64,000 nucleotides of DNA from an uncultured Verrucomicrobiae bacterium (GTDB taxonomy: Bacteria; Verrucomicrobiota; Verrucomicrobiia; Limisphaerales; UBA11358). Positions 1-64,000 of the stretch are shown here, in pieces. The notes beneath the pieces were generated by a model. That model did no database searches and was not told the origin of the DNA. It was given only the letters and a program-made list of their open reading frames with translations. Location: the NCBI GenBank assembly GCA_963714695.1, contig CAVQPQ010000003.1:692493-756492 (forward strand). The letters run 5' to 3'. The position numbers and the translations under genes were made by a program. The number at the start of each line of letters is the position of its first letter. Position 1 is the stretch's first letter.

Positions 1-89
1 ATCTTGCGAAGCATCGTGGGGAATTCAACCACGAAAGGATGCATTTGAACACAAAGAATTTTACGTTCCCGAGAATCCGCGCGCCCGCG

Positions 90-680
90 TCACTTGGGCG
101 TGCCAACCGCCGCCTGCGGATTGCCCTTGATGGTCGCCCGCGCGACTTTAATCTGGTCGGCGGTGACCGCGCCGTTTTGGTTGCCCCATGATTCGCGGAT
201 GTAGGTCAGCACGGCAGCCAGATCGGTGTCCGACAACGACGCGCCCATCGCGGCCATGGACAGGCTCCAATCGCGGCCTTTGACCTGAATCAAACCGTTA
301 AGCCCGGTCAGCGGAATGCGCGCGAGCGACGTGATGTCCTTGGCGACCCATTCGGAGCTGGCCAGCGGCGGTGCCTGGCCTGGTTTGCCGAGGCCGTCGG
401 TGCCGTGGCAAAGGCCGCAATATGTTTCATAAACTTTCTTGCCATGAGCCAGCATCGAGGCGGCGCCGGATTTGGGCTGGTAGGAGGCCAGTTCTTCGGC
501 GGAGGTGTAAGGCGCATAGACCTGCTTGTCGAACCAGCCGCTGTGATGGTCGAAATATACCGCGCCCAAAAATAACAGCAGAAGCGTCAGCACAATGATC
601 CAAATGGGCATCGCCGAGCGCGATGCCGTCGGTTCGGCCTCGGGCGTTTGCGATTCGCTGGGTTTTAATGCTTCATTCAT
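90..680 (-). CDS. membrane-anchored monoheme class-I c-type cytochrome
   Basis: 196-aa ORF with one N-terminal hydrophobic helix (PIWIIVLTLLLLFLGAVYF) followed by a single heme motif, CGLCH. It is co-directional with and about 90 nt downstream of the hexaheme gene, and is the last visible gene of the bc-type operon. Confidence 0.8.
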   Translation of the reverse strand: MNEALKPSESQTPEAEPTASRSAMPIWIIVLTLLLLFLGAVYFDHHSGWFDKQVYAPYTSAEELASYQPKSGAASMLAHGKKVYETYCGLCHGTDGLGKPGQAPPLASSEWVAKDITSLARIPLTGLNGLIQVKGRDWSLSMAAMGASLSDTDLAAVLTYIRESWGNQNGAVTADQIKVARATIKGNPQAAVGTPK

Positions 681-769
681 GAGTCAACCGGCTGTGGGAT
701 TATGGCAAAAAGATCGTCGGCGGCGCGAGCCGTTTTTCAACGCTGCCACCGCAACCCGACCACCGGCGG

Positions 770-2158
770 TTAAAAACCCGGATTCTCTTCCTTGGGCTTC
801 AAGCTGAAAAGATAAGCGACCAGGTCGTCCAGCTCGGAATCCTTGATGATGCCGGCCCAGGCAGCCATGAAAAGCGGGGGCGCTGGACGTTTCGGATCGA
901 GTGCCGTGATTTCGCGCTGGCCATTGAGGATGCGCTTTTTCAATTCGCCCTTGGTGTAACCGTCGGCCACGTAGATCAGACCGGGCACCTGCTCGGCGGT
1001 CTTGGCATTGGGATTGGGCACGCCGCCTTTGGCATCGGCGCCGTGACAGCCGGCACAACCGTATTTGCGGAAGACTTCCCGTCCCCGCTCAACCGGGCTC
1101 ATGAGCGATGGCAGGCTTAACGCCACTTTCTGATCGCGCAAGTGCACCAGAAAATCCGTCAGCGCGCGGGCTTCGGTCTCGGTGAAACCAAACCGCGGCA
1201 TGACCGTGCCGGAACTGACGGTCTGCGGATCACGGAAGTGCTGGATCATCCACTCGGGCTGGCGCCGCAAGCCGACGTCGTCCAGCGCCGGGCCGATCTT
1301 GCCGCCCTGGTCGCCGATGGAGTGGCAACCGATGCAGCCTTTCTGCTGGAATAATCGCTGTCCTTCGCTGGCGCTGGGGATGACCCGCATGGAGGCATAG
1401 TAGCCGGGCGCCGACTCGCCGGTCTGGCTGAGCATGAAAAGAACGATCGCTTCGAGGTTCGTCTCGGAAAACTTTTGCGGCGGCATCGCGGAGCCGGGCG
1501 TGACCGATACGGGCGCGAGGAAATGTTTCTTCAGCCATTCCGGCGAACGGCGGGCGCCGACCTTGTCGAGTTCCGGTCCAACCACGCCACCGGCGCCATT
1601 AAGTTTGTGGCAGCCGCGGCAGCCGCTGTCCTCGAACACCTGCTGGCCGCGCGCCAGTTCGGGCGCGGCGGGATTGTCGGCGGCCTCGTGGCATTGGCCG
1701 CAGGAAGCTTGGATGTATTGCAGCGGCAACATCGGCTGATCCCAGTGCGGCACGTTGCCGTGCGCATCGGCGGTGGTCGTGGCGCGGCCCTGTCCGCGAT
1801 GGCAGATGGTGCAGCCAAAACGATCGAACGGGTGCTGTTCGTGCAATGGATGGTAGGCGAGCGGTTGCGGGTAGCCGCCGTAGCTCGGGTCTTCCACCGC
1901 GAGATGGCAGGTGGTGCAGCGGTCCACGCGGTTGAGATCGGGCAGGAGAATTTGACGGACTTGGACCGGGATCTGTTCGGCCAGCGCCAGTTGTTGCGGC
2001 GTCGAGGCGCGGCGGATTTCCTCCGCGATGAATTTGTGCTGATAATTCTTCCACTCGCGGTACTCGTCACGGTAATAACCGATGACGACGAGAACACCGA
2101 CCACGAGACCGAGCACGGTGAACCAGCCATAGAATTTGCGGACAGAAAGGTTGTTCAT
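770..2158 (-). CDS. hexaheme c-type cytochrome, putative subunit of a Rieske/cytochrome b complex
   Basis: 462-aa ORF with an N-terminal TM helix (FYGWFTVLGLVVGVLVVIGYY) and six CxxCH motifs (CTTCH, CTICH, CGQCH, CRGCH, CIGCH, CAGCH). Its start codon lies 1 nt after the cytochrome b stop. Confidence 0.85.
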   Translation of the reverse strand: MNNLSVRKFYGWFTVLGLVVGVLVVIGYYRDEYREWKNYQHKFIAEEIRRASTPQQLALAEQIPVQVRQILLPDLNRVDRCTTCHLAVEDPSYGGYPQPLAYHPLHEQHPFDRFGCTICHRGQGRATTTADAHGNVPHWDQPMLPLQYIQASCGQCHEAADNPAAPELARGQQVFEDSGCRGCHKLNGAGGVVGPELDKVGARRSPEWLKKHFLAPVSVTPGSAMPPQKFSETNLEAIVLFMLSQTGESAPGYYASMRVIPSASEGQRLFQQKGCIGCHSIGDQGGKIGPALDDVGLRRQPEWMIQHFRDPQTVSSGTVMPRFGFTETEARALTDFLVHLRDQKVALSLPSLMSPVERGREVFRKYGCAGCHGADAKGGVPNPNAKTAEQVPGLIYVADGYTKGELKKRILNGQREITALDPKRPAPPLFMAAWAGIIKDSELDDLVAYLFSLKPKEENPGF

Positions 2159-2159
2159 G

Positions 2160-3446
2160 TCAGTGGCCCTCCGTGATTGCCGGCGGTTGCTGCCACGGCA
2201 CCACCCAGCCCCAGTTCGGGCCGCGGAAACAGGTGCCGATAATTGTCAGCACGATGGCCGTCGCCAGGCAGACGGTGAAAATGGTATTGGCGACCACGCG
2301 TTCGCGGGCGAACCAGCGACCGACGCCCTGGCGCTGGCGATCCAGGTAGGGCAACAGCATCAGTGCCGCCACGAGCAAGCCGGGCACCACCACACCGCCC
2401 CAGAACGCCGAGTAGCTGACCAGTTCCTGCAGGCCGAGGAAATACCACGGCGCCTTTGCGGGATTCGGCGGATGAATCTGGTTGGCGAGTTCCTCCAGCG
2501 GCGCGTTCCAGAAAATCGCCAGGAACAGCACCACCGCCGTCACCAGCAGAAACAGCAGCACCTCGCGGAAAACCAGGTGTGGCCAGGAGAACACCTCGTC
2601 TTCCGGGTTCTTGCCCACTTGCGGCGTCGTGCCGCGCGCGAGTTCCATCAGGCCGTAGCTCTTGTTCGTCGGCAGTTGCTTGAGGTCCATCTGCTGAACG
2701 ATGTCGCCCGGTTCGTCGGGACGCGACAACCCGCCATCCTTGCGCACGCGCCAGAGATGGACAGCCACCATCAGCAGCGCCGCCGACGGCAACACGATCA
2801 CATGCAGCGCGTAAAACCGGGTCAGCGACTCCTGCCCGACCACGTTCCCGCCCAACAGCAGATATTTTATCTTGAGACCGATGACCGGGGCGTAGCCGGC
2901 GATGTTGGTGCCGACGGTGATCGCCCAGAACGCGAGCTGGTCCCACGGCAGCAGATAGCCGGTGAAACTCAAACCCAGGGTCAGCAGGAACAGTCCAACG
3001 CCAATCACCCAGTTGAACTCGCGCGGGCGTTTGTAGGCGCCGGTGTAAAACACGCGGCACATGTGCAGCAGCACGAACAGCACCATCAGGTGCGCCGCCC
3101 AGCGGTGCATGTTGCGGATGACCAGTCCGGCGGAGACGACATACTGCAAGTCCTTCATGATGTCGTACGCCTTCTCGGTGCTGGGCACATAATAGAACAT
3201 GAGCAACACGCCGGTGACGATCAGGATCAGGAACAGGTAAAGCGAAATCAAGCCCAGCCCGAGCGAGTAGGAGGCGCGCAGCGAATGGCGGTTGACCTTC
3301 GCCGGCTGCATGTGCAGCAGAAAACTGGAGACCATTGCCTGCGACCGCTCCAGGTTGCTCTCCGGCAGGCCGACGCGAAAGATCGAGCGGCCGACGCGCG
3401 TGCGCGTGAACCACTGCCAGATTCGTTTGGGCAAAGGCGCGTTCAC
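2160..3446 (-). CDS. cytochrome b (b6 plus subunit-IV-like, single polypeptide)
   Basis: Multi-TM ORF with a cytochrome b/b6-like stretch ([37 protein letters not shown]). The track ORF extends to 3530, but a GTG at 3446 overlaps the Rieske stop as GTGA, so 3446 is taken as the likely start. Confidence 0.85.
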
Positions 3447-3919
3447 AAGACAAGGTATTTGTCCGCGGCCACAAGCTGGTTTTTGTCCACCAGCAGCCGG
3501 TTGTCCTTGCTCAACGTTATTTGAAACCATTCCAGCCCGCGCGGGGCCGGGCCGCCTTTGACGGCGCCCTGGTCGTCAAACACGCTGCCGTGGCACGGGC
3601 AATGGTAACCATGGTCGGCGCGGTTGACCGTACAGCCGAGGTGCGTGCAGATCGCCGAGAGACAGCGGAACGTGTTGCCCTGGCGCACGAGAAAGACCCG
3701 CTCCGCTTCCAAAAACGTCACGGAACCGTCGGGATAATCGTCGGGCTTGCCGGCCTTGAAGCGCAAGCTCGGCTCGTACAACACATTCGGCACGAGAAAG
3801 CGCACGGCTCCGGCTGACGCCGCCACCACCGCGAAGGTGCTGGCGAGCCAGCCCAGCGTGAGCTGGAAGAAACTGCGCCGGGAAACTTCGTTTTTGTTTT
3901 CCGAGGTGGTGTGATTCAT
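3443..3919 (-). CDS. Rieske [2Fe-2S] iron-sulfur protein
   Basis: 158-aa ORF with a twin-arginine-like signal ([10 protein letters not shown]), a TM anchor, and both Rieske cluster boxes (CTHLGC and CPCHGS). Confidence 0.9.
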
Positions 3920-3922
3920 ATA

Positions 3923-5845
3923 TCAAGCGGGCACCAATTCCACGCGTTCCATGGTGATCGCGCCGGTGGGACAGCGGGCGGCGCACAGGCCGCAGCGGAT
4001 GCAGCGGGTTTCGTCCTTGATGATCGCGCCCTGTTCGCCTGGTTCGGGCGCGCGCCCGTAACGCACGAGGAAGGCGCCCTGCAACTTTTCATCGCCGCGC
4101 AGGTTGGCGGCATCCACCAGCCGCAGGCAGTATTCCGGACAAACATCGGCGCAGCCGCCACAGAGGATACACTCGTCGCCGTTGAACACCGGACCGACGT
4201 GACATTTCAAGCAGCGATCCGCCTGCAGCCGCGCGGCGGGTTCCGGATAATCTTTTTCCACCTCGGCAATCCCGATGCGCCGGTCCAGTGGCAGCGTCGG
4301 CGGCGGACGGCGGACGAACTTTTCGTAATCGGGCTTCATCCGGTACTGGAGCGTGTTGTAAATCGTCACGCGCGCCTGGCGCGGCTCGGCGGGCACGCGG
4401 CCCGTGAGGAATTTCGCAATGGAATTCGCCGCTTTCTTGCCCTCCGCAACCGCGGTGATGATGATTCGCGGCCCAAACGCCACGTCACCGCCCGCGAACA
4501 CGTCGGGACGCGACGTGGCCATCGTCACTGGATCGGTTTGCAACGCTCCGCGCGGCGTCACCTTCAAATTGTCCTCGGGATGAATCCAGGCCAGGTCCGC
4601 CGACTGGCCGATAGCGAGAACGACGGTGTCGCAATCCACAATCTCTTCGCTGCCTTCAATGAACTGCGGATTGAACCGGCGGTTCTCGTCGAAGACCCGG
4701 CCAGCCTTGATCAGTTCGATGCCCGAGACTTTCCCATCGCTGCCGACGATGCGTTTTGGGCCGAAGCGCGTGTGGAGCCGGATGCCTTCCTTTTCCGCCT
4801 CCTCGATTTCCTCGCGCGCAGCGGGGATTTCGTCGAGGCTCTCGAGGCAATACATGTGGACTTCAGGCACACCCTTGCGGATGGCTTCCCGCGCCACGTC
4901 CAAAGCGAGGCGCACCTCGTCGGGCGCCTCCGGTTCGCGCGCGGTCAATTGTTCCAGCGCAGACGCGGCCTGATGCAGTGCCTCACGCAATTCCGCCTCG
5001 CTCATCCCCGCAAATTTTTCCGTCTGGCGGACGACCGAGCGCGCCACGTCGAAAGCGACGTTGCCGCCGCCGATGACGACCACCTTGCGGCCGAGCGACA
5101 CGCGATAGCCCAGGTTGACGTTCAGGAGGAAATCAATCGCGCGCAGCACGCCATCCAATTGCACGCCCTCGATGGACAGCTCGCGGCTTTTGTGCGCGCC
5201 GATGCCGAGGAACACGGCTTCAAAGCCTTGCTGCTTGAGATCGGCAAAAGCGAAGTCCTTGCCCAGCCGGGTGTTCAGGCGAATTTCCACACCGAGCGAT
5301 TCGATCGCGGCGATTTCCGCCCGGATGATTTCACGCGGCAGCCGGTATTCGGGCACGCCGAGCACCAGCATGCCGCCGGCCAGGTTGTGCGCTTCGAAAA
5401 CCGTCGGAGCGAATCCCATCAATGCCAGCTCGTGCGCGCAGGACAGGCCCGCCGGACCAGCCCCAACGATGGCCACCTTGCGTCCGCCGCCGATGCGTTC
5501 GCGTCGCGGATCGCGCAATTCGGGATAGACGCGGCCCAAGTCGAACTGGTTCGACTCGACGCCGAATTTTTCACAGACAAACCGTTTCAACGCGCGGATC
5601 GAGATGGAGGCATCGAGTGCGCCGCGCCGACATTTCGCCTCGCACGGCGCGGCGCAAACACGGCCGCAGATGGAGGCGAAAGGATTGGGCGTGCGGGCAA
5701 TGACGTAGGCGTCCTCGTAACGCCCTTCGGCGATGGCCTGCACATAGCCGCCGGAATCCGTCCGAACCGGACAACCTTCACGGCAAAGGACCTGCCGGGT
5801 GAAATAACTCACATCCGGCAGTTCGACTGGATAGGTCGTGGGCAT
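3923..5845 (-). CDS. GltD-like (glutamate synthase small-subunit family) NAD(P)H-dependent flavoprotein with C-terminal 2x[4Fe-4S] ferredoxin motifs
   Basis: 640-aa ORF. The N-terminal Cys-rich region (ICGRVCAAPCEAKC) is typical of GltD-type proteins. It has a dinucleotide fold (KVAIVGAGPAGLSCAHEL, plus a second VVVIGGGNVAFD). The C-terminus carries CxxCxxCxxxCP-type motifs (CILCGGCADVCP, CIRCGLCAARCP). The stop lies 3 nt upstream of the Rieske start. Confidence 0.8.
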   Translation of the reverse strand: MPTTYPVELPDVSYFTRQVLCREGCPVRTDSGGYVQAIAEGRYEDAYVIARTPNPFASICGRVCAAPCEAKCRRGALDASISIRALKRFVCEKFGVESNQFDLGRVYPELRDPRRERIGGGRKVAIVGAGPAGLSCAHELALMGFAPTVFEAHNLAGGMLVLGVPEYRLPREIIRAEIAAIESLGVEIRLNTRLGKDFAFADLKQQGFEAVFLGIGAHKSRELSIEGVQLDGVLRAIDFLLNVNLGYRVSLGRKVVVIGGGNVAFDVARSVVRQTEKFAGMSEAELREALHQAASALEQLTAREPEAPDEVRLALDVAREAIRKGVPEVHMYCLESLDEIPAAREEIEEAEKEGIRLHTRFGPKRIVGSDGKVSGIELIKAGRVFDENRRFNPQFIEGSEEIVDCDTVVLAIGQSADLAWIHPEDNLKVTPRGALQTDPVTMATSRPDVFAGGDVAFGPRIIITAVAEGKKAANSIAKFLTGRVPAEPRQARVTIYNTLQYRMKPDYEKFVRRPPPTLPLDRRIGIAEVEKDYPEPAARLQADRCLKCHVGPVFNGDECILCGGCADVCPEYCLRLVDAANLRGDEKLQGAFLVRYGRAPEPGEQGAIIKDETRCIRCGLCAARCPTGAITMERVELVPA

Positions 5846-5863
5846 TCCAGTTCGGTCAGCGGA

Positions 5864-6346
5864 CTACTTCGAATCGTACTTGTCGTGGACTTCCTTGATC
5901 TTGGCCTCGGCAGCCACCTTCTCGTCGGCGCTCAACTTGGCGAGCTTGTCGTCGAGCATCGCTTTCTTGCGGATGCTGGCGTCATAGACGAGGAAATCGT
6001 AAATTTTTTTGCCGTCGCCGCTACTGATACCCGAACCGGGCTTGTGCATCATCCGTTTGATGTAGCGCGACCACTCGTCGGGCGTGGCGTAGTCGGAGTT
6101 GATGGGCCGGCTCAGTTTGTGGCATTGTGTGCATTTGGTGCTGAACACTTCGTAGTCGTCCTTGATACCATCCGGGTATTTGGAGACATCAATGGAGGCC
6201 GGGCCTTTTTCGAAACGTTCGACGCGCGCCTTGGTATCAGCGTCGAGTTGGTCTTCCGCGCGCGCCAAGCCCGCTGTCAAGGCGAGCGCCGCCAGGCCAA
6301 GGAGCAGGGTGGTGAATTTTGTGGTCATAATGGGAGTTCCTTTCAT
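5864..6346 (-). CDS. small secreted monoheme cytochrome c-like protein
   Basis: 160-aa ORF with a signal peptide (TLLLGLAALALTAGLARA), a single CTQCH, and a following EW..YIKRMM motif. An alternative ATG at 6328 has a better AAGGA spacer. The ORF abuts the porin stop (TAG-ATG). Confidence 0.65.
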   Translation of the reverse strand: MKGTPIMTTKFTTLLLGLAALALTAGLARAEDQLDADTKARVERFEKGPASIDVSKYPDGIKDDYEVFSTKCTQCHKLSRPINSDYATPDEWSRYIKRMMHKPGSGISSGDGKKIYDFLVYDASIRKKAMLDDKLAKLSADEKVAAEAKIKEVHDKYDSK

Positions 6347-7744
6347 CTAAAATCCATACGAGAGCTGGATGACAAATTCATTGGACGGCAGCGCATCGGG
6401 ACCCCGGCTGTGCAGCCATTCATAGTCACCTTCGAGCAGCAAGGTGTTCGTAAGGTAATAAACGATCCCGGCCGTGACGCGGTCGGTGGTTGTTCCCTGA
6501 CCGTCGTTCACTCCGTCGTAGCGGCTGACCAACTCAACATCGCTGACGACGGGCATATCCAAATTCAGTCCCGCCAGCTTGTAAGCTCCCTGTATCCACC
6601 AGCCTCGCGCCCGGATGGTGCCGGCATCGGTGGTCTGTTGCCAGGTGTTGATATACTCACCTTTTACCTCGGTGTAAGGGCCAATGTGCACGGCGGCATC
6701 AACGACCGCAGCCGACCAAAGCTCCTGGCCGGCGCTGTCCCAAGGACCAGCCTGGCCGGAAACTCCCAGTTCGATGTCGTAATGCGGCTTCCACGGATAA
6801 AACCAACCGATCCGGCCGCCACCGCTGGGATTGCCGTTGAGGTTGCCGGAACTGCCGTCGGCATTGACGCCCACATTTCCGTTGAGACTTATATTGGGTA
6901 TCGTATTGCCGTTGACATCAATGGTGGTGGCGCGTCCGGTGCCGTCAACCGACGACGGCCCGTTGGCGGCATAAACCGCATAAGTCACCATCTGTCCGGA
7001 ATCGCCCACAGGCAGGGAGCCGCGGATCTGTGCACCCGCGCCCGCGCCGGGCAGGAAATCCACCGCCAGCGGATCATCCGGTATTTTGTTGAGCCAGCCG
7101 GCGCCACGTTCGCTGTAAGTGCCCAGCGGCAATAACATGTAACCGGCCACCAGGGTCACGTAATCGTTGAAGAGATAATCCAATTGCGCGAAACTCAAGC
7201 TCACCGAGGTTCCGGCGTCGCCATTGCCCGTCTGATTATTCTGCAAGCTTACCGCCGAGTTCTGCAGGGTCACATCGAAGCCCGCCTCGAACAGTATGTT
7301 GTCGCTTGCCCGGAACAGGAAGATCGGCGCGAAATCGGCCATCACAAAGCCGCTGTGCGAACCCTGTGATCGGCCGAATTGAACTTCGGCGTCGCCCGCC
7401 ATCGTGAAGTTGTGCAACGCGCTCATGACGCCGCTGGGGATGGGATTAACCGGTTGAATTTTGGCCGCTTCGTCGGCTTTCTGCTCCGCGTTGGTGGCCA
7501 GCATTTGCGTTTCACCCAGCCGCTGCTCCAACTGTTGGATGGTCTGCTGGTCCTGAAGGTGCGTTTGCTGGTCCTGTTCGTGCAATTTTTCCAACTGGCC
7601 AATCCGCTGGTCCTGGTTGGTGACCATGCTTCGCAACGCATTGAAATCCTCATCACTGATTATCGCCGCCGTGCGCGGGGTCAAGGCGACACCCAGCGCA
7701 CAAGCTGCTGCCGCTGCGCCTAAAATAAAGGAAGAAATTTTCAT
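6347..7744 (-). CDS. outer-membrane beta-barrel porin with N-terminal coiled coil (phosphate-selective porin O/P-like)
   Basis: The track ORF runs to 7918, but an internal ATG at 7744 gives a signal peptide (MKISSFILGAAAAACALGVAL). A Gln/Glu-rich coiled coil follows (IGQLEKLHEQDQQTHLQDQQTIQQLEQRL). The remainder has alternating beta-strand-like sequence and ends in an aromatic residue (LSYGF). Confidence 0.7.
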   Translation of the reverse strand: MKISSFILGAAAAACALGVALTPRTAAIISDEDFNALRSMVTNQDQRIGQLEKLHEQDQQTHLQDQQTIQQLEQRLGETQMLATNAEQKADEAAKIQPVNPIPSGVMSALHNFTMAGDAEVQFGRSQGSHSGFVMADFAPIFLFRASDNILFEAGFDVTLQNSAVSLQNNQTGNGDAGTSVSLSFAQLDYLFNDYVTLVAGYMLLPLGTYSERGAGWLNKIPDDPLAVDFLPGAGAGAQIRGSLPVGDSGQMVTYAVYAANGPSSVDGTGRATTIDVNGNTIPNISLNGNVGVNADGSSGNLNGNPSGGGRIGWFYPWKPHYDIELGVSGQAGPWDSAGQELWSAAVVDAAVHIGPYTEVKGEYINTWQQTTDAGTIRARGWWIQGAYKLAGLNLDMPVVSDVELVSRYDGVNDGQGTTTDRVTAGIVYYLTNTLLLEGDYEWLHSRGPDALPSNEFVIQLSYGF

Positions 7745-7767
7745 GGGTAAAATGTTTAAGGGCGGAT

Positions 7768-8082
7768 TTAATTCCCGGCATCTTCCTGGAGGAATTTGAG
7801 GATTAGCTTCGCCTGCGCCGCGGGGAGATTGGCCCGCACGCGCATGTGCGTGACGATGGTCTTCCACTGGGCCGAGGTGAACTCGGTGGCATACCGCTCC
7901 GGATGGCAGCGGTTGCAATTGATGGTGTACAACTCGGCACCGGTGAGTTTCTTCGCCGCTGGCTTCGAGTCGGTTTTCTTTTCCGGTTCGGCGTGCGCCA
8001 GAACCACGCTGAGGCAGACGGCCACCAGCGCCAGCGCGCCGGCCAGAACCACCGGCCGTTTATTTTTCAATATTGAGCGCAT
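7768..8082 (-). CDS. small secreted monoheme cytochrome c-like protein (paralogous in motif to 5864-6346)
   Basis: An internal ATG at 8082 is preceded by a strong SD (GAAGGAGAACAATT-ATG). The protein has a signal peptide (VVLAGALALVAVCLSVVLAHA), a single CNRCH, and a QW..IVTHM motif. It is the first gene of the operon. Confidence 0.65.
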   Translation of the reverse strand: MRSILKNKRPVVLAGALALVAVCLSVVLAHAEPEKKTDSKPAAKKLTGAELYTINCNRCHPERYATEFTSAQWKTIVTHMRVRANLPAAQAKLILKFLQEDAGN

Positions 8083-8281
8083 AATTGTTCTCCTTCTTTT
8101 ATTGTTTGCCACAATAGCCAACCTGTCCCAGAAAATGCAATCCACATTATTTATTTTTGTTATAACAACGGATTGCCTGCCAAAACAATGCCAAAATGAA
8201 TGATTTTCGCTTTGCGATTCAACGTCCTGAAAGCGCGTCTCCGCGTAAATCATCAATCAAAAATCGTAAATTGCAGAAGGT

Positions 8282-8352
8282 GTCCCATCTTCTCGCGCTT
8301 GGCCTTCAGATACCGTTCATTGTGCGGATTGGGTTTCACACGGATCGGCAAC
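8282..8352 (-). pseudogene. displaced duplicate of the ribBA 3' coding end (att-like direct repeat, left copy)
   Basis: 63 of 71 nt are identical to 9734-9804. The fragment encodes LPIRVKPNPHNERYLKAKREKMGHLL, versus LPIRVKPNPHNEKYLKAKREKMGHLL-stop in ribBA. No upstream ribBA-like sequence is present, and the stop codon is lost. Confidence 0.7.
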
Positions 8353-8364
8353 GGCTTGCTGTGT

Positions 8365-9072
8365 TCATCCAGCATGCCGCAGTTTTTCCAATTCTTTGCG
8401 CAAGGGCAGCCAGTAAAGTTTGTCCCGTTCGCGCTCATCGGTTTCTTCGGCCAGCAGTGCCGCCTCCAGTTTGGCGGCCTGGCCCAAAACGGCGGACGCC
8501 AGCAACGGGCGGGACGGCACAAGCTGGCGGCATAGTCGCGGGTGGATCTTGGCCAGTTCCACCAACAGTTGCGGGGTGCGGAGTTCCCGCAGCCAGAATT
8601 TCACCTGCGCGGGATTCGGCCGGTCACTTTGCTGAAAGTAGTGCGCTTCGACCAGTCGCCGGATCATCGGCCAGTCCCTGTCACGCTGGGTTTTCTTCGC
8701 CTGCACCAGATCGGGCAACGAAAGCAAATCGCAAGTTGTTCCGTCCGGCAGTTCGATGACAGTGCGCCGCCGCCAGAGCTTGGCGAACGAATCCAACCCG
8801 CGCATTTTGGCCATGACATCCACGCGCATTCGCAATGCCTCCGGGTGCTGGCAGCGAAAATGGATGGCATGGCCTTGGCGGAGGTATTTCAGTTCAAACG
8901 GGGGAACCGCGATGGGTCCGGCCCGCAAGTCGGCCAGCACCCGCCGGAGTCGCGCCAGATTGGCGGCGACGGCGAGGATGGCGAAGTCCGTGTCGCGGCT
9001 AAACTCGGCCGCGCCGTAGAACACGCACGCCTGTCCGCCCATGAGCAGGGCGCGGACGCGGTGCGCGCGCAT
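8365..9072 (-). CDS. hypothetical protein, nucleotidyltransferase-like (MNT/DUF6036-type guess)
   Basis: The ORF is taken from the internal ATG at 9072 (MRAHRVRALLMGGQACVFYGAAEFSRDTDFAI). The GG..A...YG..R.T.D.D pattern resembles minimal nucleotidyltransferase folds. This assignment rests on motif memory only. Confidence 0.5.
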   Translation of the reverse strand: MRAHRVRALLMGGQACVFYGAAEFSRDTDFAILAVAANLARLRRVLADLRAGPIAVPPFELKYLRQGHAIHFRCQHPEALRMRVDVMAKMRGLDSFAKLWRRRTVIELPDGTTCDLLSLPDLVQAKKTQRDRDWPMIRRLVEAHYFQQSDRPNPAQVKFWLRELRTPQLLVELAKIHPRLCRQLVPSRPLLASAVLGQAAKLEAALLAEETDERERDKLYWLPLRKELEKLRHAG

Positions 9073-9229
9073 CGAAGAAAGGACTTTGCGTATCGGGTTC
9101 GGAATCAAGTGAGCCTCCCAGCGCGAGATAGGTCTGCCAGAGTTTTTCGCTTTCCAGCCAGCGTTGCACGGGCGTGAGCCGGTACCACTCGGCCCATTCG
9201 CCACCAACCAATTGTTCCGGCTGAATCAT
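8999..9229 (-). CDS. small hypothetical protein upstream of and overlapping the nucleotidyltransferase-like ORF
   Basis: 76-aa ORF (MIQPEQLVGGEWAEWYRLTPVQRWLESEKLWQTYLALGGSLDSEPDTQSPF...). It overlaps the next ORF by about 74 nt in another frame. The arrangement is antitoxin-like. Confidence 0.4.
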   Translation of the reverse strand: MIQPEQLVGGEWAEWYRLTPVQRWLESEKLWQTYLALGGSLDSEPDTQSPFFDARAPRPRPAHGRTGVRVLRRGRV

Positions 9230-9421
9230 GGGAAAATAATAACAGAGCTGCGCGGAAAATCAAAGCGCGACGCGACGAGGGTGAACGTCCTGTAGCTGGC
9301 GGAAACTTTTTGCTTCTGAACTTTCTTAAGCATCGCAGAAATTTAACCAAGAATGAACACGAATGGACACGAATAAATTTACTGGCAGCAAATCAATACA
9401 AGTCGGGCAATGGCTGATATT

Positions 9422-9718
9422 CTAATCTGAATCAAATTTGAGTTGATCCATGGGCTTTTGATTATGGGCGTTCTGAATTTTTCTAAATTCTTCATAAGAA
9501 ATCTTTCCACCCGCCAATACAAACTTCCGATACCTTCTTAGATTTACTGATTCTTGAGCTGCTTCAAGTTTTTCCGGCGAGTGTCCACCTGTTGAAATCC
9601 GCATTTCAAATGGATCGTTAAAACAAGATGGTTGAGTAAATCGAATTAAAAGTTTCTCAAGAATATCAATTCGCTCTGAATTGACGTATTTGAAAATTTG
9701 TTTCGGCAATTGCGCCAT
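9422..9718 (-). pseudogene. DUF2971-like N-terminal fragment
   Basis: 98-aa ORF in an AT-rich patch, carrying the FNDPFE-type motif (FTQPSCFNDPFEM) that marks DUF2971 proteins. Those are normally about 250-300 aa, so this copy looks truncated. Confidence 0.45.
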
Positions 9719-9722
9719 AGCC

Positions 9723-10922
9723 TCACAACAAATGCCCCATTTTTTCGCGCTTGGCCTTCAAATACTTTTCGTTGTGCGGATTGGGTTTCACGCGGATCGG
9801 CAACTGCTCGACGATTTTCAGCCCGTAGCCCTCCAAGCCGACGATTTTTTTGGGATTGTTCGTCAGCAGCCGGATGGTTTTCAACCCCAGGTCCACGAGA
9901 ATTTGCGCGCCGATGCCATATTCGCGCAGATCCATTTCGTAGCCGAGTTTTTCGTTCGCCTCAACGGTGTCGTAGCCCTGCTCCTGCAATTTGTAGGCCT
10001 TGATTTTCGGTGCCAGGCCGATGCCGCGGCCTTCCTGTCGCATATAAACAATCACGCCGCGCCCGGCTGCGGCCACCTGCCGCATGGCCTGATGCAGTTG
10101 CGACCCGCAATCGCAGCGGCGCGAGCCGAACACGTCGCCGGTCAGACATTCGCTGTGGACGCGCACGAGCACTTTGTCCCGTCCGGTCACGTTGCCGTGC
10201 ACCAGCGCGAGGTGATGCTGGTCGTCCAGTTTCGAACGATACAAATGCAAATTGAAATCGCCGTAGTCGGTCGGCAGTTTGACGGTTTCGACGAGTTCGA
10301 CCAGTTTCTCCCGCGTGCGCCGGTGTTCGATTAGGTCGGCAATGGTGCAGATTTTCAGGTGATGTTTTTTTGCGAACTTCAACAACTGTGGCAGGCGCGC
10401 CATGGTGCCGTCGTCGTTCATGATTTCGCAGAGGATGCCGACGGGCTGGCATTCGGCGAGCGTGGCCAGGTCCACCGCCGCCTCGGTGTGGCCGGCGCGC
10501 TGGAGCACGCCGCCCGGTCGCGCGCGGAGCGGAAACACGTGGCCCGGCTGCACGAGGTCGTCCGGTACCGACTTGGGTTCGGCCATGATTTTAATGGTGC
10601 GCGCCCGGTCCGCCGCGCTGATGCCGGTGGTGACGCCGCGCGCGGCGTCCACGCTCACATGAAAATCCGTGCGAAAGCTCTCGCGGTTTTGCTGCACCAT
10701 GCGGTCAATGCCCAGTTGGTGCAGCCGTTCGGCGGCCGACGGCATGCAAATGAGTCCGCGCCCGAATTTGGCCATGAAATTGACTGCCGTGGGCGTCACG
10801 GATTGCGCCGCCATGATCAAATCGCCCTCGTTTTCGCGGTCGGCGTCGTCCACCACGATGACCATTTTGCCGCGGCGAATGTCCGCGACGACCGATTCAA
10901 TGCTGTCGAAAGTTTTTTTCAT
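9723..10922 (-). CDS. ribBA: bifunctional 3,4-dihydroxy-2-butanone-4-phosphate synthase / GTP cyclohydrolase II
   Basis: From the internal ATG at 10922 (MKKTFDSIESVVADIRRGKMVIVVDDADRENEGDL) there is a DHBP synthase signature. The C-terminal half has the GTP cyclohydrolase II Cys motif (VRVHSECLTGDVFGSRRCDCGSQL). Confidence 0.95.
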   Translation of the reverse strand: MKKTFDSIESVVADIRRGKMVIVVDDADRENEGDLIMAAQSVTPTAVNFMAKFGRGLICMPSAAERLHQLGIDRMVQQNRESFRTDFHVSVDAARGVTTGISAADRARTIKIMAEPKSVPDDLVQPGHVFPLRARPGGVLQRAGHTEAAVDLATLAECQPVGILCEIMNDDGTMARLPQLLKFAKKHHLKICTIADLIEHRRTREKLVELVETVKLPTDYGDFNLHLYRSKLDDQHHLALVHGNVTGRDKVLVRVHSECLTGDVFGSRRCDCGSQLHQAMRQVAAAGRGVIVYMRQEGRGIGLAPKIKAYKLQEQGYDTVEANEKLGYEMDLREYGIGAQILVDLGLKTIRLLTNNPKKIVGLEGYGLKIVEQLPIRVKPNPHNEKYLKAKREKMGHLL

Positions 10923-11049
10923 CCGGTGAAGACAGCATAGCCATCCGCCGTTCAAATGCCAGTTGCAAAGCAAGGGCCGAGTCCGGTTGCGCTGCCGACG
11001 CCGCCATTCGACGGCTTCCCGGGAGCGCCGACTCGTTGCCTGACGGCGA

Positions 11050-11061
11050 CCCCCCCCCCCC
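11050..11061. repeat. C12 homopolymer tract (G12 on the ribBA-leader strand)
   Basis: Twelve consecutive C residues were counted directly in the 340-nt divergent intergenic region between ribBA (start 10922) and the histidine kinase (start 11263). Confidence 0.9.
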
Positions 11062-11262
11062 GCCGGCGGGACGCCAGCGTCCCCAGAAGCCGTACTCTGT
11101 TACCGAGTCCGGCAACATTGCTCCAAGTTACACCCGGTTCGTCCACTCGCCGATTTTTGCTGACAGGACACCAAAAGGTGGCTTACGATTCCTCGCATCC
11201 ATTGAGGGCGCTTTTCATGGCGGCGGCGGAAAGTTTAACAACCGAACGACCGGTAAATTTCA

Positions 11263-12324
11263 ATGTCAGAGGACAAATCGGCCCAAAAGATCGGCGGACT
11301 TTCGAGCGGAAACCCATCGAGTCTGCTCCAGGAATGTTTTGCCTGCGGCGTGCTCGTGGTGGGCGCGCGTAAACGCATAGTCGCCTGCACCGCCGAAGCC
11401 GCCGAACATCTGCACCGGGACGCGGCAAAGTTGCTGAACGCCCCGCTAAGTTCGCTGCCCGCGCCGCTGGCCGGGCTGATCCAGAAAACCGCCCGAAGCG
11501 GCAAGGCGATTTTGAACCGCGAAATTCCTCTGGGCAGCGCAACGGCATTGCGCGCGAGCATTTTGCCCGTGAAAACGCCCGAGCAAATGGAAATCGTCGT
11601 GGTTTTGAACAGCCTGACTTCCACGCCGGTTTTCGAGCGGAATCTCCGGCGGCTCGACCGGCTGGCCGGCCTCGGCACGCTCTCGGCGGGCATGGCGCAC
11701 GAAATCAAAAATGGCATGGTGGCCATCAAGACGTTTGTTGACCTGCTGGCGCAAAAAGGCCAGGACACGGAACTCACCGGGGTTGTTGGACGCGAGCTGG
11801 AGCGCATCAATGCGATTGTGACGCAGATGCTGCGGTTTGCCGCGCCGAACCGCGCTGCATTCACAACCGTGCGCATCCACGACGTGCTGGATCATTCGCT
11901 GCGCCTGATGCAGCATCAAATCAGCGGGAAATTGATTTCCTTGCAACGTCATTACCGGGCCACGCCGGACACGGTTCACGGCGACGATGCGCAGTTGCAG
12001 CAGGCGTTCATGAATTTTCTGGCCAATGCGCTTGAAGCGATGGGCACGAACGGTGTGTTGACGGTCCAAACGGAAATGGTGAAGGACGAACGCTGCGAGC
12101 GGCAATTGCGGATCAACATTCAAGACACGGGCGTGGGCATTGTGCCGGAAAATTTAGGGCGGCTGTTCGAGCCATTTTTCACAACCAAGATCAATGGCAC
12201 GGGTTTGGGGCTGGCCATCAGCCAGCGCATTGCGCTGGAGCATCGCGGCTCGATTCGCGTGCACAGCGAACCCGGCAAAGGCTCGACGTTCAGCCTGTCG
12301 CTGCCGGCGTTTACGGCGGTGTGA
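11263..12324 (+). CDS. cytosolic sensor histidine kinase (PAS-like N-terminus, HisKA, HATPase_c)
   Basis: 353-aa ORF with an H-box (GMAHEIKNGMVAIKTF), N-box (NALEAM), G1 (IQDTGVGI) and G2 (TKINGTGLGLAISQRI). There is no TM segment and no adjacent response regulator. Confidence 0.9.
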   Translation: MSEDKSAQKIGGLSSGNPSSLLQECFACGVLVVGARKRIVACTAEAAEHLHRDAAKLLNAPLSSLPAPLAGLIQKTARSGKAILNREIPLGSATALRASILPVKTPEQMEIVVVLNSLTSTPVFERNLRRLDRLAGLGTLSAGMAHEIKNGMVAIKTFVDLLAQKGQDTELTGVVGRELERINAIVTQMLRFAAPNRAAFTTVRIHDVLDHSLRLMQHQISGKLISLQRHYRATPDTVHGDDAQLQQAFMNFLANALEAMGTNGVLTVQTEMVKDERCERQLRINIQDTGVGIVPENLGRLFEPFFTTKINGTGLGLAISQRIALEHRGSIRVHSEPGKGSTFSLSLPAFTAV

Positions 12325-12380
12325 TCCGGCAGTCGCTATGCACTGGTGATTTTACAAAATTATGCGTGATCGCATTGCAG

Positions 12381-12968
12381 TCAGATTTTTCTGCGGTTCT
12401 TGAAAAACATTGTGCTCATGATTCCACCAACTCCAACCAAGCAAAGACTGTTTGGCTCTGGAACAGCTTCCATTGAAATATTGTCAATGAAGTAGGAATC
12501 GTCTGTTCCATTTATCTGCGCGGACAAACTTAAAAGCGCGCTCGTTGAAGTGGCCGTATAATCGAAGCTGAAACTATGCCAGTTGAAATCTGCCGGGGCT
12601 GCCGTTTCAAACAAGAAAACGCCGTCAAGCGCCACTCCAAAACTATTATCCGTAACATCTTTCCCTCCACCCAGATAATTCCCTGAAACGATATAAAGAT
12701 CCCCTAGGGTCAAACCATTGATTATTTGGCTCGCCGTGGGAACATTTGGAGACGTAGGATTATACAGTCTAACGCTACCAGGCGGATTACCTATGGCGGA
12801 ATTGTATCCACCTCCAGCGGAGGTATTTGTTATGGTCCAACCTGAAGTATCGGTGTCAAAGCCGCCATTAACGACCAAATTGCCTTGAGCCATGGCTGAT
12901 TGTGAAAAGCATGACAGCGCTAAAGTTGTTAAAACCATGCTTGTTTTAAAAGTCATATGTGGTTTCAT
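12381..12968 (-). CDS. PEP-CTERM-anchored secreted protein
   Basis: The C-terminus carries a PEP-CTERM sorting signal (VPEPNSLCLVGVGGIMSTMFFKNRRKI). An N-terminal signal peptide is present (MVLTTLALSCFSQSAMAQ). The start is ambiguous (13001, 12968 or 12956). The sequence is clearly lower in GC than its flanks. Confidence 0.75.
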   Translation of the reverse strand: MKPHMTFKTSMVLTTLALSCFSQSAMAQGNLVVNGGFDTDTSGWTITNTSAGGGYNSAIGNPPGSVRLYNPTSPNVPTASQIINGLTLGDLYIVSGNYLGGGKDVTDNSFGVALDGVFLFETAAPADFNWHSFSFDYTATSTSALLSLSAQINGTDDSYFIDNISMEAVPEPNSLCLVGVGGIMSTMFFKNRRKI

Positions 12969-12997
12969 AATGTATAATACAGTTGAATGGCTTTTTG

Positions 12998-14401
12998 TCA
13001 CGGCGTTCCCAATGGAATACCATTGTGAAATTGGAAAACATATTTTCCCAACACACTACTATTAAAGTTTGTGTATATCAGGCCGGTCACGAGATTGGTA
13101 TCCAGCAACGCATGCGGAACAGCAGACCCGTTTAGCTCAAATGTTAAGCCGCTTGCGCTGGCATAGCCCGCTCGTGCCGGGCTGTGGTAGTCATCTATAT
13201 CGCCCCACACATATTGGCCGTCACTACCTCCGCTGACATCGCCTGCTTCCCATTGGATTTGGGCATAGTTAAACTCGAGATCAAAATCTCCGTTCGTCCG
13301 ATCAGCCCGGTCTATCAACACCAACTGAAATGAATTTAGCTTGTCATATTTAGCCTGGTAATATCCGACATTAATCCAATTAACTCCGAAAGCAGCCCGG
13401 CCATCCACTGTGCCGGAGCCATAAGTCACCACACCCGAATTCGTGCTTCTTGTATCCACATCCGCCCAAAATGGAGCGATAATGTCCATGCCAAGATCGA
13501 CGAGTGGCTCGGGGGTATATGCTGTTAGATAGTAATTAAAAGTCACATTGCCATTATTATTCACAAAAAGATTCATGTAAGAAGTTCCAAAGAAATTAAT
13601 GGCAAACGGTAATGTTGCCGATGCGCTGGGAGCATCGTCCTCGTGACCAAGAGAATTTGTGTTAAACCCAGGGCGGATGGCAGTCGGGTTTCCCAGCATA
13701 AAGAAGCCTTGCGTAGGCGGCAGGTTTGTCACCACAAGATTCGTTTGACTCGAGGCGCACTGTAGCAACCAAGTCCAATTGTAAGGAATCGCCAGATTCG
13801 TCTTGAAATACAAACCGTAAACGCCATTGGTCACATTCCATGGTGTGTGAATCAACAGATGGGCTGTCTGGGCCGTTCCAGTGTTGGTCGTTCCTGCAAT
13901 TTGAAGCCAAAGGTCGTTCGTTGTGAATACTTGGGGTTGAAAACTGGAACTGAAACCACAACCGCTGTTGGTGCCACCGCCACCACCAAAACCTGGCGGA
14001 CTCAGGGCATTCATCACCATCATGGTTCCTGCAGACGGCTCCGGGTAGTCCAGATCATCGAGCAGATAAAAGCCCGAACCTGAATCTGAACTTAAATTCC
14101 AAATTGGAATCTGCCAGATGTCCGCTGGGAGCGGCGGCCAATTGGGATGGGCCAGCGAATAAAAATTCCCAGCCATGCCTCCGCGTGGCAAATCCGCCGC
14201 CGCTATCGTCGGCGTGGCCGCCAACACATCCAACAATTCTCCCAATTGGGCGTCGGAAAATGTTCCCAGCGTCCTGATGTTTGTGGCTGACAATGAAACT
14301 GTTCCCGCTGGAATCGCCGGTACGGTCACCTGGCCACGCAAACTGAAGGTTATTGCAACAACAAACGCAATCCCAGCCCAAACCATCCGCGTCTTTTTCA
14401 T
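12998..14401 (-). CDS. secreted protein with NIDO (nidogen-like) domain
   Basis: NIDO-like motifs are present: FFGTSYMNLFVNNNGNVTF, IIAPFWADVDTR and NSFQLVLIDRADRTNGDFDLEFNY. The likely start is the ATG at 14401 (MKKTRMVWAGIAFVVAITFSL). The gene is low in GC. Confidence 0.65.
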   Translation of the reverse strand: MKKTRMVWAGIAFVVAITFSLRGQVTVPAIPAGTVSLSATNIRTLGTFSDAQLGELLDVLAATPTIAAADLPRGGMAGNFYSLAHPNWPPLPADIWQIPIWNLSSDSGSGFYLLDDLDYPEPSAGTMMVMNALSPPGFGGGGGTNSGCGFSSSFQPQVFTTNDLWLQIAGTTNTGTAQTAHLLIHTPWNVTNGVYGLYFKTNLAIPYNWTWLLQCASSQTNLVVTNLPPTQGFFMLGNPTAIRPGFNTNSLGHEDDAPSASATLPFAINFFGTSYMNLFVNNNGNVTFNYYLTAYTPEPLVDLGMDIIAPFWADVDTRSTNSGVVTYGSGTVDGRAAFGVNWINVGYYQAKYDKLNSFQLVLIDRADRTNGDFDLEFNYAQIQWEAGDVSGGSDGQYVWGDIDDYHSPARAGYASASGLTFELNGSAVPHALLDTNLVTGLIYTNFNSSVLGKYVFQFHNGIPLGTP

Positions 14402-14661
14402 AAGTTTTTTAAAAGTCTTACTCTGAGTTATTTTAGCATTATAAATCTTATCCATCAGTGATGCAAGTAATAATACTTTGTTGGGTGTTTTAAGTTTCAC
14501 GTCGCCTTGCTTCCCAAAAGATTGTGGTATGCCCGAAGCAAAATCTTAACACTCTTGGGGACGAGGAGAAAAATTATCTCCATTGAGGCCCAGTTGCGAG
14601 TGCGAAGGCGGTGAAAATTCCTATTCGCGAATTTTTTCGCGGCATTCCCCTGTTTTAAATG

Positions 14662-16938
14662 TTACTCTCCGACGAGGTTATAAGGATGAACGGCGTCACC
14701 GCCCACGTGAGTTTTCGGCGCGGCCTTGAGCGAGAAGGTGAAGGCAATGGTAAAGTCCTTCGGGCCGGTGCCATTGTCAACGACACGGAAAGTCAGCGCG
14801 CCGGTCCAGCTCCGCAAGTCGCGATAGATCGTGTAATCTTGCTCCTGGAGGCGGTCGTTCTCGATGTTGATATTGTGCATCATGCGCAAGCCCCAGTTGT
14901 CATTGAGCCGGAAAAACAGGGTGCTGACGACCAGATTATTGCCACTGCCCATGAATCCGTCGCGCAAATACCAGTGGCCGACGCCCCAGCTCCATCTTTC
15001 GCTGGGCGTCAACGTGAGTTGATGAAAGGCCAGGTTCAAATTGCCGGCGTTGATGTCGTAGCGCATTTGCGAATCCAGCACGATCCACGAGCGCGGCTTG
15101 AACGTGAAGGCGGAGTAAAGATCGCTGAACGTCTGCTGCGTGCTGAACGGTTCGTCGAGGTTGGTTTGATCCCGGCCCGGCGTGAGCCGCCAATCCAACG
15201 CCACAGTCCAGTCCAGCAGATTGTCGAGTTGTCCGTCGCGCTTGGTTTGGAGCGTGTTGCGCAGGCCGAAACGAATCACATTCTCGCTGTCAATGGAGTC
15301 AATGTTGTTATAATCGGGAAATTGAACCGGCAACAGCACCAGGCTGGGCGACGCGGAATCGAACTGGGGCAGTTGCGACGGCAGTGCGGTGGGGCGCGGT
15401 ACGAAAACGTAGTTTACCGACGGCTGAATGATGTGGCGCAAGCCGTCAAGGTCCAAAAGTGAATTCGTCGCGCCCGTCCAAAGTTGCGAAACGGTGAACG
15501 AAGTTTCGACGCCGGTGTTGAAAACGGCGCGATCGGTTTCGTTGTTGGTGGCGCCGGGACCGCTTTCCTGGCTGTAATAGGTAAGCCGGCCGCCAGCGTT
15601 GGGGGTGATATTCAGCCAGCCAAAAAGCGTGCAGGGCAGGAGCAGTTGATGAAAGGTGTCGGCGCGCGCGGCGGAATAAGGCAGCGGGCTGTTCGTGGCG
15701 GAGAACAGGTTGTTATTCGTGGCGGCAAAGAAAAGCTGGTAATAGCCCGCGGAACTCTCGCTCTCATAGTAAAGCGGCGTGTTAAGAATCTGCTGGCGAA
15801 AACCGGTGAACTTCACATCGGGCAGACGTTCGACCACGTCGAAGAAATCATTGACGCGCGGCATGGCCGCGACATCGAGACTCCAGTTGTTCCAGTACGG
15901 GTTGACCTCGATGAACGTGTTGGGTTGCGGATTATTCCGATAGTCACCCTCAAAAAAGTCGTGCAGCACGAGGGGATCGCTCTGGTAATTCACCAGCGCC
16001 TTGACGTTCAAATTGGTGAACGGAGTCGCCTGGTAGTCAAAGTAAAACCGCTGGCGGTTTTCAGGAATCGTCCCCAAATTCGCGAAGCTGTTCGAGCTCA
16101 CGCTGTAGTTCGGGTCCTGGTCGTTCAAATAATAATACTTGAAGTGCGCCTCGCCCCATTGGCCAAGGTGCAAATCCAGGTCCGGCCCCAAGCCCACACC
16201 CCGTTTCTCGCGATAGTCCAGATGAATCTTTCCGTCCACCGCATCGTTGAGATACCACGTGTAAGTGCTGAGCAAAAACGGCCCGTAGGCGCTGCGGTCG
16301 CCGGGAAGAAAATTGAAATTGCTGTCGTGCTCGCCCAGATTGCGCCGGTAATACGGAAAGTAAAACGCCGGCACGCCGTCCACGTACAGCACGGCATTCC
16401 ACATCTCCATGTATTTCCCGGGAACAATTTTAATGTGACTGGAACGGATGAGAACCGCGGGATCGCTCACGTCATCGGTCGTGACGAAAGCGTGGCGCGC
16501 GTGGTAGGTTTTATTGGTTGTGTCACCCTGCAATTGCGCGCCTTGCGCGAACACCGGCGGTTTGCCCGTGCGGTATTGTTCGCTCTGCATCTGGTGCGTT
16601 TTGAAATTATAGCGGATGTGTTCGCCAACCCAGATTTGATCGCCTTGCTCGATGCGCACGTTGCCGTCGGCCACCGTCTCGCCTGTCTGTTCGTTCACCG
16701 ACGCGCTGTCGGCCGTCAGCACTGTCTCGTCGTGCGCGACGGTGTATTTCACACAAATGCCGTTGGTGCCGGTCGCCGTGTCGCCCGCCATGTCCATGTC
16801 CACGCTGCCGATGGGCGCGCCGGGGATGATTTGATGGAGCGCCCACATTTCCCACGATGGCGGCTCCTGCGCAAAAGAAATGAACGGAAAAATTGCGCTG
16901 AAAAAAACCAGCGCGGCAATGGCGGACAATCTTCTCAT
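14662..16938 (-). CDS. lptD: LPS-assembly outer-membrane protein LptD (OstA family)
   Basis: 758-aa ORF with a signal peptide (AIAALVFFSAIFPFISFAQ) and an OstA-like N-terminal segment (ADSASVNEQTGETVADGNVRIEQGDQIWVGEHIRYNFKT). A long aromatic-rich beta-barrel region follows. Confidence 0.8.
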   Translation of the reverse strand: MRRLSAIAALVFFSAIFPFISFAQEPPSWEMWALHQIIPGAPIGSVDMDMAGDTATGTNGICVKYTVAHDETVLTADSASVNEQTGETVADGNVRIEQGDQIWVGEHIRYNFKTHQMQSEQYRTGKPPVFAQGAQLQGDTTNKTYHARHAFVTTDDVSDPAVLIRSSHIKIVPGKYMEMWNAVLYVDGVPAFYFPYYRRNLGEHDSNFNFLPGDRSAYGPFLLSTYTWYLNDAVDGKIHLDYREKRGVGLGPDLDLHLGQWGEAHFKYYYLNDQDPNYSVSSNSFANLGTIPENRQRFYFDYQATPFTNLNVKALVNYQSDPLVLHDFFEGDYRNNPQPNTFIEVNPYWNNWSLDVAAMPRVNDFFDVVERLPDVKFTGFRQQILNTPLYYESESSAGYYQLFFAATNNNLFSATNSPLPYSAARADTFHQLLLPCTLFGWLNITPNAGGRLTYYSQESGPGATNNETDRAVFNTGVETSFTVSQLWTGATNSLLDLDGLRHIIQPSVNYVFVPRPTALPSQLPQFDSASPSLVLLPVQFPDYNNIDSIDSENVIRFGLRNTLQTKRDGQLDNLLDWTVALDWRLTPGRDQTNLDEPFSTQQTFSDLYSAFTFKPRSWIVLDSQMRYDINAGNLNLAFHQLTLTPSERWSWGVGHWYLRDGFMGSGNNLVVSTLFFRLNDNWGLRMMHNINIENDRLQEQDYTIYRDLRSWTGALTFRVVDNGTGPKDFTIAFTFSLKAAPKTHVGGDAVHPYNLVGE

Positions 16939-17042
16939 CAGGCGCGGCCAATTAAACAGAACGAACCGCGGCTGCCAAGCGGGATTTCACCGCAGAATCC
17001 AAAGTCACAAGGTTTGGCAGGGACACTGCGCTGTCATCGCCA

Positions 17043-17399
17043 TTATTTCTCCGGCAAAAAAGCAAAAGCCACCGCCGCTAGGATGCACACAAACGCGGCG
17101 AGATGGTTCCACCGGATTTTTTCGCCGAGATACAAAATCGCAAAGCCGCAGAAGACGGTGAGTGTAATGACTTCCTGGATGATTTTGAGCTGGGTGGCGG
17201 AATAAACGGCGTTGCCCCAGCGATTGGCCGGCACTTGCAGGACGTATTCAAAAAGCGCGATGCCCCAGCTCACCAGGATGACGAGCAGCAGCGGCTTGCT
17301 TTTGAATTTCAAGTGGCCGTACCACGCCACCGTCATGAAAACGTTCGAGCAGGTCAGCAGCACAATGGGCAGCCAGCGGGATTGAGTCAGGTCGTTCAT
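17043..17399 (-). CDS. DUF486-family (DMT superfamily) small membrane protein
   Basis: 118-aa ORF with four predicted helices and the characteristic AWYGHLKF and LQVPANR..........QLKIIQEVITL motifs. Confidence 0.8.
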   Translation of the reverse strand: MNDLTQSRWLPIVLLTCSNVFMTVAWYGHLKFKSKPLLLVILVSWGIALFEYVLQVPANRWGNAVYSATQLKIIQEVITLTVFCGFAILYLGEKIRWNHLAAFVCILAAVAFAFLPEK

Positions 17400-17659
17400 A
17401 ATTTGGGAAAAGGAATTTTGTGTTTGGCGCGGATTTCATCGAGCGCGACACGGAATGGTTTGCCGGTGCCAGCTTTCATTTCATCCAAACCGCGCTGGAT
17501 GCCGCGCAGGGCATCCACCAAATCGTCCGAGCGCTGGCCGCGCGCTTTCGGCACGCCAACATATTTGCTGATGGGATGCTTATTTGTTTTATGCAAAGCC
17601 GGCTTCACGCGGTTAAAAATGAACGGAAGTATAAAGATTACGCAAGGGCTGCATTTCAT
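17396..17659 (-). CDS. small hypothetical protein with ParD/RelB-antitoxin-like C-terminal motif
   Basis: 87-aa ORF. Its C-terminal part (DDLVDALRGIQRGLDEMKAGTGKPFRVALDEIRAKHKI) resembles antitoxin C-termini. Its stop overlaps the DUF486 start (ATGA). The true start is uncertain. Confidence 0.3.
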   Translation of the reverse strand: MKCSPCVIFILPFIFNRVKPALHKTNKHPISKYVGVPKARGQRSDDLVDALRGIQRGLDEMKAGTGKPFRVALDEIRAKHKIPFPKL

Positions 17660-17689
17660 TTTGATGGTTTGATTCGCTGTTTCTGAATT

Positions 17690-17866
17690 TCACTTTGGCC
17701 AGCCGCCCGGCGGTTTGCGCTTCTGCATCGCCACTCTCACCGCCGCTTTCCAGTTGCCGTCTATTTTCAATCGCTCCGGTTCCGGGCCGCGATCTGTGCG
17801 CCGGGCTTCCAGCGATGATTTTGGCTGGCTGGTATTTACGATTGCCTCTGGCTGTTTCTTTTTCAT
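17690..17866 (-). CDS. small basic hypothetical protein (58 aa, below the ORF-track cutoff)
   Basis: Hand translation gives MKKKQPEAIVNTSQPKSSLEARRTDRGPEPERLKIDGNWKAAVRVAMQKRKPPGGWPK-stop, from an ATG at 17866. The SD is weak. Confidence 0.3.
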   Translation of the reverse strand: MKKKQPEAIVNTSQPKSSLEARRTDRGPEPERLKIDGNWKAAVRVAMQKRKPPGGWPK

Positions 17867-17901
17867 AATCTCATTAAACCGTCATCCTACATGTAACCAT
17901 T

Positions 17902-18150
17902 ATGCTCACAATTCAGTTCAACATTGAAACCAATCTGAAAGATAAGCGAACGATTTCGTGCGTTGCTGGTGGAGCAGTCGCACGACATCTCACCGGCCTG
18001 CTCAAAGATATTAAAGACCCTGTCACAGGCGAGTCTCCGCAAGTCTTGATGTCTCCACATGAAGAAGGTATCAAGCTTTCTTTGCGGGGTTCAGCTTCCA
18101 CTTTAGCGGAAGCCGAGGTTCAGATTCGGGCAATGCTCGAATCTGAATAA
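17902..18150 (+). CDS. hypothetical protein
   Basis: 82-aa ORF in low-GC DNA. No motif was recognised. Confidence 0.2.
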   Translation: MLTIQFNIETNLKDKRTISCVAGGAVARHLTGLLKDIKDPVTGESPQVLMSPHEEGIKLSLRGSASTLAEAEVQIRAMLESE

Positions 18151-18488
18151 GGATTTCAAGCGTTTTGCGGCGCGTGATTTTCTTTCGTTTTTTCATAATT
18201 GAGAACCCTTTTTATCTCGTTTGCGTCGAAAAACCCTCCACCCAAGAGAAGGGTGCATGGGATACATGGTTCGTTTTTCTACAAACGCTAAAAGATAACC
18301 CAAAAATAACCGTAACATCAAAATCATTGAGCGAAAGTCTTTGGTTGTTTCCCGCCAAAAGTGGCGTGCTGCGGCTAAGTCGCTTTCTGGAGTTGTGCGA
18401 TAAGTGTTACGTAAAACCAAAGGTGTTTTTTCTTCAGTCGGAACCTGAAATTTGTGAGTGAACTGTTTCATAATTCACCCCGCATAAA

Positions 18489-18884
18489 ATGGACGCATAT
18501 AGCAACCCGGCACCGATAGCAACCGTTGAGCAGTTCAAGACCGCTTTGCTGGTGGTGCGAGATCGGATTGGCATAACTCCAAAAGAATTGGCGCTGCTTA
18601 GAACACACTGCCGCGCACCCAAGCACACAATTTCCACCGTCAAGCTTGCGAAGGAACTTGATTATCCAAATCACAGCACCGTCAACATGCACTATGGCGC
18701 GCTGGCGCATCATATCGCCGATGCGCTCCATCACGTTCCGCCACCAATCCCCGGCGGTGAGGCGCACTGGTGGCGCACACTGGCTTATGGAAACGATGAA
18801 GTGCCGCAGACAGATGACGGCCATTACGAATGGATTATGAGGCCGGAACTTGTTCGGGCACTTCAAGAGATGAAATGGGCGTGA
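18489..18884 (+). CDS. hypothetical protein resembling the N-terminal domain of COG3183-type HNH endonucleases, without the HNH domain
   Basis: 131-aa ORF with the pattern LRTHCRAPKHTISTVKLAKELDY....VNMHYGALAHHIADAL....WW..LA....HYEWIMRPELVRALQEMKW. From memory, this pattern precedes an HNH nuclease module in other bacteria. Here the ORF ends before any HNH motif. Confidence 0.5.
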   Translation: MDAYSNPAPIATVEQFKTALLVVRDRIGITPKELALLRTHCRAPKHTISTVKLAKELDYPNHSTVNMHYGALAHHIADALHHVPPPIPGGEAHWWRTLAYGNDEVPQTDDGHYEWIMRPELVRALQEMKWA

Positions 18885-18970
18885 TTTCATTTGTTTTTGT
18901 CGTTTGACAACTCTTCATCTTTGGCGTTCTGATTGCCCGTCACGCGGAAACGTATAACCGAAAAATAAAC

Positions 18971-19129
18971 CATGAATGAAGACCCAAAAACAATAGCGGA
19001 ACTCCGTGAACAAATTACGGAGCTTAAGAAACGCATAAAGGATTTGGAGACGAAAGAGAATGAGACGCAATCGGCGCTTCTCACTTTGAAACGGCAAGTT
19101 GAAAGTCTTGCGGCAACGTCCGGCAAATG
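18971..19129 (+). CDS. 52-aa coiled-coil micro-ORF
   Basis: Hand translation gives MNEDPKTIAELREQITELKKRIKDLETKENETQSALLTLKRQVESLAATSGK-stop. It shows heptad-like periodicity. It is not in the ORF track because it is shorter than 60 aa. Confidence 0.2.
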
Positions 19130-19303
19130 ATTCGATCCACGCGCTCATTTTTCACCCCCACGCGCTAACCTTTGATTTCCGGCTAATTCCGGCCTGTTCC
19201 AACCTATTCCACCCCTTGCGTAATCTTTACACTTCCGAAAATGAATTCACCCGCAAGCAGAGTCAAATGGGAACGCACCAATTCGAGGCGCGTTTGCAGA
19301 ACA

Positions 19304-19517
19304 ACTCCGTCAGGAGCGACATCTTTGTAGAAACCAGGACCAATAAAATCTCCAGCCCCGTCGGAGCGGCATATTTCGTCTTTGTTGGAGTTCACGCTTC
19401 AGCGTGTCCGCCCCCCAAACAAGCTAAAGCTTGAACTCCAACCTGTGATACCGCTCCTGACGGAGCTTGAAAACCTCTTTTGTCCGGGTTCTACAAAGAT
19501 GCCGCGCCTCCGGCGCT
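19304..19517. repeat. composite ~215-bp inverted repeat built from four related ~35-nt units (MITE/REP-like)
   Basis: The four units are at 19304-19337, 19351-19393, 19431-19465 and 19483-19516. The reverse complement of unit 1 shares TTCTACAAAGATG with unit 4. The reverse complement of unit 2 shares TGAACTCCAAC with unit 3. All four carry a CCGCTCC(T)GACGG(A/G)G-like core. Confidence 0.7.
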
Positions 19518-19644
19518 GGGGCAGGCCGGTTACAACAAACAAGGTTATGTGGTGGTTGACGATGTTTCTCCGCAAGGGCGCGTGACGACGCTTGAAGAAA
19601 TTCAGAAGCTGCTCGATGACCCAAACAGCGTTCTTAACAAGGAA

Positions 19645-19848
19645 TTATAACTTTTGGCTAGTTATCTGGATAAGTCCCATTATTTTGGACTTTGCATTTG
19701 TGGGGTCACCCTTCTTAAGAATTTCATCAATGCCTTTTAGAACGATTGGGCGATTGTTAAATGCGGCTTCTGGCGGAACGTGCTCATAGGACAACTTTCC
19801 GAACTTTCCACAGATGTGACATTCTCCTTCTTTGGATTTACGCGCCAT
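19645..19848 (-). pseudogene. N-terminal fragment of an HNH-type endonuclease
   Basis: 67-aa ORF with CHICGKFGKLSYEHVPPEAAFNN (C..C ... EH.PP pattern). It is far shorter than functional HNH_5-type proteins and lies in a low-GC context. Confidence 0.45.
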
Positions 19849-19885
19849 GTGTCACCAATAATTTTAGCAGCTTTCTGCACGACTA

Positions 19886-20659
19886 CTATAACCGCACCGG
19901 AATATTTTTCTCCGCCAAATATTTCTTCACGTCGCCGACCGTGTAGGTGCCGAAATGGAAAATGCTCGCGGCGAGGACGGCATCAGCCCGGCCTTCGAGC
20001 AGCACCTCGGCCATGTGCTCCAAACTGCCCGCGCCGCCGCTGGCCACCACCGGCACGCCTACCGATTCGCTGATGCGCCGCGTGATGACGAGATCAAACC
20101 CGGTTTTCATGCCGTCGGCGTCAATGCTGTTCAAAACAATTTCGCCCGCACCAAGCGACACGGCGCGTTTGGCCCACTCCACGGCGTCGAGGCCGGTGTT
20201 TTTGCGCGCGCCGTGTGAGAAAACGCCCCATTTGTCCGGCGCGATTTTCTTTGCGTCAATTGAAACCACAATGCACTGGCTGCCAAATTTTTCCGCCCCG
20301 GCCCGGATCAAATCGGGATTGGCGAGCGCCGAGGAGTTGATGCTGATTTTGTCCGCCCCGGCCCGCAGCATCGTGAACATATCGTCCACGGACTTGATGC
20401 CGCCGCCGACGGTGAGCGGCATGAAACATTGGTCGGCGGTGCGCTGGATGACATCCACCATCGTTGCCCGGCCATGCGCGGTGGCGGTGATGTCGAAGAA
20501 CACCATTTCGTCCGCGCCCTGCTCGTTGTAGCGGAGCGCGAGCGCGACGGGGTCGCCGACGTTGCGCAGTTCGCCCGCCTCGGCTTTGCCGAATTGGACG
20601 CCGCGCGTGACCTTGCCGTCGTGGACATCCAGGCACGGAATGACTCGTTTGGCGATCAT
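19886..20659 (-). CDS. hisF: imidazole glycerol phosphate synthase, cyclase subunit
   Basis: From the internal ATG at 20659: [23 protein letters not shown]...LTVGGGI...VVASGGAG. These are canonical HisF motifs. Confidence 0.95.
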
Positions 20660-20833
20660 GGTTTCATTGAAACGCGGCGGGCGGCACAAGGCAACTCATT
20701 CCGGCGGGTTGAACTTTTTCGTTTGGTTGCCGGGAGTGCCGGGAATTTCTGCCGTTGAGAATTTCCTTGACGCTGGGCTTCAAGAAATTAAGGTAGGCGC
20801 CCTAAAGTGAGTTGTTTCAAATCAAAAAAGGCT

Positions 20834-21247
20834 ATGAAATTTTATCTTCTCATCCTCACCGGCTTTGTTTCGTTGTCGTGTGGATGGCTGCTCACCGGCT
20901 GCACCGACACCGAGTACGGCCACACCAGCCCTTATCAGCCCGGCCCGGTCGTGGGCAAATCCGTAGGCAGTGCCGCCGGAGTCGTCGCGGGCAACGCCGT
21001 CGGCCTCGGCTTTGGGACGGTTGAAGGCGCCGCCCATGGCGTCGCCGCGCCGTTCGATCCCAGCTACCACATGGTGCGCCAATGGCGCATGGAAACCACG
21101 GCGGATGGCCGTACGATTCATGTGCCGTATGACATTTTAGTGGATCAATATGGCCGCCCCGTGAAGATGCCGGCGCCGACGGGAAATCCCGCCCCACCGC
21201 CGGTCGCCCCGCCGCCGCCGCCAGCAACAAACGCCGCCCCCCAATAA
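20834..21247 (+). CDS. lipoprotein with glycine-zipper segment and Pro-rich C-terminus
   Basis: An ATG at 20834 gives a signal peptide plus lipobox (FVSLSCGWLLTGC). A Gly/Ala zipper follows (GKSVGSAAGVVAGNAVGLGFGTVEGAAHG), and the tail reads PAPPPVAPPPPP. Confidence 0.6.
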   Translation: MKFYLLILTGFVSLSCGWLLTGCTDTEYGHTSPYQPGPVVGKSVGSAAGVVAGNAVGLGFGTVEGAAHGVAAPFDPSYHMVRQWRMETTADGRTIHVPYDILVDQYGRPVKMPAPTGNPAPPPVAPPPPPATNAAPQ

Positions 21248-21275
21248 AATTTGGAAACCGGAAACCGATCAAACC

Positions 21276-22490
21276 ATGAAAATACTAAAACATTTGTTTC
21301 TGTCGGCGCTATTGGCCGGTTCTCTGCCCGGTGTTGTTCGTGCCCAAACCAATTCCATCGAAACGGATGCGAATCTCAAGGACACCACCACCCACGTCGT
21401 CGTGGAGCGGAAGGTGATTGAAACCACCAAGACTTATCAGCAGGACACGCCGCGCGACGTGCAGCGCAAAATCGCCATCATCGTGCAAAATCGCGGCTCC
21501 GCAGCGCTCAACGACAAGGTTCCGGTGCTGGAAGACCTGGTGAGCAGCCGCGTGGCGGGCAAAGGTTTTACCGTCCTCTCGCGCGATGATGTCACGCGGT
21601 CACTGAAGGATTATTCCACCGGCAAGGATCCCAACGGCGAGCTGGGCGCATTGGACCGTTCGCTGGAAGACAACAGTTCCGCGCTGCGGCTCGCGCAGAA
21701 TCTGGGCGCGGATTACATTCTGGTTCCTTCCATTGTCAGCCTTGGCACGGAAAAGAAAAACTATTCCGGCAACGGCATCAATACGTTGAACATCACGCAC
21801 CGGCTTCGCGTGACCTACAAAATCGTGGAGGCGGGCCAGGGCGGTGCGGTGCGCGGCGGCGCGTTCACCTCGGAAAAAACCCTCCGGCAGACGCCGGATT
21901 TGCAGACGGACAGCAACGATGTGATCAACGATCTGCTCGATGACGCGGCGGAACAACTGGCCGATGCCATCGTGAAAAACGCCACGTCGCTGCCGGCGGA
22001 AGTGGCGAAGGCAGCGATGGTCAACTTCAACGTGAGTTGCTCGATGACCGATCCGCGCCAGCAGCCGATTTTGATCTCCGCGCTCGGCATCACCGCCGAC
22101 AACCATGTCGTGTTGACCAATCAACCCATTGCCGTCCAGGCGATGGACGTGACGGTGGAATTGGACGGAGTTGCGCTCGGCTCCGCGCCCGGATCATTCC
22201 AAGGGCGTCCGGGCTTGCACAAAATCCGCCTGTCGCGTGAAGGTTTTGATCCTTGGGAACGCACGGTCAACATTTATGAAGGCCAGAATCTGCGCGTGGC
22301 CTTGCAGATGAGCAACGCCGGCTATGCGCGTTGGGCGGACACGACGGCCTTTCTGGCCACGCTGGATGCGAACCGCAAATTGACCGACGCCGAGGTGAAA
22401 CGCATCGAAGGCATTGCCGAATTCTTCAAGAACAGCCATTATCGGGTGGACACGAAGGAAAACATCAAAATTTACAAGAGCCTATACTAA
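21276..22490 (+). CDS. secreted protein with CsgG/LpoB-like N-terminal module and C-terminal PEGA domain
   Basis: Signal peptide (LSALLAGSLPGVVRAQ). The N-terminal pattern KIAIIVQNRG...LEDLVSSRVAGKGFTVLSRDDV...LGADYILVPSIVS resembles the CsgG/LpoB fold. A PEGA-like segment is present (VTVELDGVALGSAPGSFQGRPGLHKIRLSREGFDPWERTVNIYEGQNLRVALQM). Confidence 0.65.
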   Translation: MKILKHLFLSALLAGSLPGVVRAQTNSIETDANLKDTTTHVVVERKVIETTKTYQQDTPRDVQRKIAIIVQNRGSAALNDKVPVLEDLVSSRVAGKGFTVLSRDDVTRSLKDYSTGKDPNGELGALDRSLEDNSSALRLAQNLGADYILVPSIVSLGTEKKNYSGNGINTLNITHRLRVTYKIVEAGQGGAVRGGAFTSEKTLRQTPDLQTDSNDVINDLLDDAAEQLADAIVKNATSLPAEVAKAAMVNFNVSCSMTDPRQQPILISALGITADNHVVLTNQPIAVQAMDVTVELDGVALGSAPGSFQGRPGLHKIRLSREGFDPWERTVNIYEGQNLRVALQMSNAGYARWADTTAFLATLDANRKLTDAEVKRIEGIAEFFKNSHYRVDTKENIKIYKSLY

Positions 22491-22514
22491 AGCCTTAACC
22501 AAAAAACTGAATCT

Positions 22515-23420
22515 ATGAACCTTCAATCATTACGCAATATCGGTTTGGGAATTTTGAGTCTGGCACTGGTTCCCGCCATCGTTTCCGCCCAGGAAGGCAA
22601 GTCCACGCTGGCCGTGTCCTCCATCAAACCCACGCCGTCGCTGGCGGCTTCAGTCAAGCCGGACAAAAAACTGGAAATGAGCCGCATCATCGAATCGCTC
22701 GACAGCCAGCTCGTTGACCGCATCAACGCGACGCGAAAGTTCGACGTTGTCGGCCGCAGCGACTTGAACGACATCATCAAGGAGCAGGACCTCGGCGCGT
22801 CCGGCAACGTGGATGCCAACACCGCCGCCAAAGCCGGCAAACTGACCGGCGCGAAATATCTGCTGGTGACAACCGTGGACGATTTCCAGGATTACGTTGA
22901 GAAGGCCACGTTTGAAGGCACGGGCCGCAGCGCCACCAAGCGCGTCTTCCGCCTGTCGGTCGTGGGAAAAGTCTATGATTCCAGCACCGGCAAATTGCTG
23001 GAGTCGGCGAATTTCCAGACCGGCAACGACGCGTTCAAGCAAATTCAGGAGGAACGCAATTACTCCGTCAAGGACGGCGAGTTGAGTGACGAAATGATGG
23101 TCGCCGTTTCGCGGGACATGGCTCAGAAAATCGCCAATCATGTCGCCGATGTCATTTTCCCGGCGAAGGTCCTTGTCAAGCGTGACAACGAAGTTACGAT
23201 CAATCGCGGCGAAGGCGGCGGCGTGGCCGTTGGCGACACGTTCAACGTGTTTGCCTTGGGCCAGGAGTTGATTGATCCGGACACCAAGGAATTCCTCGGT
23301 CGTGAAGAGGCAAAGGTGGGCCGAGTGAAGATCACCCAGGTCAACCCGAAGACTTCGACGGCGCAAATTTTGGAAGACACCGGCATTGACAAGGGCGCGA
23401 TCCTGAGAAAACCGCAGTAA
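22515..23420 (+). CDS. CsgG-family-like periplasmic/outer-membrane protein
   Basis: Signal peptide (LGILSLALVPAIVSAQ). CsgG-like pattern: FDVVGRSDLNDIIKEQDLGASGNVD...AGKLTGAKYLLVTTVDDF. The C-terminal module looks OB/SH3-like (TINRGEGGGVAVGDTFNVF...GRVKITQVNPKTSTAQI). Confidence 0.65.
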   Translation: MNLQSLRNIGLGILSLALVPAIVSAQEGKSTLAVSSIKPTPSLAASVKPDKKLEMSRIIESLDSQLVDRINATRKFDVVGRSDLNDIIKEQDLGASGNVDANTAAKAGKLTGAKYLLVTTVDDFQDYVEKATFEGTGRSATKRVFRLSVVGKVYDSSTGKLLESANFQTGNDAFKQIQEERNYSVKDGELSDEMMVAVSRDMAQKIANHVADVIFPAKVLVKRDNEVTINRGEGGGVAVGDTFNVFALGQELIDPDTKEFLGREEAKVGRVKITQVNPKTSTAQILEDTGIDKGAILRKPQ

Positions 23421-23441
23421 ATCCCATCGGAAGGAATCAAA

Positions 23442-24863
23442 GTGACACCACTCAAGCGAGTTGCACGCAAACGAAGCATCCAACCGCTCCTTTTCGCCGC
23501 AGCCATCAGTCTGCTGGCAACGGGTTGCCGGACTTACGAACAACAAAATCGCGTCATTCAGTATTGGCATCAAGGCAACCTGCCGAGCGCAGCAGCCGAA
23601 GCCACCAAGAGGGCCGACCAAAACGCCAATGACAAGGACACCATCGTCTGGCGGCTGGAACAGGGTGCGGTGCTGCGCGGCAATGGCCAGTGCGAAGCCA
23701 GCAACAAAGCGTTCGATCAGGCACAGGATCGCATTGACCAATACTCGCAGGAAGCCAAGGTAAAAATCGGCAACGAGGCCGGCGCTCTTCTTTCCAACCA
23801 GGCCAACCTGCCCTACACCGGCCGCGCCTACGACGGCATCATGCTGAACACCTATAAGGCGCTGAATTATCTTCAACTGGGCGAAACCGACAAGGCCCGC
23901 GTGGAACTCATCCGCGCCTACCAGCGCCAGCAGGACGCTGTTGCCGACAATCAACGGCGCATCGAAAAAGTCCAGGAAGAAGCCGCCAAGAGCAAGGACA
24001 AAGCGACGATGGACAAGGCGGAACAGGATCCGAAATTCAAATCCCAAATGCAGGGCGCTTACACCGATATTGGTAATCTCAAAGCCTATGCCAACTACGT
24101 CAACCCGTTCACCGTTTATCTCGACGGCCTGTATTTCATGGCCGATGCCGTGGACGCCTCGGATTTGGAGCGCGCCCGCAAATCATTCGAGCGCGTTGTG
24201 GGATTTGATCCGGGCAACGAGTACGTCAAACAGGATCTGGCCACGGTGGACGATTTGATGAACGGCAAACCGCTGCCGCCGACGACCTACGTAATTTTTG
24301 AAACTGGCTGCGCGCCCTTGCGCGATCAAATTCGCATAGACATTCCGATCATTGTCACCAAGGTGTCCTACGTCGGCGCGGCATTCCCCACTCTCAAGCT
24401 CCAGGATAATTACGTTCCCGCCCTGACCGTGACGGCCAACGGCACGAGCCAGGCCACCGAGCTGGTGGCCAGCATGGACAGTGTCATCAGCCTCGATTTC
24501 AAAAACGAATTGCCGGTGGTCATCACCAAGACCATCGCCGCCACTGTGACCAAGGCGGTGGCCGCCTACGCCGCCAACCAGGCCGCCAATCAGCAGGGGG
24601 AGTGGGCCGGGCTGCTCATGCAGATCGGCACCGCCGGTTACCAAATGGCCGTCAACATTGCCGACACCCGCACTTGGACGACGCTGCCGAAGGAATTCCA
24701 GGTCTGCCGCATCCCGACGCCGCCGGACCGCAAAATTGAACTGACTGCCGGGGGCTCGCAAAAAACATCGGTGACAATCACCGATGGCACGGTTAACATC
24801 GTTTATGTCAAGTCCATCAATCCCGGCACGCTGTTGTTGGTGACACAAATAAAATTGAAATGA
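23442..24863 (+). CDS. large lipoprotein, COG3014-like with TPR-like N-terminal region
   Basis: GTG start with signal peptide and lipobox (LLFAAAISLLATGC). The ORF is 473 aa, and its stop overlaps the next start (ATGA). The family guess rests on size, context (upstream of YcfL-like and LpoB-like genes) and helical-repeat composition. Confidence 0.6.
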   Translation: MTPLKRVARKRSIQPLLFAAAISLLATGCRTYEQQNRVIQYWHQGNLPSAAAEATKRADQNANDKDTIVWRLEQGAVLRGNGQCEASNKAFDQAQDRIDQYSQEAKVKIGNEAGALLSNQANLPYTGRAYDGIMLNTYKALNYLQLGETDKARVELIRAYQRQQDAVADNQRRIEKVQEEAAKSKDKATMDKAEQDPKFKSQMQGAYTDIGNLKAYANYVNPFTVYLDGLYFMADAVDASDLERARKSFERVVGFDPGNEYVKQDLATVDDLMNGKPLPPTTYVIFETGCAPLRDQIRIDIPIIVTKVSYVGAAFPTLKLQDNYVPALTVTANGTSQATELVASMDSVISLDFKNELPVVITKTIAATVTKAVAAYAANQAANQQGEWAGLLMQIGTAGYQMAVNIADTRTWTTLPKEFQVCRIPTPPDRKIELTAGGSQKTSVTITDGTVNIVYVKSINPGTLLLVTQIKLK

Positions 24864-25276
24864 AAACGCAAATTCTCCTCCTGCTGGCCGGCGTCGGCCT
24901 GTTCGCCTTGTCCGGCTGCACTACTGTCAACACCGTTGAAAACGCGCAGAAAGAAGGCCAGCGCCAAATGGTCACCGACCAGCGTGCCATTACTGACGCC
25001 AGCCTCAACCGGAAAGTTTTCATTGTTGGCGTCAACCAGTCCATGACGCCCGGCGGCGTGTTAAAAGTCCAGGTGGAACTGCAAAACCGCACCAGTTCGC
25101 TGCAAAGGTTCAACTACCGCTTCGAATGGTTCGACGCCAACGGCATGCAGGTCAATACCGTTGCCTCGGCGCTCCTACCGGATCAGATCGAAGGCCAGGA
25201 AAGCAAATTCATCATTGGCGTCGCGCCCAACTCGAATTGCAAGGATTTCCGCGTCAAATTCATCGAAGCCCAATAA
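24860..25276 (+). CDS. YcfL-like (DUF1425) lipoprotein
   Basis: 138-aa ORF with a lipobox (GLFALSGC). Beta-sandwich-like sequence follows, with VLKVQVELQNRTSSLQRFNYRFEWFDANGMQV typical of YcfL-family proteins. Confidence 0.65.
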   Translation: MKTQILLLLAGVGLFALSGCTTVNTVENAQKEGQRQMVTDQRAITDASLNRKVFIVGVNQSMTPGGVLKVQVELQNRTSSLQRFNYRFEWFDANGMQVNTVASALLPDQIEGQESKFIIGVAPNSNCKDFRVKFIEAQ

Positions 25277-25298
25277 TAACCGTCAACCGCAAACCATT

Positions 25299-25892
25299 AT
25301 GAAATCAAAAATCATCTTTTCACTCCTCGCCGTCCTTCCGTTCGCCATCGGCGGCTGCGCCACCAACGCGCATTATGTCGAGACCGGCGGCCGCGAAAAT
25401 GTCGTCAGCGTCAATCAAATCAACATCCAAGATTACATCCAGGCCGCCAACGCCGCGACGAGTGACCTGCTGGCGTCCGGCGCGCTGGACCGCGTCCCGA
25501 ACCCGCCGGCGGTGCTCGCCATCAGCCGCATCGTCAACAACACCGGCCAGCAGATAGATACCGACCTGCTCGTTAAAAAAATTCGCGTCGCCGTGTTGAA
25601 CAGTGGCAAGGCCCAAACCACCACCACCATGGGATTGGGCGGCACGGCCGAGGACCCAATGGCGAAGGGTCTCCAGCAGGAAAACGAATTCATGAGTGAC
25701 CAGAAGACCACGCGTAAACCGGACTTCACCCTGTCCGGCAAGATCATCGAAACCACCGCGCGGGCTGGCAACACCCACCAGTCCACCTACAGCTTCCAGC
25801 TTTCGCTGACCGACGCCAAAACCGGCCTCGCCGTCTGGGAAGGCGAAAAGGAAATCACCAAGCAAGGCACGCGCTCGTCTGTTGGCTTCTGA
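25299..25892 (+). CDS. LpoB-like (COG3417) lipoprotein
   Basis: An internal ATG at 25299 gives MKSKIIFSLLAVLPFAIGGC (lipobox). The core VLAISRIVNNTGQQIDTDLLVKKIRVAVLNSGKA matches the LpoB/YcfM family pattern. Confidence 0.65.
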   Translation: MKSKIIFSLLAVLPFAIGGCATNAHYVETGGRENVVSVNQINIQDYIQAANAATSDLLASGALDRVPNPPAVLAISRIVNNTGQQIDTDLLVKKIRVAVLNSGKAQTTTTMGLGGTAEDPMAKGLQQENEFMSDQKTTRKPDFTLSGKIIETTARAGNTHQSTYSFQLSLTDAKTGLAVWEGEKEITKQGTRSSVGF

Positions 25893-25912
25893 TGGCGATT
25901 AGAGTTCGTTTC

Positions 25913-25951
25913 AGCGCCGGTTGGGACTCCCCTAGCCGGCGTTTTTATTTT
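25913..25951 (+). terminator. Rho-independent terminator after the LpoB-like gene
   Basis: A CGCCGG stem (25915-25920) pairs with CCGGCG (25936-25941) around a GC-rich loop, and is followed by TTTTTATTTT. Confidence 0.6.
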
Positions 25952-26071
25952 GCTGGTTGCTGAAACTTATTTGTCCCACCCACCGTCTTAATAACCGGCC
26001 AAGGCAGATTGATTTTTGAATATGAAAATGCCGTTGGTTGTCATGATAAAATGAAAACGGATTATTGAATT

Positions 26072-26809
26072 ATGAAACCACAGGTTTTGACTTTGAATTT
26101 GGCTTTGGCGGCTTCGGTCGTCGTGTTGACGGGATGCCAGAATCCCGATGGCACGCAAAACAACACCGGTTCCGGCGCGTTGATCGGCGGCGCGATGGGT
26201 GCGGTCACCGGTGCGGCCATCGGCGGTTCGCGGCACGGCGGGGAGGATGCGCTGATTGGCGCGGTCGCGGGAGCGCTGGCCGGCGGACTGATCGGAAATT
26301 CCATGGATCAGGAGCAACAGGCGCGGTTGCGGGCGCAATCTCCCCAAACTTATGTGCGGGTGGATCAGGGACAGCCGTTGAGCGTGGGGGACGTCAAGGC
26401 GTTGGCTGCAGCGGGAGCCGGCGACAATGTCATCATCAGCCAGATTCGCAGTTCGCGCACGATCTATCATCTCAGCGCGGCGGACATCATTGATTTGCGC
26501 AATGCCGGGGTGAGCAATCCGGTTATTGATTTTATGATTAATACGCCGGGAATTAATGGTGCCATGCCTGCGCCGCAGGCGAGCACAGTGGTCATCGCCC
26601 AACCGCCGCCACCTCCACCGGCAGAAACGGTCGTTGTTGCGCCCGGACCGGGCTACGTCTGGATTGGTGGCGAATGGGCGTGGAATGGCGGATGGATTTG
26701 GGTGGGTGGTCACTGGGTTTATCCGCCTTATCCTCATGCCGTTTGGGTTCGCGGCTATTGGGGAAGAGACCCTCATGGCTGGTACAGAGTGCAGGGACAC
26801 TGGCATTAA
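26072..26809 (+). CDS. lipoprotein with glycine zipper and C-terminal W/G/Y-rich (YXWGXW-like) repeats
   Basis: Lipobox (SVVVLTGC). Gly zipper ([41 protein letters not shown]). The C-terminus reads [51 protein letters not shown]. Confidence 0.75.
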
Positions 26810-26894
26810 TTCCCGCCCGATTGAATTTCGCGGCTTTCGCTCGCGCTGAAACTTGTTTACTTTGCCGTCCGCCGAAATATATTGGCGCATGGTT

Positions 26895-26935
26895 GCCGAT
26901 GTGGCGGAATTGGCAGACGCGCCAGACTCAAAATC
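26895..26935 (+). pseudogene. truncated tRNA-Leu(CAA), 5' half only
   Basis: The sequence reads GCCGATG-TG-GCG-GAATTGGCAGA-CGC-G-CCAGA-CTCAAAA-TC. That gives the acceptor 5' strand, the D-arm and the anticodon stem-loop (anticodon CAA). The match ends 2 nt into the 3' strand of the anticodon stem. No variable arm, T-arm or CATCGGC acceptor 3' strand follows. Confidence 0.7.
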
Positions 26936-27319
26936 ATTATAAGTCTCTTGGAATCAAGTGGAAATACTTGGACAGCAATGCCCTAGCGTGCCTGACAAAA
27001 AATTCAAAATGGACTGGTTGGGACTGTTTTGGCCTCATTTTTAAACGCGCGGGGTACAATACGGGGTGCAATGTAGATTTGACGCATAAAGGCGAAGTCG
27101 CAACATCCAAAATCAGCCTTCCGATTGAACTACAAACCAACGAACAAAAACATATTAGCTGTTGAGTTTTGATATTCTTAACCTCAATACGATCTTAAAA
27201 AAATCCGTTCCTGACACCCGTCTCCGACAATTTTGTAGATTCTTATTTTTTTGGGCGGTGGTTGAAAACCGACCCTCGCCTTCTTATCGAAGCGGTTGAT
27301 AGATTAGAGCTTCGGAAGT

Positions 27320-28003
27320 CTAACCCGTAACCAAACTTTCCTGTGGAAGCAAGCCGACCCGCAAAGCAAAACGCACCAAGCCCGGAATATCATGAATGTT
27401 CAAGCAGTTCATCAGCTTCATGCGATGGTATTCGACGGTCTTGGGACTGACATTCAGGATGCCGGCGATGCTCTTGGTGTTCTGGCCTTCGGCGATGAGT
27501 TGGAGAATCTCGCGCTGACGCCCCGTCAACTCTTCGAGCGGACTCACTTGGTCAGCGATTCCCTGCAAGGGAAACTTCTTGACGAGTCGCGTGGAGATTT
27601 CCCGGCTGAGATAAATCTCCCCGCGAACTACCTGTTGCAAGGCGGTCTCCAGTTCAGCCGTCGCCGCTTTCTTTAGCAGGTAGCCGACCGCGCCCGCCTT
27701 GAGCGCCCGCCAGACATATTCTTCGTTGGGGTGCATGGAAAGAATGATGACCCGCACGCCCGGAAATTCCCTGGCCATGCGTACTGCCGCTTCCAGGCCA
27801 TTCAGACCGGGCATGGAGATGTCCATCAAAACCACATCTGGCTGATGCAGTTTGACCAGATTTAGAACCTCGCGGCCATCGCCGGCTTCGCCCACCACTT
27901 CCACCCCCGGCAGTTTTTCCAGCAGCGCGCGAATGCCCGCGCGCACGAGCGTATGGTCATCAGCCAGCATGACGCGAATTGGTTTGGCGGAATTGTTGTT
28001 CAT
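27320..28003 (-). CDS. NarL/FixJ-family response regulator (REC + LuxR HTH)
   Basis: 227-aa ORF. The receiver domain reads IRVMLADDH...DVVLMDISMPGLNG. The LuxR-type HTH reads LTGRQREILQLIAEGQNTKSIAGILNVSPKTVEYHRMKLM. The start overlaps the kinase stop (ATGA). Confidence 0.9.
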   Translation of the reverse strand: MNNNSAKPIRVMLADDHTLVRAGIRALLEKLPGVEVVGEAGDGREVLNLVKLHQPDVVLMDISMPGLNGLEAAVRMAREFPGVRVIILSMHPNEEYVWRALKAGAVGYLLKKAATAELETALQQVVRGEIYLSREISTRLVKKFPLQGIADQVSPLEELTGRQREILQLIAEGQNTKSIAGILNVSPKTVEYHRMKLMNCLNIHDIPGLVRFALRVGLLPQESLVTG

Positions 28004-29178
28004 GGGGTTTCAGATTCGGATGGCGGGATTTGCCACTTCAGCGGGAACCAGGCGTGGACTTCGGTGCCCCGCCCCGGAACGGAGTTGAATTCCAGCCCCC
28101 CACCCGCCAGCGACGCACGCTCTTCCATGCTCAACAAACCCAGGCTGGCGCCACGCACAGCTTGGTTCCGGACCGGGGCCACATCAAACCCCACCCCGTC
28201 ATCGCGCACGCGCAGATTGAGTTGCCGATCTTCCTTGCGCAACTCAATCGTTACTGCACTCGCCCGGGCGTGGCGCAACACATTGGTCAAGGCCTCCTGC
28301 GCCACACGGAAACATTCAGTCTCAACCACCGGATCCAAGCGGCGCTCCAGCCGGTCGGCGTGGAACTTGACTTTCAATTCGGCCAGTGCCGCCTGCCGAT
28401 TGGTGTACCAGCGCAAGGCCGGTTCCAATCCCAGATCGTCAAGGATTGACGGGCGCAAATCCAGCGAGATGTCCTGCACTTGTTCCAGCACGCGGTCGGC
28501 CACTTTGAGGCTTTCGGTCAGGCGCGACATCAAGGCCTTTGTGCCGGGCGACTGCAACATCGCCTGCAGGTTCAATTGCATGACGGTGAGGGCCTGGCCG
28601 ATTTCGTCGTGGAGTTCGCGCGCGATGTTCCGGCGTTCAGTTTCCTGCGCCTGTACCAGCCGGTGGGAAAGCACCTGAAGTTTGCGACCGTATTCCCTGC
28701 CCTTGGCCTCGGCCTGCTTGCGCCCGGTGATGTCTCTGACCACACCGGCGAGCTGGGCAACCTGTCCGGCCTTGTTGATTAAAGGCGTTACGGTCACTTC
28801 ACCCACCCGGATGCCTGCGGGATAACTGGCGCGTTCCTCCCAACTTACGGTTTTGCGCTCTCGAATCGCCTCCTGATACTTTCCCTTTCCCAAGGCATGG
28901 GAAGTTTGCGGTAAGACCTCCTCGATCCGTTTGCCAACCACCTGTTCCCCACTGAGGCCGGTCATCTTCAGAAAGGATATGTTGACACAAAGAAAACGAT
29001 AGCAGTCGCCGGGTTCGACTTGGAGGAGAAAAATGCCGTCGGAAACACTCTGAAAGAGCAGGCCGAGATAATGTTGTTGGTCGGCAATCCGCTTCAGCAG
29101 GTAGGAGACGAATTTGAAGTAACCCACACCGGTGACCAGCATGAGCACCAACCCTTTAAGCAGTTCCAGTTTGTGCAA
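28000..29178 (-). CDS. PAS-containing NarL-type sensor histidine kinase (HisKA_3 + HATPase_c), possibly 5'-truncated
   Basis: Contains a PAS-like region, a HisKA_3 H-box (ETERRNIARELHDEIGQALT) and an HATPase region (VRDDGVGF ... GLLSMEERA). The first start in the open frame is a TTG at 29178. The same frame continues upstream through TM-like sequence to an ATG at 29355, but is interrupted by a TGA at 29338-29340. Confidence 0.8.
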   Translation of the reverse strand: MHKLELLKGLVLMLVTGVGYFKFVSYLLKRIADQQHYLGLLFQSVSDGIFLLQVEPGDCYRFLCVNISFLKMTGLSGEQVVGKRIEEVLPQTSHALGKGKYQEAIRERKTVSWEERASYPAGIRVGEVTVTPLINKAGQVAQLAGVVRDITGRKQAEAKGREYGRKLQVLSHRLVQAQETERRNIARELHDEIGQALTVMQLNLQAMLQSPGTKALMSRLTESLKVADRVLEQVQDISLDLRPSILDDLGLEPALRWYTNRQAALAELKVKFHADRLERRLDPVVETECFRVAQEALTNVLRHARASAVTIELRKEDRQLNLRVRDDGVGFDVAPVRNQAVRGASLGLLSMEERASLAGGGLEFNSVPGRGTEVHAWFPLKWQIPPSESETP

Positions 29179-29749
29179 TTGTTCATTGGACCATGATGCG
29201 GGAGCCGCAACCCGGCTCAGGAAAATAATGTATGCACTGCAAAGGACTATATATCCCAGCGCCAGACACAGGGAAGCTCCGATGGGATGGGCGGCAAATC
29301 CGCAACAAATAAGCCGGAGATCCAGCCAACGCTGCGATCAGCCTGGTGGCTCCATTAACGCTTCGCCCCTGAGGACACGGGGCGGGGGCGATTTTCTTGG
29401 TTAATGTGGTATGCATTGGCATTTCCATATTTGTTCTTTTAGCTGGCTCTGTGCCGCTGCTCCTTTCATACGCTTTATTATTGATCGCCATTAAAGACTT
29501 GGTTTGTTCGTGATTTTGTTGGATTGGCATTCTTGTGAAAGAATGCAACTTGCAAAGCATTGCAGAATGCACCGCCACCGGCGCTGGTATTGTCAGTGTC
29601 TTAAGTCAGGTCTTAAATTGCCCTCCCGGCCATGCCGGTTTCGCCCAAATCATAAAAACGGAACCAGCCACATGCCTGGTCCCGCTCTCCTGGGTTGAAT
29701 GAAATCAACCGATTTCACTCCCTCCAAAAGTTTTCCAGGCAACGTCCCT

Positions 29750-30106
29750 TCACCTGCCTGACGGCAGGTTTGTGGCGCCAGGACTGTTGGTGTCCGCCGG
29801 AGCATTGGTAACGGCACCGTTCCCCGGAGTCGTTATTTCCGGGGTTGTGGATGGGATCGGAATCTCCGGGGGCTTGGATGGAGTCGGAGTTTCCGTGGAC
29901 ACAGCCGGACTTGGAGTTTCCGGCGGCGCGGCCAGAACTGGATTTTCCGTGGTCTTGGGCAGGGTCGGAATATTGGTATCGCCCGCACTGGGTGGAGCAG
30001 GTGAAGCCGCGATGTTGTTTGTGCTCGATTGGTTGTCCATGGCATGATTTCCGCATCCAGTCACAGCCAACAGGGCGAGCAGAGGAATGATGGTGATGGT
30101 TTTCAT
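29750..30106 (-). CDS. Pro/Thr-rich lipoprotein
   Basis: An internal ATG at 30106 gives MKTITIIPLLALLAVTGC (lipobox). The rest is low-complexity P/T/S-rich sequence. Confidence 0.5.
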   Translation of the reverse strand: MKTITIIPLLALLAVTGCGNHAMDNQSSTNNIAASPAPPSAGDTNIPTLPKTTENPVLAAPPETPSPAVSTETPTPSKPPEIPIPSTTPEITTPGNGAVTNAPADTNSPGATNLPSGR

Positions 30107-30373
30107 GTTTCGTTTTCCTTTCCTTTTCACCGGAAGCACAAACCGGTGTCTGACGTTTTTTCATTTTGCACCGGTCGCAACAGAGCCAATTGGACCGGTC
30201 GGTTTCGAGGTGATGGCTTCATGGGATTCTTTATTTCAAGCTCGAGTGGTGAAGAGGGGACAAACCGGACGCTTATGTTGATGGTCGTTCGGGGGGGAAA
30301 CGTCCGGTTTGCCGTTTGAATGCGCAAGGTTCATGTTTTTACTCCCTCGCGGGCATTCATTGTTGAACAGTGA

Positions 30374-30700
30374 AACCATGTCCTCTGGACATGGTTAGAA
30401 ACAGAGGCTCTGCCCCAAGAACCTGCTCATGGTAATCCTGTGCTCGTGTTGTCCCCACAACCAGAGAAAGGAACAGAGCATGAGCAGATTCAAGAAACAG
30501 TCGCATACGATTTGGTTTTGCGAATATCACGTTGTTTGGTGTCCGAAGTATAGGTATCGGGTGTTGGCAGGAAAGGTCAAAGAGGAGGTGGAACTTTGCG
30601 TGCGGGATCAAACCCAGCAAATGGAGTGCGAGGTAGTGGAACTGAACGTCCAAGCCGATCACGTCCATTTGGTGGTGCTGATACCGCCGAAGGTGCGGAT
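30374..30700 (+). mobile_element. tnpA: IS200/IS605-family remnant: left-end hairpin plus 5' part of a Y1 transposase gene (tnpA)
   Basis: A perfect 10-bp stem (AACCATGTCC-TCT-GGACATGGTT) lies at 30374-30396. From the ATG at 30480 the ORF reads MSRFKKQSHTIWFCEYHVVWCPKYRYRVL...ADHVHLVVLIPPKV, which is the typical IS200 TnpA N-terminal half including the HxH motif. Similarity is lost after about codon 75, and the catalytic-Tyr C-terminal half was not found in any frame. Confidence 0.7.
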
Positions 30701-31131
30701 ATCACCCGTTTGCAGCGCCTTCCATCGGTTCTCCTTGCTAGCCGAAGAAGCGAAGCGCATTGCCACCATTGCCTTGAACCCGATCAGTTGGGGGGCGCTG
30801 GTGCTATATATCCGCGCATAATTAATTCGACATGATGAGTTCAATATCGCCAATGTTTTCAATGTGCTCGTGCGTTTCTGATGTCGGAAACATTTAGCGC
30901 GGATATATAGGTGGACTCGTTACGGTTTACGGCTTGTGGAATATCCCCGCAGCGCATACGGGCGCTGCCAATCCCGGAACTGTCAAACTTCAGGAGTCCT
31001 CCGGCAGAACCGGAGGATTTCCTATGGATTAAAGAAACACAAAACGCGCGAAAAGAATGTTAAAAATTTCCGGTGACTTCTTTAGGGAAAATGACTAATC
31101 TTTTCAAACCAGTTGTAACCATTTTATTACC

Positions 31132-32445
31132 ATGGATATTGCATTTAAGAACATATCAAAAATCAAATTCGAAGGCCCGAAATCCAAGAATCCGCTGGCC
31201 TTCAAACATTACAACCCCGCCGAAATCGTCGAAGGCAAAACGATGAGCGATCATCTGCGCTTCTCGGTCGTCTATTGGCACACGTTTCGCGGCACCGGCT
31301 CCGACCCGTTCGGTGTCGGCACCGCCGTCCGTCCGTGGGACGACGGCTCCAATTCGGTGGCCAATGCTGAAAACCGCGCGCGGGTCGCCTTCGAGTTCAT
31401 CGAGAAGCTCGGCGCGCCATTCTACGCCTTTCATGACCGCGATGTCGCGCCGGAAGGCCGGACGTTGGGCGAGACCAACAAAAATCTCGACGCCGTCGTC
31501 AAGGTCCTGAAAGCCGAACAGAAGCGCACCGGCGTCAAACTGCTCTGGGGCACGGCCAACCTGTTTTCCAATCCGCGCTTCATGCACGGCGCGTCCACGA
31601 GTTGCAACGCCGACGTGTTCGCCTTTGCCGCCGCGCAGGTGAAGAAGGCGCTGGAAGTCACCCATGAACTGGGCGGCGCCGGCTACGTTTTCTGGGGCGG
31701 GCGCGAAGGGTATTCCACCTTGTGGAACACCAACATGAAGCGCGAGCTGGAACATCTCGCCAAGTTTTTGCACCTGGCCGTGGACTACAAAAAGAAGCTC
31801 GGTTTCAAGGGCCAGTTTTACATCGAGCCGAAGCCGAAGGAACCGACCAAGCATCAATACGATTCCGACGCCGCCGCGTGCCTGAACTTCCTGCGCGAAT
31901 ACGATCTGATGGGCGATTTGAAGCTGAATATCGAGACCAATCACGCGACCTTGGCCGGGCACTCCATGCAACACGAACTGGAAGTGGCGGGTTCGGCGGG
32001 TGCGCTGGGTTCGGTGGACGCCAACACCGGCGACGAATTGATCGGCTGGGACACCGACCAGTTCCCCACCAGCATTTATCTGACGACGCAGATCATGCTG
32101 ACGATCCTCAAATACGGCGGGTTCACCACCGGCGGCTTGAATTTTGACGCCAAGGTGCGGCGCGAGAGTTTCGAGCCGGTGGATTTGTTCCATGCCCACG
32201 TTGGCGGCATGGACGCCTTCGCGCGCGGGTTGAAGATCGCCGCCGCCATTCGCAAGGACGGACGCTTGGCGGAGTTTGTGAAGGAGCGTTACGCCTCATG
32301 GGATTCGGGCCTCGGCGCGAAAATCGAGTCCGGCAAGTGTAATTTCACCGACCTCGAAGCCTACATGCTCAAGAAAGGTGAAGTGACCGGCAACGTCAGT
32401 GGTCGCCAGGAATTCCTGGAGAACCTCATTAATGAATTCATCTGA
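31132..32445 (+). CDS. xylA: xylose isomerase
   Basis: 437-aa ORF with class II XylA signatures ([43 protein letters not shown]). Confidence 0.95.
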
Positions 32446-32499
32446 ACCGCCGTGCCCGGCCGCGTTGCCGGGTCGGTGCTGCGCTTGTTAGTAACTTGC

Positions 32500-32533
32500 A
32501 AGCCGCCGGGAATTTTCTCGGCGGCTTTTCTTG
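32500..32533 (+). terminator. Rho-independent terminator of xylA
   Basis: A 9-bp stem AAGCCGCCG (32500-32508) pairs with CGGCGGCTT (32519-32527) around a 10-nt loop, followed by TTCTT. Confidence 0.6.
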
Positions 32534-32560
32534 GACGACCGTGAAATCAGGGCTGATGTG

Positions 32561-32678
32561 GTAGCGCTGGTTTCCAAACCTGCTGTATCGCCGACTTCCA
32601 AGTCGGCAGGCACCAGCCATTGCGCCAGCAGCGGGTTTGGAAACCCGCCGACACAGCAGACTTGGAAGTCTGCGCTAC
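32561..32678. repeat. REP-like palindromic module pair
   Basis: Modules GGTTTCCAAACC / TGCTGTATCG / CCGACTTCCAAGTCGG (32569-32606) are repeated as their complements GGTTTGGAAACC / CGACACAGCA / GACTTGGAAGTC (32634-32670). They are bracketed by GTAGCGC (32561) and GCGCTAC (32672). Confidence 0.75.
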
Positions 32679-32709
32679 GTGCCGGCGCCGGTTCAGGGGC
32701 ACAGTTCCT

Positions 32710-32781
32710 GGGAGCGCCGGCGTCTCGCCGGCGAGTTCCGGTTTTCGGCTCCAGACTGGCCGGCGAGACGCCGGCGCTCCC
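32710..32781. repeat. perfect 23-bp inverted repeat with 26-nt spacer
   Basis: GGGAGCGCCGGCGTCTCGCCGGC (32710-32732) is the exact reverse complement of GCCGGCGAGACGCCGGCGCTCCC (32759-32781). Confidence 0.9.
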
Positions 32782-33167
32782 AAGGGTTCATAGGAAGGAC
32801 GAGCGTAAACACCAACTCCATGCCGTATAGGACAAACGTCGTGCCTGTCTCTGAAATCCAAGCAGCCTCCGTTTCAGAAATAATGGTCGCTGCCACGAAT
32901 TGTCACCCACCAATGAGTGGTCTCTTTGAAGATGGAGACAGGCGCGACGCCTGTCCTACGCACCTGATCGCACGTGCAACACAGCCTTTGACTGCATGGA
33001 TACGGCTGGATTTTACACGCCAACCCGATTAATCTGGTTTATCAGCATTGATAATCAATTTCGTTAGCAATAATTTAAATCTTGATTCAACCCCGCAATT
33101 TTGCTTGAGTGCAAAGCGGAGCTTATGTCGAGATTGGGACGACATCCGCGCCAAGCCAGGCAACAAT

Positions 33168-35255
33168 ATGAAAACTCGGAATTCCTTTTCGACCATGACT
33201 AACCCGAACACACTGGCCGGGCGTTTTAGAACCGCCTGTGCCGCGAGGCTGCTGCCGCTGCTGCTTTTGACGCTGCCCGCCGCAATGCAAGCCCAAGATT
33301 ATCTTTACACGACCAATGCCGATAACACGATCACTATTGGTTGGTACATCGGGTCCGGCGGTGATGTGACAATTCCCGACACGATTGATGGCCTGCCGGT
33401 CACCAGCATCGGGGATGAAGCGTTCTTTGACTGTGAGGTCCTAACCAGTGTCATTATTGGCACCAATGTCACCAGCATTGGGTGGTCTGCGTTCGATACC
33501 TGTATCAGCCTGACCAGCATCACGATTCCCAACAGTGTTACCATCATTGGGGGCACGGCGTTCGAGTACTGTTCCAGCCTGACCAACGTTACGATTGGCA
33601 ACGGCGTCACCAGCATTGAGTGGGCAGCATTCTATGAATGTACCAGCTTGGCAGGGGTCTATTTCCATGGCAACGCCCCCGCTATTGATTCGGATGTGTT
33701 CTATGATGACAATGCGACCGTTTATTATTTGTCGGGAACCACGGGCTGGGGCACGTCGTTTGGTGGCCGTCCGGTTGTACTAATGCCATACACGCATACA
33801 AACGATAACGGTACGATCACCATCACGGGATACACCGGTTCTGGCGGTGGTCTAACCATTCCCGGCACGATTGATGGCCTGCCGGTCACCAGCATCGGGA
33901 ACTCGGCGTTTTCCAACAAAACCAGTCTGATCGCAGTGACCATTCCCAACAGCGTTACCAACATCGGAACCCACGCGTTTGATTCCTGCACTACCCTGAA
34001 CAATGTTACGATCGGCAACAGCGTCACCAACATTGGCGATTTTTCTTTCTATAACTGCACCAACCTGATGGGGGTCTATTTCCAATGCAATGTCCCCGGC
34101 ATTGGTTTGTCTGTATTCGACGGTGACAACAATGTGACCATCTTTTACTCGCCGGGGACCACGGGCTGGGGCGCGACGTTTGGCGGTCGTCCAGTCAGGT
34201 TTGGGAGCCCGGCAACCCAATTCAATTACACGATCAGTAACAGCACAATCAGCATCACAGGATACACCGGTCCCGGCGGTAGCGTGGCCATCCCAGACAC
34301 GATCAATGGCCTGCCAGTAACCAGGATTGGGGGTTACGCGTTCTATCACTGCGCTAGCCCGACCAGCGTCATGATCCCCAATAGCGTCAGCAGCATCGGG
34401 AGCTACGCGTTCTATAGTTGCTACAGCATGACCAGCATCACGATTGGCACCGGCGTCACCAGTATCGAGCCCTATGCGTTCTATAACTGTACCAGTCTAA
34501 TAGCAATCCAGGTAGACGCGCTTAATTCCGTCTATAGCAGTGTAAATGGGGTTTTGTTCAACACAAGCACGAACGCGCTCATCGAATGTCCGTGGGGCAA
34601 AGCCGGAAGCTATACAGTCCCCGACAGCGTCACCAGCATCGGGGGCACCTCGTTTTTTTACTGCACCAGGCTGACTAGCGTCACGATCCCCAATAGCGTC
34701 ACCAGCATCGGGGTGGCTGCGTTCGAACACTGTACCAGTCTGACCAACGTCATGATCGGCAACAGCGTCACAAGCATCGGGGCCTATGCGTTCTATCAAT
34801 GCACCAGCCTGACCAATGTAATGATCCCCAATAGCGTCACTAACATCGATGGCTATGCATTTATTGGGTGCAACAACCTGACCGTAGTTTATTTCCAAGG
34901 TAACGCTCCCGGCATTGGTTTGTCTTTGTTCGGCGGTGATAATAATGCAACCATCTATTACCTGCCAGGGACCACGGGCTGGGAGAACTTTTCCCAATTA
35001 TCCGGGCTGCCGATCGCACTGTGGAAACCACGAGTGCAAATCAGCGATGCCAGTTTTGGCGTGCGGACGAATCAATTCGGGTTCAATATCAACTGGGCCA
35101 GCGGCCAGGTCGTCGTGGTGGAAGCCTGCACAAATGTCGCCAATGCGGTGTGGCAACCGCTCCAAACCAACACGCTTACCGGCGGTTCGTGTTATTTCAG
35201 CGATCCGGACTGGACGAATTACCTGGCTCGTCTCTACCGCCTCCGCTCGCCGTGA
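33168..35255 (+). CDS. secreted BspA-like leucine-rich-repeat (LRR_5) surface protein
   Basis: From the ATG at 33168 there is a signal peptide (LLPLLLLTLPAAMQAQ). More than 15 repeats of the IPNSVTSIG..AF..C.SLT.V.IG type follow. Four TITGYTGSGG..TIPDTIDGLPVTSIG segments are also present. Confidence 0.85.
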   Translation: MKTRNSFSTMTNPNTLAGRFRTACAARLLPLLLLTLPAAMQAQDYLYTTNADNTITIGWYIGSGGDVTIPDTIDGLPVTSIGDEAFFDCEVLTSVIIGTNVTSIGWSAFDTCISLTSITIPNSVTIIGGTAFEYCSSLTNVTIGNGVTSIEWAAFYECTSLAGVYFHGNAPAIDSDVFYDDNATVYYLSGTTGWGTSFGGRPVVLMPYTHTNDNGTITITGYTGSGGGLTIPGTIDGLPVTSIGNSAFSNKTSLIAVTIPNSVTNIGTHAFDSCTTLNNVTIGNSVTNIGDFSFYNCTNLMGVYFQCNVPGIGLSVFDGDNNVTIFYSPGTTGWGATFGGRPVRFGSPATQFNYTISNSTISITGYTGPGGSVAIPDTINGLPVTRIGGYAFYHCASPTSVMIPNSVSSIGSYAFYSCYSMTSITIGTGVTSIEPYAFYNCTSLIAIQVDALNSVYSSVNGVLFNTSTNALIECPWGKAGSYTVPDSVTSIGGTSFFYCTRLTSVTIPNSVTSIGVAAFEHCTSLTNVMIGNSVTSIGAYAFYQCTSLTNVMIPNSVTNIDGYAFIGCNNLTVVYFQGNAPGIGLSLFGGDNNATIYYLPGTTGWENFSQLSGLPIALWKPRVQISDASFGVRTNQFGFNINWASGQVVVVEACTNVANAVWQPLQTNTLTGGSCYFSDPDWTNYLARLYRLRSP

Positions 35256-35277
35256 GGCGTGACTATTCAATAAAGGC

Positions 35278-35577
35278 TTTAACGCCAAGACGCCAAGACG
35301 CAAAGAAAACAAGGATCTTCTTGACCCCGCCATTCACTGCTTGGCGAGAATAATCCGTTCCGGCAACCGCTTTCCATCCCCTACAGCGCTATATCCCAAC
35401 ATCGTCACGTTCCGCAAAGATTTTCCCGGAGCGCGGCTTGTCTCAAGCCGCAGCAGAACCGAGGTTGAAGTTGTCGAATGGCCTGCCGCGCGCGCACCGG
35501 CTGCGGGTTGGGACAACCCGCGCTCCGTTTGAGTTGCGGCGTGAGCCGCGTTAAGCCTTGGCGTCTTTGCGTTAAAA
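35278..35577. repeat. 20-nt inverted repeats (19/20) flanking ~260 bp; left arm contains three tandem CGC(C/A)AAGA octamers
   Basis: TTTAACGCCAAGACGCCAAG (35278-35297) matches the reverse complement of 35558-35577 (TTTAACGCAAAGACGCCAAG). A related GCAAAGA tandem occurs again at about 41237-41255. Confidence 0.7.
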
Positions 35578-35864
35578 ACCGTTCGTGTGATTTTCGCCTT
35601 CGTCTGGCTTCGGCGTGACAAGCGTGTTGTTCGCGGTTTGAAAAGTAGGGCGGGCATCTTGCCTGCCCATTGGAACGGCTTGCGCCGGTTATTCCCCCTG
35701 TCCAGACAAGCTGGAAGCACTGTCCTACGCTCTCAGCGCCTTCGCGTTAATAATTATTGCGGCTGAGGCTCAGGAATGGCATCCAACCAGGAAAACCAGC
35801 CTCAATTCTGCGATTGGATTCCATTGCCAAAATCGCGGGGTTCGTCTAAAAATTGGGAACCAGC

Positions 35865-38756
35865 ATGAAAACATTTCTCAAACACTCGATTTTAACCGCC
35901 ATGGTTGTGGCCAATGGCTGGATCTTTACAGCCACGGCTGCCGAATTTTTCCAAGATATTCCGGCGCCAACCCAGCCGGCGAAGCCAACCTTGTTGACCG
36001 AGCCGAGCCAGTCGGCGATACCGGCCGAGCCAACAGCTTCCGAAAAACTCGCGGATGGCATTATTGTTCCCCTCAAGGACACCTTCCTGAAAGTGGAAAT
36101 CTATGGCGACAATGTGGTGCGCATCGCGTGCGCGAAGGACCGTGCGTTCTTCGCCCGCCAGAGCGTGATGACGGAACCGAAGCGCTCTGTCAAAACCGAC
36201 TGGTCGTTGAAGACCGAAAATGGCGAATCCGTTCTTTCCACCGCCAAACTCCAGGTTCATGTGAATTTGGCAACCGGCGCGGTTTCATTTTTCGATACCA
36301 AGGACCGGCCCATTCTGGCTGAAACGGCCGATGGCCGGACGATAACACCCGCCGAAGTGCAGGGCGAACAAACCTTCCACGTGCGCCAGCAGTGGGAGCC
36401 AAATGCCGATGAATCGCTTTACGGCCTTGGCCAGCGTCAAATCGGCATCATTGACATCAAGGGCTGGGACCTCGATTTGTGGCAGCACAACACGCACGTC
36501 GTCGTGCCGTTTTTGGTATCGAGCCGCGGTTACGGCGTGCTGTGGGACAATCTTTCTTTTACGCGCTTCGGCAACCTGCGTGAATTCGGGCCCATCCCCG
36601 CCAATTGCCTGACGGACGCTTCAGGCCAGCCCGGCGGCCTCACGACCGGCACGTTCACCATGGGCAATCCTGATCAGTTGGAAGACTCGCATGCCACCAC
36701 CAATCTCTCCTTCATCTCCAAAGACCGCACCCGGGTCTGGCATCGCTGGGAAGGCGAAATTGTCCCGCCCACCACCGGTGATTATCAAATCAAGACCTAT
36801 TCCAACGGACGCATTAAAATGTGGCTGGATGGAAAAGTGGTCATTGACCACTGGCGGCAGGGCTGGCTGACGGAAAACGATCAAATAAAAGTCCGGTTGG
36901 AGGCCGGACACCATTATGCCATCAAGCTCGAATATGGCGGCGACGAGGCGACGACGATGCAGTTGACCTGGAAAACACCCGACCCGGACCAGAACACCTC
37001 CCTGTGGTCCGAGGTTGCCGACGGCGAGGATTATTATTTTGTCTATGGCCCGACACTGGATCAAGTCGTTGCCGGTTTCCGCCAGTTGACCGGCCAGGCT
37101 GCAATGATGCCGGAATGGGCATTCGGCTTGTGGCAATCGCGCCAGCGTTACGAAACCGCCCAGCAAAGCCTCGATGTCGTTAAAGAATATCGCCGTCGCG
37201 CCATTCCTTTCGACGACATCGTTCAAGACTGGCAATACTGGAAGCCCAATGCGTGGGGTTCCCATTCCTTCGATACGAACCGCTTTCCGGACCCGGTGGG
37301 CTGGCTCAAGGCCCTGCATGATCTGCACACGCATGTCATGATCTCCGTCTGGGGCAAATATTACAGCGGCACCACCAACTTCGACACGATGTTGAAGGCC
37401 GGTTTCCTTTATCAGCCCAATCTCAAGGAGGGCATCTCGGACTGGATCGGCTATCCCTATACCTACTATGACGCCTTCAACCCGGCCGCCCGCAAACTCT
37501 TCTGGTCGCAAATGAACACCGGGCTGTTCAGCAAGGGCATTGACGCTTGGTGGATGGATGCCAGCGAGCCGGACATGACACCGTCGCCGCCGACGCTCGA
37601 AGGACAGCGCACACACATGAATCCGACGGCAATGGGCACGGCGTCGCGGGTGATGAATGGTTATCCACTGATGAACAGCCTGGCGGTTTATGACGGTCAA
37701 CGCAGCGTGAAACCCAACCAGCGCGTTTTCATCCTCACGCGTTCCGGCTTCGCCGGAACCCAGCGTTATGCCGCCGCCACCTGGTCCGGTGACGTTTCTT
37801 CGACTTGGACCGCCTTGAGAAAACAGATTCCCGCCGGCCTGGGATTCTGCCTCTCCGGCGTGCCGTATTGGACCACCGACAGCGGCGGGTACACCATGGA
37901 ATCACGGTTCTCCGCGGAGAATCAGAAACCGGAAGACGCGGAAGAATGGCGGGAGCTGAACACGCGCTGGTTCCAGTTTGCCACCTTCTGCCCGTTGACG
38001 CGTTTGCATGGCGAATTAAAACCGCGCGAGCCGTGGACCTTTGGCGGCGACTCGCATCCGGCTTATCAAACCATTGTCAAATTTGACAATCTGCGCTACC
38101 GGATGCTGCCTTACGTCTATTCGCTCGCCGGCGAAGTGACCCAGGACGGCGGCACGATAATGCGCCCGCTGGTCATGGATTTCCAAAACGACGCACAGGC
38201 CCGCGCCATCACCGATGAATATATGTTTGGTCCGGCGTTCCTCGTCGCGCCCGTCACCACCTACCAGGCGCGCAGCCGCAGTGTCCATCTACCGCCCACA
38301 AGCGGCGACTGGTATGACTTCTGGACTGGCGCACACACTGCGGGCGGACAAACCATTGACGCCCAAGCGCCCTACGACGCATTGCCGCTGTTCATCCGCG
38401 CCGGGTCCATCATTCCGTTCGGTCCGGAACTGCAATACACCGGCGAAAAATCCGCCGACCCGATCACGCTTTATGTTTATGCGGGCGCTGACGGCGCGTT
38501 CACGCTCTACGAAGACGACGGCCTGACCTACGGCTACGAGAAGGGCGCCTTTGCGCGTATTCCGATTCATTGGGATGACGCTGCCAAGACGCTGGCCATT
38601 GGCAAACGCGCCGGCAAATTCCCCGGCATGCTGGACAAACGCACCTTCAACATCGTGCTGGTCGCCAAGGAAAAGCCGGCCGGCTTTTCCTTCACCCCCA
38701 AGGTGGATCAAACCGTCACTTATCTTGGCAAAGAACTGAAGGTGAAGTTTGAATGA
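35865..38756 (+). CDS. GH31 alpha-xylosidase/alpha-glucosidase with PA14 insert
   Basis: From the ATG at 35865 there is a signal peptide. A PA14-like insert is present (GEIVPPTTGDYQIKTYSNGRIKMWLDGKVVIDHW). GH31 motifs are KGIDAWWMDASEP (nucleophile region) and ATWSGDVSSTW. Confidence 0.9.
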   Translation: MKTFLKHSILTAMVVANGWIFTATAAEFFQDIPAPTQPAKPTLLTEPSQSAIPAEPTASEKLADGIIVPLKDTFLKVEIYGDNVVRIACAKDRAFFARQSVMTEPKRSVKTDWSLKTENGESVLSTAKLQVHVNLATGAVSFFDTKDRPILAETADGRTITPAEVQGEQTFHVRQQWEPNADESLYGLGQRQIGIIDIKGWDLDLWQHNTHVVVPFLVSSRGYGVLWDNLSFTRFGNLREFGPIPANCLTDASGQPGGLTTGTFTMGNPDQLEDSHATTNLSFISKDRTRVWHRWEGEIVPPTTGDYQIKTYSNGRIKMWLDGKVVIDHWRQGWLTENDQIKVRLEAGHHYAIKLEYGGDEATTMQLTWKTPDPDQNTSLWSEVADGEDYYFVYGPTLDQVVAGFRQLTGQAAMMPEWAFGLWQSRQRYETAQQSLDVVKEYRRRAIPFDDIVQDWQYWKPNAWGSHSFDTNRFPDPVGWLKALHDLHTHVMISVWGKYYSGTTNFDTMLKAGFLYQPNLKEGISDWIGYPYTYYDAFNPAARKLFWSQMNTGLFSKGIDAWWMDASEPDMTPSPPTLEGQRTHMNPTAMGTASRVMNGYPLMNSLAVYDGQRSVKPNQRVFILTRSGFAGTQRYAAATWSGDVSSTWTALRKQIPAGLGFCLSGVPYWTTDSGGYTMESRFSAENQKPEDAEEWRELNTRWFQFATFCPLTRLHGELKPREPWTFGGDSHPAYQTIVKFDNLRYRMLPYVYSLAGEVTQDGGTIMRPLVMDFQNDAQARAITDEYMFGPAFLVAPVTTYQARSRSVHLPPTSGDWYDFWTGAHTAGGQTIDAQAPYDALPLFIRAGSIIPFGPELQYTGEKSADPITLYVYAGADGAFTLYEDDGLTYGYEKGAFARIPIHWDDAAKTLAIGKRAGKFPGMLDKRTFNIVLVAKEKPAGFSFTPKVDQTVTYLGKELKVKFE

Positions 38757-38796
38757 TGGGTTAATCCCGATTTTTTATTGTTTTGGAAAGAGAACC

Positions 38797-41037
38797 ATGA
38801 AATTCATCGTTCGCACCCTGCGTCATTCACCCGTTGTCATGGCGTTGGCCCTGCTGGGACTGGGAACCGTTTGTGGAACCCTGCGCGCCCAGAATCAGCC
38901 GCCCAAAGACTCGTCAGTCCAAGAGCCGCCGCCGCTTTATCTCGACACCAATCAGCCCATTGACAAGCGCGTCGAGGATCTGTTGAGCCGCATGACGCTG
39001 GAGGAGAAAATATCCCTGGTTCATGGCGATTCGAAGTTCACCACTCCCGCGATCCCACGGCTGGGCGTTCCCGTCCGCTGGCTTTCCGACGGCCCGCACG
39101 GTGTGCGTGAAGACGTCGGCCCGTTCAATTGGAAGCCCGCCGGGCACACGGACGATTATGCCACCTATATGCCGGCCTTAAGCTCTCTGGGTTCGACCTG
39201 GAACCTCGATCTGGCAACCGCCTACGGCAACGTGCTGGGCCAGGAATCCCGGAAGCGCGGGAAAGACATCATTTTGGGTCCGATTGCCGACATCGTGCGC
39301 ACCCCGCTGTGCGGCCGGGTCTATGAATACTTCGGCGAAGATCCGTTCCTGAACGCGCGCATGTCGGTGAACTATATCCGCGGCGTGCAAACCAATGACG
39401 TGGCGGCCTGCATCAAGCACTTTGCCGGCAACAATCAGGAACTGGGCCGGGCCTCGGTGAACATGGACATGACTGAACGCACGTTGCGGGAAATCTACCT
39501 GCCGCCGTTCGAAGCGGCCATCAAAGAGGCCGGGGTGTGGACGGTCATGGGCGCGTACACCAAATTCCGCGGCGAGCACTGCGCCTACAGCGATTATCTG
39601 ATCAACAAAATCCTCAAGGGCGAATTCGGTTTCCCGGGGCTGGTCATGTCGGATTGGGGCGGCACCTACAACACCGGTGAAGCCGTCCTTGGCGGGCTGG
39701 ACCTGGAAATGGGCACGCTGCTGCCCGGCACGGAAACAGAAATGCCCTATGACGATTACTACCTGGCCAATCCGTTCCTCGAAGGCATCCGCAATGGGAA
39801 GTATCCCGTGTCGCTTCTGGATGACAAGGTGCGGCGCAATCTGCGCGTCATGTTCGGCACGCATGTTTTCGACCAGCGCAAACCCGGCTCGCTCAACACG
39901 CCGGCGCACCAGGCCACCGCGCAACGCATTGCCGAAGAATCCATCGTCCTGCTGAAGAACCAGGACAACCTCCTCCCACTCGATGTTTCCCAAATCAATT
40001 CGCTTGCGGTCATTGGTGAGAACGCCGTGCATCACCACGCCACCGGCCTGTTTGGCGCCGGCGTCAAGACCCTGCACGAAATCACGCCGCTGGACGGTAT
40101 CTTGCGACGCGCGGGCACCAACATGAATATTTCCTACTCGATGGGTTACAACGAACGCGGTGGTTCCAACCTGATCGAGCGTGCCGTTGCTGCCGCCAGG
40201 CAGGCGGATGTTGCCATCATCATCGCGGGCTTGCATCACGCCCGCAATTTGGACGACGAAGGCTCGGACCGCACCAATCTGCATCTGCCCTTCGGCCAGG
40301 GGGAACTGATCCAGCAGGTCGTCAAAGCCAATCCCCGTACGGTGGTGGTTTTGATTTCGGGGCCGGCCATCGAAATGGATCCGTGGCTCGGAAAGGTTCA
40401 GGCCGTCCTACAGGCTGGGTATCCGGGAATGGAAGGCGGCACGGCCATCGCCCGCGTGCTGTTCGGCGACGTGAACCCGTCGGGCAAGCTAACCACCACT
40501 TATCCGAAACAGCTCCTGGATTCACCGGCGCACGCGCTGGGCACCTATCCCGGCACGCACGGCAAGCTTTTCTACAAGGAAGGCCTGCTGGTCGGCTACC
40601 GCTGGTTTGATGCGAAAGACATCGAACCCGAGTTCCCGTTCGGATTCGGTTTGAGCTACACCACGTTTGAATATTCCAACCTGAAACTCGTTCCCGGCCA
40701 GGACACCAACAGCCCGGTGGTGACGGCCGAATTTGACATTGCCAACACCGGCGCGCGCGCTGGCGCCGAGGTGGCGGAACTTTACATCCATCAGGACCAT
40801 CCGAGCCTGCCGCGGCCGCTGAAGGAACTGAAAGGTTTTACAAAGATTTCCCTGAAACCGGGCGAAACCAAGACCGTCTCCATCCCGCTCGACCCGCGCG
40901 CCTTCGCGTATTACGACCCGGCGAAAACCGGCTGGATCTCCGAAGCCGGTGATTTCAAGATTTTGGTTGGCAGCAGCTCGCGGGATATCCGCTTGCAAGA
41001 CACCTTCCACCTGGCGCAAACCGCGGTCGAGAAATAA
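38797..41037 (+). CDS. GH3 beta-glucosidase (BglX-like)
   Basis: From the ATG at 38797 there is a signal peptide. GH3 motifs are KHFAGNNQE and GLVMSDWGG (nucleophile Asp). A C-terminal Fn3-like domain is present (VELYIHQDHPSLPRPLKELKGFTKISLKPGETKTVSIPL). Confidence 0.9.
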   Translation: MKFIVRTLRHSPVVMALALLGLGTVCGTLRAQNQPPKDSSVQEPPPLYLDTNQPIDKRVEDLLSRMTLEEKISLVHGDSKFTTPAIPRLGVPVRWLSDGPHGVREDVGPFNWKPAGHTDDYATYMPALSSLGSTWNLDLATAYGNVLGQESRKRGKDIILGPIADIVRTPLCGRVYEYFGEDPFLNARMSVNYIRGVQTNDVAACIKHFAGNNQELGRASVNMDMTERTLREIYLPPFEAAIKEAGVWTVMGAYTKFRGEHCAYSDYLINKILKGEFGFPGLVMSDWGGTYNTGEAVLGGLDLEMGTLLPGTETEMPYDDYYLANPFLEGIRNGKYPVSLLDDKVRRNLRVMFGTHVFDQRKPGSLNTPAHQATAQRIAEESIVLLKNQDNLLPLDVSQINSLAVIGENAVHHHATGLFGAGVKTLHEITPLDGILRRAGTNMNISYSMGYNERGGSNLIERAVAAARQADVAIIIAGLHHARNLDDEGSDRTNLHLPFGQGELIQQVVKANPRTVVVLISGPAIEMDPWLGKVQAVLQAGYPGMEGGTAIARVLFGDVNPSGKLTTTYPKQLLDSPAHALGTYPGTHGKLFYKEGLLVGYRWFDAKDIEPEFPFGFGLSYTTFEYSNLKLVPGQDTNSPVVTAEFDIANTGARAGAEVAELYIHQDHPSLPRPLKELKGFTKISLKPGETKTVSIPLDPRAFAYYDPAKTGWISEAGDFKILVGSSSRDIRLQDTFHLAQTAVEK

Positions 41038-41086
41038 ACACAACTCTTTTTTGCCGCGAAAAGGCACAGAAGGCGCAAAATTTTCT

Positions 41087-41109
41087 CCCTCTCCGCGCTG
41101 GGGAGAGGG
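41087..41109. repeat. REP-like hairpin
   Basis: An 8-bp stem CCCTCTCC (41087-41094) pairs with GGAGAGGG (41102-41109) around a 7-nt loop. It belongs to the same class as the two elements at 41688-41829. Confidence 0.6.
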
Positions 41110-41295
41110 GCGGGGTGAGGTGCTTTTGACCGCTGATGGAGCAGGACACCCCGAATGCTTCCAGCCTGTCTCTGATCCAAATCGGTCCGGCCCGACGGAT
41201 GCAGATTCATTTTTGACCGCACAGGGCGCAAAGACCGCAAAGATTTTTCCTTTTCGCGCCGAAACAGCGTGAGAGCGAAAGACAGAATGATAGAT

Positions 41296-41550
41296 TTAAA
41301 CTTCTGTCAAAGCGTCTTCGACGAGTTTTTTGGCTTCGGCGAGTTTGGCTTTGGCTCGTTCGCGAGCGAGCACAGAGGCTTCAACTTTTGCAGCCAGCTT
41401 TTCCTGCCATACGAGGTCTACCTCGCCGGATTTGTTGCGCGGCATATAGACCAACACATTTTTCAGGTCGCGGGGATACAAATAAAACGGACTTGTTCCA
41501 CGTTTGAAGGCATTGCTTTGAACCAATCCAAACGGAGAATTAAGAAACAA
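41296..41550 (-). CDS. small hypothetical protein
   Basis: 84-aa ORF in lower-GC intergenic DNA with a helical Lys/Ala/Glu-rich C-terminus. No motif was recognised. Confidence 0.25.
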   Translation of the reverse strand: MFLNSPFGLVQSNAFKRGTSPFYLYPRDLKNVLVYMPRNKSGEVDLVWQEKLAAKVEASVLARERAKAKLAEAKKLVEDALTEV

Positions 41551-41687
41551 TGCTACGCGAAATGATTTTGGTTAAATTTTGGTTTTCTGGTCGTTTGGTT
41601 TTTCTGGACGCAGCGAGTGTGCGCCAAACGCCGGAATTTGAAAAGAGCGAGTTTGACCCGGCGTTAGCCCTCACCTGGCTTCCAGCC

Positions 41688-41829
41688 ACCCTCTCCCATC
41701 CGATGGGCGAGGGAGAATATCAGCGTCAATCCGCGTTCATCCGCCGTGCTCGTGCCCGTCGCGGCAGGTCAGCGGTTCATCTCATCCGGCCTCTGGCCAC
41801 CTTCTCCCCATCCGATACGGAGAAGGAAT
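41688..41829. repeat. two direct copies of a ~30-nt REP-like hairpin element
   Basis: ACCCTCTCCCATCCGATGGGCGAGGGAGAA (about 41688-41717) and ACCTTCTCCCCATCCGATACGGAGAAGGAA (about 41799-41829) are direct copies. The second forms an 8-bp stem, CCTTCTCC/GGAGAAGG. Confidence 0.65.
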
Positions 41830-41879
41830 TTTGCGCTCTTTTGCGGCTGGAAAATTTCTCGTATTTTGCGTGGTTCGCA

Positions 41880-43787
41880 TCATTTCTCCGCTGCGAACAC
41901 GCTGTAACTGTGAGGCAGCAGATGCACGTGGAAGGAAACTCGGTTGGCGCCGTTTTGCCACCGGCCTTCACCCGAGGCCTCAGCGGTGATTCCCTCGCCC
42001 GTGACCAGATTGCGCAAATTGGCGAATTCCCCGGCCACCGAGACAGTCACGTCGGTTTCCGCGGGCAGATAGGATTCGACAATAAAGGTGTTGTTGTCGT
42101 AGGCAAACAGGGCGACCTGGCTGGGACCGTTCAGTCGCACGGGGAAATCCCGCATCACGTAATTTTTGATCGCCGTCGTCACCGGCACCGGCAGGTTGTA
42201 AAGGTCATTGAAATTTTCGGGAATGGTCCAGATGTAAAGGATGCCCTTGCCATACCGGTCCATGAGCAGGAGCGGATAGCCCCGGCCGCTGGCCATGGCG
42301 CGCACGAGCGCCCAGGCGTCGTTCGTGAAGAAATCAATTTCCGGGAACAGGACATCGGCATTTGTTTCGCCGCCGATGTTCCGACCATTGCCGGAGCCGA
42401 AACCGCTGGTATATTGATGCGCGAGCACTTTGCGATCGGTGTATCGCACCTCGACGATGTCCTCGATTCCCTTGCCTTGCAACGCGCGCAGCAGGCCGGA
42501 GGTAATGATGACGGATTTGCCGGCCGCCAACTGGCCTTTGATTTTGGCGACGATGCCGGGATCAAATTTGGCCGATTCGGTCAACAGCACCAGGTTTGCA
42601 TTCGTCGGGAAAACGGGATGAAGGTCAATCGGAATGCCGATCATGCCAAAATAATTGTGCAGGAAATCCTCGCCGGTGGATTGATACGGTTTGTAGCATT
42701 GGATGCCAATGGGGTTGCCGAGCTGGCCGAGAAACGTGTCCACCTGTTCCAGGGAATAACCAGCGACCCGGGCCATTGTGGGATTGGTTAATCCCGCCGG
42801 AGCATTGGATCGGCAAGACTGCAACATTTGATCATAGTCGAAGCTCGTGTGAATGCTTTGCCAGTTGGTGCGGTCGCCGGCGCGGATGGATTGCAGCATG
42901 GCCGTCCAATTGAACAGCATCATTTCCGGCGCCTTGGCAAACATCGTGTCCCAAAGCTGTTCGGCGTAGCGGTCCACGTACCGCACGCTGAAGGTGTCCA
43001 CCCAGCCACCGCCGTTGCGGCCCGGCGCGATGTTCTCGAAGTAACGGAAAATCTGGTAGCTCTCATACGGCTGCAGGTTCTGGTCGGTGGTTTCCGGATC
43101 GCGCGTTTCCGTGCCGGTGTAGATGCCGTCGAAAATCCTGGGTTCCTGGTCAAGGTCATAGCCTGAACCCTGGAAATGTTCGTACCAATTGGGAAATTTG
43201 ACGACCATCTTGACCCTGGGGTTGACCGCCCTGGCCGGTTTGACCACCAGGTTTTTGGCGGCGTGGCGCATCAGGTCCAGCCGGAATTGGGTCCAGCTCT
43301 TTTTTCCCTTGGCCGCGATGTCCGAATCAGATTTGGTAGTGACGAAGAAAAAATCGTCCTGGATGACCTCGTCAAAATGCCGGGCGGCCAGTTGGGCTGC
43401 ATTTTTGACAAATTCGCGGTCCTTGGGATCGGTGTAACAGAAGGAGCGGAACTGGCCGTTACCGCCGTCCGACAATGCCATGCCGCCGGCCACTTTAACG
43501 CCGCGGTCCACAAAAAACTTTTTCACCCGCTCCAGCAGATCGTCGCCGGCCAGCTCCCGGTTGCGCTGCACCTCGATATAGACCTTGTCCACCTTCAACT
43601 GGCTGCTGATGCGCCTCCAGTTATTGCTCAGGGTTCTCGGATTCTCGAAGGCTCGAACCGCGCCCACCGGAATGTAAATGGCGACATCGAAGTTGGTGTA
43701 GTTGCCGGCGAGACAACCCGTGGCCGGAAGTGCGAGAGCACAGAGCAATCCCCGGAGCAGGGAAGGAAATCCAAATCGGTTTTTCAT
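41880..43787 (-). CDS. secreted protein of unknown family (paralog A), candidate glycoside-hydrolase-like
   Basis: 635-aa ORF with a signal peptide (LLRGLLCALALPATGCLAG). By eye it is about half identical over its full length to 50252-52156. Shared blocks include DDFFF, KSWTQFRL, KFPNWYEH, FDGIYTGTETR, PGRNGGGWVD, VIITSGLLRALQ, TNDAWALV, LFAYDN.TFIVES and HSY.VFAAEK. It lies 113 nt downstream of a GH2 gene. Confidence 0.8.
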   Translation of the reverse strand: MKNRFGFPSLLRGLLCALALPATGCLAGNYTNFDVAIYIPVGAVRAFENPRTLSNNWRRISSQLKVDKVYIEVQRNRELAGDDLLERVKKFFVDRGVKVAGGMALSDGGNGQFRSFCYTDPKDREFVKNAAQLAARHFDEVIQDDFFFVTTKSDSDIAAKGKKSWTQFRLDLMRHAAKNLVVKPARAVNPRVKMVVKFPNWYEHFQGSGYDLDQEPRIFDGIYTGTETRDPETTDQNLQPYESYQIFRYFENIAPGRNGGGWVDTFSVRYVDRYAEQLWDTMFAKAPEMMLFNWTAMLQSIRAGDRTNWQSIHTSFDYDQMLQSCRSNAPAGLTNPTMARVAGYSLEQVDTFLGQLGNPIGIQCYKPYQSTGEDFLHNYFGMIGIPIDLHPVFPTNANLVLLTESAKFDPGIVAKIKGQLAAGKSVIITSGLLRALQGKGIEDIVEVRYTDRKVLAHQYTSGFGSGNGRNIGGETNADVLFPEIDFFTNDAWALVRAMASGRGYPLLLMDRYGKGILYIWTIPENFNDLYNLPVPVTTAIKNYVMRDFPVRLNGPSQVALFAYDNNTFIVESYLPAETDVTVSVAGEFANLRNLVTGEGITAEASGEGRWQNGANRVSFHVHLLPHSYSVFAAEK

Positions 43788-43900
43788 AATCAGAATCGAA
43801 AACAGACCTCACGCCGGCGCTCCCAGGCGGCACCTGGTTCACTGGCGCAAGGCGCGCCATTCCCGCCACGGGCAAAGGGAAAACTCATGGCTCGATCCAT

Positions 43901-46813
43901 TTAGTGCACCGCCACCGCCGGACGCAACGGAGCAGCTTGGGCTTGGAGCGCCAGCACCTTCCGCGACAGGTCTGCCGACGTCGCGGTCAGCAAAATCTCG
44001 CCAGGTTGCCGGGCAGATTGCACAATCACCTGCGCCAGACCGTTGAAGACGCTCCGCTTCCATACCGGCAACTCGGGTTTTTCCTGGAACAGCAGTGTAA
44101 CCCCCTTGTTGACACCTCCGGCACCGGCACCATTCGCGACCGCCACGGCGATGGTGTTCGTGCCGGGATGCAGGAAGCGTTTGACATCAAAACTCGGGGT
44201 CGCCTGCCAGTCATGCGACTCGCCGGCCATCTGCCCGTTCACATAAACCCAGCCTTCATCGTCAATCATGCCGAAACTCAGCTTGACGGTTTCCACCGCA
44301 AGATCCTGTTCCGACACGGTGACGTGGCCGCGAAAGACGCCGTTTTCTCCTTCCACCAGCGGGCCGGAGTCCGAACGCACGTTGTCTTTTTCCCATGCCG
44401 AGTCGTCGAAATTCACGCCGAGCTCAGGAAGGTTTGCCAGGCGCGCGTTGGGAATCCGGGTCCATTTCCAATCGGTCACCAGAGTGGAATGAACCGGCCA
44501 TTTTGCCAGATAGATATCCGGCTCGTGTGATGACGGATCGCCGTTGCCGACACCGATGATTTTGCCGGCGCCTTGAATCGCGAAGGTGATTTCGTTGCCG
44601 GCGATGGGCACTCTCCGTCCGCGGGCATCGTTGACCTGGACGGTGATGATCGAAACGTCCTCACCATCAGCTTTGATGATCGCGCGGTCCGGAATGAGCT
44701 GGATGGCCGCCGGCTCGCCGGTGGTATCAACCTGGTCTTTGGCGATTTCCTTGCCGTCTTTGTAGCCACGCGCCAGCAGCGTGCCCGGTTCGTATTTCAC
44801 CTTCCACTCCAAGTGCCCATTTTTCTCCATTGTCTTCCGGCCCAAACTCAGGCCGTTCAGGAAGAGTTCGACCTCCTCGCAATTGCTGAAGCACTTGACG
44901 TCAATTTCCCGGCCTTCCTTGCCCGGCCAGTTCCAATGCGGGAAAATGTGGACCATGGGTTCGTCCATCCACCACGCTTTCAGATAATAAAAGCTGTCTT
45001 TGGGAAAGCCACAGGCGTCGAGAATGCCATACTGGCAGATGATGGCCGGATAACTAAAGGGGGTTTCCTCGCCGCGGTAATCGAATCCGGTCCAATAAAA
45101 CAATCCGGCAAGGTATGGTCTGGCGGCGTAGTGTTTCCAGCCAATCTCGCAGTTGCCGCCGGAATCGCCGTACTCGAGCGGTGCCATGTGGGCATTGGGC
45201 CGGTCATCGAAATAGACGCCACGGGTTCCCTGGGTGGTGGTTTCCTCGGTGCCGATCCCCGGCTGGTTGGGAAATTGGGCATGTTGATTGTCCGTGCTTT
45301 TGCCCGTGATGTAATTATATCCCATCACATCAATGACGCTGGAAATTCCCCCGCCCCAGCCTCCGCTGATGGCAACGGTGACAGGACGGGTGGGGTCAAG
45401 ATGTTTGGCCACCGCCTGCATGGTGGCAGCGATGCGGGCGCCTTTCTCGTTGCCTTCAATGCCCCACTCTTCATTGCCCATCGACCACAGGATGACGCTG
45501 GGATGGTTCCGGTCACGCAGGATCATCCGCTTGAGATGGTCGAGTTGATCTTCCGACGTTCCCATCAGCCGGTTTTCGTCGAGCACCACCATGCCCAGCC
45601 GGTCGCAAGCATCGAGCAGTTCGGGCGTGGGAGGATTGTGCGAGCAACGATAGGCGTTGCAACCAAACGTCTTGAGGCGCGCGACGCGAAAATTCAGAAG
45701 CGCATCGGGAATGGCCGCGCCTACCCCGGCATGATCCTGGTGGTTGTTGACGCCTTTCAACTCGACGTGTTTGCCATTCAGGAAAAATCCCAGGTTGGGA
45801 TCGAACCGGATCGTACGGATGCCAAAGGACGTTTCGTAGCGGTCCACGGCCGTTCCGCCCGCGCGGATTGTGGTGATGAGTTTGTACAGACTGGGCGTCT
45901 CAATGGACCAGAGTTTGGGATTGGCAACCTTCATCACGCAGGAAAATTCGCCGGTGTCCCACACCCGCAGCCCGGCTTGTTTTACCTGTCCTTGCGCGAC
46001 CGTTTTGCCGTCCGCATCCACAATGGCCTGCTCGACATCGAAGCTGGCGGCGTTGGTGCCTTCATTGACAACCGTGACCCGCGCGGTGACATCGGCGGCA
46101 TTATCCTTCACCTCGGAGGTGACGAACGTGCCATCGCGCTCGACGTGCAGCGGGCCGGTTTTGACCAGCCAGACGTGGCGATAGATGCCCGCGCCCTCGT
46201 AGAACCAGCCTTCCTCCATCGTGGCGTCCGCGCGCACGGCGATGACGTTGTTCCCGCCGTAGTTCAGGAATTCGCCGATGTTGTAGCCAAAGCTCGAATA
46301 GCCGCTTGCCTCACGACCGAGATAATGGCCGTTGACCCAGACCATCGAATCGCGGAAAACGCCATCGAACTCGACACTGATGCGCCGACCGAGATCGGAT
46401 TCGGGGAGGAAGAAGGACCTGCGATACCAGCCGACGGAGGTGTCGGGGAAATTCCGTCCAATGGACTTGTAGCCGTGGCTGTGGCTGCCCCGGCCATCAA
46501 ACGGCACTTCCACAGCCCAGTCGTGGGGCAAATCCAGCATCCGCCAAGCGCGATCGTCAAAATTGGCCGCCGCCGCCCCGTCGCCATAGCCAGTCTTGGC
46601 GAGATAGGAGAAATAACCCGTTCCGGTGTTGAAATCTTTCTGCACATCGGATGGGTGACCGAAAGCGAAGCGCCAGCCGGAGTCCATGAGCAACCGCTCG
46701 CGAACGGCTGGCGCGGCGGTTGGCGATGAAACTTGAGCTGTGATCGGCGTCAGGAGGGCGGCAACGAAAACGCTGGTTGTAACAACAAGGAGCCCATTTG
46801 ATTGTTTTTTCAT
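43901..46813 (-). CDS. GH2 beta-galactosidase-family enzyme with extra C-terminal domains
   Basis: 970-aa ORF with a signal peptide. It has a GH2 sugar-binding N-terminus (DDRAWRMLDLPHDW) and an acid/base motif (NHPSVILWSMGNEEWG). A long Ig-like/CBM-like C-terminal extension follows. Confidence 0.9.
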   Translation of the reverse strand: MKKQSNGLLVVTTSVFVAALLTPITAQVSSPTAAPAVRERLLMDSGWRFAFGHPSDVQKDFNTGTGYFSYLAKTGYGDGAAAANFDDRAWRMLDLPHDWAVEVPFDGRGSHSHGYKSIGRNFPDTSVGWYRRSFFLPESDLGRRISVEFDGVFRDSMVWVNGHYLGREASGYSSFGYNIGEFLNYGGNNVIAVRADATMEEGWFYEGAGIYRHVWLVKTGPLHVERDGTFVTSEVKDNAADVTARVTVVNEGTNAASFDVEQAIVDADGKTVAQGQVKQAGLRVWDTGEFSCVMKVANPKLWSIETPSLYKLITTIRAGGTAVDRYETSFGIRTIRFDPNLGFFLNGKHVELKGVNNHQDHAGVGAAIPDALLNFRVARLKTFGCNAYRCSHNPPTPELLDACDRLGMVVLDENRLMGTSEDQLDHLKRMILRDRNHPSVILWSMGNEEWGIEGNEKGARIAATMQAVAKHLDPTRPVTVAISGGWGGGISSVIDVMGYNYITGKSTDNQHAQFPNQPGIGTEETTTQGTRGVYFDDRPNAHMAPLEYGDSGGNCEIGWKHYAARPYLAGLFYWTGFDYRGEETPFSYPAIICQYGILDACGFPKDSFYYLKAWWMDEPMVHIFPHWNWPGKEGREIDVKCFSNCEEVELFLNGLSLGRKTMEKNGHLEWKVKYEPGTLLARGYKDGKEIAKDQVDTTGEPAAIQLIPDRAIIKADGEDVSIITVQVNDARGRRVPIAGNEITFAIQGAGKIIGVGNGDPSSHEPDIYLAKWPVHSTLVTDWKWTRIPNARLANLPELGVNFDDSAWEKDNVRSDSGPLVEGENGVFRGHVTVSEQDLAVETVKLSFGMIDDEGWVYVNGQMAGESHDWQATPSFDVKRFLHPGTNTIAVAVANGAGAGGVNKGVTLLFQEKPELPVWKRSVFNGLAQVIVQSARQPGEILLTATSADLSRKVLALQAQAAPLRPAVAVH

Positions 46814-46953
46814 TTTTTATCCGGTCGGTTTTTTCCAGCCGGGAAAACTACAGCCCTGAGGCGAAAGATGCACGTCTAAAGACGCGCATCCCCGGCGGCA
46901 ATCAGGGCCACCTGCGATACGCGTCCAGAGACATTTTGGGTCGAAGCCTCCGT

Positions 46954-49900
46954 TTATGGCAGCGGCGGACCAACTTTGATGCGATAAAACTTCACTGGCA
47001 ACGTCGCCGCATTGGTGTCCGTCCACGAGAACGGCATCGCCGGCGAATTGGTGATGGACAAAGTGCTCCAGCCCAGCAGATTTGAAGAAACCTGAATGGC
47101 ATAGTCCGGTCCCGTCTGACCGCTAACTTGGAATCCCATTTGACCACCGTTCAGCACGATCGAGGCGGCGGTTGGCTGGGTGAGCGGATTGACCATGACA
47201 GCAAAACTTTGCGTCGCGCTCATGATGGGAGAACCGTTATCGGCGACTTTGATGGTGAACGCGTTGGTCGTGTTGGCGTTGGTCACCGCAGGACGCCAGG
47301 AGAATGCGCCGGTGTTGGTATTCAACGTCGCGCTGCTAATGCCGCTCAAAAGGCTGAAGGTCAGGGTTTGCGGCGGTTGGTCGGTGTCGGTGGCGCTGGC
47401 GGTGAAGGCGACAGTCTGGCCCACATTGACCGTCTGGTTGCCGATCGGCGCCAGCACCGGAGCGGTATTGGCGGGCGGAATCAACAAATCAACGATGGTG
47501 TAGGGCGGGACGGAGACGGTAAACGAGTTCCCCAGCCCCGACACGGTGTTGGTGGAGACGGGATAGCTGGGATAGTCATTGGCGCCGACGTAATTGGTGA
47601 GGCCGAATTGATACCAAGTGCCGGAGCTGGCGAGATTCGGTCCACTGATGTTTACGGTGGCGGCAATGGTGACAAGCGGGTCCATGTTGACCAACATAAC
47701 GCCGGTTTTTCCATCCTGCCGGGTCGTGGCATGGACGCGCAATTCGGTTTGAGCGGACGTAGTGTTGAGGAACGTATCGCCGACATTGGCCAGCAGGTGT
47801 GACATCATTGCGCCGTAATAAGCGTGGCCCGGCGTCTGGTTGGCCTGAAGGATGTCATTATGCAATATCTGGTAATCCACGTTGATGATGCCGTTTTCAA
47901 TCCAAGTCAAATAGTTATCTGCGGTGTAAAGCGCCACCGGTGCGCCGGCGGCGTTCCCGGCGCCGGTTTCGGTGACGGCGATTTGCATTTGCGAGGCGTG
48001 GGCGGCACCCAACTGATTCGTCAATTCCGTTAAAGTGCTGGTAACGTTGGCGACAATCCCGGTTGATGCGGCTAGTGTGGAAGGAGTGTCACTGCCGGGA
48101 TACCAGTGTATAATAACGAAGTCCACGTTGGTGCCAACCGCTTTCAACAACGGGGTGTTATAGGAATTATTGCCGGGGCTAAATCCCACACCGCACAGGA
48201 TGGTGGGGTCCTGCGCCTTCATCACTCTGATGAATTGGACCGAATTCGTACCATAGGCAGCGGGAGAAAGCGCAGGCTGGCCGACGCGAGTAGCGGCGTT
48301 GGTCTCCGGGTAATGCAGGTCGTATTCCCAATCCTGACCAGAATAATACCCGTTGCCACCAACCTCATTGCCAATTTCCCAGTATTTGACACCCCAGTGT
48401 TTGGTATTATTGGCATAGTTCACCCACGCGGCGGCCACATTGGTGTCGCCTCCGGTCGTATTGGACGGATCGGAGCCATAATTGACGGTGATAATTGCCT
48501 GTGCGCCCGCTGGGTTGACGTCAGTATTCATAAAATTGTCAAAGCCGTCGCTCGAAATAACGTAAGCACCGTCAATGCCGGTGTTGTTTGACCAACAATA
48601 AACATCCGCATACGAACCACCCGGATAGCGAACAACTCCGATTCCGGCGGCCTTTAACAATGGAGCCACGCGCGAGTCTATCAAGTAACCATCATAAACT
48701 GCGGTGCAAACTCCCAATCCCTGCAAGGGCATTGCTGCCATCGTGTTTGAAACATTAATGGTGACACTTGTGGGCGGAAGAACGGTCACGCTGGCCACAC
48801 TGCCGGTGAAATTGCCCGAACCATTGTTCACGATGTAGTCGAATCTGAAGGCGCCAGTGCTGAATGGGGTCACAGTCAGACTCACACTGGTGGCGGTGGG
48901 AATGTTGGTCAGGCTGCCGCCGCTGCCACCGTCCGTCTGCCATTGATAGGTCAGTGGAGGATTCCCCACTGCGGGTGAAGTCAACGTGAATGGCGAACCG
49001 ATGTAAAGGGTGCTGGCGGGGGAGACGGACGGCGCGCCGACAATGATGGTAACGACGGCCACGCTGCTGGTGGCGCGACCGGTAATGTTGGTCACGATGT
49101 AGTCGAACCTGAAGGCGCCCGTGTTGGTTGGAGTCACCGTCAGACTCGCGTTGGTGGCGTTGAGAATGTTGTTCAGCGTACCGCCGCTGCCGCCGTCCGT
49201 CTGCCATTGATAGCGCAGAGGAGGATCGCCCGCCGCGGCGGAACCCAGCGTGACTGCGGCACCGATGTAATTGGTTAGGGCTGGCGAGACTGACGGCGCG
49301 CCGGCAAGGAGTACGCTGGAATTCGTTGACAAGCCGATGTCGAAAACCGCGTCATAAGTGGTGGGGCTGCCGAAGGTCATGGCGCCACCAGCAACGGGGA
49401 TAAGCGCAATTTGACCGCCCGAATAGGGGTTGCTGCCGCCGACGGCCATCGCTTCATAGCCGCTGTCGGAAGTGAGGCCGAATGACCAGGCATAAGTAGC
49501 ATTGGTCGCCATCGGCACGGCCAGGTTGGTCCATCTCAGCCAGTCGCCGTCGCTATAGGAGGCAATGGACGCGGTGTAAGTTTGCAGCAGTGTCGCCGAG
49601 GCGCCGGACACGGAAAAAATGTGGAGGTCATAAGACCCGGACGAACCGATACCGCTGTAGGAATTCAAACCGCCGGTCTTCAAGGCAATTGATGTCATTA
49701 CGTATCCCGCCGGGCTGGTCCCGGTGGTGAAGGTCTGGCCCGGCTCGCCGCCGTTATGCCAGCCGACATGATCGTCAGTGTAGTAATTCAGACCACCGGG
49801 TGAGGTTGTGTTGCCGGAGGTGCTCAACTGGGAAATGTCGTTCGGTCCCGGCGTTGGATTGGAGGCGCCCAGGTCAGTAAGGGTTACCTGAGCGTAGCCA

Positions 49901-49959
49901 ATCCCGGACATGGCGCAGGCGGCAAACATTAAAACGGTGGAACGCATGTTTTTTTTCAT
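46954..49959 (-). CDS. large secreted multidomain protein: unknown N-domain, two tandem Ig-like repeats, clan GH-A-like catalytic domain, cadherin/He_PIG-like C-terminal domain
   Basis: The signal peptide starts from the ATG at 49959 or 49947. Two ~87-aa repeats (PSVSP...PPL.YQWQTDGGSGG) occupy nt 48778-49302. A TIM-barrel-like region contains VRYPGGSYAD, KYWEIGNE (acid/base-like NE) and IAVTETG (nucleophile-like TE). The C-terminus reads NTAPVLAPIGNQTVNVGQTVAFTASATDTDQPPQTLTFSL. Confidence 0.8.
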   Translation of the reverse strand: MKKNMRSTVLMFAACAMSGIGYAQVTLTDLGASNPTPGPNDISQLSTSGNTTSPGGLNYYTDDHVGWHNGGEPGQTFTTGTSPAGYVMTSIALKTGGLNSYSGIGSSGSYDLHIFSVSGASATLLQTYTASIASYSDGDWLRWTNLAVPMATNATYAWSFGLTSDSGYEAMAVGGSNPYSGGQIALIPVAGGAMTFGSPTTYDAVFDIGLSTNSSVLLAGAPSVSPALTNYIGAAVTLGSAAAGDPPLRYQWQTDGGSGGTLNNILNATNASLTVTPTNTGAFRFDYIVTNITGRATSSVAVVTIIVGAPSVSPASTLYIGSPFTLTSPAVGNPPLTYQWQTDGGSGGSLTNIPTATSVSLTVTPFSTGAFRFDYIVNNGSGNFTGSVASVTVLPPTSVTINVSNTMAAMPLQGLGVCTAVYDGYLIDSRVAPLLKAAGIGVVRYPGGSYADVYCWSNNTGIDGAYVISSDGFDNFMNTDVNPAGAQAIITVNYGSDPSNTTGGDTNVAAAWVNYANNTKHWGVKYWEIGNEVGGNGYYSGQDWEYDLHYPETNAATRVGQPALSPAAYGTNSVQFIRVMKAQDPTILCGVGFSPGNNSYNTPLLKAVGTNVDFVIIHWYPGSDTPSTLAASTGIVANVTSTLTELTNQLGAAHASQMQIAVTETGAGNAAGAPVALYTADNYLTWIENGIINVDYQILHNDILQANQTPGHAYYGAMMSHLLANVGDTFLNTTSAQTELRVHATTRQDGKTGVMLVNMDPLVTIAATVNISGPNLASSGTWYQFGLTNYVGANDYPSYPVSTNTVSGLGNSFTVSVPPYTIVDLLIPPANTAPVLAPIGNQTVNVGQTVAFTASATDTDQPPQTLTFSLLSGISSATLNTNTGAFSWRPAVTNANTTNAFTIKVADNGSPIMSATQSFAVMVNPLTQPTAASIVLNGGQMGFQVSGQTGPDYAIQVSSNLLGWSTLSITNSPAMPFSWTDTNAATLPVKFYRIKVGPPLP

Positions 49960-50251
49960 TGAAAGACGGTTGAATGGACGTGGGAGGGTGTTGCTAAAAT
50001 TATTCACATGTTTTTACGACAAAATTTACGTTTTACCAGCATAATACATACCACATCTTGCGCTTATTTGTCAACGTAACAATCGTGGCCGATGACGTTT
50101 TTTATCGGTTTCGCAATGATTGCAAATGATGACGGAGTGTTGCGCCTGTTGGTTATATGGTTCGGGAGTCTGACAATGCCAAATCCGCCTGAGTGCCAGC
50201 CGGAGTTCATCACCCACCGTTGCAACAACCAGGAAGAATTTCGTCCGTTCG

Positions 50252-52156
50252 TTATTTCTCCGCCGCGAACACTGCGTAACTGTGCGGCGGCAGATGCACG
50301 GTGAAGGTCATGCTCGGGTCGCCGTTGCCAAACCGGCCGGAACCCTGCGCCTCCCTTTCGCCGGTGGTCACTGCGCCGGTGACCAGGTTGCGGAGCCTAG
50401 TGAACCCGCCCGCGAGGGCAACTTTCACGTCCGTTTCATCCGGCAGGAATGATTCCACGATGAATGTGTGGTTGTCGTAGGCAAAAAGGCTCACCTGGGC
50501 CAAGCCTTCGACATGCACGAAAATATCCTGCGTCAGGGCGCGCTTGATCTGGGCCAGCACCTCGGGAGGCAGATTGTAAATATCGCCGAAATTTTCCGGG
50601 AGGGTCAGAACATAAAGGAAGCCTTTGACATAACCAGCCCGAAGCAACAGCGGGTAAGGAATGCCGGCAGCGGTGCCGGAGACCAGCGCCCATGCGTCGT
50701 TGGTGATGTAATCGAGTTCGGGAATGGTGATTTCCGATTTCCCTTCGATGACGCCCCCAAAACCGCGCGGGTATTCCTTGAGCGTAATCTTTCTGTCTGT
50801 GTAACGAATCTCAGCGATGCCTTCGATGCCCCGGTTCTGCAAGGCGCGAAGCAAGCCGGATGTGATGATGACGTTTTTGCCGTTCATCAACTGCTTTTTG
50901 ATTTTACTCACGATGTTGGGATCAGCCCCGGCTGACTCGGCCAGGAAAATCGTGTGGGCTTCGGTTGGGAATTTCGGGGTCAACTCAAAGGGAATGCCGG
51001 CCATGCCCAGGTAATTCTGGATGTAGTCCTCGCCAACCGAATTGACCGGCTTGTAACTTTTCAAACCCACCGGCTGGCCGAGCTGGCCGAGAAAAGCATC
51101 CACTTGGTCGAAGGTGAATCCCGCCGCACGGGAAATCGTCGCGGGCGCCGCCGAGGTGCCGGCGTCCGGCCGGACCGAGGCCATCATTTGATCGAAATCA
51201 AAACTCGGATGCAGATCCTGCCACGCGCCGCGGTCAGAAGGCTCCATCAGCCGCTGAACCTGGCGCAGGTCGAAAAGCGTGATCTCCGGCGCTTTGGCGA
51301 AAAGCGTCAACCAGAGTTGTTCGGCATAACGATCCGCGTAACGCATGCCGCCGGTGTCCACCCAACCGCCGCCATTGCGGCCGGGGTCGGCGTTTTCGAG
51401 GTAACGAAAGATCAAATAGCCCTGGTATTGCTGGAGATGCTGGGCATTGTTGAACGGCTCGCGTGTTTCCGTGCCGGTGTAGATGCCGTCGAAATACTTC
51501 ACCCCCGCTTCCAAGTTGTAGCCCAGACCCTGATAATGTTCATACCAGTTCGGAAATTTCAGGACCACTTTCACCTTCGGATTGACCGCCTTGGCCGGCT
51601 TCACCACCAAGTCGCGAGCCACCTCGTCCATCTGCTCCAGCCGGAACTGCGTCCAGCTTTTGTCGCCTTTGGCCTTGACGCACTTATCGCACTTGCAGTT
51701 GGTGAAGAAGAAATCGTCGAGAATGATTTCATCAAACTGTCCGGCGGTGTATTCGACGACTTCCTTGAGCTTCCGGCGGTCGGCGGGCGTGCTGTAACAG
51801 AACGACTGGTAGAGGTTGCGTTCGCTGGCCACCGTCGCGATGCCGGCGGCGACGCGGATGCCCCGGCTCTCAAAAAACCGTTTGGCCGTGGCAATTGTCT
51901 CCCGGTCCGGAATGACGCCATCACGATGGGTTTCCAGATAGACCTTGTCCACCTTCAACTGGCTGCCAATGGTGTTCCAGACGTTGGAGAGCCAGACCAG
52001 ATTGGTCATTTGCCGGACTTCATAGGCGCGGCAGTAAACGGACACGACGAAGTTGCTGTAATTGCCCGCCTGGCACACGGAGGGGAACAGGAGCGCGCAC
52101 AAAAGTTTCCCGAGCAACAGTCCAGTGGAGCAGTTTCGATCCTTCATAATCATCAA
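50252..52156 (-). CDS. secreted protein of unknown family (paralog B), candidate glycoside-hydrolase-like
   Basis: 634-aa ORF with a signal peptide (LLGKLLCALLFPSVCQAG). It is collinear with paralog A along its whole length. Its start lies 19 nt downstream of the frameshifted GH2 gene. Confidence 0.8.
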   Translation of the reverse strand: MMIMKDRNCSTGLLLGKLLCALLFPSVCQAGNYSNFVVSVYCRAYEVRQMTNLVWLSNVWNTIGSQLKVDKVYLETHRDGVIPDRETIATAKRFFESRGIRVAAGIATVASERNLYQSFCYSTPADRRKLKEVVEYTAGQFDEIILDDFFFTNCKCDKCVKAKGDKSWTQFRLEQMDEVARDLVVKPAKAVNPKVKVVLKFPNWYEHYQGLGYNLEAGVKYFDGIYTGTETREPFNNAQHLQQYQGYLIFRYLENADPGRNGGGWVDTGGMRYADRYAEQLWLTLFAKAPEITLFDLRQVQRLMEPSDRGAWQDLHPSFDFDQMMASVRPDAGTSAAPATISRAAGFTFDQVDAFLGQLGQPVGLKSYKPVNSVGEDYIQNYLGMAGIPFELTPKFPTEAHTIFLAESAGADPNIVSKIKKQLMNGKNVIITSGLLRALQNRGIEGIAEIRYTDRKITLKEYPRGFGGVIEGKSEITIPELDYITNDAWALVSGTAAGIPYPLLLRAGYVKGFLYVLTLPENFGDIYNLPPEVLAQIKRALTQDIFVHVEGLAQVSLFAYDNHTFIVESFLPDETDVKVALAGGFTRLRNLVTGAVTTGEREAQGSGRFGNGDPSMTFTVHLPPHSYAVFAAEK

Positions 52157-52175
52157 GCAAAAGGCATTTCTTATT

Positions 52176-55041
52176 TCACCGGGTTTGGATGGTAATCACG
52201 TCCGCGACCAATCCATCCGCCTGGGCCCGCAAAGTGATTGTCCCGGCGCCGCCTTTGGGCCGGAGTATGGCCAGGCAACGTCCTTGGAAAGTCTTGCGCA
52301 TCGGAGCATGAAAACTGGCCACGTCGTTTGGACTGGAACTGCCTTGAGCGGCCAACTCGCCGGCACCGCTGACCGAGAAATGCACGGGGATAACCGCATT
52401 CGGCACCCGGTTGCCATCCTGGTCGAGAACTTCGACGGTCACATACGACAGATCGTTCCGGTCATTGCGAATGGTTTCGCGGTCGGCGGTGAGGCGCAGT
52501 TTCGCCGGTGCGCCCGCAGTGCGCAGGACCGTCGTTGCCACGACCTTTCCGTTGTTCAAACCCGATGCGCGCAATTCGCCGGGCACATAAGGAACCTCGA
52601 ACTTGGCCGTGAGTTTGGTGGTGGCCGAGACAGGTTTTTCCCCGATGATCTTGCCATTCAACTCCAGCCGAACCGTATCGCAGCGCGAATAAACCGCCAC
52701 CTGCAGCGGCTTGTCTTCCTGTCCCGGCCAGTTCCAGCTTTGGCATTCGTCCGGCCAGCCCCATGCGCTCACGATTTCATGGAAGCCCGGCGGCATCGGG
52801 GCATGCACTTCCATCTCGATCTGGCTGCGGCCCCAGAACCACGTCACGATAATACGATTGCGGCTTTTTGAATCCGCAGGTGTCAATGTCGCCGCAATAT
52901 GCGTCGAACCAGGGCCAGGGCATCAGGAATTCATTTCGGACATTGTTCAAGACGGCATGGCCGATGCCGGATTCGCCGAGGTAATCCATTCCCGTCCACA
53001 CAAAATCGCCGATGACATAGGAATGTTTCTCGACCAGGGACCAGTAATCGAAGAGATCCTTGGGATAGGATTCGGTGGCGACCATCACCCGCTGTGGATT
53101 GCGCGCGTGGTCGGATTCATATTTGTCCGGCAGGTAATTGTAACCGCCTATGTCGAGATTCTTGAAAGCTGAATCGGAGGTCTTATCCCAGTTACGGTTT
53201 CCGCTGTCCCAGTCCGCGCAGATGGCCGCGGTGATGGGACGCGTGTTGTCTTGTGCCGATACCACTCCGCGCAATTGCCGGGCGATGTCCTCCCGCTTGA
53301 ACCGCTCGGGGATTTCGTTGCCGATGGACCAGATGACGACTGCGGGATGGTTGCGGTCGCGCCGCACCATGGAGGTGAGGTCACGATCGGACCAGTCCTT
53401 GAAGTAAAGATGATAGTCCTGGCCATTCTTGGGTTGTTCCCACTGGTCAAAGGCTTCGTCAATCACCAGCATGCCCAATCGGTCGCACGCGTCGAGAAAC
53501 GCCGGTGACGGCGGATTGTGGCTGGTGCGGATGGCATTGAATCCGTTGGCCTTCATCAGTTCGATGCGCCGTTCTTCCGCCCGGTCAATCGTGGCGGAGC
53601 CAAGCGGGCCGTTGTCATGATGCATGCAACCGCCCTTGAGTTTGATCATCTGGCCGTTGAGCCGGAACCCGTGTTCGGCATCAACTTCAATCTGTCGGAT
53701 GCCAAAAGTTGTCGGTACCTGATCCACCAGCTTGCCATCGCACAGGATTGCAACGTTGGCCCAATACAGGTCGGGTGTGTCCGGCGACCAGAGCTTCGGC
53801 GAAGAAACTTCAAAAATCTGCTCGGTCCGGTTGGTTCCACCGGCCGGCAGAAGCGCCGGGGTTTCCACCGACTTCACCACCTTGCCGCCGGGTCCAAACA
53901 GGAGCGTGCGAACCATGACATTGGAGTTCGCGCCTGACCCGTTTTGAATTTCGGTCGTCACTTGTACGGTGGCGATTTCTTTCGACACCTTGGGCGTGGT
54001 CACCTGAACACCCCACAACGGCACGTGAACCGGTTCGGTGACCGTGAGCCAGACATGCCGGAAGATGCCCGATCCGGAATACCAGCGGCTGTTCCTGCCT
54101 TCGTTGCGAACGCGAACCGCCAGCACGTTTTCCTGGCCAGCGGGTTTGAGCCAAGGCGTCAAATCGTAAGCAAAACTGGTATAGCCGTAAGGATGGATCC
54201 CCAGATGCCGGCCATTGATCCACACGTCCGAGTTCATATACACGCCGTCAAAACGCACGGAGACGAGTTGATTGCTGTCGCCCTGGCCCAACGTGAAATG
54301 TTTGCGATACCAACCCGTCCCACCGAGAACGTGTCCGGTGGAAGGACCGCCGTCGCTGCTGCCGGGATCAAAGGGACCCGCTGGCTGGGCTTGGACTCCT
54401 GCCGTGTAAATGCCGCCGCTGCCGTGAGCGTCGAAGACCCGCACGGCCAGCACATCGGTGCCACCGCCATGCACCAGGGACGCCGGGATACGGTAACGGC
54501 GCTGGATGTCGAAGCCGGTTTGAAAATCCGGTGGAAATAATCCGGTGCCACCGATGCGGACCCCGTTGAAATAGGCCTCATCGGTGTCATCAATTTTCCC
54601 GAGGAGCAATTCAATATCCTTGCCTTGGTCGCCGGCCGGCACGTCAATGTGCCGCCGGAACCAGCCATACACGTTGTCATTGGTGTAATTCGAATGATGT
54701 TCCCAGGTATCGGGCAGCGTGACTTCCTGCCAGTCCCCGTCGTTCAACTCTGGAACTTTCCACACGGCGTCATCGCCTTCGTGGAAGCGCCATTGGCCAG
54801 GAACCACGGAAAGACGCGGCACCGACGGGTCAACTGGCGGCAAATCCTCGATGCTCCAGTCGTGCGGCACGTCCAGTGTGCGCCATGCCGTGTCGTTGAA
54901 GTCAGGACGTTCCGCACCAGTCGCGTCCGCCCGCAGGAACCGCCAATTTGCATCGAAGGGGCGTTCCCGTCCGTCACCGCCAAAGGTCGGGGTTGTGGAA
55001 AACAGGATGACTGCCAAACCGAGAAATGAGGTAGTTTTCAT
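52176..55041 (-). pseudogene. GH2 beta-galactosidase-family gene interrupted by a +1 frameshift (or sequencing error)
   Basis: ORF 52777-55041 (GH2 N-terminus DTAWRTLDVPHDW; NHPAVVIWSIGNE) and ORF 52176-52886 (WGRSQIEMEVH...DLSYVTVEVLDQDGN) overlap in different frames. On the minus strand, GTGGTTCTGGGGCCGC reads ..RDVV-LGPQP in one frame and ..WFWGRSQ in the other. Removing one nt near 52846 gives a continuous ..YYRDVVWGRSQIEM.. protein of about 955 aa. Confidence 0.75.
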
Positions 55042-55210
55042 GTCAGTAAACCATGCCGCCGGTTCACATTATATGGCCGGGCAGGCGGATCAAATCAAGA
55101 AACATGTTGTCAACAGGTTGGCGGATTTTGACCGGCTGGGAAGTCACCAGATTCAGTCACCGTGTCGGCGACGCGGTGCGTACCGCTCGTATATCACCGG
55201 TCAGCCAACG

Positions 55211-55230
55211 CATCCTCTGAACAGAGGATG
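55211..55230. promoter_or_regulatory. perfect 20-bp palindrome in the divergent GH2 / sensor-kinase intergenic region (candidate operator)
   Basis: CATCCTCTGAACAGAGGATG is its own reverse complement. It lies 56 nt upstream of the kinase ATG (55286) and about 170 nt upstream of the GH2 start (55041). No T-tract follows, so it is not a terminator. Confidence 0.4.
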
Positions 55231-55285
55231 ACTCTCAATCCCCTATGGACTTTGAAACTCAACTCAACTAAAACATTCATGCCTC

Positions 55286-58200
55286 ATGCATTCACAACCT
55301 GTACGCCAAATCGGGGCGCGCCCGCTCCAAGTATTCGCCAGACGAAGTTGGTTTGGAGTGCTCTGGTGTGTCTGCCTGGCTGCCACCAGCCTGGCCGCCT
55401 CGCTGCCGAACTATATCACCCGGATGTGGACAACGGACAATGGCCTGCCCGACAGCTGTGTAAAGAGTGTCATTCAATCGCGGGACGGTTATTTGTGGCT
55501 GGGCACCCGGAGTGGTCTGGCGCGGTTCGACGGCGTGCGCTTCACGGTTTTTGACAGTGGCAACACCCCCGAGATGCAAAGTCCGCACGTGACCTGCTTG
55601 TTTGAAGATGCCGAAGGCGCGATCTGGATCGGGCATGAAACCGGGGAGTTGACCTGTTATCAGGATGGCAAATTTCGCGCGGTTCCCATCTTGGCCAAGT
55701 GGCACGGCGGAAAGATTTACGGCATCGGCGCCAACCTGGCGGGTGCCATCTGGCTGCTGAATGGCGACGGCGAACTGGCGCGGGTGAAAGACTGGTTCGT
55801 CATCCCATCCCCCCCCGGCAAGGCCCCGGTTCGAGTAGCCATGGTCCGGAAGCTTGCCGGCGGCTTCTGGATCCAACGCGACGACGTAGTGTCGGAACTG
55901 GAAGAGGACCACCTGCGACCCGTGTATCTTGACCAGCCTCCTCGCAATCGCTACGTTCAGGGAATCGGGGCCAGCCGTGACGGCGGCCTCTGGGTCATGA
56001 CGGAAGGCCTGATGCTCAAGTGGAAAAACGGGCGGTGGATTGAAGGTTTTGGATCGGCACCATGGGGATTTGCAGGCGTTAACACCTTGCTTGAAACGAA
56101 GGGCGGAACCTTGGCGGTGGCGACACCCGATTACGGACTTTGTCTTACTTTTCCCAGCCAGGGGCTTTTGCAGTTCTGTCGCACGAACGGGTTTCCAGAC
56201 GATTGGATCGCATCGCTCTGCGAAGATCGCGAAGGAAATTTGTGGGTGGGAACTGGCAACAGCGGCCTGGCCATGTTGCATCCCGGCAACATCACCACCC
56301 TCAACCCGCCCGACCACTGGCAGGGGCGCAGGGTCCTGTCCGCTGCCTGCGGTTCGGATGACGCGTTGTGGATTGGCACCGAAGGTACCTATTTGTATCG
56401 TTTTGCCGATGGGAACTGGACGCACTTTGATCAAAGTGCCGGCCTGAACCATCGCTATGTGTGGTCGGTCGTGCTGGATGCGCTGGACCGGCCCTGGGTC
56501 GGCACTTGGGGAGGCAGTGTGTTCGAGTGGAACGGATCCCGGTTCGAATTGGTGCCAGAATTAAAAGACTTCGGCATTCCAGTGCCCGCCCTGCTGGCGA
56601 CAACGAACATGGGGTTGCTCCTCGGCACCAGCGCCGGATTGATGCGATATGAGCCGGGCAAGGTCACATGGCTGGTCCGTGAACCGGAGTTGGCCTTGCC
56701 GGACGTGCGCACGGTGACCGAGGCGCCAGATGGGACTTTGTGGTTCGGCATGTCCGGTGGCGGACTGGGCCGCCTTCAGCAGGGAGTCCTGCGACAATTT
56801 CGCCGGAGCGATGGTCTGTCGAGTGATTTTGTGCAATGCCTTCACTTGGATGGCGACGAGACACTTTGGATTGGCACGTTCAATGGATTGAATCGCTTCA
56901 AGGGTGGCCGTTTCGTGGCCATCACCAAAAAACAGGGATTGTCGGATGACACGATCTGTGACATTGAGGATGATGGCCGGGGCTATTTCTGGCTCAGTTC
57001 CCATGGCGGCATCATGCGAGTCAACCAAGCCGAACTGAATCGCTGCGCGAACGGCCAGGTCAAGGAATTGCACTGTCTGACGTATGGGTTGAGTGATGGC
57101 ATGCCGACGTTGGAATGTTCGGGTGGATTCCAGCCAGCGGGCTGCCGGACGAAAGACGGGCGGCTGTGGTTTCCGACCAGCAAGGGACTGGTGGCGGTGG
57201 ATCCCGGCAAGGTCGAAGCCAACATTCTGATTCCGCCGGTAGCGATCGAACGGCTGCTGGTGGATGATCAGGTGGTGAATGCAGGCATGGCGCCCGAAAC
57301 TCCGCTGCGGATTGCGCCGGGCCGGCACCGGTATGAATTCCAGTTTACCGGATTGAGTTTTGAGGCGCCGGAAAATGTGCGTTTCCGATATCGTCTCGAA
57401 GGAGTGGAAACCAAATGGGTGGAGACACAGACGCCGCGCAAGGCTTTCTACAGCCATCTCCCTCCCGGCGACTACCGGTTTCGAGTGCTGGCCTGCAACA
57501 ACAACGGAGTCTGGAACGAGCAAGGTGCGACGCTGGCGTTCACGGTGCTGCCGGCGTTCTGGCAGACCTGGTGGTTCCGAACCTCGGGAGTGGTGATGAT
57601 CGCGCTGGCCGGCGGCGGGATTGTGTGGCTGGACGCGCGGCGACGGACGCGGCGCAAAGTGGAACGGCTGGAACGGCAGCAGGCCGTCGAGCGCGAGCGA
57701 ATCCGCATCGCCCGGGACATTCATGACGACTTGGGAGCAAATCTGACGTGCATTACGATGTTGAGCGAGTCGGCCCGGACTGATTTGAATGATCTGTGGC
57801 AGGTGGCCGGCCATCTCGATCAGATTTACAACACCGCGTGCGAGTTGACCCGGGCAATGGGCGAAGTGGTATGGGCAATCAATCCCCGGCACGATACGCT
57901 CGACAGTGTGGCTGCTTATCTGGAGGAGTTCGGGCAAAATATGCTGAGAACCGCCGGCATCCGATGCAAAATGAACATGCCCTCACAGCTCCCGGCCCGG
58001 GTGGTCACCGCCGAAGTGCGGCATAATTTGTTTCTGGCTTTCAAGGAGGCGTTACACAACGCCATCAAACATGCCGGCGCCTCCGAGGTGCGAATTTGCC
58101 TCACGGTGGAGCCCGCCGCCTTCACCCTGGTGGTCGAGGATAACGGCAAGGGATTTGCGTCGGAGGCGTTATTAACAGGGGCACCACACGGTCAGCCCGG

Positions 58201-58336
58201 CCACGGGACGGGCAACGGGCTGGCGAACATGCGCCACCGGCTGGCCGAAATCGGCGGGCGCTGCGAAATTGAGAGTGCGCCAGGAAAAGGAACGAAGGTG
58301 ACGTTCATGGTCGCGTTGAAAGACCTTCTCGCATGA
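55286..58336 (+). CDS. Y_Y_Y-type sensor histidine kinase (beta-propeller repeats, Y_Y_Y, TM, HisKA_3, HATPase_c)
   Basis: 1016-aa ORF with repeated GLPDS.V.S..QDRDG.LW.GT..GL.RFDG propeller motifs. It has a Y_Y_Y segment (RFRYRLEGVETKWVETQTPRKAFYSHLPPGDYRFRVLACNNNGVWN) and a TM helix (WWFRTSGVVMIALAGGGIVWL). The H-box is ERERIRIARDIHDDLGANLT, and an ATPase G-box is present. Confidence 0.9.
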   Translation: MHSQPVRQIGARPLQVFARRSWFGVLWCVCLAATSLAASLPNYITRMWTTDNGLPDSCVKSVIQSRDGYLWLGTRSGLARFDGVRFTVFDSGNTPEMQSPHVTCLFEDAEGAIWIGHETGELTCYQDGKFRAVPILAKWHGGKIYGIGANLAGAIWLLNGDGELARVKDWFVIPSPPGKAPVRVAMVRKLAGGFWIQRDDVVSELEEDHLRPVYLDQPPRNRYVQGIGASRDGGLWVMTEGLMLKWKNGRWIEGFGSAPWGFAGVNTLLETKGGTLAVATPDYGLCLTFPSQGLLQFCRTNGFPDDWIASLCEDREGNLWVGTGNSGLAMLHPGNITTLNPPDHWQGRRVLSAACGSDDALWIGTEGTYLYRFADGNWTHFDQSAGLNHRYVWSVVLDALDRPWVGTWGGSVFEWNGSRFELVPELKDFGIPVPALLATTNMGLLLGTSAGLMRYEPGKVTWLVREPELALPDVRTVTEAPDGTLWFGMSGGGLGRLQQGVLRQFRRSDGLSSDFVQCLHLDGDETLWIGTFNGLNRFKGGRFVAITKKQGLSDDTICDIEDDGRGYFWLSSHGGIMRVNQAELNRCANGQVKELHCLTYGLSDGMPTLECSGGFQPAGCRTKDGRLWFPTSKGLVAVDPGKVEANILIPPVAIERLLVDDQVVNAGMAPETPLRIAPGRHRYEFQFTGLSFEAPENVRFRYRLEGVETKWVETQTPRKAFYSHLPPGDYRFRVLACNNNGVWNEQGATLAFTVLPAFWQTWWFRTSGVVMIALAGGGIVWLDARRRTRRKVERLERQQAVERERIRIARDIHDDLGANLTCITMLSESARTDLNDLWQVAGHLDQIYNTACELTRAMGEVVWAINPRHDTLDSVAAYLEEFGQNMLRTAGIRCKMNMPSQLPARVVTAEVRHNLFLAFKEALHNAIKHAGASEVRICLTVEPAAFTLVVEDNGKGFASEALLTGAPHGQPGHGTGNGLANMRHRLAEIGGRCEIESAPGKGTKVTFMVALKDLLA

Positions 58337-58448
58337 GAACCCCGAAGGCGGCGGCACGCCAGTCTGTTTACCGCCGGCCAGCCGGCATGTCCTCATAATT
58401 GGGGACTCCTCCTGTTCGCCCGATGCTGATACATTCCCAAGACACAGC

Positions 58449-59120
58449 TTGAACATCACGGTTTCCATTATTGAAGACGACGCTTCCGTGCGACAAATCC
58501 TGACCGGGTGGATTGACGCGGCGAACGGGGTTCGTTGTTTGAGCGCCTACGGTACCGCGGAGAGCGCGCTGGCAGCATTGCCGCAGGAGTCGCCGGACAT
58601 TCTGTTGGTGGACATCAATCTGCCCGGCATGAACGGCGTCGAGTGTGTGCGCCGCCTGAAGCCTCTGATGCCGAAAACCCAGTTTCTGATGTTGACTGTG
58701 TATGCGGATGCCGATCACATCTTCAATGCGCTGGCAGCCGGGGCGAGCGGTTATTTGCTGAAGGAAACCAAGCAAAAAGAATTAATTGCCTCGCTCAAAC
58801 TGACCCATGAGGGTGGCGCCGCCATGACCAGCCAGATTGCCCGCAAGGTGGTGCAATCGTTCCACCAACCCCAGCCGGAAAAACCGGAGCCGCAGGGCCT
58901 CACACCGCGGGAACAGGCCATACTTGAGTTGCTGTCACGCGGTGATTATTACAAGGAAATTGCGGAATCTCTCGGCATCAGTGTGCATACGGTTTGCACA
59001 CATATCCGCCACATCTACGAGAAACTCCACGTCCGTTCCCGCGCCCAAGCCATCGCCAAGTACACGTATTCCCCCGCAACCACGGCAACCACCGATCCAT
59101 CCGCCAAGTTGAAAGGGTAA
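58449..59120 (+). CDS. NarL/LuxR-family response regulator
   Basis: 223-aa ORF with an apparent TTG start. The receiver domain reads VSIIEDD...ILLVDINLPGMNGVEC. The LuxR HTH reads LTPREQAILELLSRGDYYKEIAESLGISVHTVCTHIRHIYEKLHV. Confidence 0.9.
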   Translation: MNITVSIIEDDASVRQILTGWIDAANGVRCLSAYGTAESALAALPQESPDILLVDINLPGMNGVECVRRLKPLMPKTQFLMLTVYADADHIFNALAAGASGYLLKETKQKELIASLKLTHEGGAAMTSQIARKVVQSFHQPQPEKPEPQGLTPREQAILELLSRGDYYKEIAESLGISVHTVCTHIRHIYEKLHVRSRAQAIAKYTYSPATTATTDPSAKLKG

Positions 59121-59309
59121 TCAATTGTAACTAATCAATTTTGGGGACTATCCAGCCGGGTGTTTTCTGATAGGATATGCATTTATGTGGATGGCTAGTG
59201 TTCTTGCATATCCCTTGTGTTCCCTTGGGTTTCTTCCCCCAAGGGGGCACATTCAACAAACAACCCCGACCTGTTTGGGGAGGAAGAAAATGAAAAACCA
59301 GAAAAGTAT

Positions 59310-59972
59310 ATGAAATCAATAAAACTAACCTTGGCGCTGGCACTGGCGCTGGCGGCCATGCCATTGGCCTCGCATGCTTACGTGTGGAGTTCCTGTGCCC
59401 AGTATGGCACATACTCGAGCGGCGGTTATGAAATCTACTGCGACGAATGGGGCAGCACTGCTTCCGAGTGCGTCTATGCCAACAGTGTCACTTCATTTAA
59501 TGTGGTCAGTTCGGTGCCCACCGGCGGCGGCGTCAAGGGCTATCCCAACACCTGCAGAAACAGCATTGGCAAGACCGTCAGTGCCTACACCAGCTCGAGC
59601 AGTTATAGTTGGAGCGCTCCCGGTGGCACGTATTGGGACGCCTCGTTTGATTGCTGGGTTCCCACCGAAGTCATGGTCTGGGAAGGCAACAGCGGCGGCG
59701 TGGGTCCGAGCGGATCCAAGGTCTATTCCAACCAATCCATTGACGGCGGCACGTGGAATGTTTACTGGCAGGGTGGCGGCCCCTTGTCCTTCCTCCGGAC
59801 GAGCAACTCCGGTTCAGGCTCACAGAACCTGGGCACCTTCTTCCGTTGGGGTGCCAGCAAGGGTTACTTCAGCAGTGGCGGCACGATTGGCGGCGTCGGC
59901 TTCGGATTCGAAATCTTCGGATCAGGCAGCTCGCACACTTGGTACGTGAACAGCGTTTCCATCGGAACTTAA
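59310..59972 (+). CDS. GH12-like endo-beta-1,4-glucanase (possible xyloglucanase)
   Basis: From the ATG at 59310 there is a signal peptide (LALALALAAMPLASHA). The ~200-aa beta-jelly-roll-sized mature protein carries GH12-like catalytic motifs: EVMVWEG (compare E-I/L-M-I/V-W) and GFEIFGSG (compare G-x-E-x-F/W). VKGYPN is also present. Confidence 0.7.
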   Translation: MKSIKLTLALALALAAMPLASHAYVWSSCAQYGTYSSGGYEIYCDEWGSTASECVYANSVTSFNVVSSVPTGGGVKGYPNTCRNSIGKTVSAYTSSSSYSWSAPGGTYWDASFDCWVPTEVMVWEGNSGGVGPSGSKVYSNQSIDGGTWNVYWQGGGPLSFLRTSNSGSGSQNLGTFFRWGASKGYFSSGGTIGGVGFGFEIFGSGSSHTWYVNSVSIGT

Positions 59973-60002
59973 TCTTCCCCTGGCAGCAAAATGGTTTCAA
60001 AG

Positions 60003-60034
60003 GGGACGGGCCGGTTTGGCCCGTCCCTTATTTT
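60003..60034 (+). terminator. Rho-independent terminator after the GH12-like gene
   Basis: A 10-bp GC-rich stem GGGACGGGCC (60003-60012) pairs with GGCCCGTCCC (60018-60027) around the loop GGTTT, followed by TTATTTT. Confidence 0.75.
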
Positions 60035-60127
60035 CATGGTGGCTTCAGGTAAATTCTTGCGGGCAGACTTGAGCCGGCTAAGATAACTGCATAACCGCAA
60101 TGTTTCTGAATTTCAAAATTGACCTGA

Positions 60128-60145
60128 ATTGTAATTGTAATTGTA
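60128..60145 (+). repeat. (ATTGTA)x3 tandem hexamer abutting the TPR gene start
   Basis: Three exact ATTGTA units were read directly. The last A is the A of the ATG at 60145. If the upstream ATG at 60100 is used instead, the repeat encodes NCNCNC. Confidence 0.85.
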
Positions 60146-62313
60146 TGAGTGTTCACGGATTAGGACGATATCGTCTGGCGGCGCAGATGATTGCCGCCGG
60201 GCTGGCCCTCGGTTTCATCGGACTGGGCTGCCGGCAGGTTGAACCCAGGGAACAGCCAAAACAAAGCGAAGTGCCCCGCCGCCCGTCAGTGGCATCCGTT
60301 GACACCAATTACACTAATTACCGGCTGTTATGGGAGGTGGAGATGAACAACGCCACCGGGGCATTGAAGCAAAAAGCCTATGCTCAGGCCGAACAGAGCT
60401 GCGCCGAAGCGCTGAGAACCGCCGGCAAACTTGATCCGGCTGATCCTTGCCTGACCACCAATCTGATCTTGCTGGCTCAAATTTATCAGATGGAAAACAA
60501 ATCCGAGCTGGCCGGGCAGATTTTAAGGGAAGCCCTCGCAAGCCGCGAGAAAGTGGTTGGAACAAATGATCCGAGCCTGATCCTGCCCATGGATAACCTG
60601 GCGAAGTTCTACTACTTTGGCGAACACCGATACGATTTGGCAACGCCGTTGTGCCTGAGAATTCTTCAGATTGTCGAAAATATATCACCCCGGGACGATG
60701 CCGAAGTGGAGAAGCGGGCGCGGGCGGTGGCCGCTGTCTATCGCATTCAGGGCCAGTATGCCCGGGCCGAACCGTATTACAAACAAACCCTGGAACTGGC
60801 CGGGAAAAACAACGACAACTTGCCCGGCTGTTTGCTGGCCGTGAGCGGCTTTTACCATGATTGGGGGAAATACGACCAGGCCGAGTCCCTGTGCCAGCGC
60901 GCGCTGGCCATGCAGGAAAAAGCCGCGGAATCCAACACCAACACCGAGGCTCAGATGAACCTGGCCATAACTTTTTATGGTCTCGCGGAGAATTACCGCA
61001 GTTGGGGCAGGCTGGATCAGGCGGAACCGTTCTATCGCCGGTCGGTGGACATGGTTGAAAAAAATCTCGGCCCGGACAGTTCGGATCTGGCGCGGCCCCT
61101 GGCTGGCCTGGCTGCCACGCTGGCCGCCCAAGGGCAAACCAATCAGGCCATCGCCCTTTACCAGCGGGCTTTCGCCGTGACGGAAGACAAGCTCGAACCT
61201 GGAGATTCCGTGGTGGAGGCCGTCCTTGATGACTACACCGCCCTGCTGGACAAAATGAACCGGTCGGACGAGGCAAAAACTTTGCGACAGGGGTATCAAT
61301 GGCGGGCCCTGATGTACCAGTCGCAGCACGCGCGGAGAAACAATAATCTGGACGATGCGGAACGGCTGGCCGGCCAGGCACTGGATCTGGCCCGCAACTT
61401 TGGTCCCGCCGACCCGCGCCCGGCCAAAAGCCAGGTGCAAATGGCCGAGGTCTATCGCCAGCAGGGGAAGACCGACCTGGCCGAACAGACTTACAAGAAC
61501 GCCATAGTCAGTTGTGAAAAAGCCGTCGGAACCAACAGTCCGGATCTGATCCTGCCGCTGGAAACCCTGGCGAACTTTTACTATAACACCAAAGTCCACT
61601 ATGATCAGGTCGCGGTTCTGTATCAGCGGATATTGAACATCATCCAGGCGGCCCCCGCGCCGAATCCACTGGAAGTGGCCCGGTGGCAGCGAAATCTGGC
61701 CGACGTTTACCGCCTCCTGAAGCAGAACGCGCTGGCCGAGGACTGTTACAAACAGGCGCTGGTAACAGTCGAGGCCGTAACGAATTCCGCGGACGACCAG
61801 GTGCAGTACCTGCAGGCGCTGGCTGAGTTTTACCAAACCACCAGCCGGTGCGATGAGGCTGAACTTTTGGCGAAGCGCGCGCTCGCTATTCGCGAACGGG
61901 CCTGCGGGCCGGACGCGGGGCCCGATGCGCAACTGGACGTGGCGGTTTGCTGCGATGCCCTGGCGCAAATTTACCTCGTCCGGAACAGGCCGGAACAGGC
62001 CGAATTGTTATACAAACGGTCCCTGCCGATTGTTGAGAAGGTCGCAGGCGCTGAAAGTTCCGATCTTACACCCCGGCTCTTGGGGCTGGCCACGGCCTTG
62101 CGTGCGCAGAAGAAATACGCCGAGGCGGAAGCTCAATACAAGCAGGCTTTGGCCATCACGCAAAAGAACGCCGGACCCGAGGCGTGGCAGGTGGCCGACG
62201 TGCTTGACCAGTATGCCACCCTGCTGGAGGAAATGAAGAAACCCGAAGACGCGAAAGGCATGCGCGACTGGGCCGATTCTGTCCGCAAACAAGATGCTTT
62301 GCGGCATGAATAA
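60145..62313 (+). CDS. TPR-repeat lipoprotein (TPR_10/12, kinesin-light-chain-like repeats)
   Basis: An ATG at 60145 gives a signal peptide plus lipobox (AAGLALGFIGLGC). More than 12 repeats of the type A..YKQAL.I.EK..G...P..A..L..LA.LY..QG.Y..AE follow. Confidence 0.85.
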   Translation: MSVHGLGRYRLAAQMIAAGLALGFIGLGCRQVEPREQPKQSEVPRRPSVASVDTNYTNYRLLWEVEMNNATGALKQKAYAQAEQSCAEALRTAGKLDPADPCLTTNLILLAQIYQMENKSELAGQILREALASREKVVGTNDPSLILPMDNLAKFYYFGEHRYDLATPLCLRILQIVENISPRDDAEVEKRARAVAAVYRIQGQYARAEPYYKQTLELAGKNNDNLPGCLLAVSGFYHDWGKYDQAESLCQRALAMQEKAAESNTNTEAQMNLAITFYGLAENYRSWGRLDQAEPFYRRSVDMVEKNLGPDSSDLARPLAGLAATLAAQGQTNQAIALYQRAFAVTEDKLEPGDSVVEAVLDDYTALLDKMNRSDEAKTLRQGYQWRALMYQSQHARRNNNLDDAERLAGQALDLARNFGPADPRPAKSQVQMAEVYRQQGKTDLAEQTYKNAIVSCEKAVGTNSPDLILPLETLANFYYNTKVHYDQVAVLYQRILNIIQAAPAPNPLEVARWQRNLADVYRLLKQNALAEDCYKQALVTVEAVTNSADDQVQYLQALAEFYQTTSRCDEAELLAKRALAIRERACGPDAGPDAQLDVAVCCDALAQIYLVRNRPEQAELLYKRSLPIVEKVAGAESSDLTPRLLGLATALRAQKKYAEAEAQYKQALAITQKNAGPEAWQVADVLDQYATLLEEMKKPEDAKGMRDWADSVRKQDALRHE

Positions 62314-62352
62314 TTGATGCCGGTGATTTCCGCGATCATCCATTGAAGTGAA

Positions 62353-63597
62353 ATGAAGCCGCCCAGTTTCCTTGCCGTTTCCCTGATGGGCAATCTGGTT
62401 CTGGCCGCCGTCTGGGTGGCCGCGCAGCAGGGGGTAACAGTCAGGACGGATGCCCCAGCATCCGCGACGCCTCCGCCGGCAATTTTGCCGGCGGCAAAAC
62501 TGTCCCCGCTGGCAACCGAAACGCCGGGGATGGGAACTCCTTGGAGCCGGATCGCGTCCGCCGATTACCATCAATACATCGCCAACCTTCGCGCGGTGGG
62601 CTGCCCGGAATGGCTGATTCGCGACCTCATCGTCGCCGCCATTGACGATTCGTATCGGCAAAAAAACAAATCTGATTTGGATTCCTCCCCACCCTGGCTG
62701 GGCGCAAATCAGCGCCGTCAGGCGTCCCGCAGCCGGTCGGCGAAGCTGTTTGCGTTGCGTCTGGAAAAGCGGGCGCTGGTCAAGTCGTTGCTCGGATACG
62801 AATGGGACAGCCAGGCCAATGACATCTGGAATCTGGACCTCCTGACCAGCTTGATGTGGGGGTATTTGCCGGATGACAAGGTCTCCCTGGTGTTGTTGCT
62901 CAAGGACAAATACACCGAAGCCGCGCAAGCCGTCCGGGAAGATGCGAATTACATTTTGATTGACGAGGACCGCGCGCGTTTACAGGCCCTTTATCAGGCG
63001 TTTGAGGCCGATTTATCCGGGCAACTGGACGCGGCGGAACTCGACGAACTCCAGTTGCGGGCGCAGCAGGTCTTTCTGCTGTTCTATGACATTAATTTTG
63101 ACGGCGTCACGATCAGCACCGAGGAATTGCGGGAACTGGTTCGAATGTCAAAACCGTTCAAGGATATGGCGCAGAACGAGTTTATTCCCGATCAGCCCCT
63201 GCCCGAAGAGGAGCAGGCCCGCCGGAAAGCGGCCTTTGAAGCGCAGGTCAAATCCCTGCTTGGCCCGAAACGATTCGCGGACTACCAGCGCGCCCAGGAT
63301 TTTAATTTTCGCCAAACCCTTGCCTTCACCGGGCAGAACCAACTGCCCCAGACCGCCGCGATCAGTGTTTACGAAGCCCGCCGCAACGCGGACGAACAGG
63401 CGGCCGAAATTCAAAAGGACGGCACGCTTTCGCCGGAGGAACGCGCCACGGCACTGGCCGTTCTGAAAGCTGCCACGATGAACACGATTTCGTCGGCGTT
63501 GGGCGGTCATTATCAAGACTATCTACAGGGACCGGGACGATGGCTCGATGCCCTGGCCCAGCCGCTGGAACCGCCAACCCGGAAAGATACGCCATGA
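62353..63597 (+). CDS. hypothetical membrane-anchored protein (paralogous N-terminal motif with next ORF)
   Basis: 414-aa ORF with an N-terminal helix (FLAVSLMGNLVLAAVWVAA) followed by WSRIASADYHQYIANLRAVGCPEWLIRDLIVAAI. Its stop overlaps the next start (ATGA). Confidence 0.6.
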   Translation: MKPPSFLAVSLMGNLVLAAVWVAAQQGVTVRTDAPASATPPPAILPAAKLSPLATETPGMGTPWSRIASADYHQYIANLRAVGCPEWLIRDLIVAAIDDSYRQKNKSDLDSSPPWLGANQRRQASRSRSAKLFALRLEKRALVKSLLGYEWDSQANDIWNLDLLTSLMWGYLPDDKVSLVLLLKDKYTEAAQAVREDANYILIDEDRARLQALYQAFEADLSGQLDAAELDELQLRAQQVFLLFYDINFDGVTISTEELRELVRMSKPFKDMAQNEFIPDQPLPEEEQARRKAAFEAQVKSLLGPKRFADYQRAQDFNFRQTLAFTGQNQLPQTAAISVYEARRNADEQAAEIQKDGTLSPEERATALAVLKAATMNTISSALGGHYQDYLQGPGRWLDALAQPLEPPTRKDTP

Positions 63598-64000
63598 AAC
63601 TGCGCGGACTGGTCTGGTTTTCCACTTTGTTGAATGTGGCGTTCGCCGCCGCCATTTTTCTGTCGGCAAAAAAAACGCCCGCACCGGATCAGGCCGCCGA
63701 AACTTTGCAACCCGCCACCGACATGAGCCGGCCACCCGGGACGGCGACCAGCAATCCCGCGCCAGCCGGACTGCCTTTTCTCTGGAGCCGGATTGCTTCC
63801 GAAGACCTGAACATTTATCGCGACAACCTGCTCGCCATCGGCTGTCCGAAAATCACGATGCGCGAAATCATCCGCGCCGTCATCAACGAACGTTTCCGGG
63901 CGCGCCGCCGGGGCATCCTCGCCTCATTTCAAAGCCGGTACTGGGACATGGTGCTGCGCCGGGAATTGAATGGGCGTCAGAAATTTCCCCGGACAGAATG
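63594..64000 (+). CDS. hypothetical membrane-anchored protein, partial (runs off the window)
   Basis: Hand translation from the ATG at 63594 gives MKLRGLVWFSTLLNVAFAAAIFLSAKK...LWSRIASEDLNIYRDNLLAIGCPKITMREIIRAVI. This is the same motif as the preceding gene. No stop occurs before 64000. Confidence 0.5.
   Translation, partial: MKLRGLVWFSTLLNVAFAAAIFLSAKKTPAPDQAAETLQPATDMSRPPGTATSNPAPAGLPFLWSRIASEDLNIYRDNLLAIGCPKITMREIIRAVINERFRARRRGILASFQSRYWDMVLRRELNGRQKFPRTE

Follow-up and report, generated by a model that had tools for sequence, protein, structure and literature searches.

What would a Rieske/cytochrome b complex do when it is encoded with a GltD-like flavoprotein and a hexaheme cytochrome in a bacterium that is not an anammox organism? 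We asked this of a 64,000-nucleotide stretch of DNA from an uncultured Verrucomicrobiae bacterium (the window), the rest of which indicates a glycan-degrading, saccharolytic Verrucomicrobium.

Layout of the gene cluster

The original prediction described five co-directional genes lying 1 to 90 nt apart or overlapping. All five ORFs were found on the minus strand, with spacings, read from the flavoprotein to the monoheme cytochrome, of 3 nt (flavoprotein to Rieske), a 4-nt overlap (Rieske to cytochrome b), 1 nt and 89 nt. Pfam searches, which had been proposed as a check, gave matches for the flavoprotein, Rieske, cytochrome b, hexaheme and monoheme proteins. The positions of the five genes stood, however their extent as a unit did not, as the packed run goes on upstream through three extra genes (5864–8082, with spacings of 18, 0 and 23 nt) for an outer-membrane porin flanked by two small monoheme cytochromes. 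The features, with the evidence for each in brackets, are:

7768–8082, minus strand: small monoheme c-type cytochrome, 104 aa, CNRCH, signal/anchor helix; opens the packed run (ORF, sequence)
6347–7744, minus strand: outer-membrane porin-type beta-barrel, 465 aa (AF2 model, Foldseek, weak Pfam match)
5864–6346, minus strand: small monoheme c-type cytochrome, periplasmic, 160 aa, CTQCH; immediately precedes the flavoprotein gene (ORF, sequence)
3923–5845, minus strand: cytoplasmic NfnB/GltD-like FAD- and NAD(P)-binding flavoprotein, 640 aa (Pfam, NCBIfam, PDB sequence matches, Cys conservation)
3443–3919, minus strand: Rieske 2Fe-2S subunit, 158 aa, twin-arginine signal/anchor (Pfam, PDB matches)
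2160–3446, minus strand: fused (b6 + subunit IV) cytochrome b, 428 aa (Pfam, NCBIfam, family alignment)
770–2158, minus strand: membrane-anchored hexaheme cytochrome c, 462 aa (Pfam, heme positions, shared N-terminal module)
90–680, minus strand: membrane-anchored monoheme class-I cytochrome c, 196 aa, CGLCH, one transmembrane helix (Pfam)

The GTG start of cytochrome b overlaps the Rieske stop as GTGA, as originally described, and the gene calls of a relative and of the window's own public contigs show the identical 4-nt overlap. At the other end of the run, the monoheme gene starts 89 nt past the hexaheme gene and is followed by ribH. The gene itself is as predicted, however its membership in the cluster is not conserved, as it was not found beside the cluster in relatives except in the window's own strain. 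Rather than a core subunit, it probably encodes an electron acceptor or represents a gene of its own.

Of the upstream cytochromes, the 104-aa protein has weak NCBIfam matches to the TorC C-terminal domain (2.8e-7) and SorB (2e-5), is kept upstream of the cluster in loci L002, L003, L028 and L004, and is also called in public contigs. The cytochrome at 5864–6346, for which an alternative ATG start at 6328 gives 154 aa, is kept directly upstream of the flavoprotein in L001–L004, L028 and L052, and aligns with the 104-aa protein at 85% hhalign probability. In the porin, a signal peptide is followed by a Gln-rich coiled coil in the N-terminal part, and YGF stands at the C-terminus. Its AF2 model (pLDDT about 70–90 in the barrel region) matches OmpU, OmpC, OprP and OprO in Foldseek (E 3e-11 to 1e-9, prob 1.0), and Pfam returns a weak Porin_O_P match. 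The porin contains no CxxCH heme motif, NCBIfam gave no ExtI or other match to it, and its homologs are all annotated 'hypothetical protein' and come from Verrucomicrobiota/Limisphaerales.

Core subunits and their cofactor ligands

The flavoprotein matches Pyr_redox_2 (1.2e-28), Fer4_20 (1.6e-17) and Fer4_7 (2.3e-9) in Pfam and, as predicted, carries VAIVGAGPAG and two C-terminal CxxCxxCxxxCP motifs (C559–C569 and C615–C625), together with a second dinucleotide fold, VVVIGGGNVAFD. Both dinucleotide-binding folds, with their Gly/Asp/Arg signature residues, are invariant family-wide. So are 16 Cys, anammox proteins included, which would ligate four FeS clusters, the C-terminal part being a predicted 2x[4Fe-4S] ferredoxin domain. 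No signal peptide was found in the protein. Its best PDB sequence matches are NfnA (9n5u), 9bov, 8oh5_C, 4ylf_B and 5jca_L (the GltD-like large subunit of Nfn), and GltD. The nearest solved relatives are NADPH-reactive GltD-like flavoproteins: the Nfn large subunit, GltD and dihydropyrimidine dehydrogenase. The Fer4_20 domain and the FAD and NAD(P) Rossmann folds are common to NfnAB transhydrogenase, GltD and the N-terminal module of dihydropyrimidine dehydrogenase, however the window protein adds the C-terminal ferredoxin domain, has no NfnA or GltB partner gene and is instead surrounded by respiratory membrane subunits. Flavoproteins of the window clade also contain an insertion of ~45 residues in the second dinucleotide domain, which is absent from Kuenenia and the GltD-like outgroups. 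Public annotations differ, with names such as 'formate dehydrogenase beta subunit' and 'glutamate synthase beta-like' in use.

The Rieske protein (Pfam 4.4e-13) carries the twin-arginine signal SRRSFF along with the CTHLGC and CPCHGS boxes, in agreement with the TAT-like signal and boxes first reported for it. Box II reads CPCHGSVF and is of the Ser-Phe type, and CPCHGS occurs in nearly all family members in which box II was read. The top two PDB matches are the Kuenenia Rieske structures 9rk4 (2e-23) and 9rk3 (1.5e-18). The box II type matches that of Kustd1480, which has a measured potential of +335 mV (PMC12954380), and the Ser-Phe type matches the 'Mid+' class of Kao & Hunte (PMC4122944).

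Cytochrome b matches Cytochrome_B (4.6e-45) and Cytochrom_B_C (1.7e-6) in Pfam, and the family alignment gives four His heme ligands at 114, 128, 215 and 230. An additional residue, His45, never varies among the 77 sequences compared, aligns with His43 of Kuenenia cytochrome b and, judging from the Arg/Lys-rich N-terminus, would sit on the cytoplasmic side. Hauser et al. proposed His43 as a ligand of a novel heme b that bridges the b hemes and the flavoprotein FeS chain, an extra heme that rests on an AlphaFold3 model, and placed Arg511 of Kuste4570 near its propionates (PMC12954380); the Arg511 position is Gly in the window flavoprotein and in 65 of 84 family members, which speaks against such a wiring here. 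In cytochrome b, GLGL (63–66) replaces the heme-cN CxGG motif. Since the heme cN Cys is absent, a b6f-type Qn site is unlikely. A Qi site could still be kept in this fused, bc1-like protein. A 13-residue stretch is common family-wide, with the Qo motif APWY in 72 of 80 sequences.

The predicted hexaheme cytochrome has its six CxxCH motifs at residues 81, 116, 153, 180, 275 and 368, and consists of a conserved N-terminal anchor and triheme module followed by three class-I cytochrome c domains. The N-terminal module is common to anammox and other phyla, and is 25–27% identical to the N-terminus of the anammox hexaheme protein.

Homology to anammox complexes and spread beyond them

The four core subunits are all homologous to the anammox Kuste4569-73-type locus, with identities of 34–40% for the flavoprotein (full length), 39% for Rieske, 44–47% for cytochrome b and 40–46% for the subunit IV part; this locus-level comparison covers the Kuste4569 type, with Kustd1480-85 represented by its Rieske protein. 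The product of the cluster is very probably a membrane-bound Rieske/cytochrome b complex that belongs to the APWY type (subfamily G) and is homologous to the Kuste4569-73 type. The Kuenenia clusters (Kuste4569-4574, Kustd1480-1485; Kartal 2013, de Almeida 2016, Hauser 2025) and the window have in common the four core subunits, the 16 FeS Cys, the APWY motif, the N-side His, a Ser-type Rieske and a membrane-anchored multiheme c with the common N-terminal module. However, the flavoprotein comes first in the window and Rieske first in anammox, the window cytochrome b is fused with subunit IV and lacks the heme-cN Cys, the cytochrome c subunit has three class-I domains, and the flavoprotein has the extra insertion. 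The window also adds the porin and two small cytochromes, has no HAO-like octaheme partner and belongs to a saccharolytic host. No hydrazine or hydroxylamine genes were found within the window, as first noted, and the four-subunit homology, the features of cytochrome b and the glycan-degrading host support the proposal of an anammox-type architecture in a non-anammox organism.

The order flavoprotein-Rieske-cytochrome b-multiheme c was kept by 66 of the 81 loci outside anammox, which span about a dozen phyla, the others mostly lying on a short contig or having only a partial set, with median spacings between aligned parts of 89 nt (flavoprotein-Rieske) and 60 nt (Rieske-cytochrome b). This recurrence is far beyond chance and indicates that the flavoprotein belongs to the module and that the module is not anammox-specific. 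Synteny in relatives had been named beforehand as a test that could overturn the prediction, and the order is kept. The statement that the architecture is known mainly from anammox was correct for its occurrence there, however it is far more widespread, and had already been noted outside anammox in comparative genomics (PMC5600118 and PMC4122944).

The 'APWY clade' (Kao & Hunte 2014), which is the 'subfamily G / clade G'' of Dibrova (2013, 2017), resembles the window in its APWY Qo motif and in pairing with a Ser-Phe/Ser-Tyr Rieske, and the window family in a patchy multi-phylum spread and in the co-occurrence of a large FeS oxidoreductase that binds NAD(P). The window cytochrome b also matches how clade G' is described, a long cytochrome b without CxGG in large conserved operons of unknown function, which would place it in that clade. 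The searched text of these papers does not list Verrucomicrobia or Binatota in the clade or describe module variants with porin/cytochrome, NosZ or cupredoxin genes, and Kao & Hunte report no characterised APWY complex (PMC4122944).

Related parts are also found in the Geobacter extHIJKLMNOPQS cluster (ExtO Rieske, ExtP/ExtQ cytochrome b, ExtS cytochrome c, ExtI porin-like), which likewise joins a Rieske/cytochrome b core, c-type cytochromes and an outer-membrane porin weakly like phosphate porins (PMC5877670). The best NCBIfam matches of the window cytochrome b are ExtP (277 bits) and ExtQ, and the hexaheme protein matches ExtS, with all Ext scores below the cut-offs (290, 150, 100). Unlike the window, the ext cluster has no flavoprotein and has 10- and 12-heme cytochromes, a rhodanese and a split cytochrome b. 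Canonical bc1/b6f complexes share the twin-arginine Rieske, the four His ligands and a subunit IV/C-terminal domain with a Qo W-Y motif, however the window has no cytochrome c1 or f and no heme cN motif, has APWY in place of PEWY/PDWY, and adds the invariant His and an attached NAD(P) flavoprotein.

Direction of electron flow

We know of no biochemically characterised member outside anammox. The mechanism that we tentatively favor, at a probability of about 0.45, is by analogy a bifurcation of quinol electrons to cytochrome c and NAD(P)+. Menaquinone is the quinone of the host phyla, and its combination with a Ser-Phe Rieske would make a large driving force available to a heme bP of very low potential. 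In the scheme that Kartal and Hauser proposed for anammox, applied to the window, the cytoplasmic flavoprotein would connect electrically to cytochrome b at its cytoplasmic face, with the hexaheme protein on the periplasmic face. Menaquinol would be oxidised at the Qo site, and one electron would pass downhill to the relatively high-potential Rieske, the hexaheme protein and the small cytochromes c of the periplasm, ending at an acceptor that in this host is most likely an oxidase. The second electron would be pushed onto the low-potential b hemes, skip quinone reduction at Qi and reach an extra heme b that the His45 residues of the two monomers would ligate, and from there the four FeS clusters and FAD, where two such electrons would reduce NAD(P)+. 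Gene content, homology to anammox, synteny, the conservation of cofactor ligands and the predicted topology come from the sequence analysis, and from these we infer the physical assembly, the extra heme, the direction of flow and the acceptor; NAD(P)H production in anammox itself is a proposal (PMC12954380). Clade II NosZ (880 bits) lies directly after the module in 11 related loci and an HAO-like octaheme protein follows it in anammox. Both are electron sinks, suggesting that quinol oxidation is the forward direction.

Against bifurcation, NAD(P)H is already plentiful from catabolism in a saccharolytic heterotroph, which would have no evident need to make more in this way. The same plenty fits a serious if somewhat unlikely rival where the flavoprotein is the electron input. 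Electrons would pass from NAD(P)H through FAD, FeS clusters and n-side hemes to quinone at a Qi-type site, with an ordinary Q cycle at Qo. The complex would then work as an NAD(P)H:cytochrome c oxidoreductase, much like complex III with a non-pumping dehydrogenase attached. This flow is downhill throughout and requires no unusual potentials, GltD-like flavoproteins, including the Nfn large subunit, normally accept electrons from NADPH, and the fused cytochrome b without heme cN resembles bc1-type proteins, which have a Qi site. Dibrova et al. also picture four-helix cytochrome b as a membrane anchor of protruding dehydrogenases (PMC5600118). However, NAD(P)H input leaves unexplained the family-specific APWY motif, the need for an extra invariant His, and the near-universal Ser-type, higher-potential Rieske in menaquinone phyla (PMC4122944). 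A second plain quinol:cytochrome c route would also be redundant beside alternative-complex-III-like modules, which adjoin the cluster in an 87%-identical relative.

We consider it improbable that the complex runs in reverse, with a high-potential periplasmic or extracellular donor, taken up by the porin and small cytochromes of the operon, supplying electrons through cytochromes and Rieske that join one from NAD(P)H to reduce menaquinone at Qo. Kao & Hunte speculated on reverse operation of APWY complexes (PMC4122944), and upstream of the module about 50 related loci encode a beta-barrel-like protein with a single heme together with a cupredoxin-like protein, recalling iron oxidation by Cyc2/Cyc572 plus rusticyanin (PMC10654088). 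However, a link of this barrel (type A) to Cyc2/Cyc572 is tentative, as it has no Pfam or NCBIfam match and aligns with the window porin, which lacks a heme motif, at only 66% hhalign probability; the partners, NosZ and the anammox HAO-like enzyme proposed to reduce nitrite, are sinks rather than donors, and spending NAD(P)H to oxidise a poor donor brings no obvious gain. Equally doubtful is a docked flavoprotein whose soluble partner is not NAD(P)(H) and is instead ferredoxin, flavodoxin, a thiol or another cytoplasmic substrate, or which performs Nfn-like FAD bifurcation. The solved relatives do include NfnA (9n5u), the GltD-like Nfn subunit bearing the bifurcating FAD, as well as FeS-flavoprotein modules found in large enzymes of the formate dehydrogenase type, and the varied annotations and ~45-residue insertion would fit; however, the dinucleotide folds and their signatures are invariant, and no GltB, NfnA, formate-dehydrogenase catalytic subunit or ferredoxin gene is conserved near the cluster in related loci. 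We infer the association of the flavoprotein with the complex from sequence, and it might be an independent soluble enzyme sharing the operon with an ordinary Rieske/cytochrome b complex. This is very unlikely given synteny across about a dozen phyla despite rearranged surroundings, the joint conservation of flavoprotein and cytochrome b signatures, and reports that the anammox homologs co-migrate as one complex (PMC12954380 and PMC5600118).

The gene set is widespread in soil bacteria, and a respiratory set known from anammox is now seen in a sugar-degrading soil Verrucomicrobium.

The gene cluster and its genomic setting

The original prediction described a run of five tightly packed co-directional genes, and all five open reading frames were found where it had placed them, on the minus strand. 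The packing is real: the flavoprotein and Rieske genes are 3 nt apart, the Rieske and cytochrome b genes overlap by 4 nt, with the GTG start of cytochrome b lying across the Rieske stop codon (GTGA), and spacers of 1 nt and 89 nt precede the hexaheme and monoheme genes. The extent of the run was underestimated, however, as three further genes on the same strand lie directly upstream and add 2.2 kb.

Genes of the eight-gene run (window coordinates)
90-680, minus strand: monoheme cytochrome c, 196 aa, membrane-anchored
770-2158, minus strand: hexaheme cytochrome c, six CxxCH motifs at residues 81, 116, 153, 180, 275 and 368
2160-3446, minus strand: cytochrome b, with b6-like and subunit IV-like halves (Cytochrome_B 4.6e-45; Cytochrom_B_C 1.7e-6)
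3443-3919, minus strand: Rieske protein (Pfam Rieske 4.4e-13), with an SRRSFF twin-arginine signal and CTHLGC / CPCHGS boxes
3923-5845, minus strand: flavoprotein, 640 aa (Pyr_redox_2 1.2e-28; Fer4_20 of GltD/DPD type 1.6e-17; C-terminal 2x[4Fe-4S] domain)
5864-6346, minus strand: monoheme cytochrome, 160 aa, 18 nt from the flavoprotein gene
6347-7744, minus strand: porin-type protein, 465 aa, 0 nt from the 160-aa cytochrome gene
7768-8082, minus strand: monoheme cytochrome, 104 aa, 23 nt from the 465-aa protein gene

The limits of this run are those set by gene spacing alone, and a promoter and terminator scan of positions 1-9800 returned sites no more often than in shuffled sequence. The 196-aa monoheme gene had been counted as part of the cluster; its position is as described, but among the relatives compared it adjoins the cluster only in the window's own strain. 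Among the relatives, the two small cytochromes and the porin keep their place beside the core in Verrucomicrobia only (loci L002, L003 and L028), and a Binatota MAG (L004) carries all three in a changed order. For the 465-aa protein, Pfam and NCBIfam searches assigned no family. Its AF2 model, with pLDDT of ~70-90 in the barrel region, matches the 16-stranded porins OmpU, OmpC, OprP and OprO (E ~1e-10, probability 1.0), and on this structural model we identify it as a predicted outer-membrane porin with an N-terminal coiled coil.

Public contigs of the window's own strain show the eight genes together between ribBA (9723-10973) and ribH, which is found past the left edge of the window, 45 nt after the monoheme gene (locus L084, 15802-16365). 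Because ribBA and ribH are usually neighbouring genes, the flavoprotein complex appears to have been inserted into a riboflavin operon. Neither gene was found within 10 kb of the cluster in the relatives L001-L004 and L028. A 76-nt direct repeat, 88% identical, occurs at 8281-8356 and 9733-9808 and duplicates the 3′ end of ribBA. Between its copies is a 1.4-kb stretch (8357-9722) of lower GC, which has the look of a small element whose integration at the ribBA end left the gene restored. It holds two open reading frames with no Pfam match:
8365-9207: 280 aa
9422-9718: 98 aa

The remaining genes of the window encode GH2, GH3 and GH31 glycosidases, a BspA-type LRR protein, LptD, two-component sensors and similar proteins, with close homologs labelled Verrucomicrobiota or Limisphaerales. 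No hydrazine, hydroxylamine or other nitrogen-cycle genes were detected in the window, and the non-anammox context that had been proposed is correct. Three other regions stood out. A GH2 glycosidase spans two overlapping minus-strand frames (52176-52886 and 52777-55041), with the N-terminal domains in the 754-aa frame and DUF4982 plus a C5 domain in the 236-aa frame, which suggests a frameshift, pseudogene or sequencing error. At 21276-25892, predicted envelope lipoprotein genes encode PEGA-domain, CsgG-like, 473-aa no-family and LpoB-like proteins that may form a curli-like secretion or assembly unit. Adjoining LptD, a 500-aa protein (12998-14500, minus strand) carries a NIDO (nidogen-like) domain (2.1e-24), which is better known from extracellular matrix proteins of animals.

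Relationship to anammox and other Rieske/cytochrome b complexes

When the window Rieske protein was compared with solved structures, the top two matches were 9rk4 (2e-23) and 9rk3 (1.5e-18), with the next at 1e-13. Their box II residues led us to assign these two entries to proteins studied by Hauser et al. 2025 (PMC12954380), Kuste4569 and Kustd1480. The 9rk4 sequence was used to retrieve anammox Rieske proteins, and the loci compared were those of Kuenenia sp. (L082) and Scalindua rubra (L083), both ordered Rieske, flavoprotein, b6, subunit IV, hexaheme and HAO-like octaheme; the Kustd1480-85 complex was compared through its Rieske protein only (PDB 9rk3). All four core proteins of the window have homologs in the anammox loci, and thus the proposal of an anammox-type architecture in a non-anammox host held up.

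Identity between window and anammox proteins
Flavoprotein, full length: 34-40%
Rieske protein: 39%
Cytochrome b6 part: 44-47%
Subunit IV part: 40-46%
Cytochrome c, N-terminal heme module: 25-27%

What was observed directly is which subunits are encoded, their cofactor ligands and topology signals, and the homology and synteny, and several of these features are shared with the anammox proteins. Across 84 flavoproteins, those of Kuenenia and Scalindua among them, sixteen cysteines that could ligate four FeS clusters never vary. A Qo-site stretch of 13 residues is identical in the window and anammox cytochromes b, the APWY Qo motif is present in 72 of 80 cytochromes b of the wider set, and the heme-ligand histidines of the window protein (H114, H128, H215 and H230) are invariant in the family alignment. 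A further histidine, His45, is invariant in 77/77 sequences and corresponds in the alignment to His43 of the protein from Kuenenia sp.; a canonical b6-type cytochrome b in locus L018 has no equivalent. On the basis of AlphaFold3 models, His43 of Kuste4571 has been proposed to ligate a novel heme b where the two monomers meet, which would link the n-side hemes to the FeS chain of the flavoprotein (PMC12954380). In the window protein, His45 sits 18 residues before the CxGG position and within an Arg/Lys-rich N-terminus, and is thus predicted to lie on the cytoplasmic side. The multiheme cytochrome c is membrane-anchored in both systems, and its N-terminal anchor and heme module align with the anammox hexaheme.

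The differences from the anammox complexes are also clear. Cytochrome b is fused into a single 428-aa polypeptide in the window and split into b6 and subunit IV in anammox. The heme-cN cysteine is absent, with GLGL at residues 63-66; among the cytochromes b aligned, CxGG is confined to those of anammox bacteria and to the canonical one of L018. As all aligned non-anammox family members lack this cysteine, we read its absence as the marker of a sub-branch and not as grounds for exclusion from the family. The flavoprotein gene comes first in the window, whereas the Rieske gene does in anammox, and the window cytochrome c follows its conserved N-terminal triheme module with three class-I domains. 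The HAO-like octaheme (Kuste4574 type) of L082 and L083 is absent from the window and from L084-L086. The window flavoprotein has an insertion of ~45 residues (278-325) that Kuenenia lacks. The AF2 model of this flavoprotein, built on a shallow alignment of 87-96% identical homologs, has a mean pLDDT of 37, too low for use. A neighbor-joining tree without bootstrap places the window with Verrucomicrobia, sister to Binatota, and the anammox proteins outside the clade of all other loci.

Canonical complex III was ruled out by the APWY motif (vs PEWY/PDWY in bc1 and b6f), the multiheme subunit, which is a hexaheme in place of cytochrome c1 or f, and the flavoprotein. NCBIfam scores of the window proteins for b6 and PetC fall far under the cut-offs. 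The Geobacter Ext module of the selenite/tellurite operon is a further analogue, with a Rieske protein (ExtO), cytochrome b (ExtP/Q), cytochrome (ExtS) and porin-like protein (ExtI), but no flavoprotein. Scores against its NCBIfam equivalogs (score/cut-off) were 277.1/290 for ExtP, 84.2/150 for ExtQ and 77.1/100 for ExtS; judged by sequence, the window module is a close relative of the Ext module and not a member. Some JGI annotations, "formate dehydrogenase (NADP+) beta subunit" for example, were made by similarity, and we rejected them because no catalytic subunit gene is nearby. Nor does the flavoprotein belong with the glutamate synthase small subunit or NfnAB: its NCBIfam matches are all glutamate-synthase-small-subunit-like and all under cut-off (best 442.8 vs 516), and no GltB or NfnA partner gene near the module is conserved across the related loci.

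We place the window cluster as a new member among the NAD(P)-flavoprotein-linked, APWY-type Rieske/cytochrome b complexes, a known but biochemically unexplored kind. Kao & Hunte 2014 (PMC4122944) defined an "APWY clade" of cytochrome b from several phyla, with Rieske partners of Ser-Phe or Ser-Tyr type and mid-positive to high potential; according to these authors none of its members had been characterised, and they speculated on reverse operation. The window Rieske box, CPCHGSVF, is of the Ser-Phe type. Two Kuenenia Rieske proteins were measured at +303 and +335 mV, potentials argued to permit NAD(P)+ reduction (PMC12954380), and the window box is of the same type as the +335 mV protein. Dibrova et al. 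2013/2017 (PMC5600118) noted a large NAD(P)-binding FeS oxidoreductase as the companion of "subfamily G" cytochrome b not just in planctomycetes but "in many other cases" as well, and described clade G' as long cytochromes b in large conserved operons of unknown function. From that description we infer that the window cytochrome b belongs to clade G'.

Distribution of the module and its terminal partners

A diverse flavoprotein alignment, made from 50%-identity cluster representatives, was scanned against one genome per GTDB species. By MAG record titles, the best 80 loci come from Verrucomicrobia, Binatota, many Acidobacteriota, Bacteroidota, Ignavibacteria, Chloroflexota, Zixibacteria, Planctomycetia, Eisenbacteria, Krumholzibacteriia, Calditrichaceae and one "Deltaproteobacteria" MAG; flavoprotein cluster names add Nitrospinota and Desulfomonilaceae. 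The original prediction held such clusters to be known mainly from anammox bacteria, which is accurate for the experimental literature but not for genomes, where the module occurs in many phyla. With the window proteins as tblastn queries, flavoprotein, Rieske, cytochrome b and multiheme c genes were found in that order on a single strand in 66 of 81 non-anammox loci, and most of the others were short contigs or partial sets. Median spacing of the aligned parts was 89 nt between flavoprotein and Rieske and 60 nt between Rieske and cytochrome b. This synteny, which had been set as a check, identifies the flavoprotein as a conserved member of the module.

The loci, in which open reading frames were called crudely, differ in what accompanies the core.

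Types of the module
Type A, ~50 loci, mostly Acidobacteriota: barrel-like and cupredoxin-like proteins before the core; c subunit with eight hemes (examples: L006 657-1946; L007 8018-9930; L005 1667-2263)
Type B, 11 loci of Acidobacteriota, Bacteroidota, Ignavibacteriales, Calditrichaceae and Thermoanaerobaculia (L012, L014, L016, L021, L024, L025, L040, L050, L051, L056 and L057): long cytochrome b and pentaheme, with NosZ immediately after the core
Type C, the window's type: two small cytochromes and porin before the core; fused cytochrome b; six-heme c subunit
Type D, anammox: Rieske gene at the start; b6 and subunit IV as separate genes; HAO-like octaheme partner

The type A barrel-like protein (430-470 aa) has a single N-terminal CxxCH (PxFxRKYxxxCxxCH...LNxFG), and the cupredoxin-like protein (199 aa) combines H...CxxHxxM with a CarboxypepD_reg domain. 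Searches of Pfam and NCBIfam gave no match for the barrel, and hhalign aligned it to the window porin at 66% probability. The pair recalls, by an unproven analogy, the fused cytochrome-porins Cyc2/Cyc572 (PMC10654088) with rusticyanin. The NosZ of type B is Sec-type (clade II; TIGR04246, 880 bits) and lies ~5.2 kb downstream of the flavoprotein start, followed by genes that resemble nosB, nosD and nosF as judged by position and eye. We found no description of the flavoprotein in clade II nos clusters in the open-access literature searched.

Some loci had further features. The 87%-identical relative (P0088 contig) carries alternative-complex-III-like sets on both sides of the cluster (889-7655 and 17052-20345 of the P0088 locus; L001 8723-12016). 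They consist of a multiheme c, a Fer4_11 protein and an NrfD-type membrane protein, and one of them has a fused cNMP-binding domain. The same relative has a PocR/AraC regulator upstream. In L007, the tblastn match of the Cytophagia cytochrome b (12599-14092) crosses one in-frame stop, for which a b6/subunit IV split within one frame, codon recoding or misassembly are candidate explanations.

Direction of electron flow and biological meaning

We favor a transfer of the Kartal/Hauser scheme to the window organism, at a probability of roughly 0.45. Menaquinol would be oxidised at the APWY Qo site, from which one electron would pass through the Ser-Phe Rieske cluster, the hexaheme and the small cytochromes c to a terminal acceptor. 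The other would travel through the b hemes, the His45-bound heme and the four FeS clusters to FAD and NAD(P)+. The assembly of the complex, the extra heme and this direction of flow we infer.

The opposite use of the flavoprotein, as an entry point for NAD(P)H, would require no special potentials and fits a heterotrophic host, but it leaves the Rieske type, the APWY motif and the extra histidine unexplained, and we consider it rather unlikely. Operation in reverse, or as a confurcating enzyme, is less probable still: NosZ and the HAO-like proteins are electron sinks, which speaks for a high-potential branch that normally carries electrons forward, from quinol to acceptor, and against reverse flow as a general idea. 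We give similarly poor odds to a flavoprotein that works with a partner other than NAD(P). That the flavoprotein is an unrelated, co-transcribed enzyme seems very improbable, given the conserved gene order.

Beyond the transferred scheme, we tentatively speculate, with more doubt than belief, that the module serves menaquinone-based bacteria in general as a portable NAD(P)+ reductase that bifurcates quinol electrons, plugged into whichever high-potential sink the host possesses. These sinks would be oxidase-linked cytochromes in the window, clade II N2O reductase in some Acidobacteriota, Bacteroidota, Ignavibacteria and Calditrichota, a cupredoxin with a heme-bearing outer-membrane barrel in many Acidobacteriota, and an HAO-like nitrite reductase in anammox bacteria. 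NAD(P)H would then be made from quinone-level electrons without proton-motive force, and the window porin and small cytochromes would tie the complex to an outer-membrane or periplasmic substrate.

Since the anammox genomes it has been asked if Qo bifurcation in a Rieske/cytochrome b complex can serve to make NAD(P)H instead of pumping protons, and slow-growing anammox enrichments are a hard setting in which to test it. By itself the window is confirmatory, a well-formed new member of a family to which comparative genomics had already drawn attention. The family-wide pattern is of greater interest, because it offers tractable non-anammox systems for testing a long-standing proposal. The window and the best 80 related loci place the module in very abundant soil and freshwater lineages, including more tractable organisms among Verrucomicrobiota, Acidobacteriota, Bacteroidota, Ignavibacteria and Chloroflexota, and their differing terminal partners are natural "experiments". 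If the proposal is true, the module would give electrons of the quinone pool a widespread path to NAD(P)H, independent of proton-motive force, and would bear on the redox balance of soil bacteria that live on quinone-level donors or respire N2O.

Follow-up and report, generated by a model that had tools for sequence, protein, structure and literature searches.

Two divergent GH42-like proteins with a rearranged candidate active site in a verrucomicrobial gene cluster of probable xyloglucan type

Enzymes of glycoside hydrolase family GH42 (PF02449, PF08532 and PF08533; for example Bca-beta-gal, 3TTS, and Gan42B, 4OIF) are built from a (beta/alpha)8 barrel, an alpha/beta domain and a beta-sandwich, and carry an Asn-Glu acid/base motif on beta4, a Tyr on beta6 and a nucleophile Glu ('ME') on beta7. 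To our knowledge, all characterised GH42 enzymes are cytoplasmic. The same three domains are found in GH164 (Bs164 beta-mannosidase, 6T5O), a family of clan GH-A with a Glu/Glu catalytic pair. A subset of GH42 has a Cys4 zinc site, formed by C113, C153, C155 and C158 (PMC8573354), and in Firmicutes GH42 provides xyloglucan beta-galactosidase activity, with oligosaccharide debranching in R. cellulolyticum (PMC4780118). A third family, GH151, has a related layout, and in its alpha-L-fucosidase ALfuk2 (6TVK) the catalytic residues are D154 on beta4 and E235 on beta6, 81 aa apart (PMC10154630).

The locus described here lies in a window of 64,000 nucleotides, the whole stretch of DNA that was analysed, and contains two paralogous genes, A and B, among the following neighbours:

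31132-32445, plus strand, xylose isomerase XylA (NCBIfam equivalog TIGR02630, 714 bits against a cutoff of 533)
35853-38756, plus strand, GH31 alpha-xylosidase of xyloglucan type with PA14 (Pfam), convergent with A
38749-41037, plus strand, GH3 exo-glycosidase (Pfam; sub-threshold NCBIfam matches to GH3 glucosidases, xylosidases and arabinopyranosidases)
41880-43787, minus strand, paralog A, 635 aa from an ATG start (open reading frame and translation)
43901-46813, minus strand, GH2 beta-galactosidase of GalA type (Pfam GH2 domains), directly upstream of A across a 113-nt gap
46954-50007, minus strand, 1017-aa Ig/PKD/Big_9 repeat protein (Pfam), between the two GH2-paralog pairs
50252-52156, minus strand, paralog B, with the three-domain architecture of A; ancestral 'B-type' subfamily, Cys4 site kept
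52176-55041, minus strand, GalB-like GH2 (Pfam, NCBIfam), upstream of B, split into two overlapping reading frames by a 1-nt indel
55286-59120, plus strand, Reg_prop/Y_Y_Y sensor histidine kinase (55286-58336) and LuxR-type response regulator (58449-59120) (Pfam)

The window holds a xyloglucan-type GH31, a GH3, two GH2 enzymes, XylA and a Reg_prop kinase. The GH31 protein has BoGH31A (5JOU, E 2.6e-255), alpha-xylosidase 7KMP and XYL31A (2XVG) as its top PDB matches, and the GH2 protein at 43901-46813 reaches 1128 bits against a cutoff of 900 for the NCBIfam GalA equivalog, with beta-galactosidases as its top PDB matches. The indel in the second GH2 gene is relative to two other loci (L002 and L003), both with an intact gene of 954 aa. 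The initial annotation had placed both copies immediately behind GH2 genes, and on the minus strand this is so, with A downstream of 43901-46813 and B downstream of the frameshifted 52176-55041; the kinase/regulator pair is divergent from the operon of B. No endo-xyloglucanase was found among the annotated reading frames of the window; orthologous loci carry GH74, GH44 or GH5. A BspA-like LRR protein is encoded in the same cluster, and scans for sigma-70 promoters and terminators performed at chance level.

Both reading frames lie on the minus strand, a point left unstated in the initial annotation. It had described them as collinear paralogs, about half identical by eye, and BLASTP agrees (613 aa aligned with 8 gaps, 54% identical and 68% positive, E = 0). 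All of the shared blocks quoted there were found, including DDFFF, KSWTQFRL, KFPNWYEH, FDGIYTGTETR, PGRNGGGWVD and RY.DRYAEQLW, and likewise GEDF/Y, VIITSGLLRALQ, TNDAWALV, LFAYDN.TFIVES and HSY.VFAAEK. Read from a TTG codon, B has 634 aa; an ATG at 52153 or 52147, giving 633 or 631 aa, is the more likely start. Both N-termini resemble signal peptides: charged residues lead into a hydrophobic helix (residues 9-23), followed by a C-x-A motif and G. This segment has low pLDDT in the AF2 model. The parts of A, all on the minus strand, are as follows:

aa 1-27, minus strand, predicted signal peptide
aa 28-335 (42783-43706), minus strand, catalytic (beta/alpha)8 barrel (AF2, Foldseek, hhalign, Pfam pre-annotation)
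aa 336-525 (42213-42782), minus strand, alpha/beta middle domain
aa 526-635 (41883-42212), minus strand, C-terminal beta-sandwich

Neither A nor B gave a match at E<=10 in Pfam-A 2025, NCBIfam 20 or the PDB sequences, including phmmer searches and hmmsearch runs with profiles from two alignments. The Pfam GH42 models (Glyco_hydro_42, 42M and 42C) likewise gave none at E<=10 for A, B and 44 diverse relatives; true GH42 controls scored 1e-145 to 1e-158 against these models. For these databases, the earlier statement that the proteins hold no recognised named domain stands, but in precomputed annotation with the newest Pfam both window proteins are covered by PF28584 (GH_cat), PF27250 (SSO3021_2nd) and PF28585 (GH_C). 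As PF28584 is named there as a glycoside hydrolase catalytic domain, the family is no longer unnamed. The three models are annotated on all 240 listed homologues, among them one entry identical to A (P0001) and one 100% identical to B over the full query (P0121), and since A, B and every listed homologue carry exactly these models, A and B are members of the PF28584/PF27250/PF28585 family. These are domain models, whose names show no assayed member. Literature searches found no CAZy family, EC number or publication tied to the three models, and searches for SSO3021, for new Verrucomicrobia GH families and for GH42-like xyloglucan enzymes returned no characterised member.

The family is very large and shows evident purifying selection: clustering at 50% identity leaves 1384 clusters, and at least 598 species-level genomes encode relatives. 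Its hosts are mostly Verrucomicrobiota, Acidobacteriota and Planctomycetota of soil and peat, one member comes from a cultured organism (Cellulosilyticum lentocellum DSM 5427, WP_013655515.1), and source databases name the proteins 'hypothetical protein' and, once, 'permease'. A tblastn search of B against 72,556 plasmids gave no match, and the family HMM, run with --max over all fetched reading frames, detected no intermediate relatives. The family has no relation to the novel beta-galactosidase families that functional metagenomics recovered from soil (a 7TMR-GGDEF protein, a DUF377 propeller and one other; Cheng 2017, PMC5342196).

The AF2 model of A (pLDDT 87.2, pTM 0.88) has a GH42/GH164/GH151-type enzyme fold, with GH42 (3tts, 4oif), GH164 (6t5o) and GH151 (6tvk) as full-length Foldseek matches at E values of 3e-21 to 1.5e-18 and TM ~0.6. 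A layout of TIM barrel, GATase-like alpha/beta domain and beta-sandwich had been put forward from resemblance, and AF2, Foldseek and a collinear hhalign alignment across the three domains, which have the same order in GH42, now agree on it. With GH42 profiles, hhalign gave a probability of 96.9% (E 1.7e-10) over 506 collinear columns, against at most 1.4% for the controls GH31, GH3, GH2, GH39, GH44, GH115 and GH74, and the VIITSGLL block singled out earlier in the middle domain aligns, as GKSVIITSGLL, with the GH42M motif GGTLVTT..SG. The GH42 comparison genes were drawn from metagenomes by the pattern NEYGxxCxCxxC, and no GH42-like reading frames were found in the first 90 fetched loci. These profile comparisons indicate that the A/B family shares an ancestor with GH42, to which its remote homology is specific. 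The N-terminal half of the barrel reaches 89.7% (E 1.9e-6) when aligned by itself; the half that holds the nucleophile in GH42 (beta5-beta8) has no similarity to GH42 detectable by hhalign (0.2%). When the barrel was modelled alone (pLDDT 74.7), Foldseek returned weak matches (E >= 1e-6) interspersed with generic TIM barrels, the top one being the barrel of C. difficile Cwp19 (5oq3, TM 0.63), a GHL10-type cell-wall hydrolase. Because these matches are weak and heterogeneous, the barrel-only search places the barrel with no single family.

Conservation was evaluated in an alignment of 46 diverse members, with identities down to ~24%. D145, E227, R229, D264, W262 and K197 are invariant (46/46) and D144 is present in 45 of 46, and the only carboxylates invariant over this range are those encoded at three places, assigned to strands by DSSP order in the predicted model:

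43353-43358, minus strand, codons of D144-D145 (DDFFF), end of predicted beta4; position of the GH42 Asn-Glu and, topologically, of the GH151 nucleophile
43107-43109, minus strand, codon of E227 (GTETR), end of predicted beta6; candidate acid/base by comparison with GH151
42996-42998, minus strand, codon of D264 (GGGWVD), end of predicted beta7; topological position of the GH42 nucleophile

The D144-D145 pair, which falls on the GH42 Asn-Glu acid/base in the hhalign columns, had been missed in the initial annotation. Its proposal of invariant acidic residues in NWYE, GTETR and GGGWVD holds at 46/46 for E227 and D264, but the Glu of NWYE (E203) is variable, with 33 E, 10 D and 3 other residues. 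It had also proposed checking whether the conserved Glu/Asp map to the ends of beta4 and beta7; in the predicted strand order both ends have Asp and no Glu, and GTETR is on beta6. Clustered at the C-terminal ends of the predicted strands, the invariant carboxylates together with the Lys, Arg and Trp form the kind of pattern that an active site would show. The placement of D264 at the nucleophile position is provisional, because hhalign leaves beta7 of GH42 unaligned.

In contrast to GH42, the family thus has D-D in place of the N-E acid/base, and on the predicted strands Glu227 in place of the beta6 Tyr and Asp264 in place of the beta7 Glu. An insert of ~40 aa that follows the Cys cluster in GH42 is absent, and many family members carry a signal peptide, unlike the cytoplasmic GH42 enzymes. 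The Cys cluster itself is shared column for column. In B it consists of the following residues, which form a putative structural Zn site:

51680-51697, minus strand, C151-x-C153-xx-C156, with C117 at 51797-51799

The first Cys and the CxCxxC motif align exactly with those of GH42 in hhalign, and the Cys4 motif is present in B and in 40 of the 46 diverse members. It has been lost in A, which has T-x-S-xx-D at the same positions, and in the clade of A.

The resemblance to GH151 extends from the three-domain layout (Foldseek E 1.5e-18, TM 0.60) to the spacing of the candidate catalytic residues, with 82 aa between D145 and E227 and 81 aa between D154 and E235 of ALfuk2, at the ends of beta4 and beta6 in both; this correspondence is positional only. 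More speculatively, a conserved loop of the middle domain, T488-N-D-x-W492, lies at +262 from the beta6 Glu and could correspond to the complementing His503 of ALfuk2, at +268. The 6TVK chain gave no sequence match when all PDB sequences were searched with phmmer and hmmsearch at E<=10. GH151 was also small, with 203 members in 2022, in contrast to the very large A/B family, and the invariant D144 and D264 have no described GH151 counterpart. GH164 gave the best full-length TM (0.62) and recurred in the barrel-only search, but the A/B family has Asp at the beta4 and beta7 positions; Bs164 gave no sequence match in the PDB sequence searches (E<=10), and no mannan-related gene context was seen.

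The paired arrangement with GH2 had been taken as conserved, but a co-occurrence survey found GH2 within 10 kb in only 11 of 80 loci, usually downstream of the family gene and not upstream, and none in clear xyloglucan operons such as the one at locus L090. What is conserved, within Verrucomicrobiota only, is the association with a xyloglucan cluster (GH31, GH74, GH44, GH5, GH3 and Reg_prop kinase) in which GH2 is variable. Writing FAM for a member of the family, the operon at L090 reads GH31>GH3>GH74>FAM>GH5>FAM with gaps of ~10 nt, and those at L008 and L012 read GH31>GH2>GH74>FAM...GH44, GH3, and a further type is RegProp<FAM>GH2>GH3>GH44. Of 77 A-type loci, ~30 have neighbouring glycoside hydrolases of xyloglucan type; those resembling GH74 match xyloglucanases. 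A kinase of the Reg_prop type adjoins family genes at L090 and in 9 of 80 loci. When 58 further neighbours were sampled in 20 CAZyme-rich loci, GH29 and GH95 each turned up a single time, and their absence within 10 kb is weak evidence. Beyond Verrucomicrobiota, the neighbours are envelope and housekeeping genes (e.g., LptF/G, SecA, Lnt and OMP barrels), mostly with no plant CAZymes, and the contexts that are conserved there reflect housekeeping synteny. Since most of these members are orphans amid housekeeping genes, xyloglucan is not the substrate of the entire family. An FGGY kinase beside the C. lentocellum homologue, considered as a fuculokinase, is a glycerol kinase and so offers no hint of a substrate.

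The reading that we favour, with a probability of roughly 55%, is that A and B belong to a distinct glycoside hydrolase family sharing an ancestor with GH42, are secreted or periplasmic, and act as exo-glycosidases that trim a side-chain sugar of xyloglucan. The GH42 body plan of (beta/alpha)8 barrel, 'trimerisation-type' alpha/beta domain and beta-sandwich would have been kept, in B along with a putative Cys4 zinc site, and the active site would have been rebuilt, with Asp144-Asp145 replacing Asn-Glu and a diverged second barrel half supplying Glu227 (beta6) and Asp264 (beta7). By analogy with the assignments in GH151 alpha-L-fucosidase, the most likely chemistry would be a retaining double displacement with Asp145 (beta4) as nucleophile and Glu227 (beta6) as acid/base; Asp144, Asp264, Lys197 and Arg229 may bind substrate. 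The two copies would be co-transcribed with the two GH2 beta-galactosidases, and this arrangement, together with the adjoining GH31, GH3, xylose isomerase and Reg_prop kinase, makes exo-action on a xyloglucan side chain the most likely role. The sugar removed would be a side-chain residue not handled by GH2, GH31 or GH3, and it is plausible that the family supplies a side-chain activity otherwise missing from the locus. Alpha-L-fucose is our first guess for this sugar, and a rather doubtful one; beta-galactose, alpha-L-arabinose or another sugar would be the next guesses.

A more far-reaching version, possible but tentative, holds that the proteins form a new GH family, sister of GH42 and GH151, in which an Asp(beta4)/Glu(beta6) pair took over catalysis from Glu(beta4)/Glu(beta7), that its verrucomicrobial members provide a xyloglucan side-chain activity with no known dedicated bacterial family in these soil and peat lineages, and that the Zn-less A-type and Zn-bearing B-type subfamilies differ in specificity. 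The missing activity might be that of an alpha-L-fucosidase with no relation to GH29/GH95, or one directed at moss-type side chains (alpha-L-arabinopyranose, beta-galacturonic acid).

Because D145 and D264 also occupy the acid/base and nucleophile positions of clan GH-A, the proteins could instead use an Asp/Asp mechanism on beta4 and beta7 and be GH42-like beta-galactosidases or alpha-L-arabinopyranosidases that cleave the Gal-beta-1,2-Xyl side chains of xyloglucan oligosaccharides. This alternative fits the remote homology, which is specific to GH42 and places D144-D145 on the N-E acid/base; it also fits the invariant D264 at the end of predicted beta7, the nucleophile strand of GH42, and alpha-L-arabinopyranosidases do exist within GH42 (5xb7, a Foldseek match). 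Gal42A of the R. cellulolyticum GH31-GH3-two-component-GH42 cluster strips galactose from xyloglucan oligosaccharides (PMC4780118), and L090 combines GH31, GH3, GH74, GH5 and two family copies with no GH2, but two genuine GH2 beta-galactosidases are present in the window as it is, so that four galactosidases would be redundant. The barrel half that should bear the nucleophile has no detectable similarity to GH42 (hhalign 0.2%), and in ungapped register an extra invariant Glu227 stands in place of the conserved beta6 Tyr. We also know of no family in clan GH-A that uses Asp/Asp, and on balance we regard this alternative as unlikely.

Less probable again is a target other than a plant glycan, such as a bacterial exopolysaccharide, a cell-envelope glycan or one containing HexNAc, with recruitment to xyloglucan clusters being secondary. 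GH84 has an adjacent Asp-Asp catalytic pair that acts by substrate-assisted catalysis (GH20 uses Asp-Glu), and the invariant adjacent D-D at the end of beta4 recalls it; the Cwp19 barrel as top barrel-only match (5oq3, TM 0.63) and the prevalence of envelope and housekeeping genes, mostly with no plant CAZymes, at loci beyond Verrucomicrobiota point the same way. However, the barrel-only model is modest (pLDDT 74.7) and its matches weak and mixed, the invariant E227 and D264 would be left unexplained, and the L090 copies are tightly embedded (~10 nt gaps) among GH74, GH5, GH31 and GH3. Xyloglucan contains no HexNAc, which counts against a HexNAc substrate for the members in xyloglucan operons. 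That the proteins are non-catalytic, binding carbohydrate or serving as sensor or scaffold within a GH42-like shell, is the least probable of these alternatives, for although both canonical catalytic Glu of GH42 are missing, no activity has been reported for any member and an Ig/PKD repeat protein and the BspA-like LRR protein share the cluster, four carboxylates with Lys, Arg and Trp invariant at ~24% identity are unlike a decayed site, the very large family is evidently under purifying selection and PF28584 carries the name of a GH catalytic domain in the newest Pfam.

If active glycosidases, as in the favoured reading of a GH42-related exo-glycosidase, the proteins would found a new CAZy family and, beside GH151, provide a second GH42-type scaffold with relocated catalytic residues; they would also fill a systematic gap in the annotation of plant-polysaccharide turnover within peat and soil carbon cycling. 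The question is directly testable, since C. lentocellum DSM 5427 provides a cultured member. Within the window, the A/B pair would constitute a natural experiment on the loss of the putative structural zinc site.

Both ORFs singled out in the initial annotation are real; their products are 54% identical over 613 aligned amino acids (BLASTP, E = 0), and every motif block reported for them was found in the ORFs. Each protein carries a signal-peptide-like segment at its N-terminus. The minus-strand gene order is GH2 (split), paralog B, an Ig/PKD protein, GH2 and paralog A; plus-strand GH31 and GH3 genes are convergent with this array, and a Reg_prop sensor kinase lies upstream and divergent.

Features of the window
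41880-43787, minus strand: paralog A, 635 aa, ATG start
46954-50007, minus strand: Ig_3/PKD-like/Big_9 repeat protein, 1017 aa, between the two GH2-paralog pairs
50252-52156, minus strand: paralog B, TTG start giving 634 aa; a start at an internal ATG (633 or 631 aa) is more likely
52176-55041, minus strand: GH2 upstream of paralog B, broken by a single-base indel into overlapping ORFs of 754 and 236 aa
55286-59120, plus strand: Reg_prop/Y_Y_Y periplasmic-propeller histidine kinase and LuxR-type response regulator, divergent from the GH2-paralog B operon
33048-35255, plus strand: BspA-type leucine-rich-repeat (LRR_5) protein, 735 aa, between xylose isomerase and GH31
3911-7135, plus strand: 1074-aa ORF, overlapped by a 640-aa ORF on the opposite strand
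12998-14500, minus strand: 500-aa bacterial protein with a NIDO (nidogen-like) domain

Single sequences, profiles and 46 diverse members searched singly gave no matches at E ≤ 10 in the 2025 copy of Pfam-A, NCBIfam 20 or PDB chain sequences, and for these collections the statement that the proteins contain no named domain holds. It fails for PF28584 (GH_cat), PF27250 (SSO3021_2nd) and PF28585 (GH_C), accessions newer than the Pfam-A copy searched, which label both paralogs and all 240 listed homologues in precomputed annotations; the family has therefore already been modelled by curators and called a glycoside hydrolase. The source-given names of these 240 close homologues are all 'hypothetical protein', whereas the more distant member WP_013655515.1 is called 'permease' in UniRef, and one NCBI record gives that name to a protein closely related to it. 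WP_013655515.1 (574 aa; L093:10001-11725, CP002582.1), from cultured Cellulosilyticum lentocellum DSM 5427, has no signal peptide or membrane-protein features and matches all three models, so that 'permease' is a misannotation. It belongs to a set of shorter members lacking the signal-like segment at the N-terminus; another comes from a Candidatus Heritagella MAG. An exhaustive HMMER search returned 1384 clusters at 50% identity (E ≤ 1e-3), 361 of them reaching 1e-30, and relatives occur in at least 598 species-representative genomes. Most of these are MAGs from soil and peat, belonging to Verrucomicrobiota (Limisphaerales, Opitutaceae), Acidobacteriota and Planctomycetota; some are Proteobacteria or Myxococcota. 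Literature searches found no publication on any member. This is a genuine and very large family, uncharacterised and already present in databases.

The GH42-type layout proposed from sequence, a TIM barrel followed by a GATase-like domain and a beta-sandwich, was borne out by the AlphaFold2 model of paralog A (67-sequence alignment; pLDDT 87.2, pTM 0.88) and its full-length Foldseek matches. The model contains eight beta-alpha units (beta1 34-39, beta2 68-75, beta3 98-104, beta4 140-144, beta5 193-197, beta6 221-229, beta7 258-267, beta8 288-292). Full-length matches in the PDB were GH42 beta-galactosidases (3tts and 4oif, E about 3e-21), GH151 alpha-L-fucosidase 6tvk (E 1.5e-18, TM 0.60), GH164 beta-mannosidase 6t5o (TM 0.62) and GH42 alpha-L-arabinopyranosidase 5xb7, all at only 10-12% identity. 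A barrel-only model was less confident (pLDDT 74.7) and gave only weak, mixed matches (the C. difficile Cwp19 barrel, GH164, GH1, GH5, GH35, GH53, even pyruvate kinases), indicating that the barrel has no close solved relative.

For profile comparison, GH42 genes were pulled from metagenomes by searching for DNA that could encode the published motif NEYGxxCxCxxC, and a 31-sequence GH42 profile was used, two of the metagenome genes being verified as GH42 by Pfam. In hhalign, the 46-sequence family profile matched it at 96.9% (E 1.7e-10) over 506 collinear columns covering all three domains, while control profiles of GH31, GH3, GH2, GH39, GH44, GH115 and GH74 reached at most 1.4%. The N-terminal half of the barrel (beta1-beta5) scored 89.7% (E 1.9e-6), and the middle and C-terminal domains were weaker and collinear (E 1e-3 and 2e-4). 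These scores make the family a genuine relative of GH42, though a very distant one. In the C-terminal half-barrel (beta5-beta8), no similarity to GH42 was detectable (0.2%), and the sequence comparison indicates that this half, which bears the nucleophile in GH42, is rebuilt. The family is a remote, re-tooled member of the GH42/GH151/GH164 architectural class and does not amount to a new category of protein.

In the 46-member alignment, where identity falls to about 24%, D145, E227, R229, D264, W262, K197 and W165 (paralog A numbering) are invariant, and D144 is present in 45. Two acids highlighted initially, the Glu of GTETR (E227) and the Asp of GGGWVD (D264), are thus confirmed as invariant; the Glu of NWYE (E203) varies (E in 33, D in 10, other in 3) and is therefore not a catalytic candidate. 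In hhalign, D144-D145 fall exactly on the GH42 Asn-Glu acid/base pair at beta4, and by predicted strand order D264 ends beta7 and E227 ends beta6, where in ungapped register it meets the conserved GH42 beta6 Tyr. D264 would occupy the GH42 nucleophile position on topological grounds only, because the GH42 beta7 segment 'FLLME' stays unaligned, and a GH42-like beta4/beta7 Asp/Asp catalytic pair is a possible alternative to a mechanism using E227. According to a fucosidase review (PMC10154630), the GH151 enzyme ALfuk2 has its nucleophile, D154, at the end of beta4 and its acid/base, E235, at the end of beta6. D145 and E227 are topologically equivalent to these, and lie 82 residues apart against 81 in ALfuk2. 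Judged by residue spacing, an insert of ~40 residues that follows beta4 in GH42 is absent from both the family and GH151. The matching pair and spacing favour a GH151-like retaining mechanism, in which D145 and E227 would act as counterparts of D154 and E235.

In the hhalign alignment, C117 and the CxCxxC that comes after DDFFF match the four cysteines that bind zinc in GH42. All deep branches carry this Cys4 cluster, as does paralog B (TNCKCDKC), and it is ancestral in the family. A derived clade has T-K-x-D-x-D in its place; in paralog A and the rest of this clade three of the four cysteines are gone (VTTKSDSD in A) and C117 is kept. Among the 80 loci with the greatest similarity to paralog A, nearly all belong to this clade, which spans several phyla. 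Paralogs A and B therefore represent old subfamilies (A-type and B-type) rather than a recent duplication. Loci with more than one copy recur (L011, L045, L075, L076, L090).

Genomic context was surveyed by clustering and annotating ORFs within 10 kb at 80 genome loci. Neighbours were GH31 (13 loci), GH3 (12), GH2 (11), GH74-like (10) and Reg_prop kinase (9), more rarely GH39 (6), GH44 (5) and GH115 (4). Such glycoside hydrolases adjoin ~30 of 77 A-type genes, mostly at loci labelled Verrucomicrobiota, in arrays such as GH31>GH74>FAM, RegProp<FAM>GH2>GH3>GH44 and GH31>FAM>GH39, FAM being the family gene. At L090, a B-type array runs GH31>GH3>GH74>FAM>GH5>FAM with gaps of ~10 nt, followed by a kinase, of the window's Reg_prop type, and a regulator; GH2 is absent from it. 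The proposed conserved pairing with GH2 thus did not hold: a position downstream of GH2 is a feature of this locus. The BNR-type neighbour matches GH74 xyloglucanases, and the window GH31 matches xyloglucan alpha-xylosidases (BoGH31A, E 2.6e-255; 7KMP; XYL31A 2XVG). These neighbours and their matches identify the family as a xyloglucan-type operon component in Verrucomicrobiota. Outside those operons the gene lies among housekeeping genes (Acidobacteriota, Opitutaceae with SecA/MetH synteny, FCPU426, some Proteobacteria). In Acidobacteriaceae (L057, L066, L071, L083, L087), an M13 peptidase and three tandem lactonase-like 7-bladed beta-propeller paralogs precede it, a conserved context unrelated to xyloglucan.

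The window hydrolases comprise GH31 (alpha-Xyl), two GH2 enzymes (beta-Gal; the one adjoining paralog A is GalA-type, with a xylose isomerase gene nearby) and GH3. GH43, which includes arabinofuranosidases, occurred twice in 20 sampled CAZyme-rich loci, and known fucosidases were nearly absent (GH95 once, GH29 once). Because of this hydrolase set, the scarcity of known fucosidases and the GH151-like residue pattern, our first guess would be an alpha-L-fucosidase, with a probability of about one in four. Beta-galactosidase activity is a slightly less probable candidate; some family loci lack GH2, and GH42 enzymes of R. cellulolyticum are proven xyloglucan beta-galactosidases (PMC4780118). Other xyloglucan side-chain activities are possible, and the adjacent Asp-Asp pair recalls substrate-assisted hexosaminidases, an action that could be relevant to orphan members. 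With mechanism and substrate inferred, the family is a good candidate founder of a CAZy family, and a good candidate for filling a gap in how xyloglucan turnover in soil is annotated.

Within the locus, the split GH2 is an intact 954-aa gene on the near-identical contigs L002 and L003, and L001 has the same indel. The split reflects either a homopolymer error of long-read sequencing or very recent pseudogene formation. A possible function of the 1017-aa repeat protein is glycan binding at the cell surface; in a comparable position, other loci carry a different large protein of Ig-like type (Big_3_5/YDG). The kinase and regulator resemble a split version of the hybrid two-component glycan sensors of Bacteroidetes. 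The LRR_5 gene is conserved on related contigs. No Pfam model matches the 1074-aa ORF at 1e-5, and the NIDO domain is better known in animal extracellular matrix proteins. At the end of another contig with paralog A (L004:1-3032), the same region recurs in inverted and degraded form (89.8% identity, 64 gap openings) with fragmentary GH_cat gene calls, which suggests a fold-back artefact of assembly and not a genuine inverted duplication.
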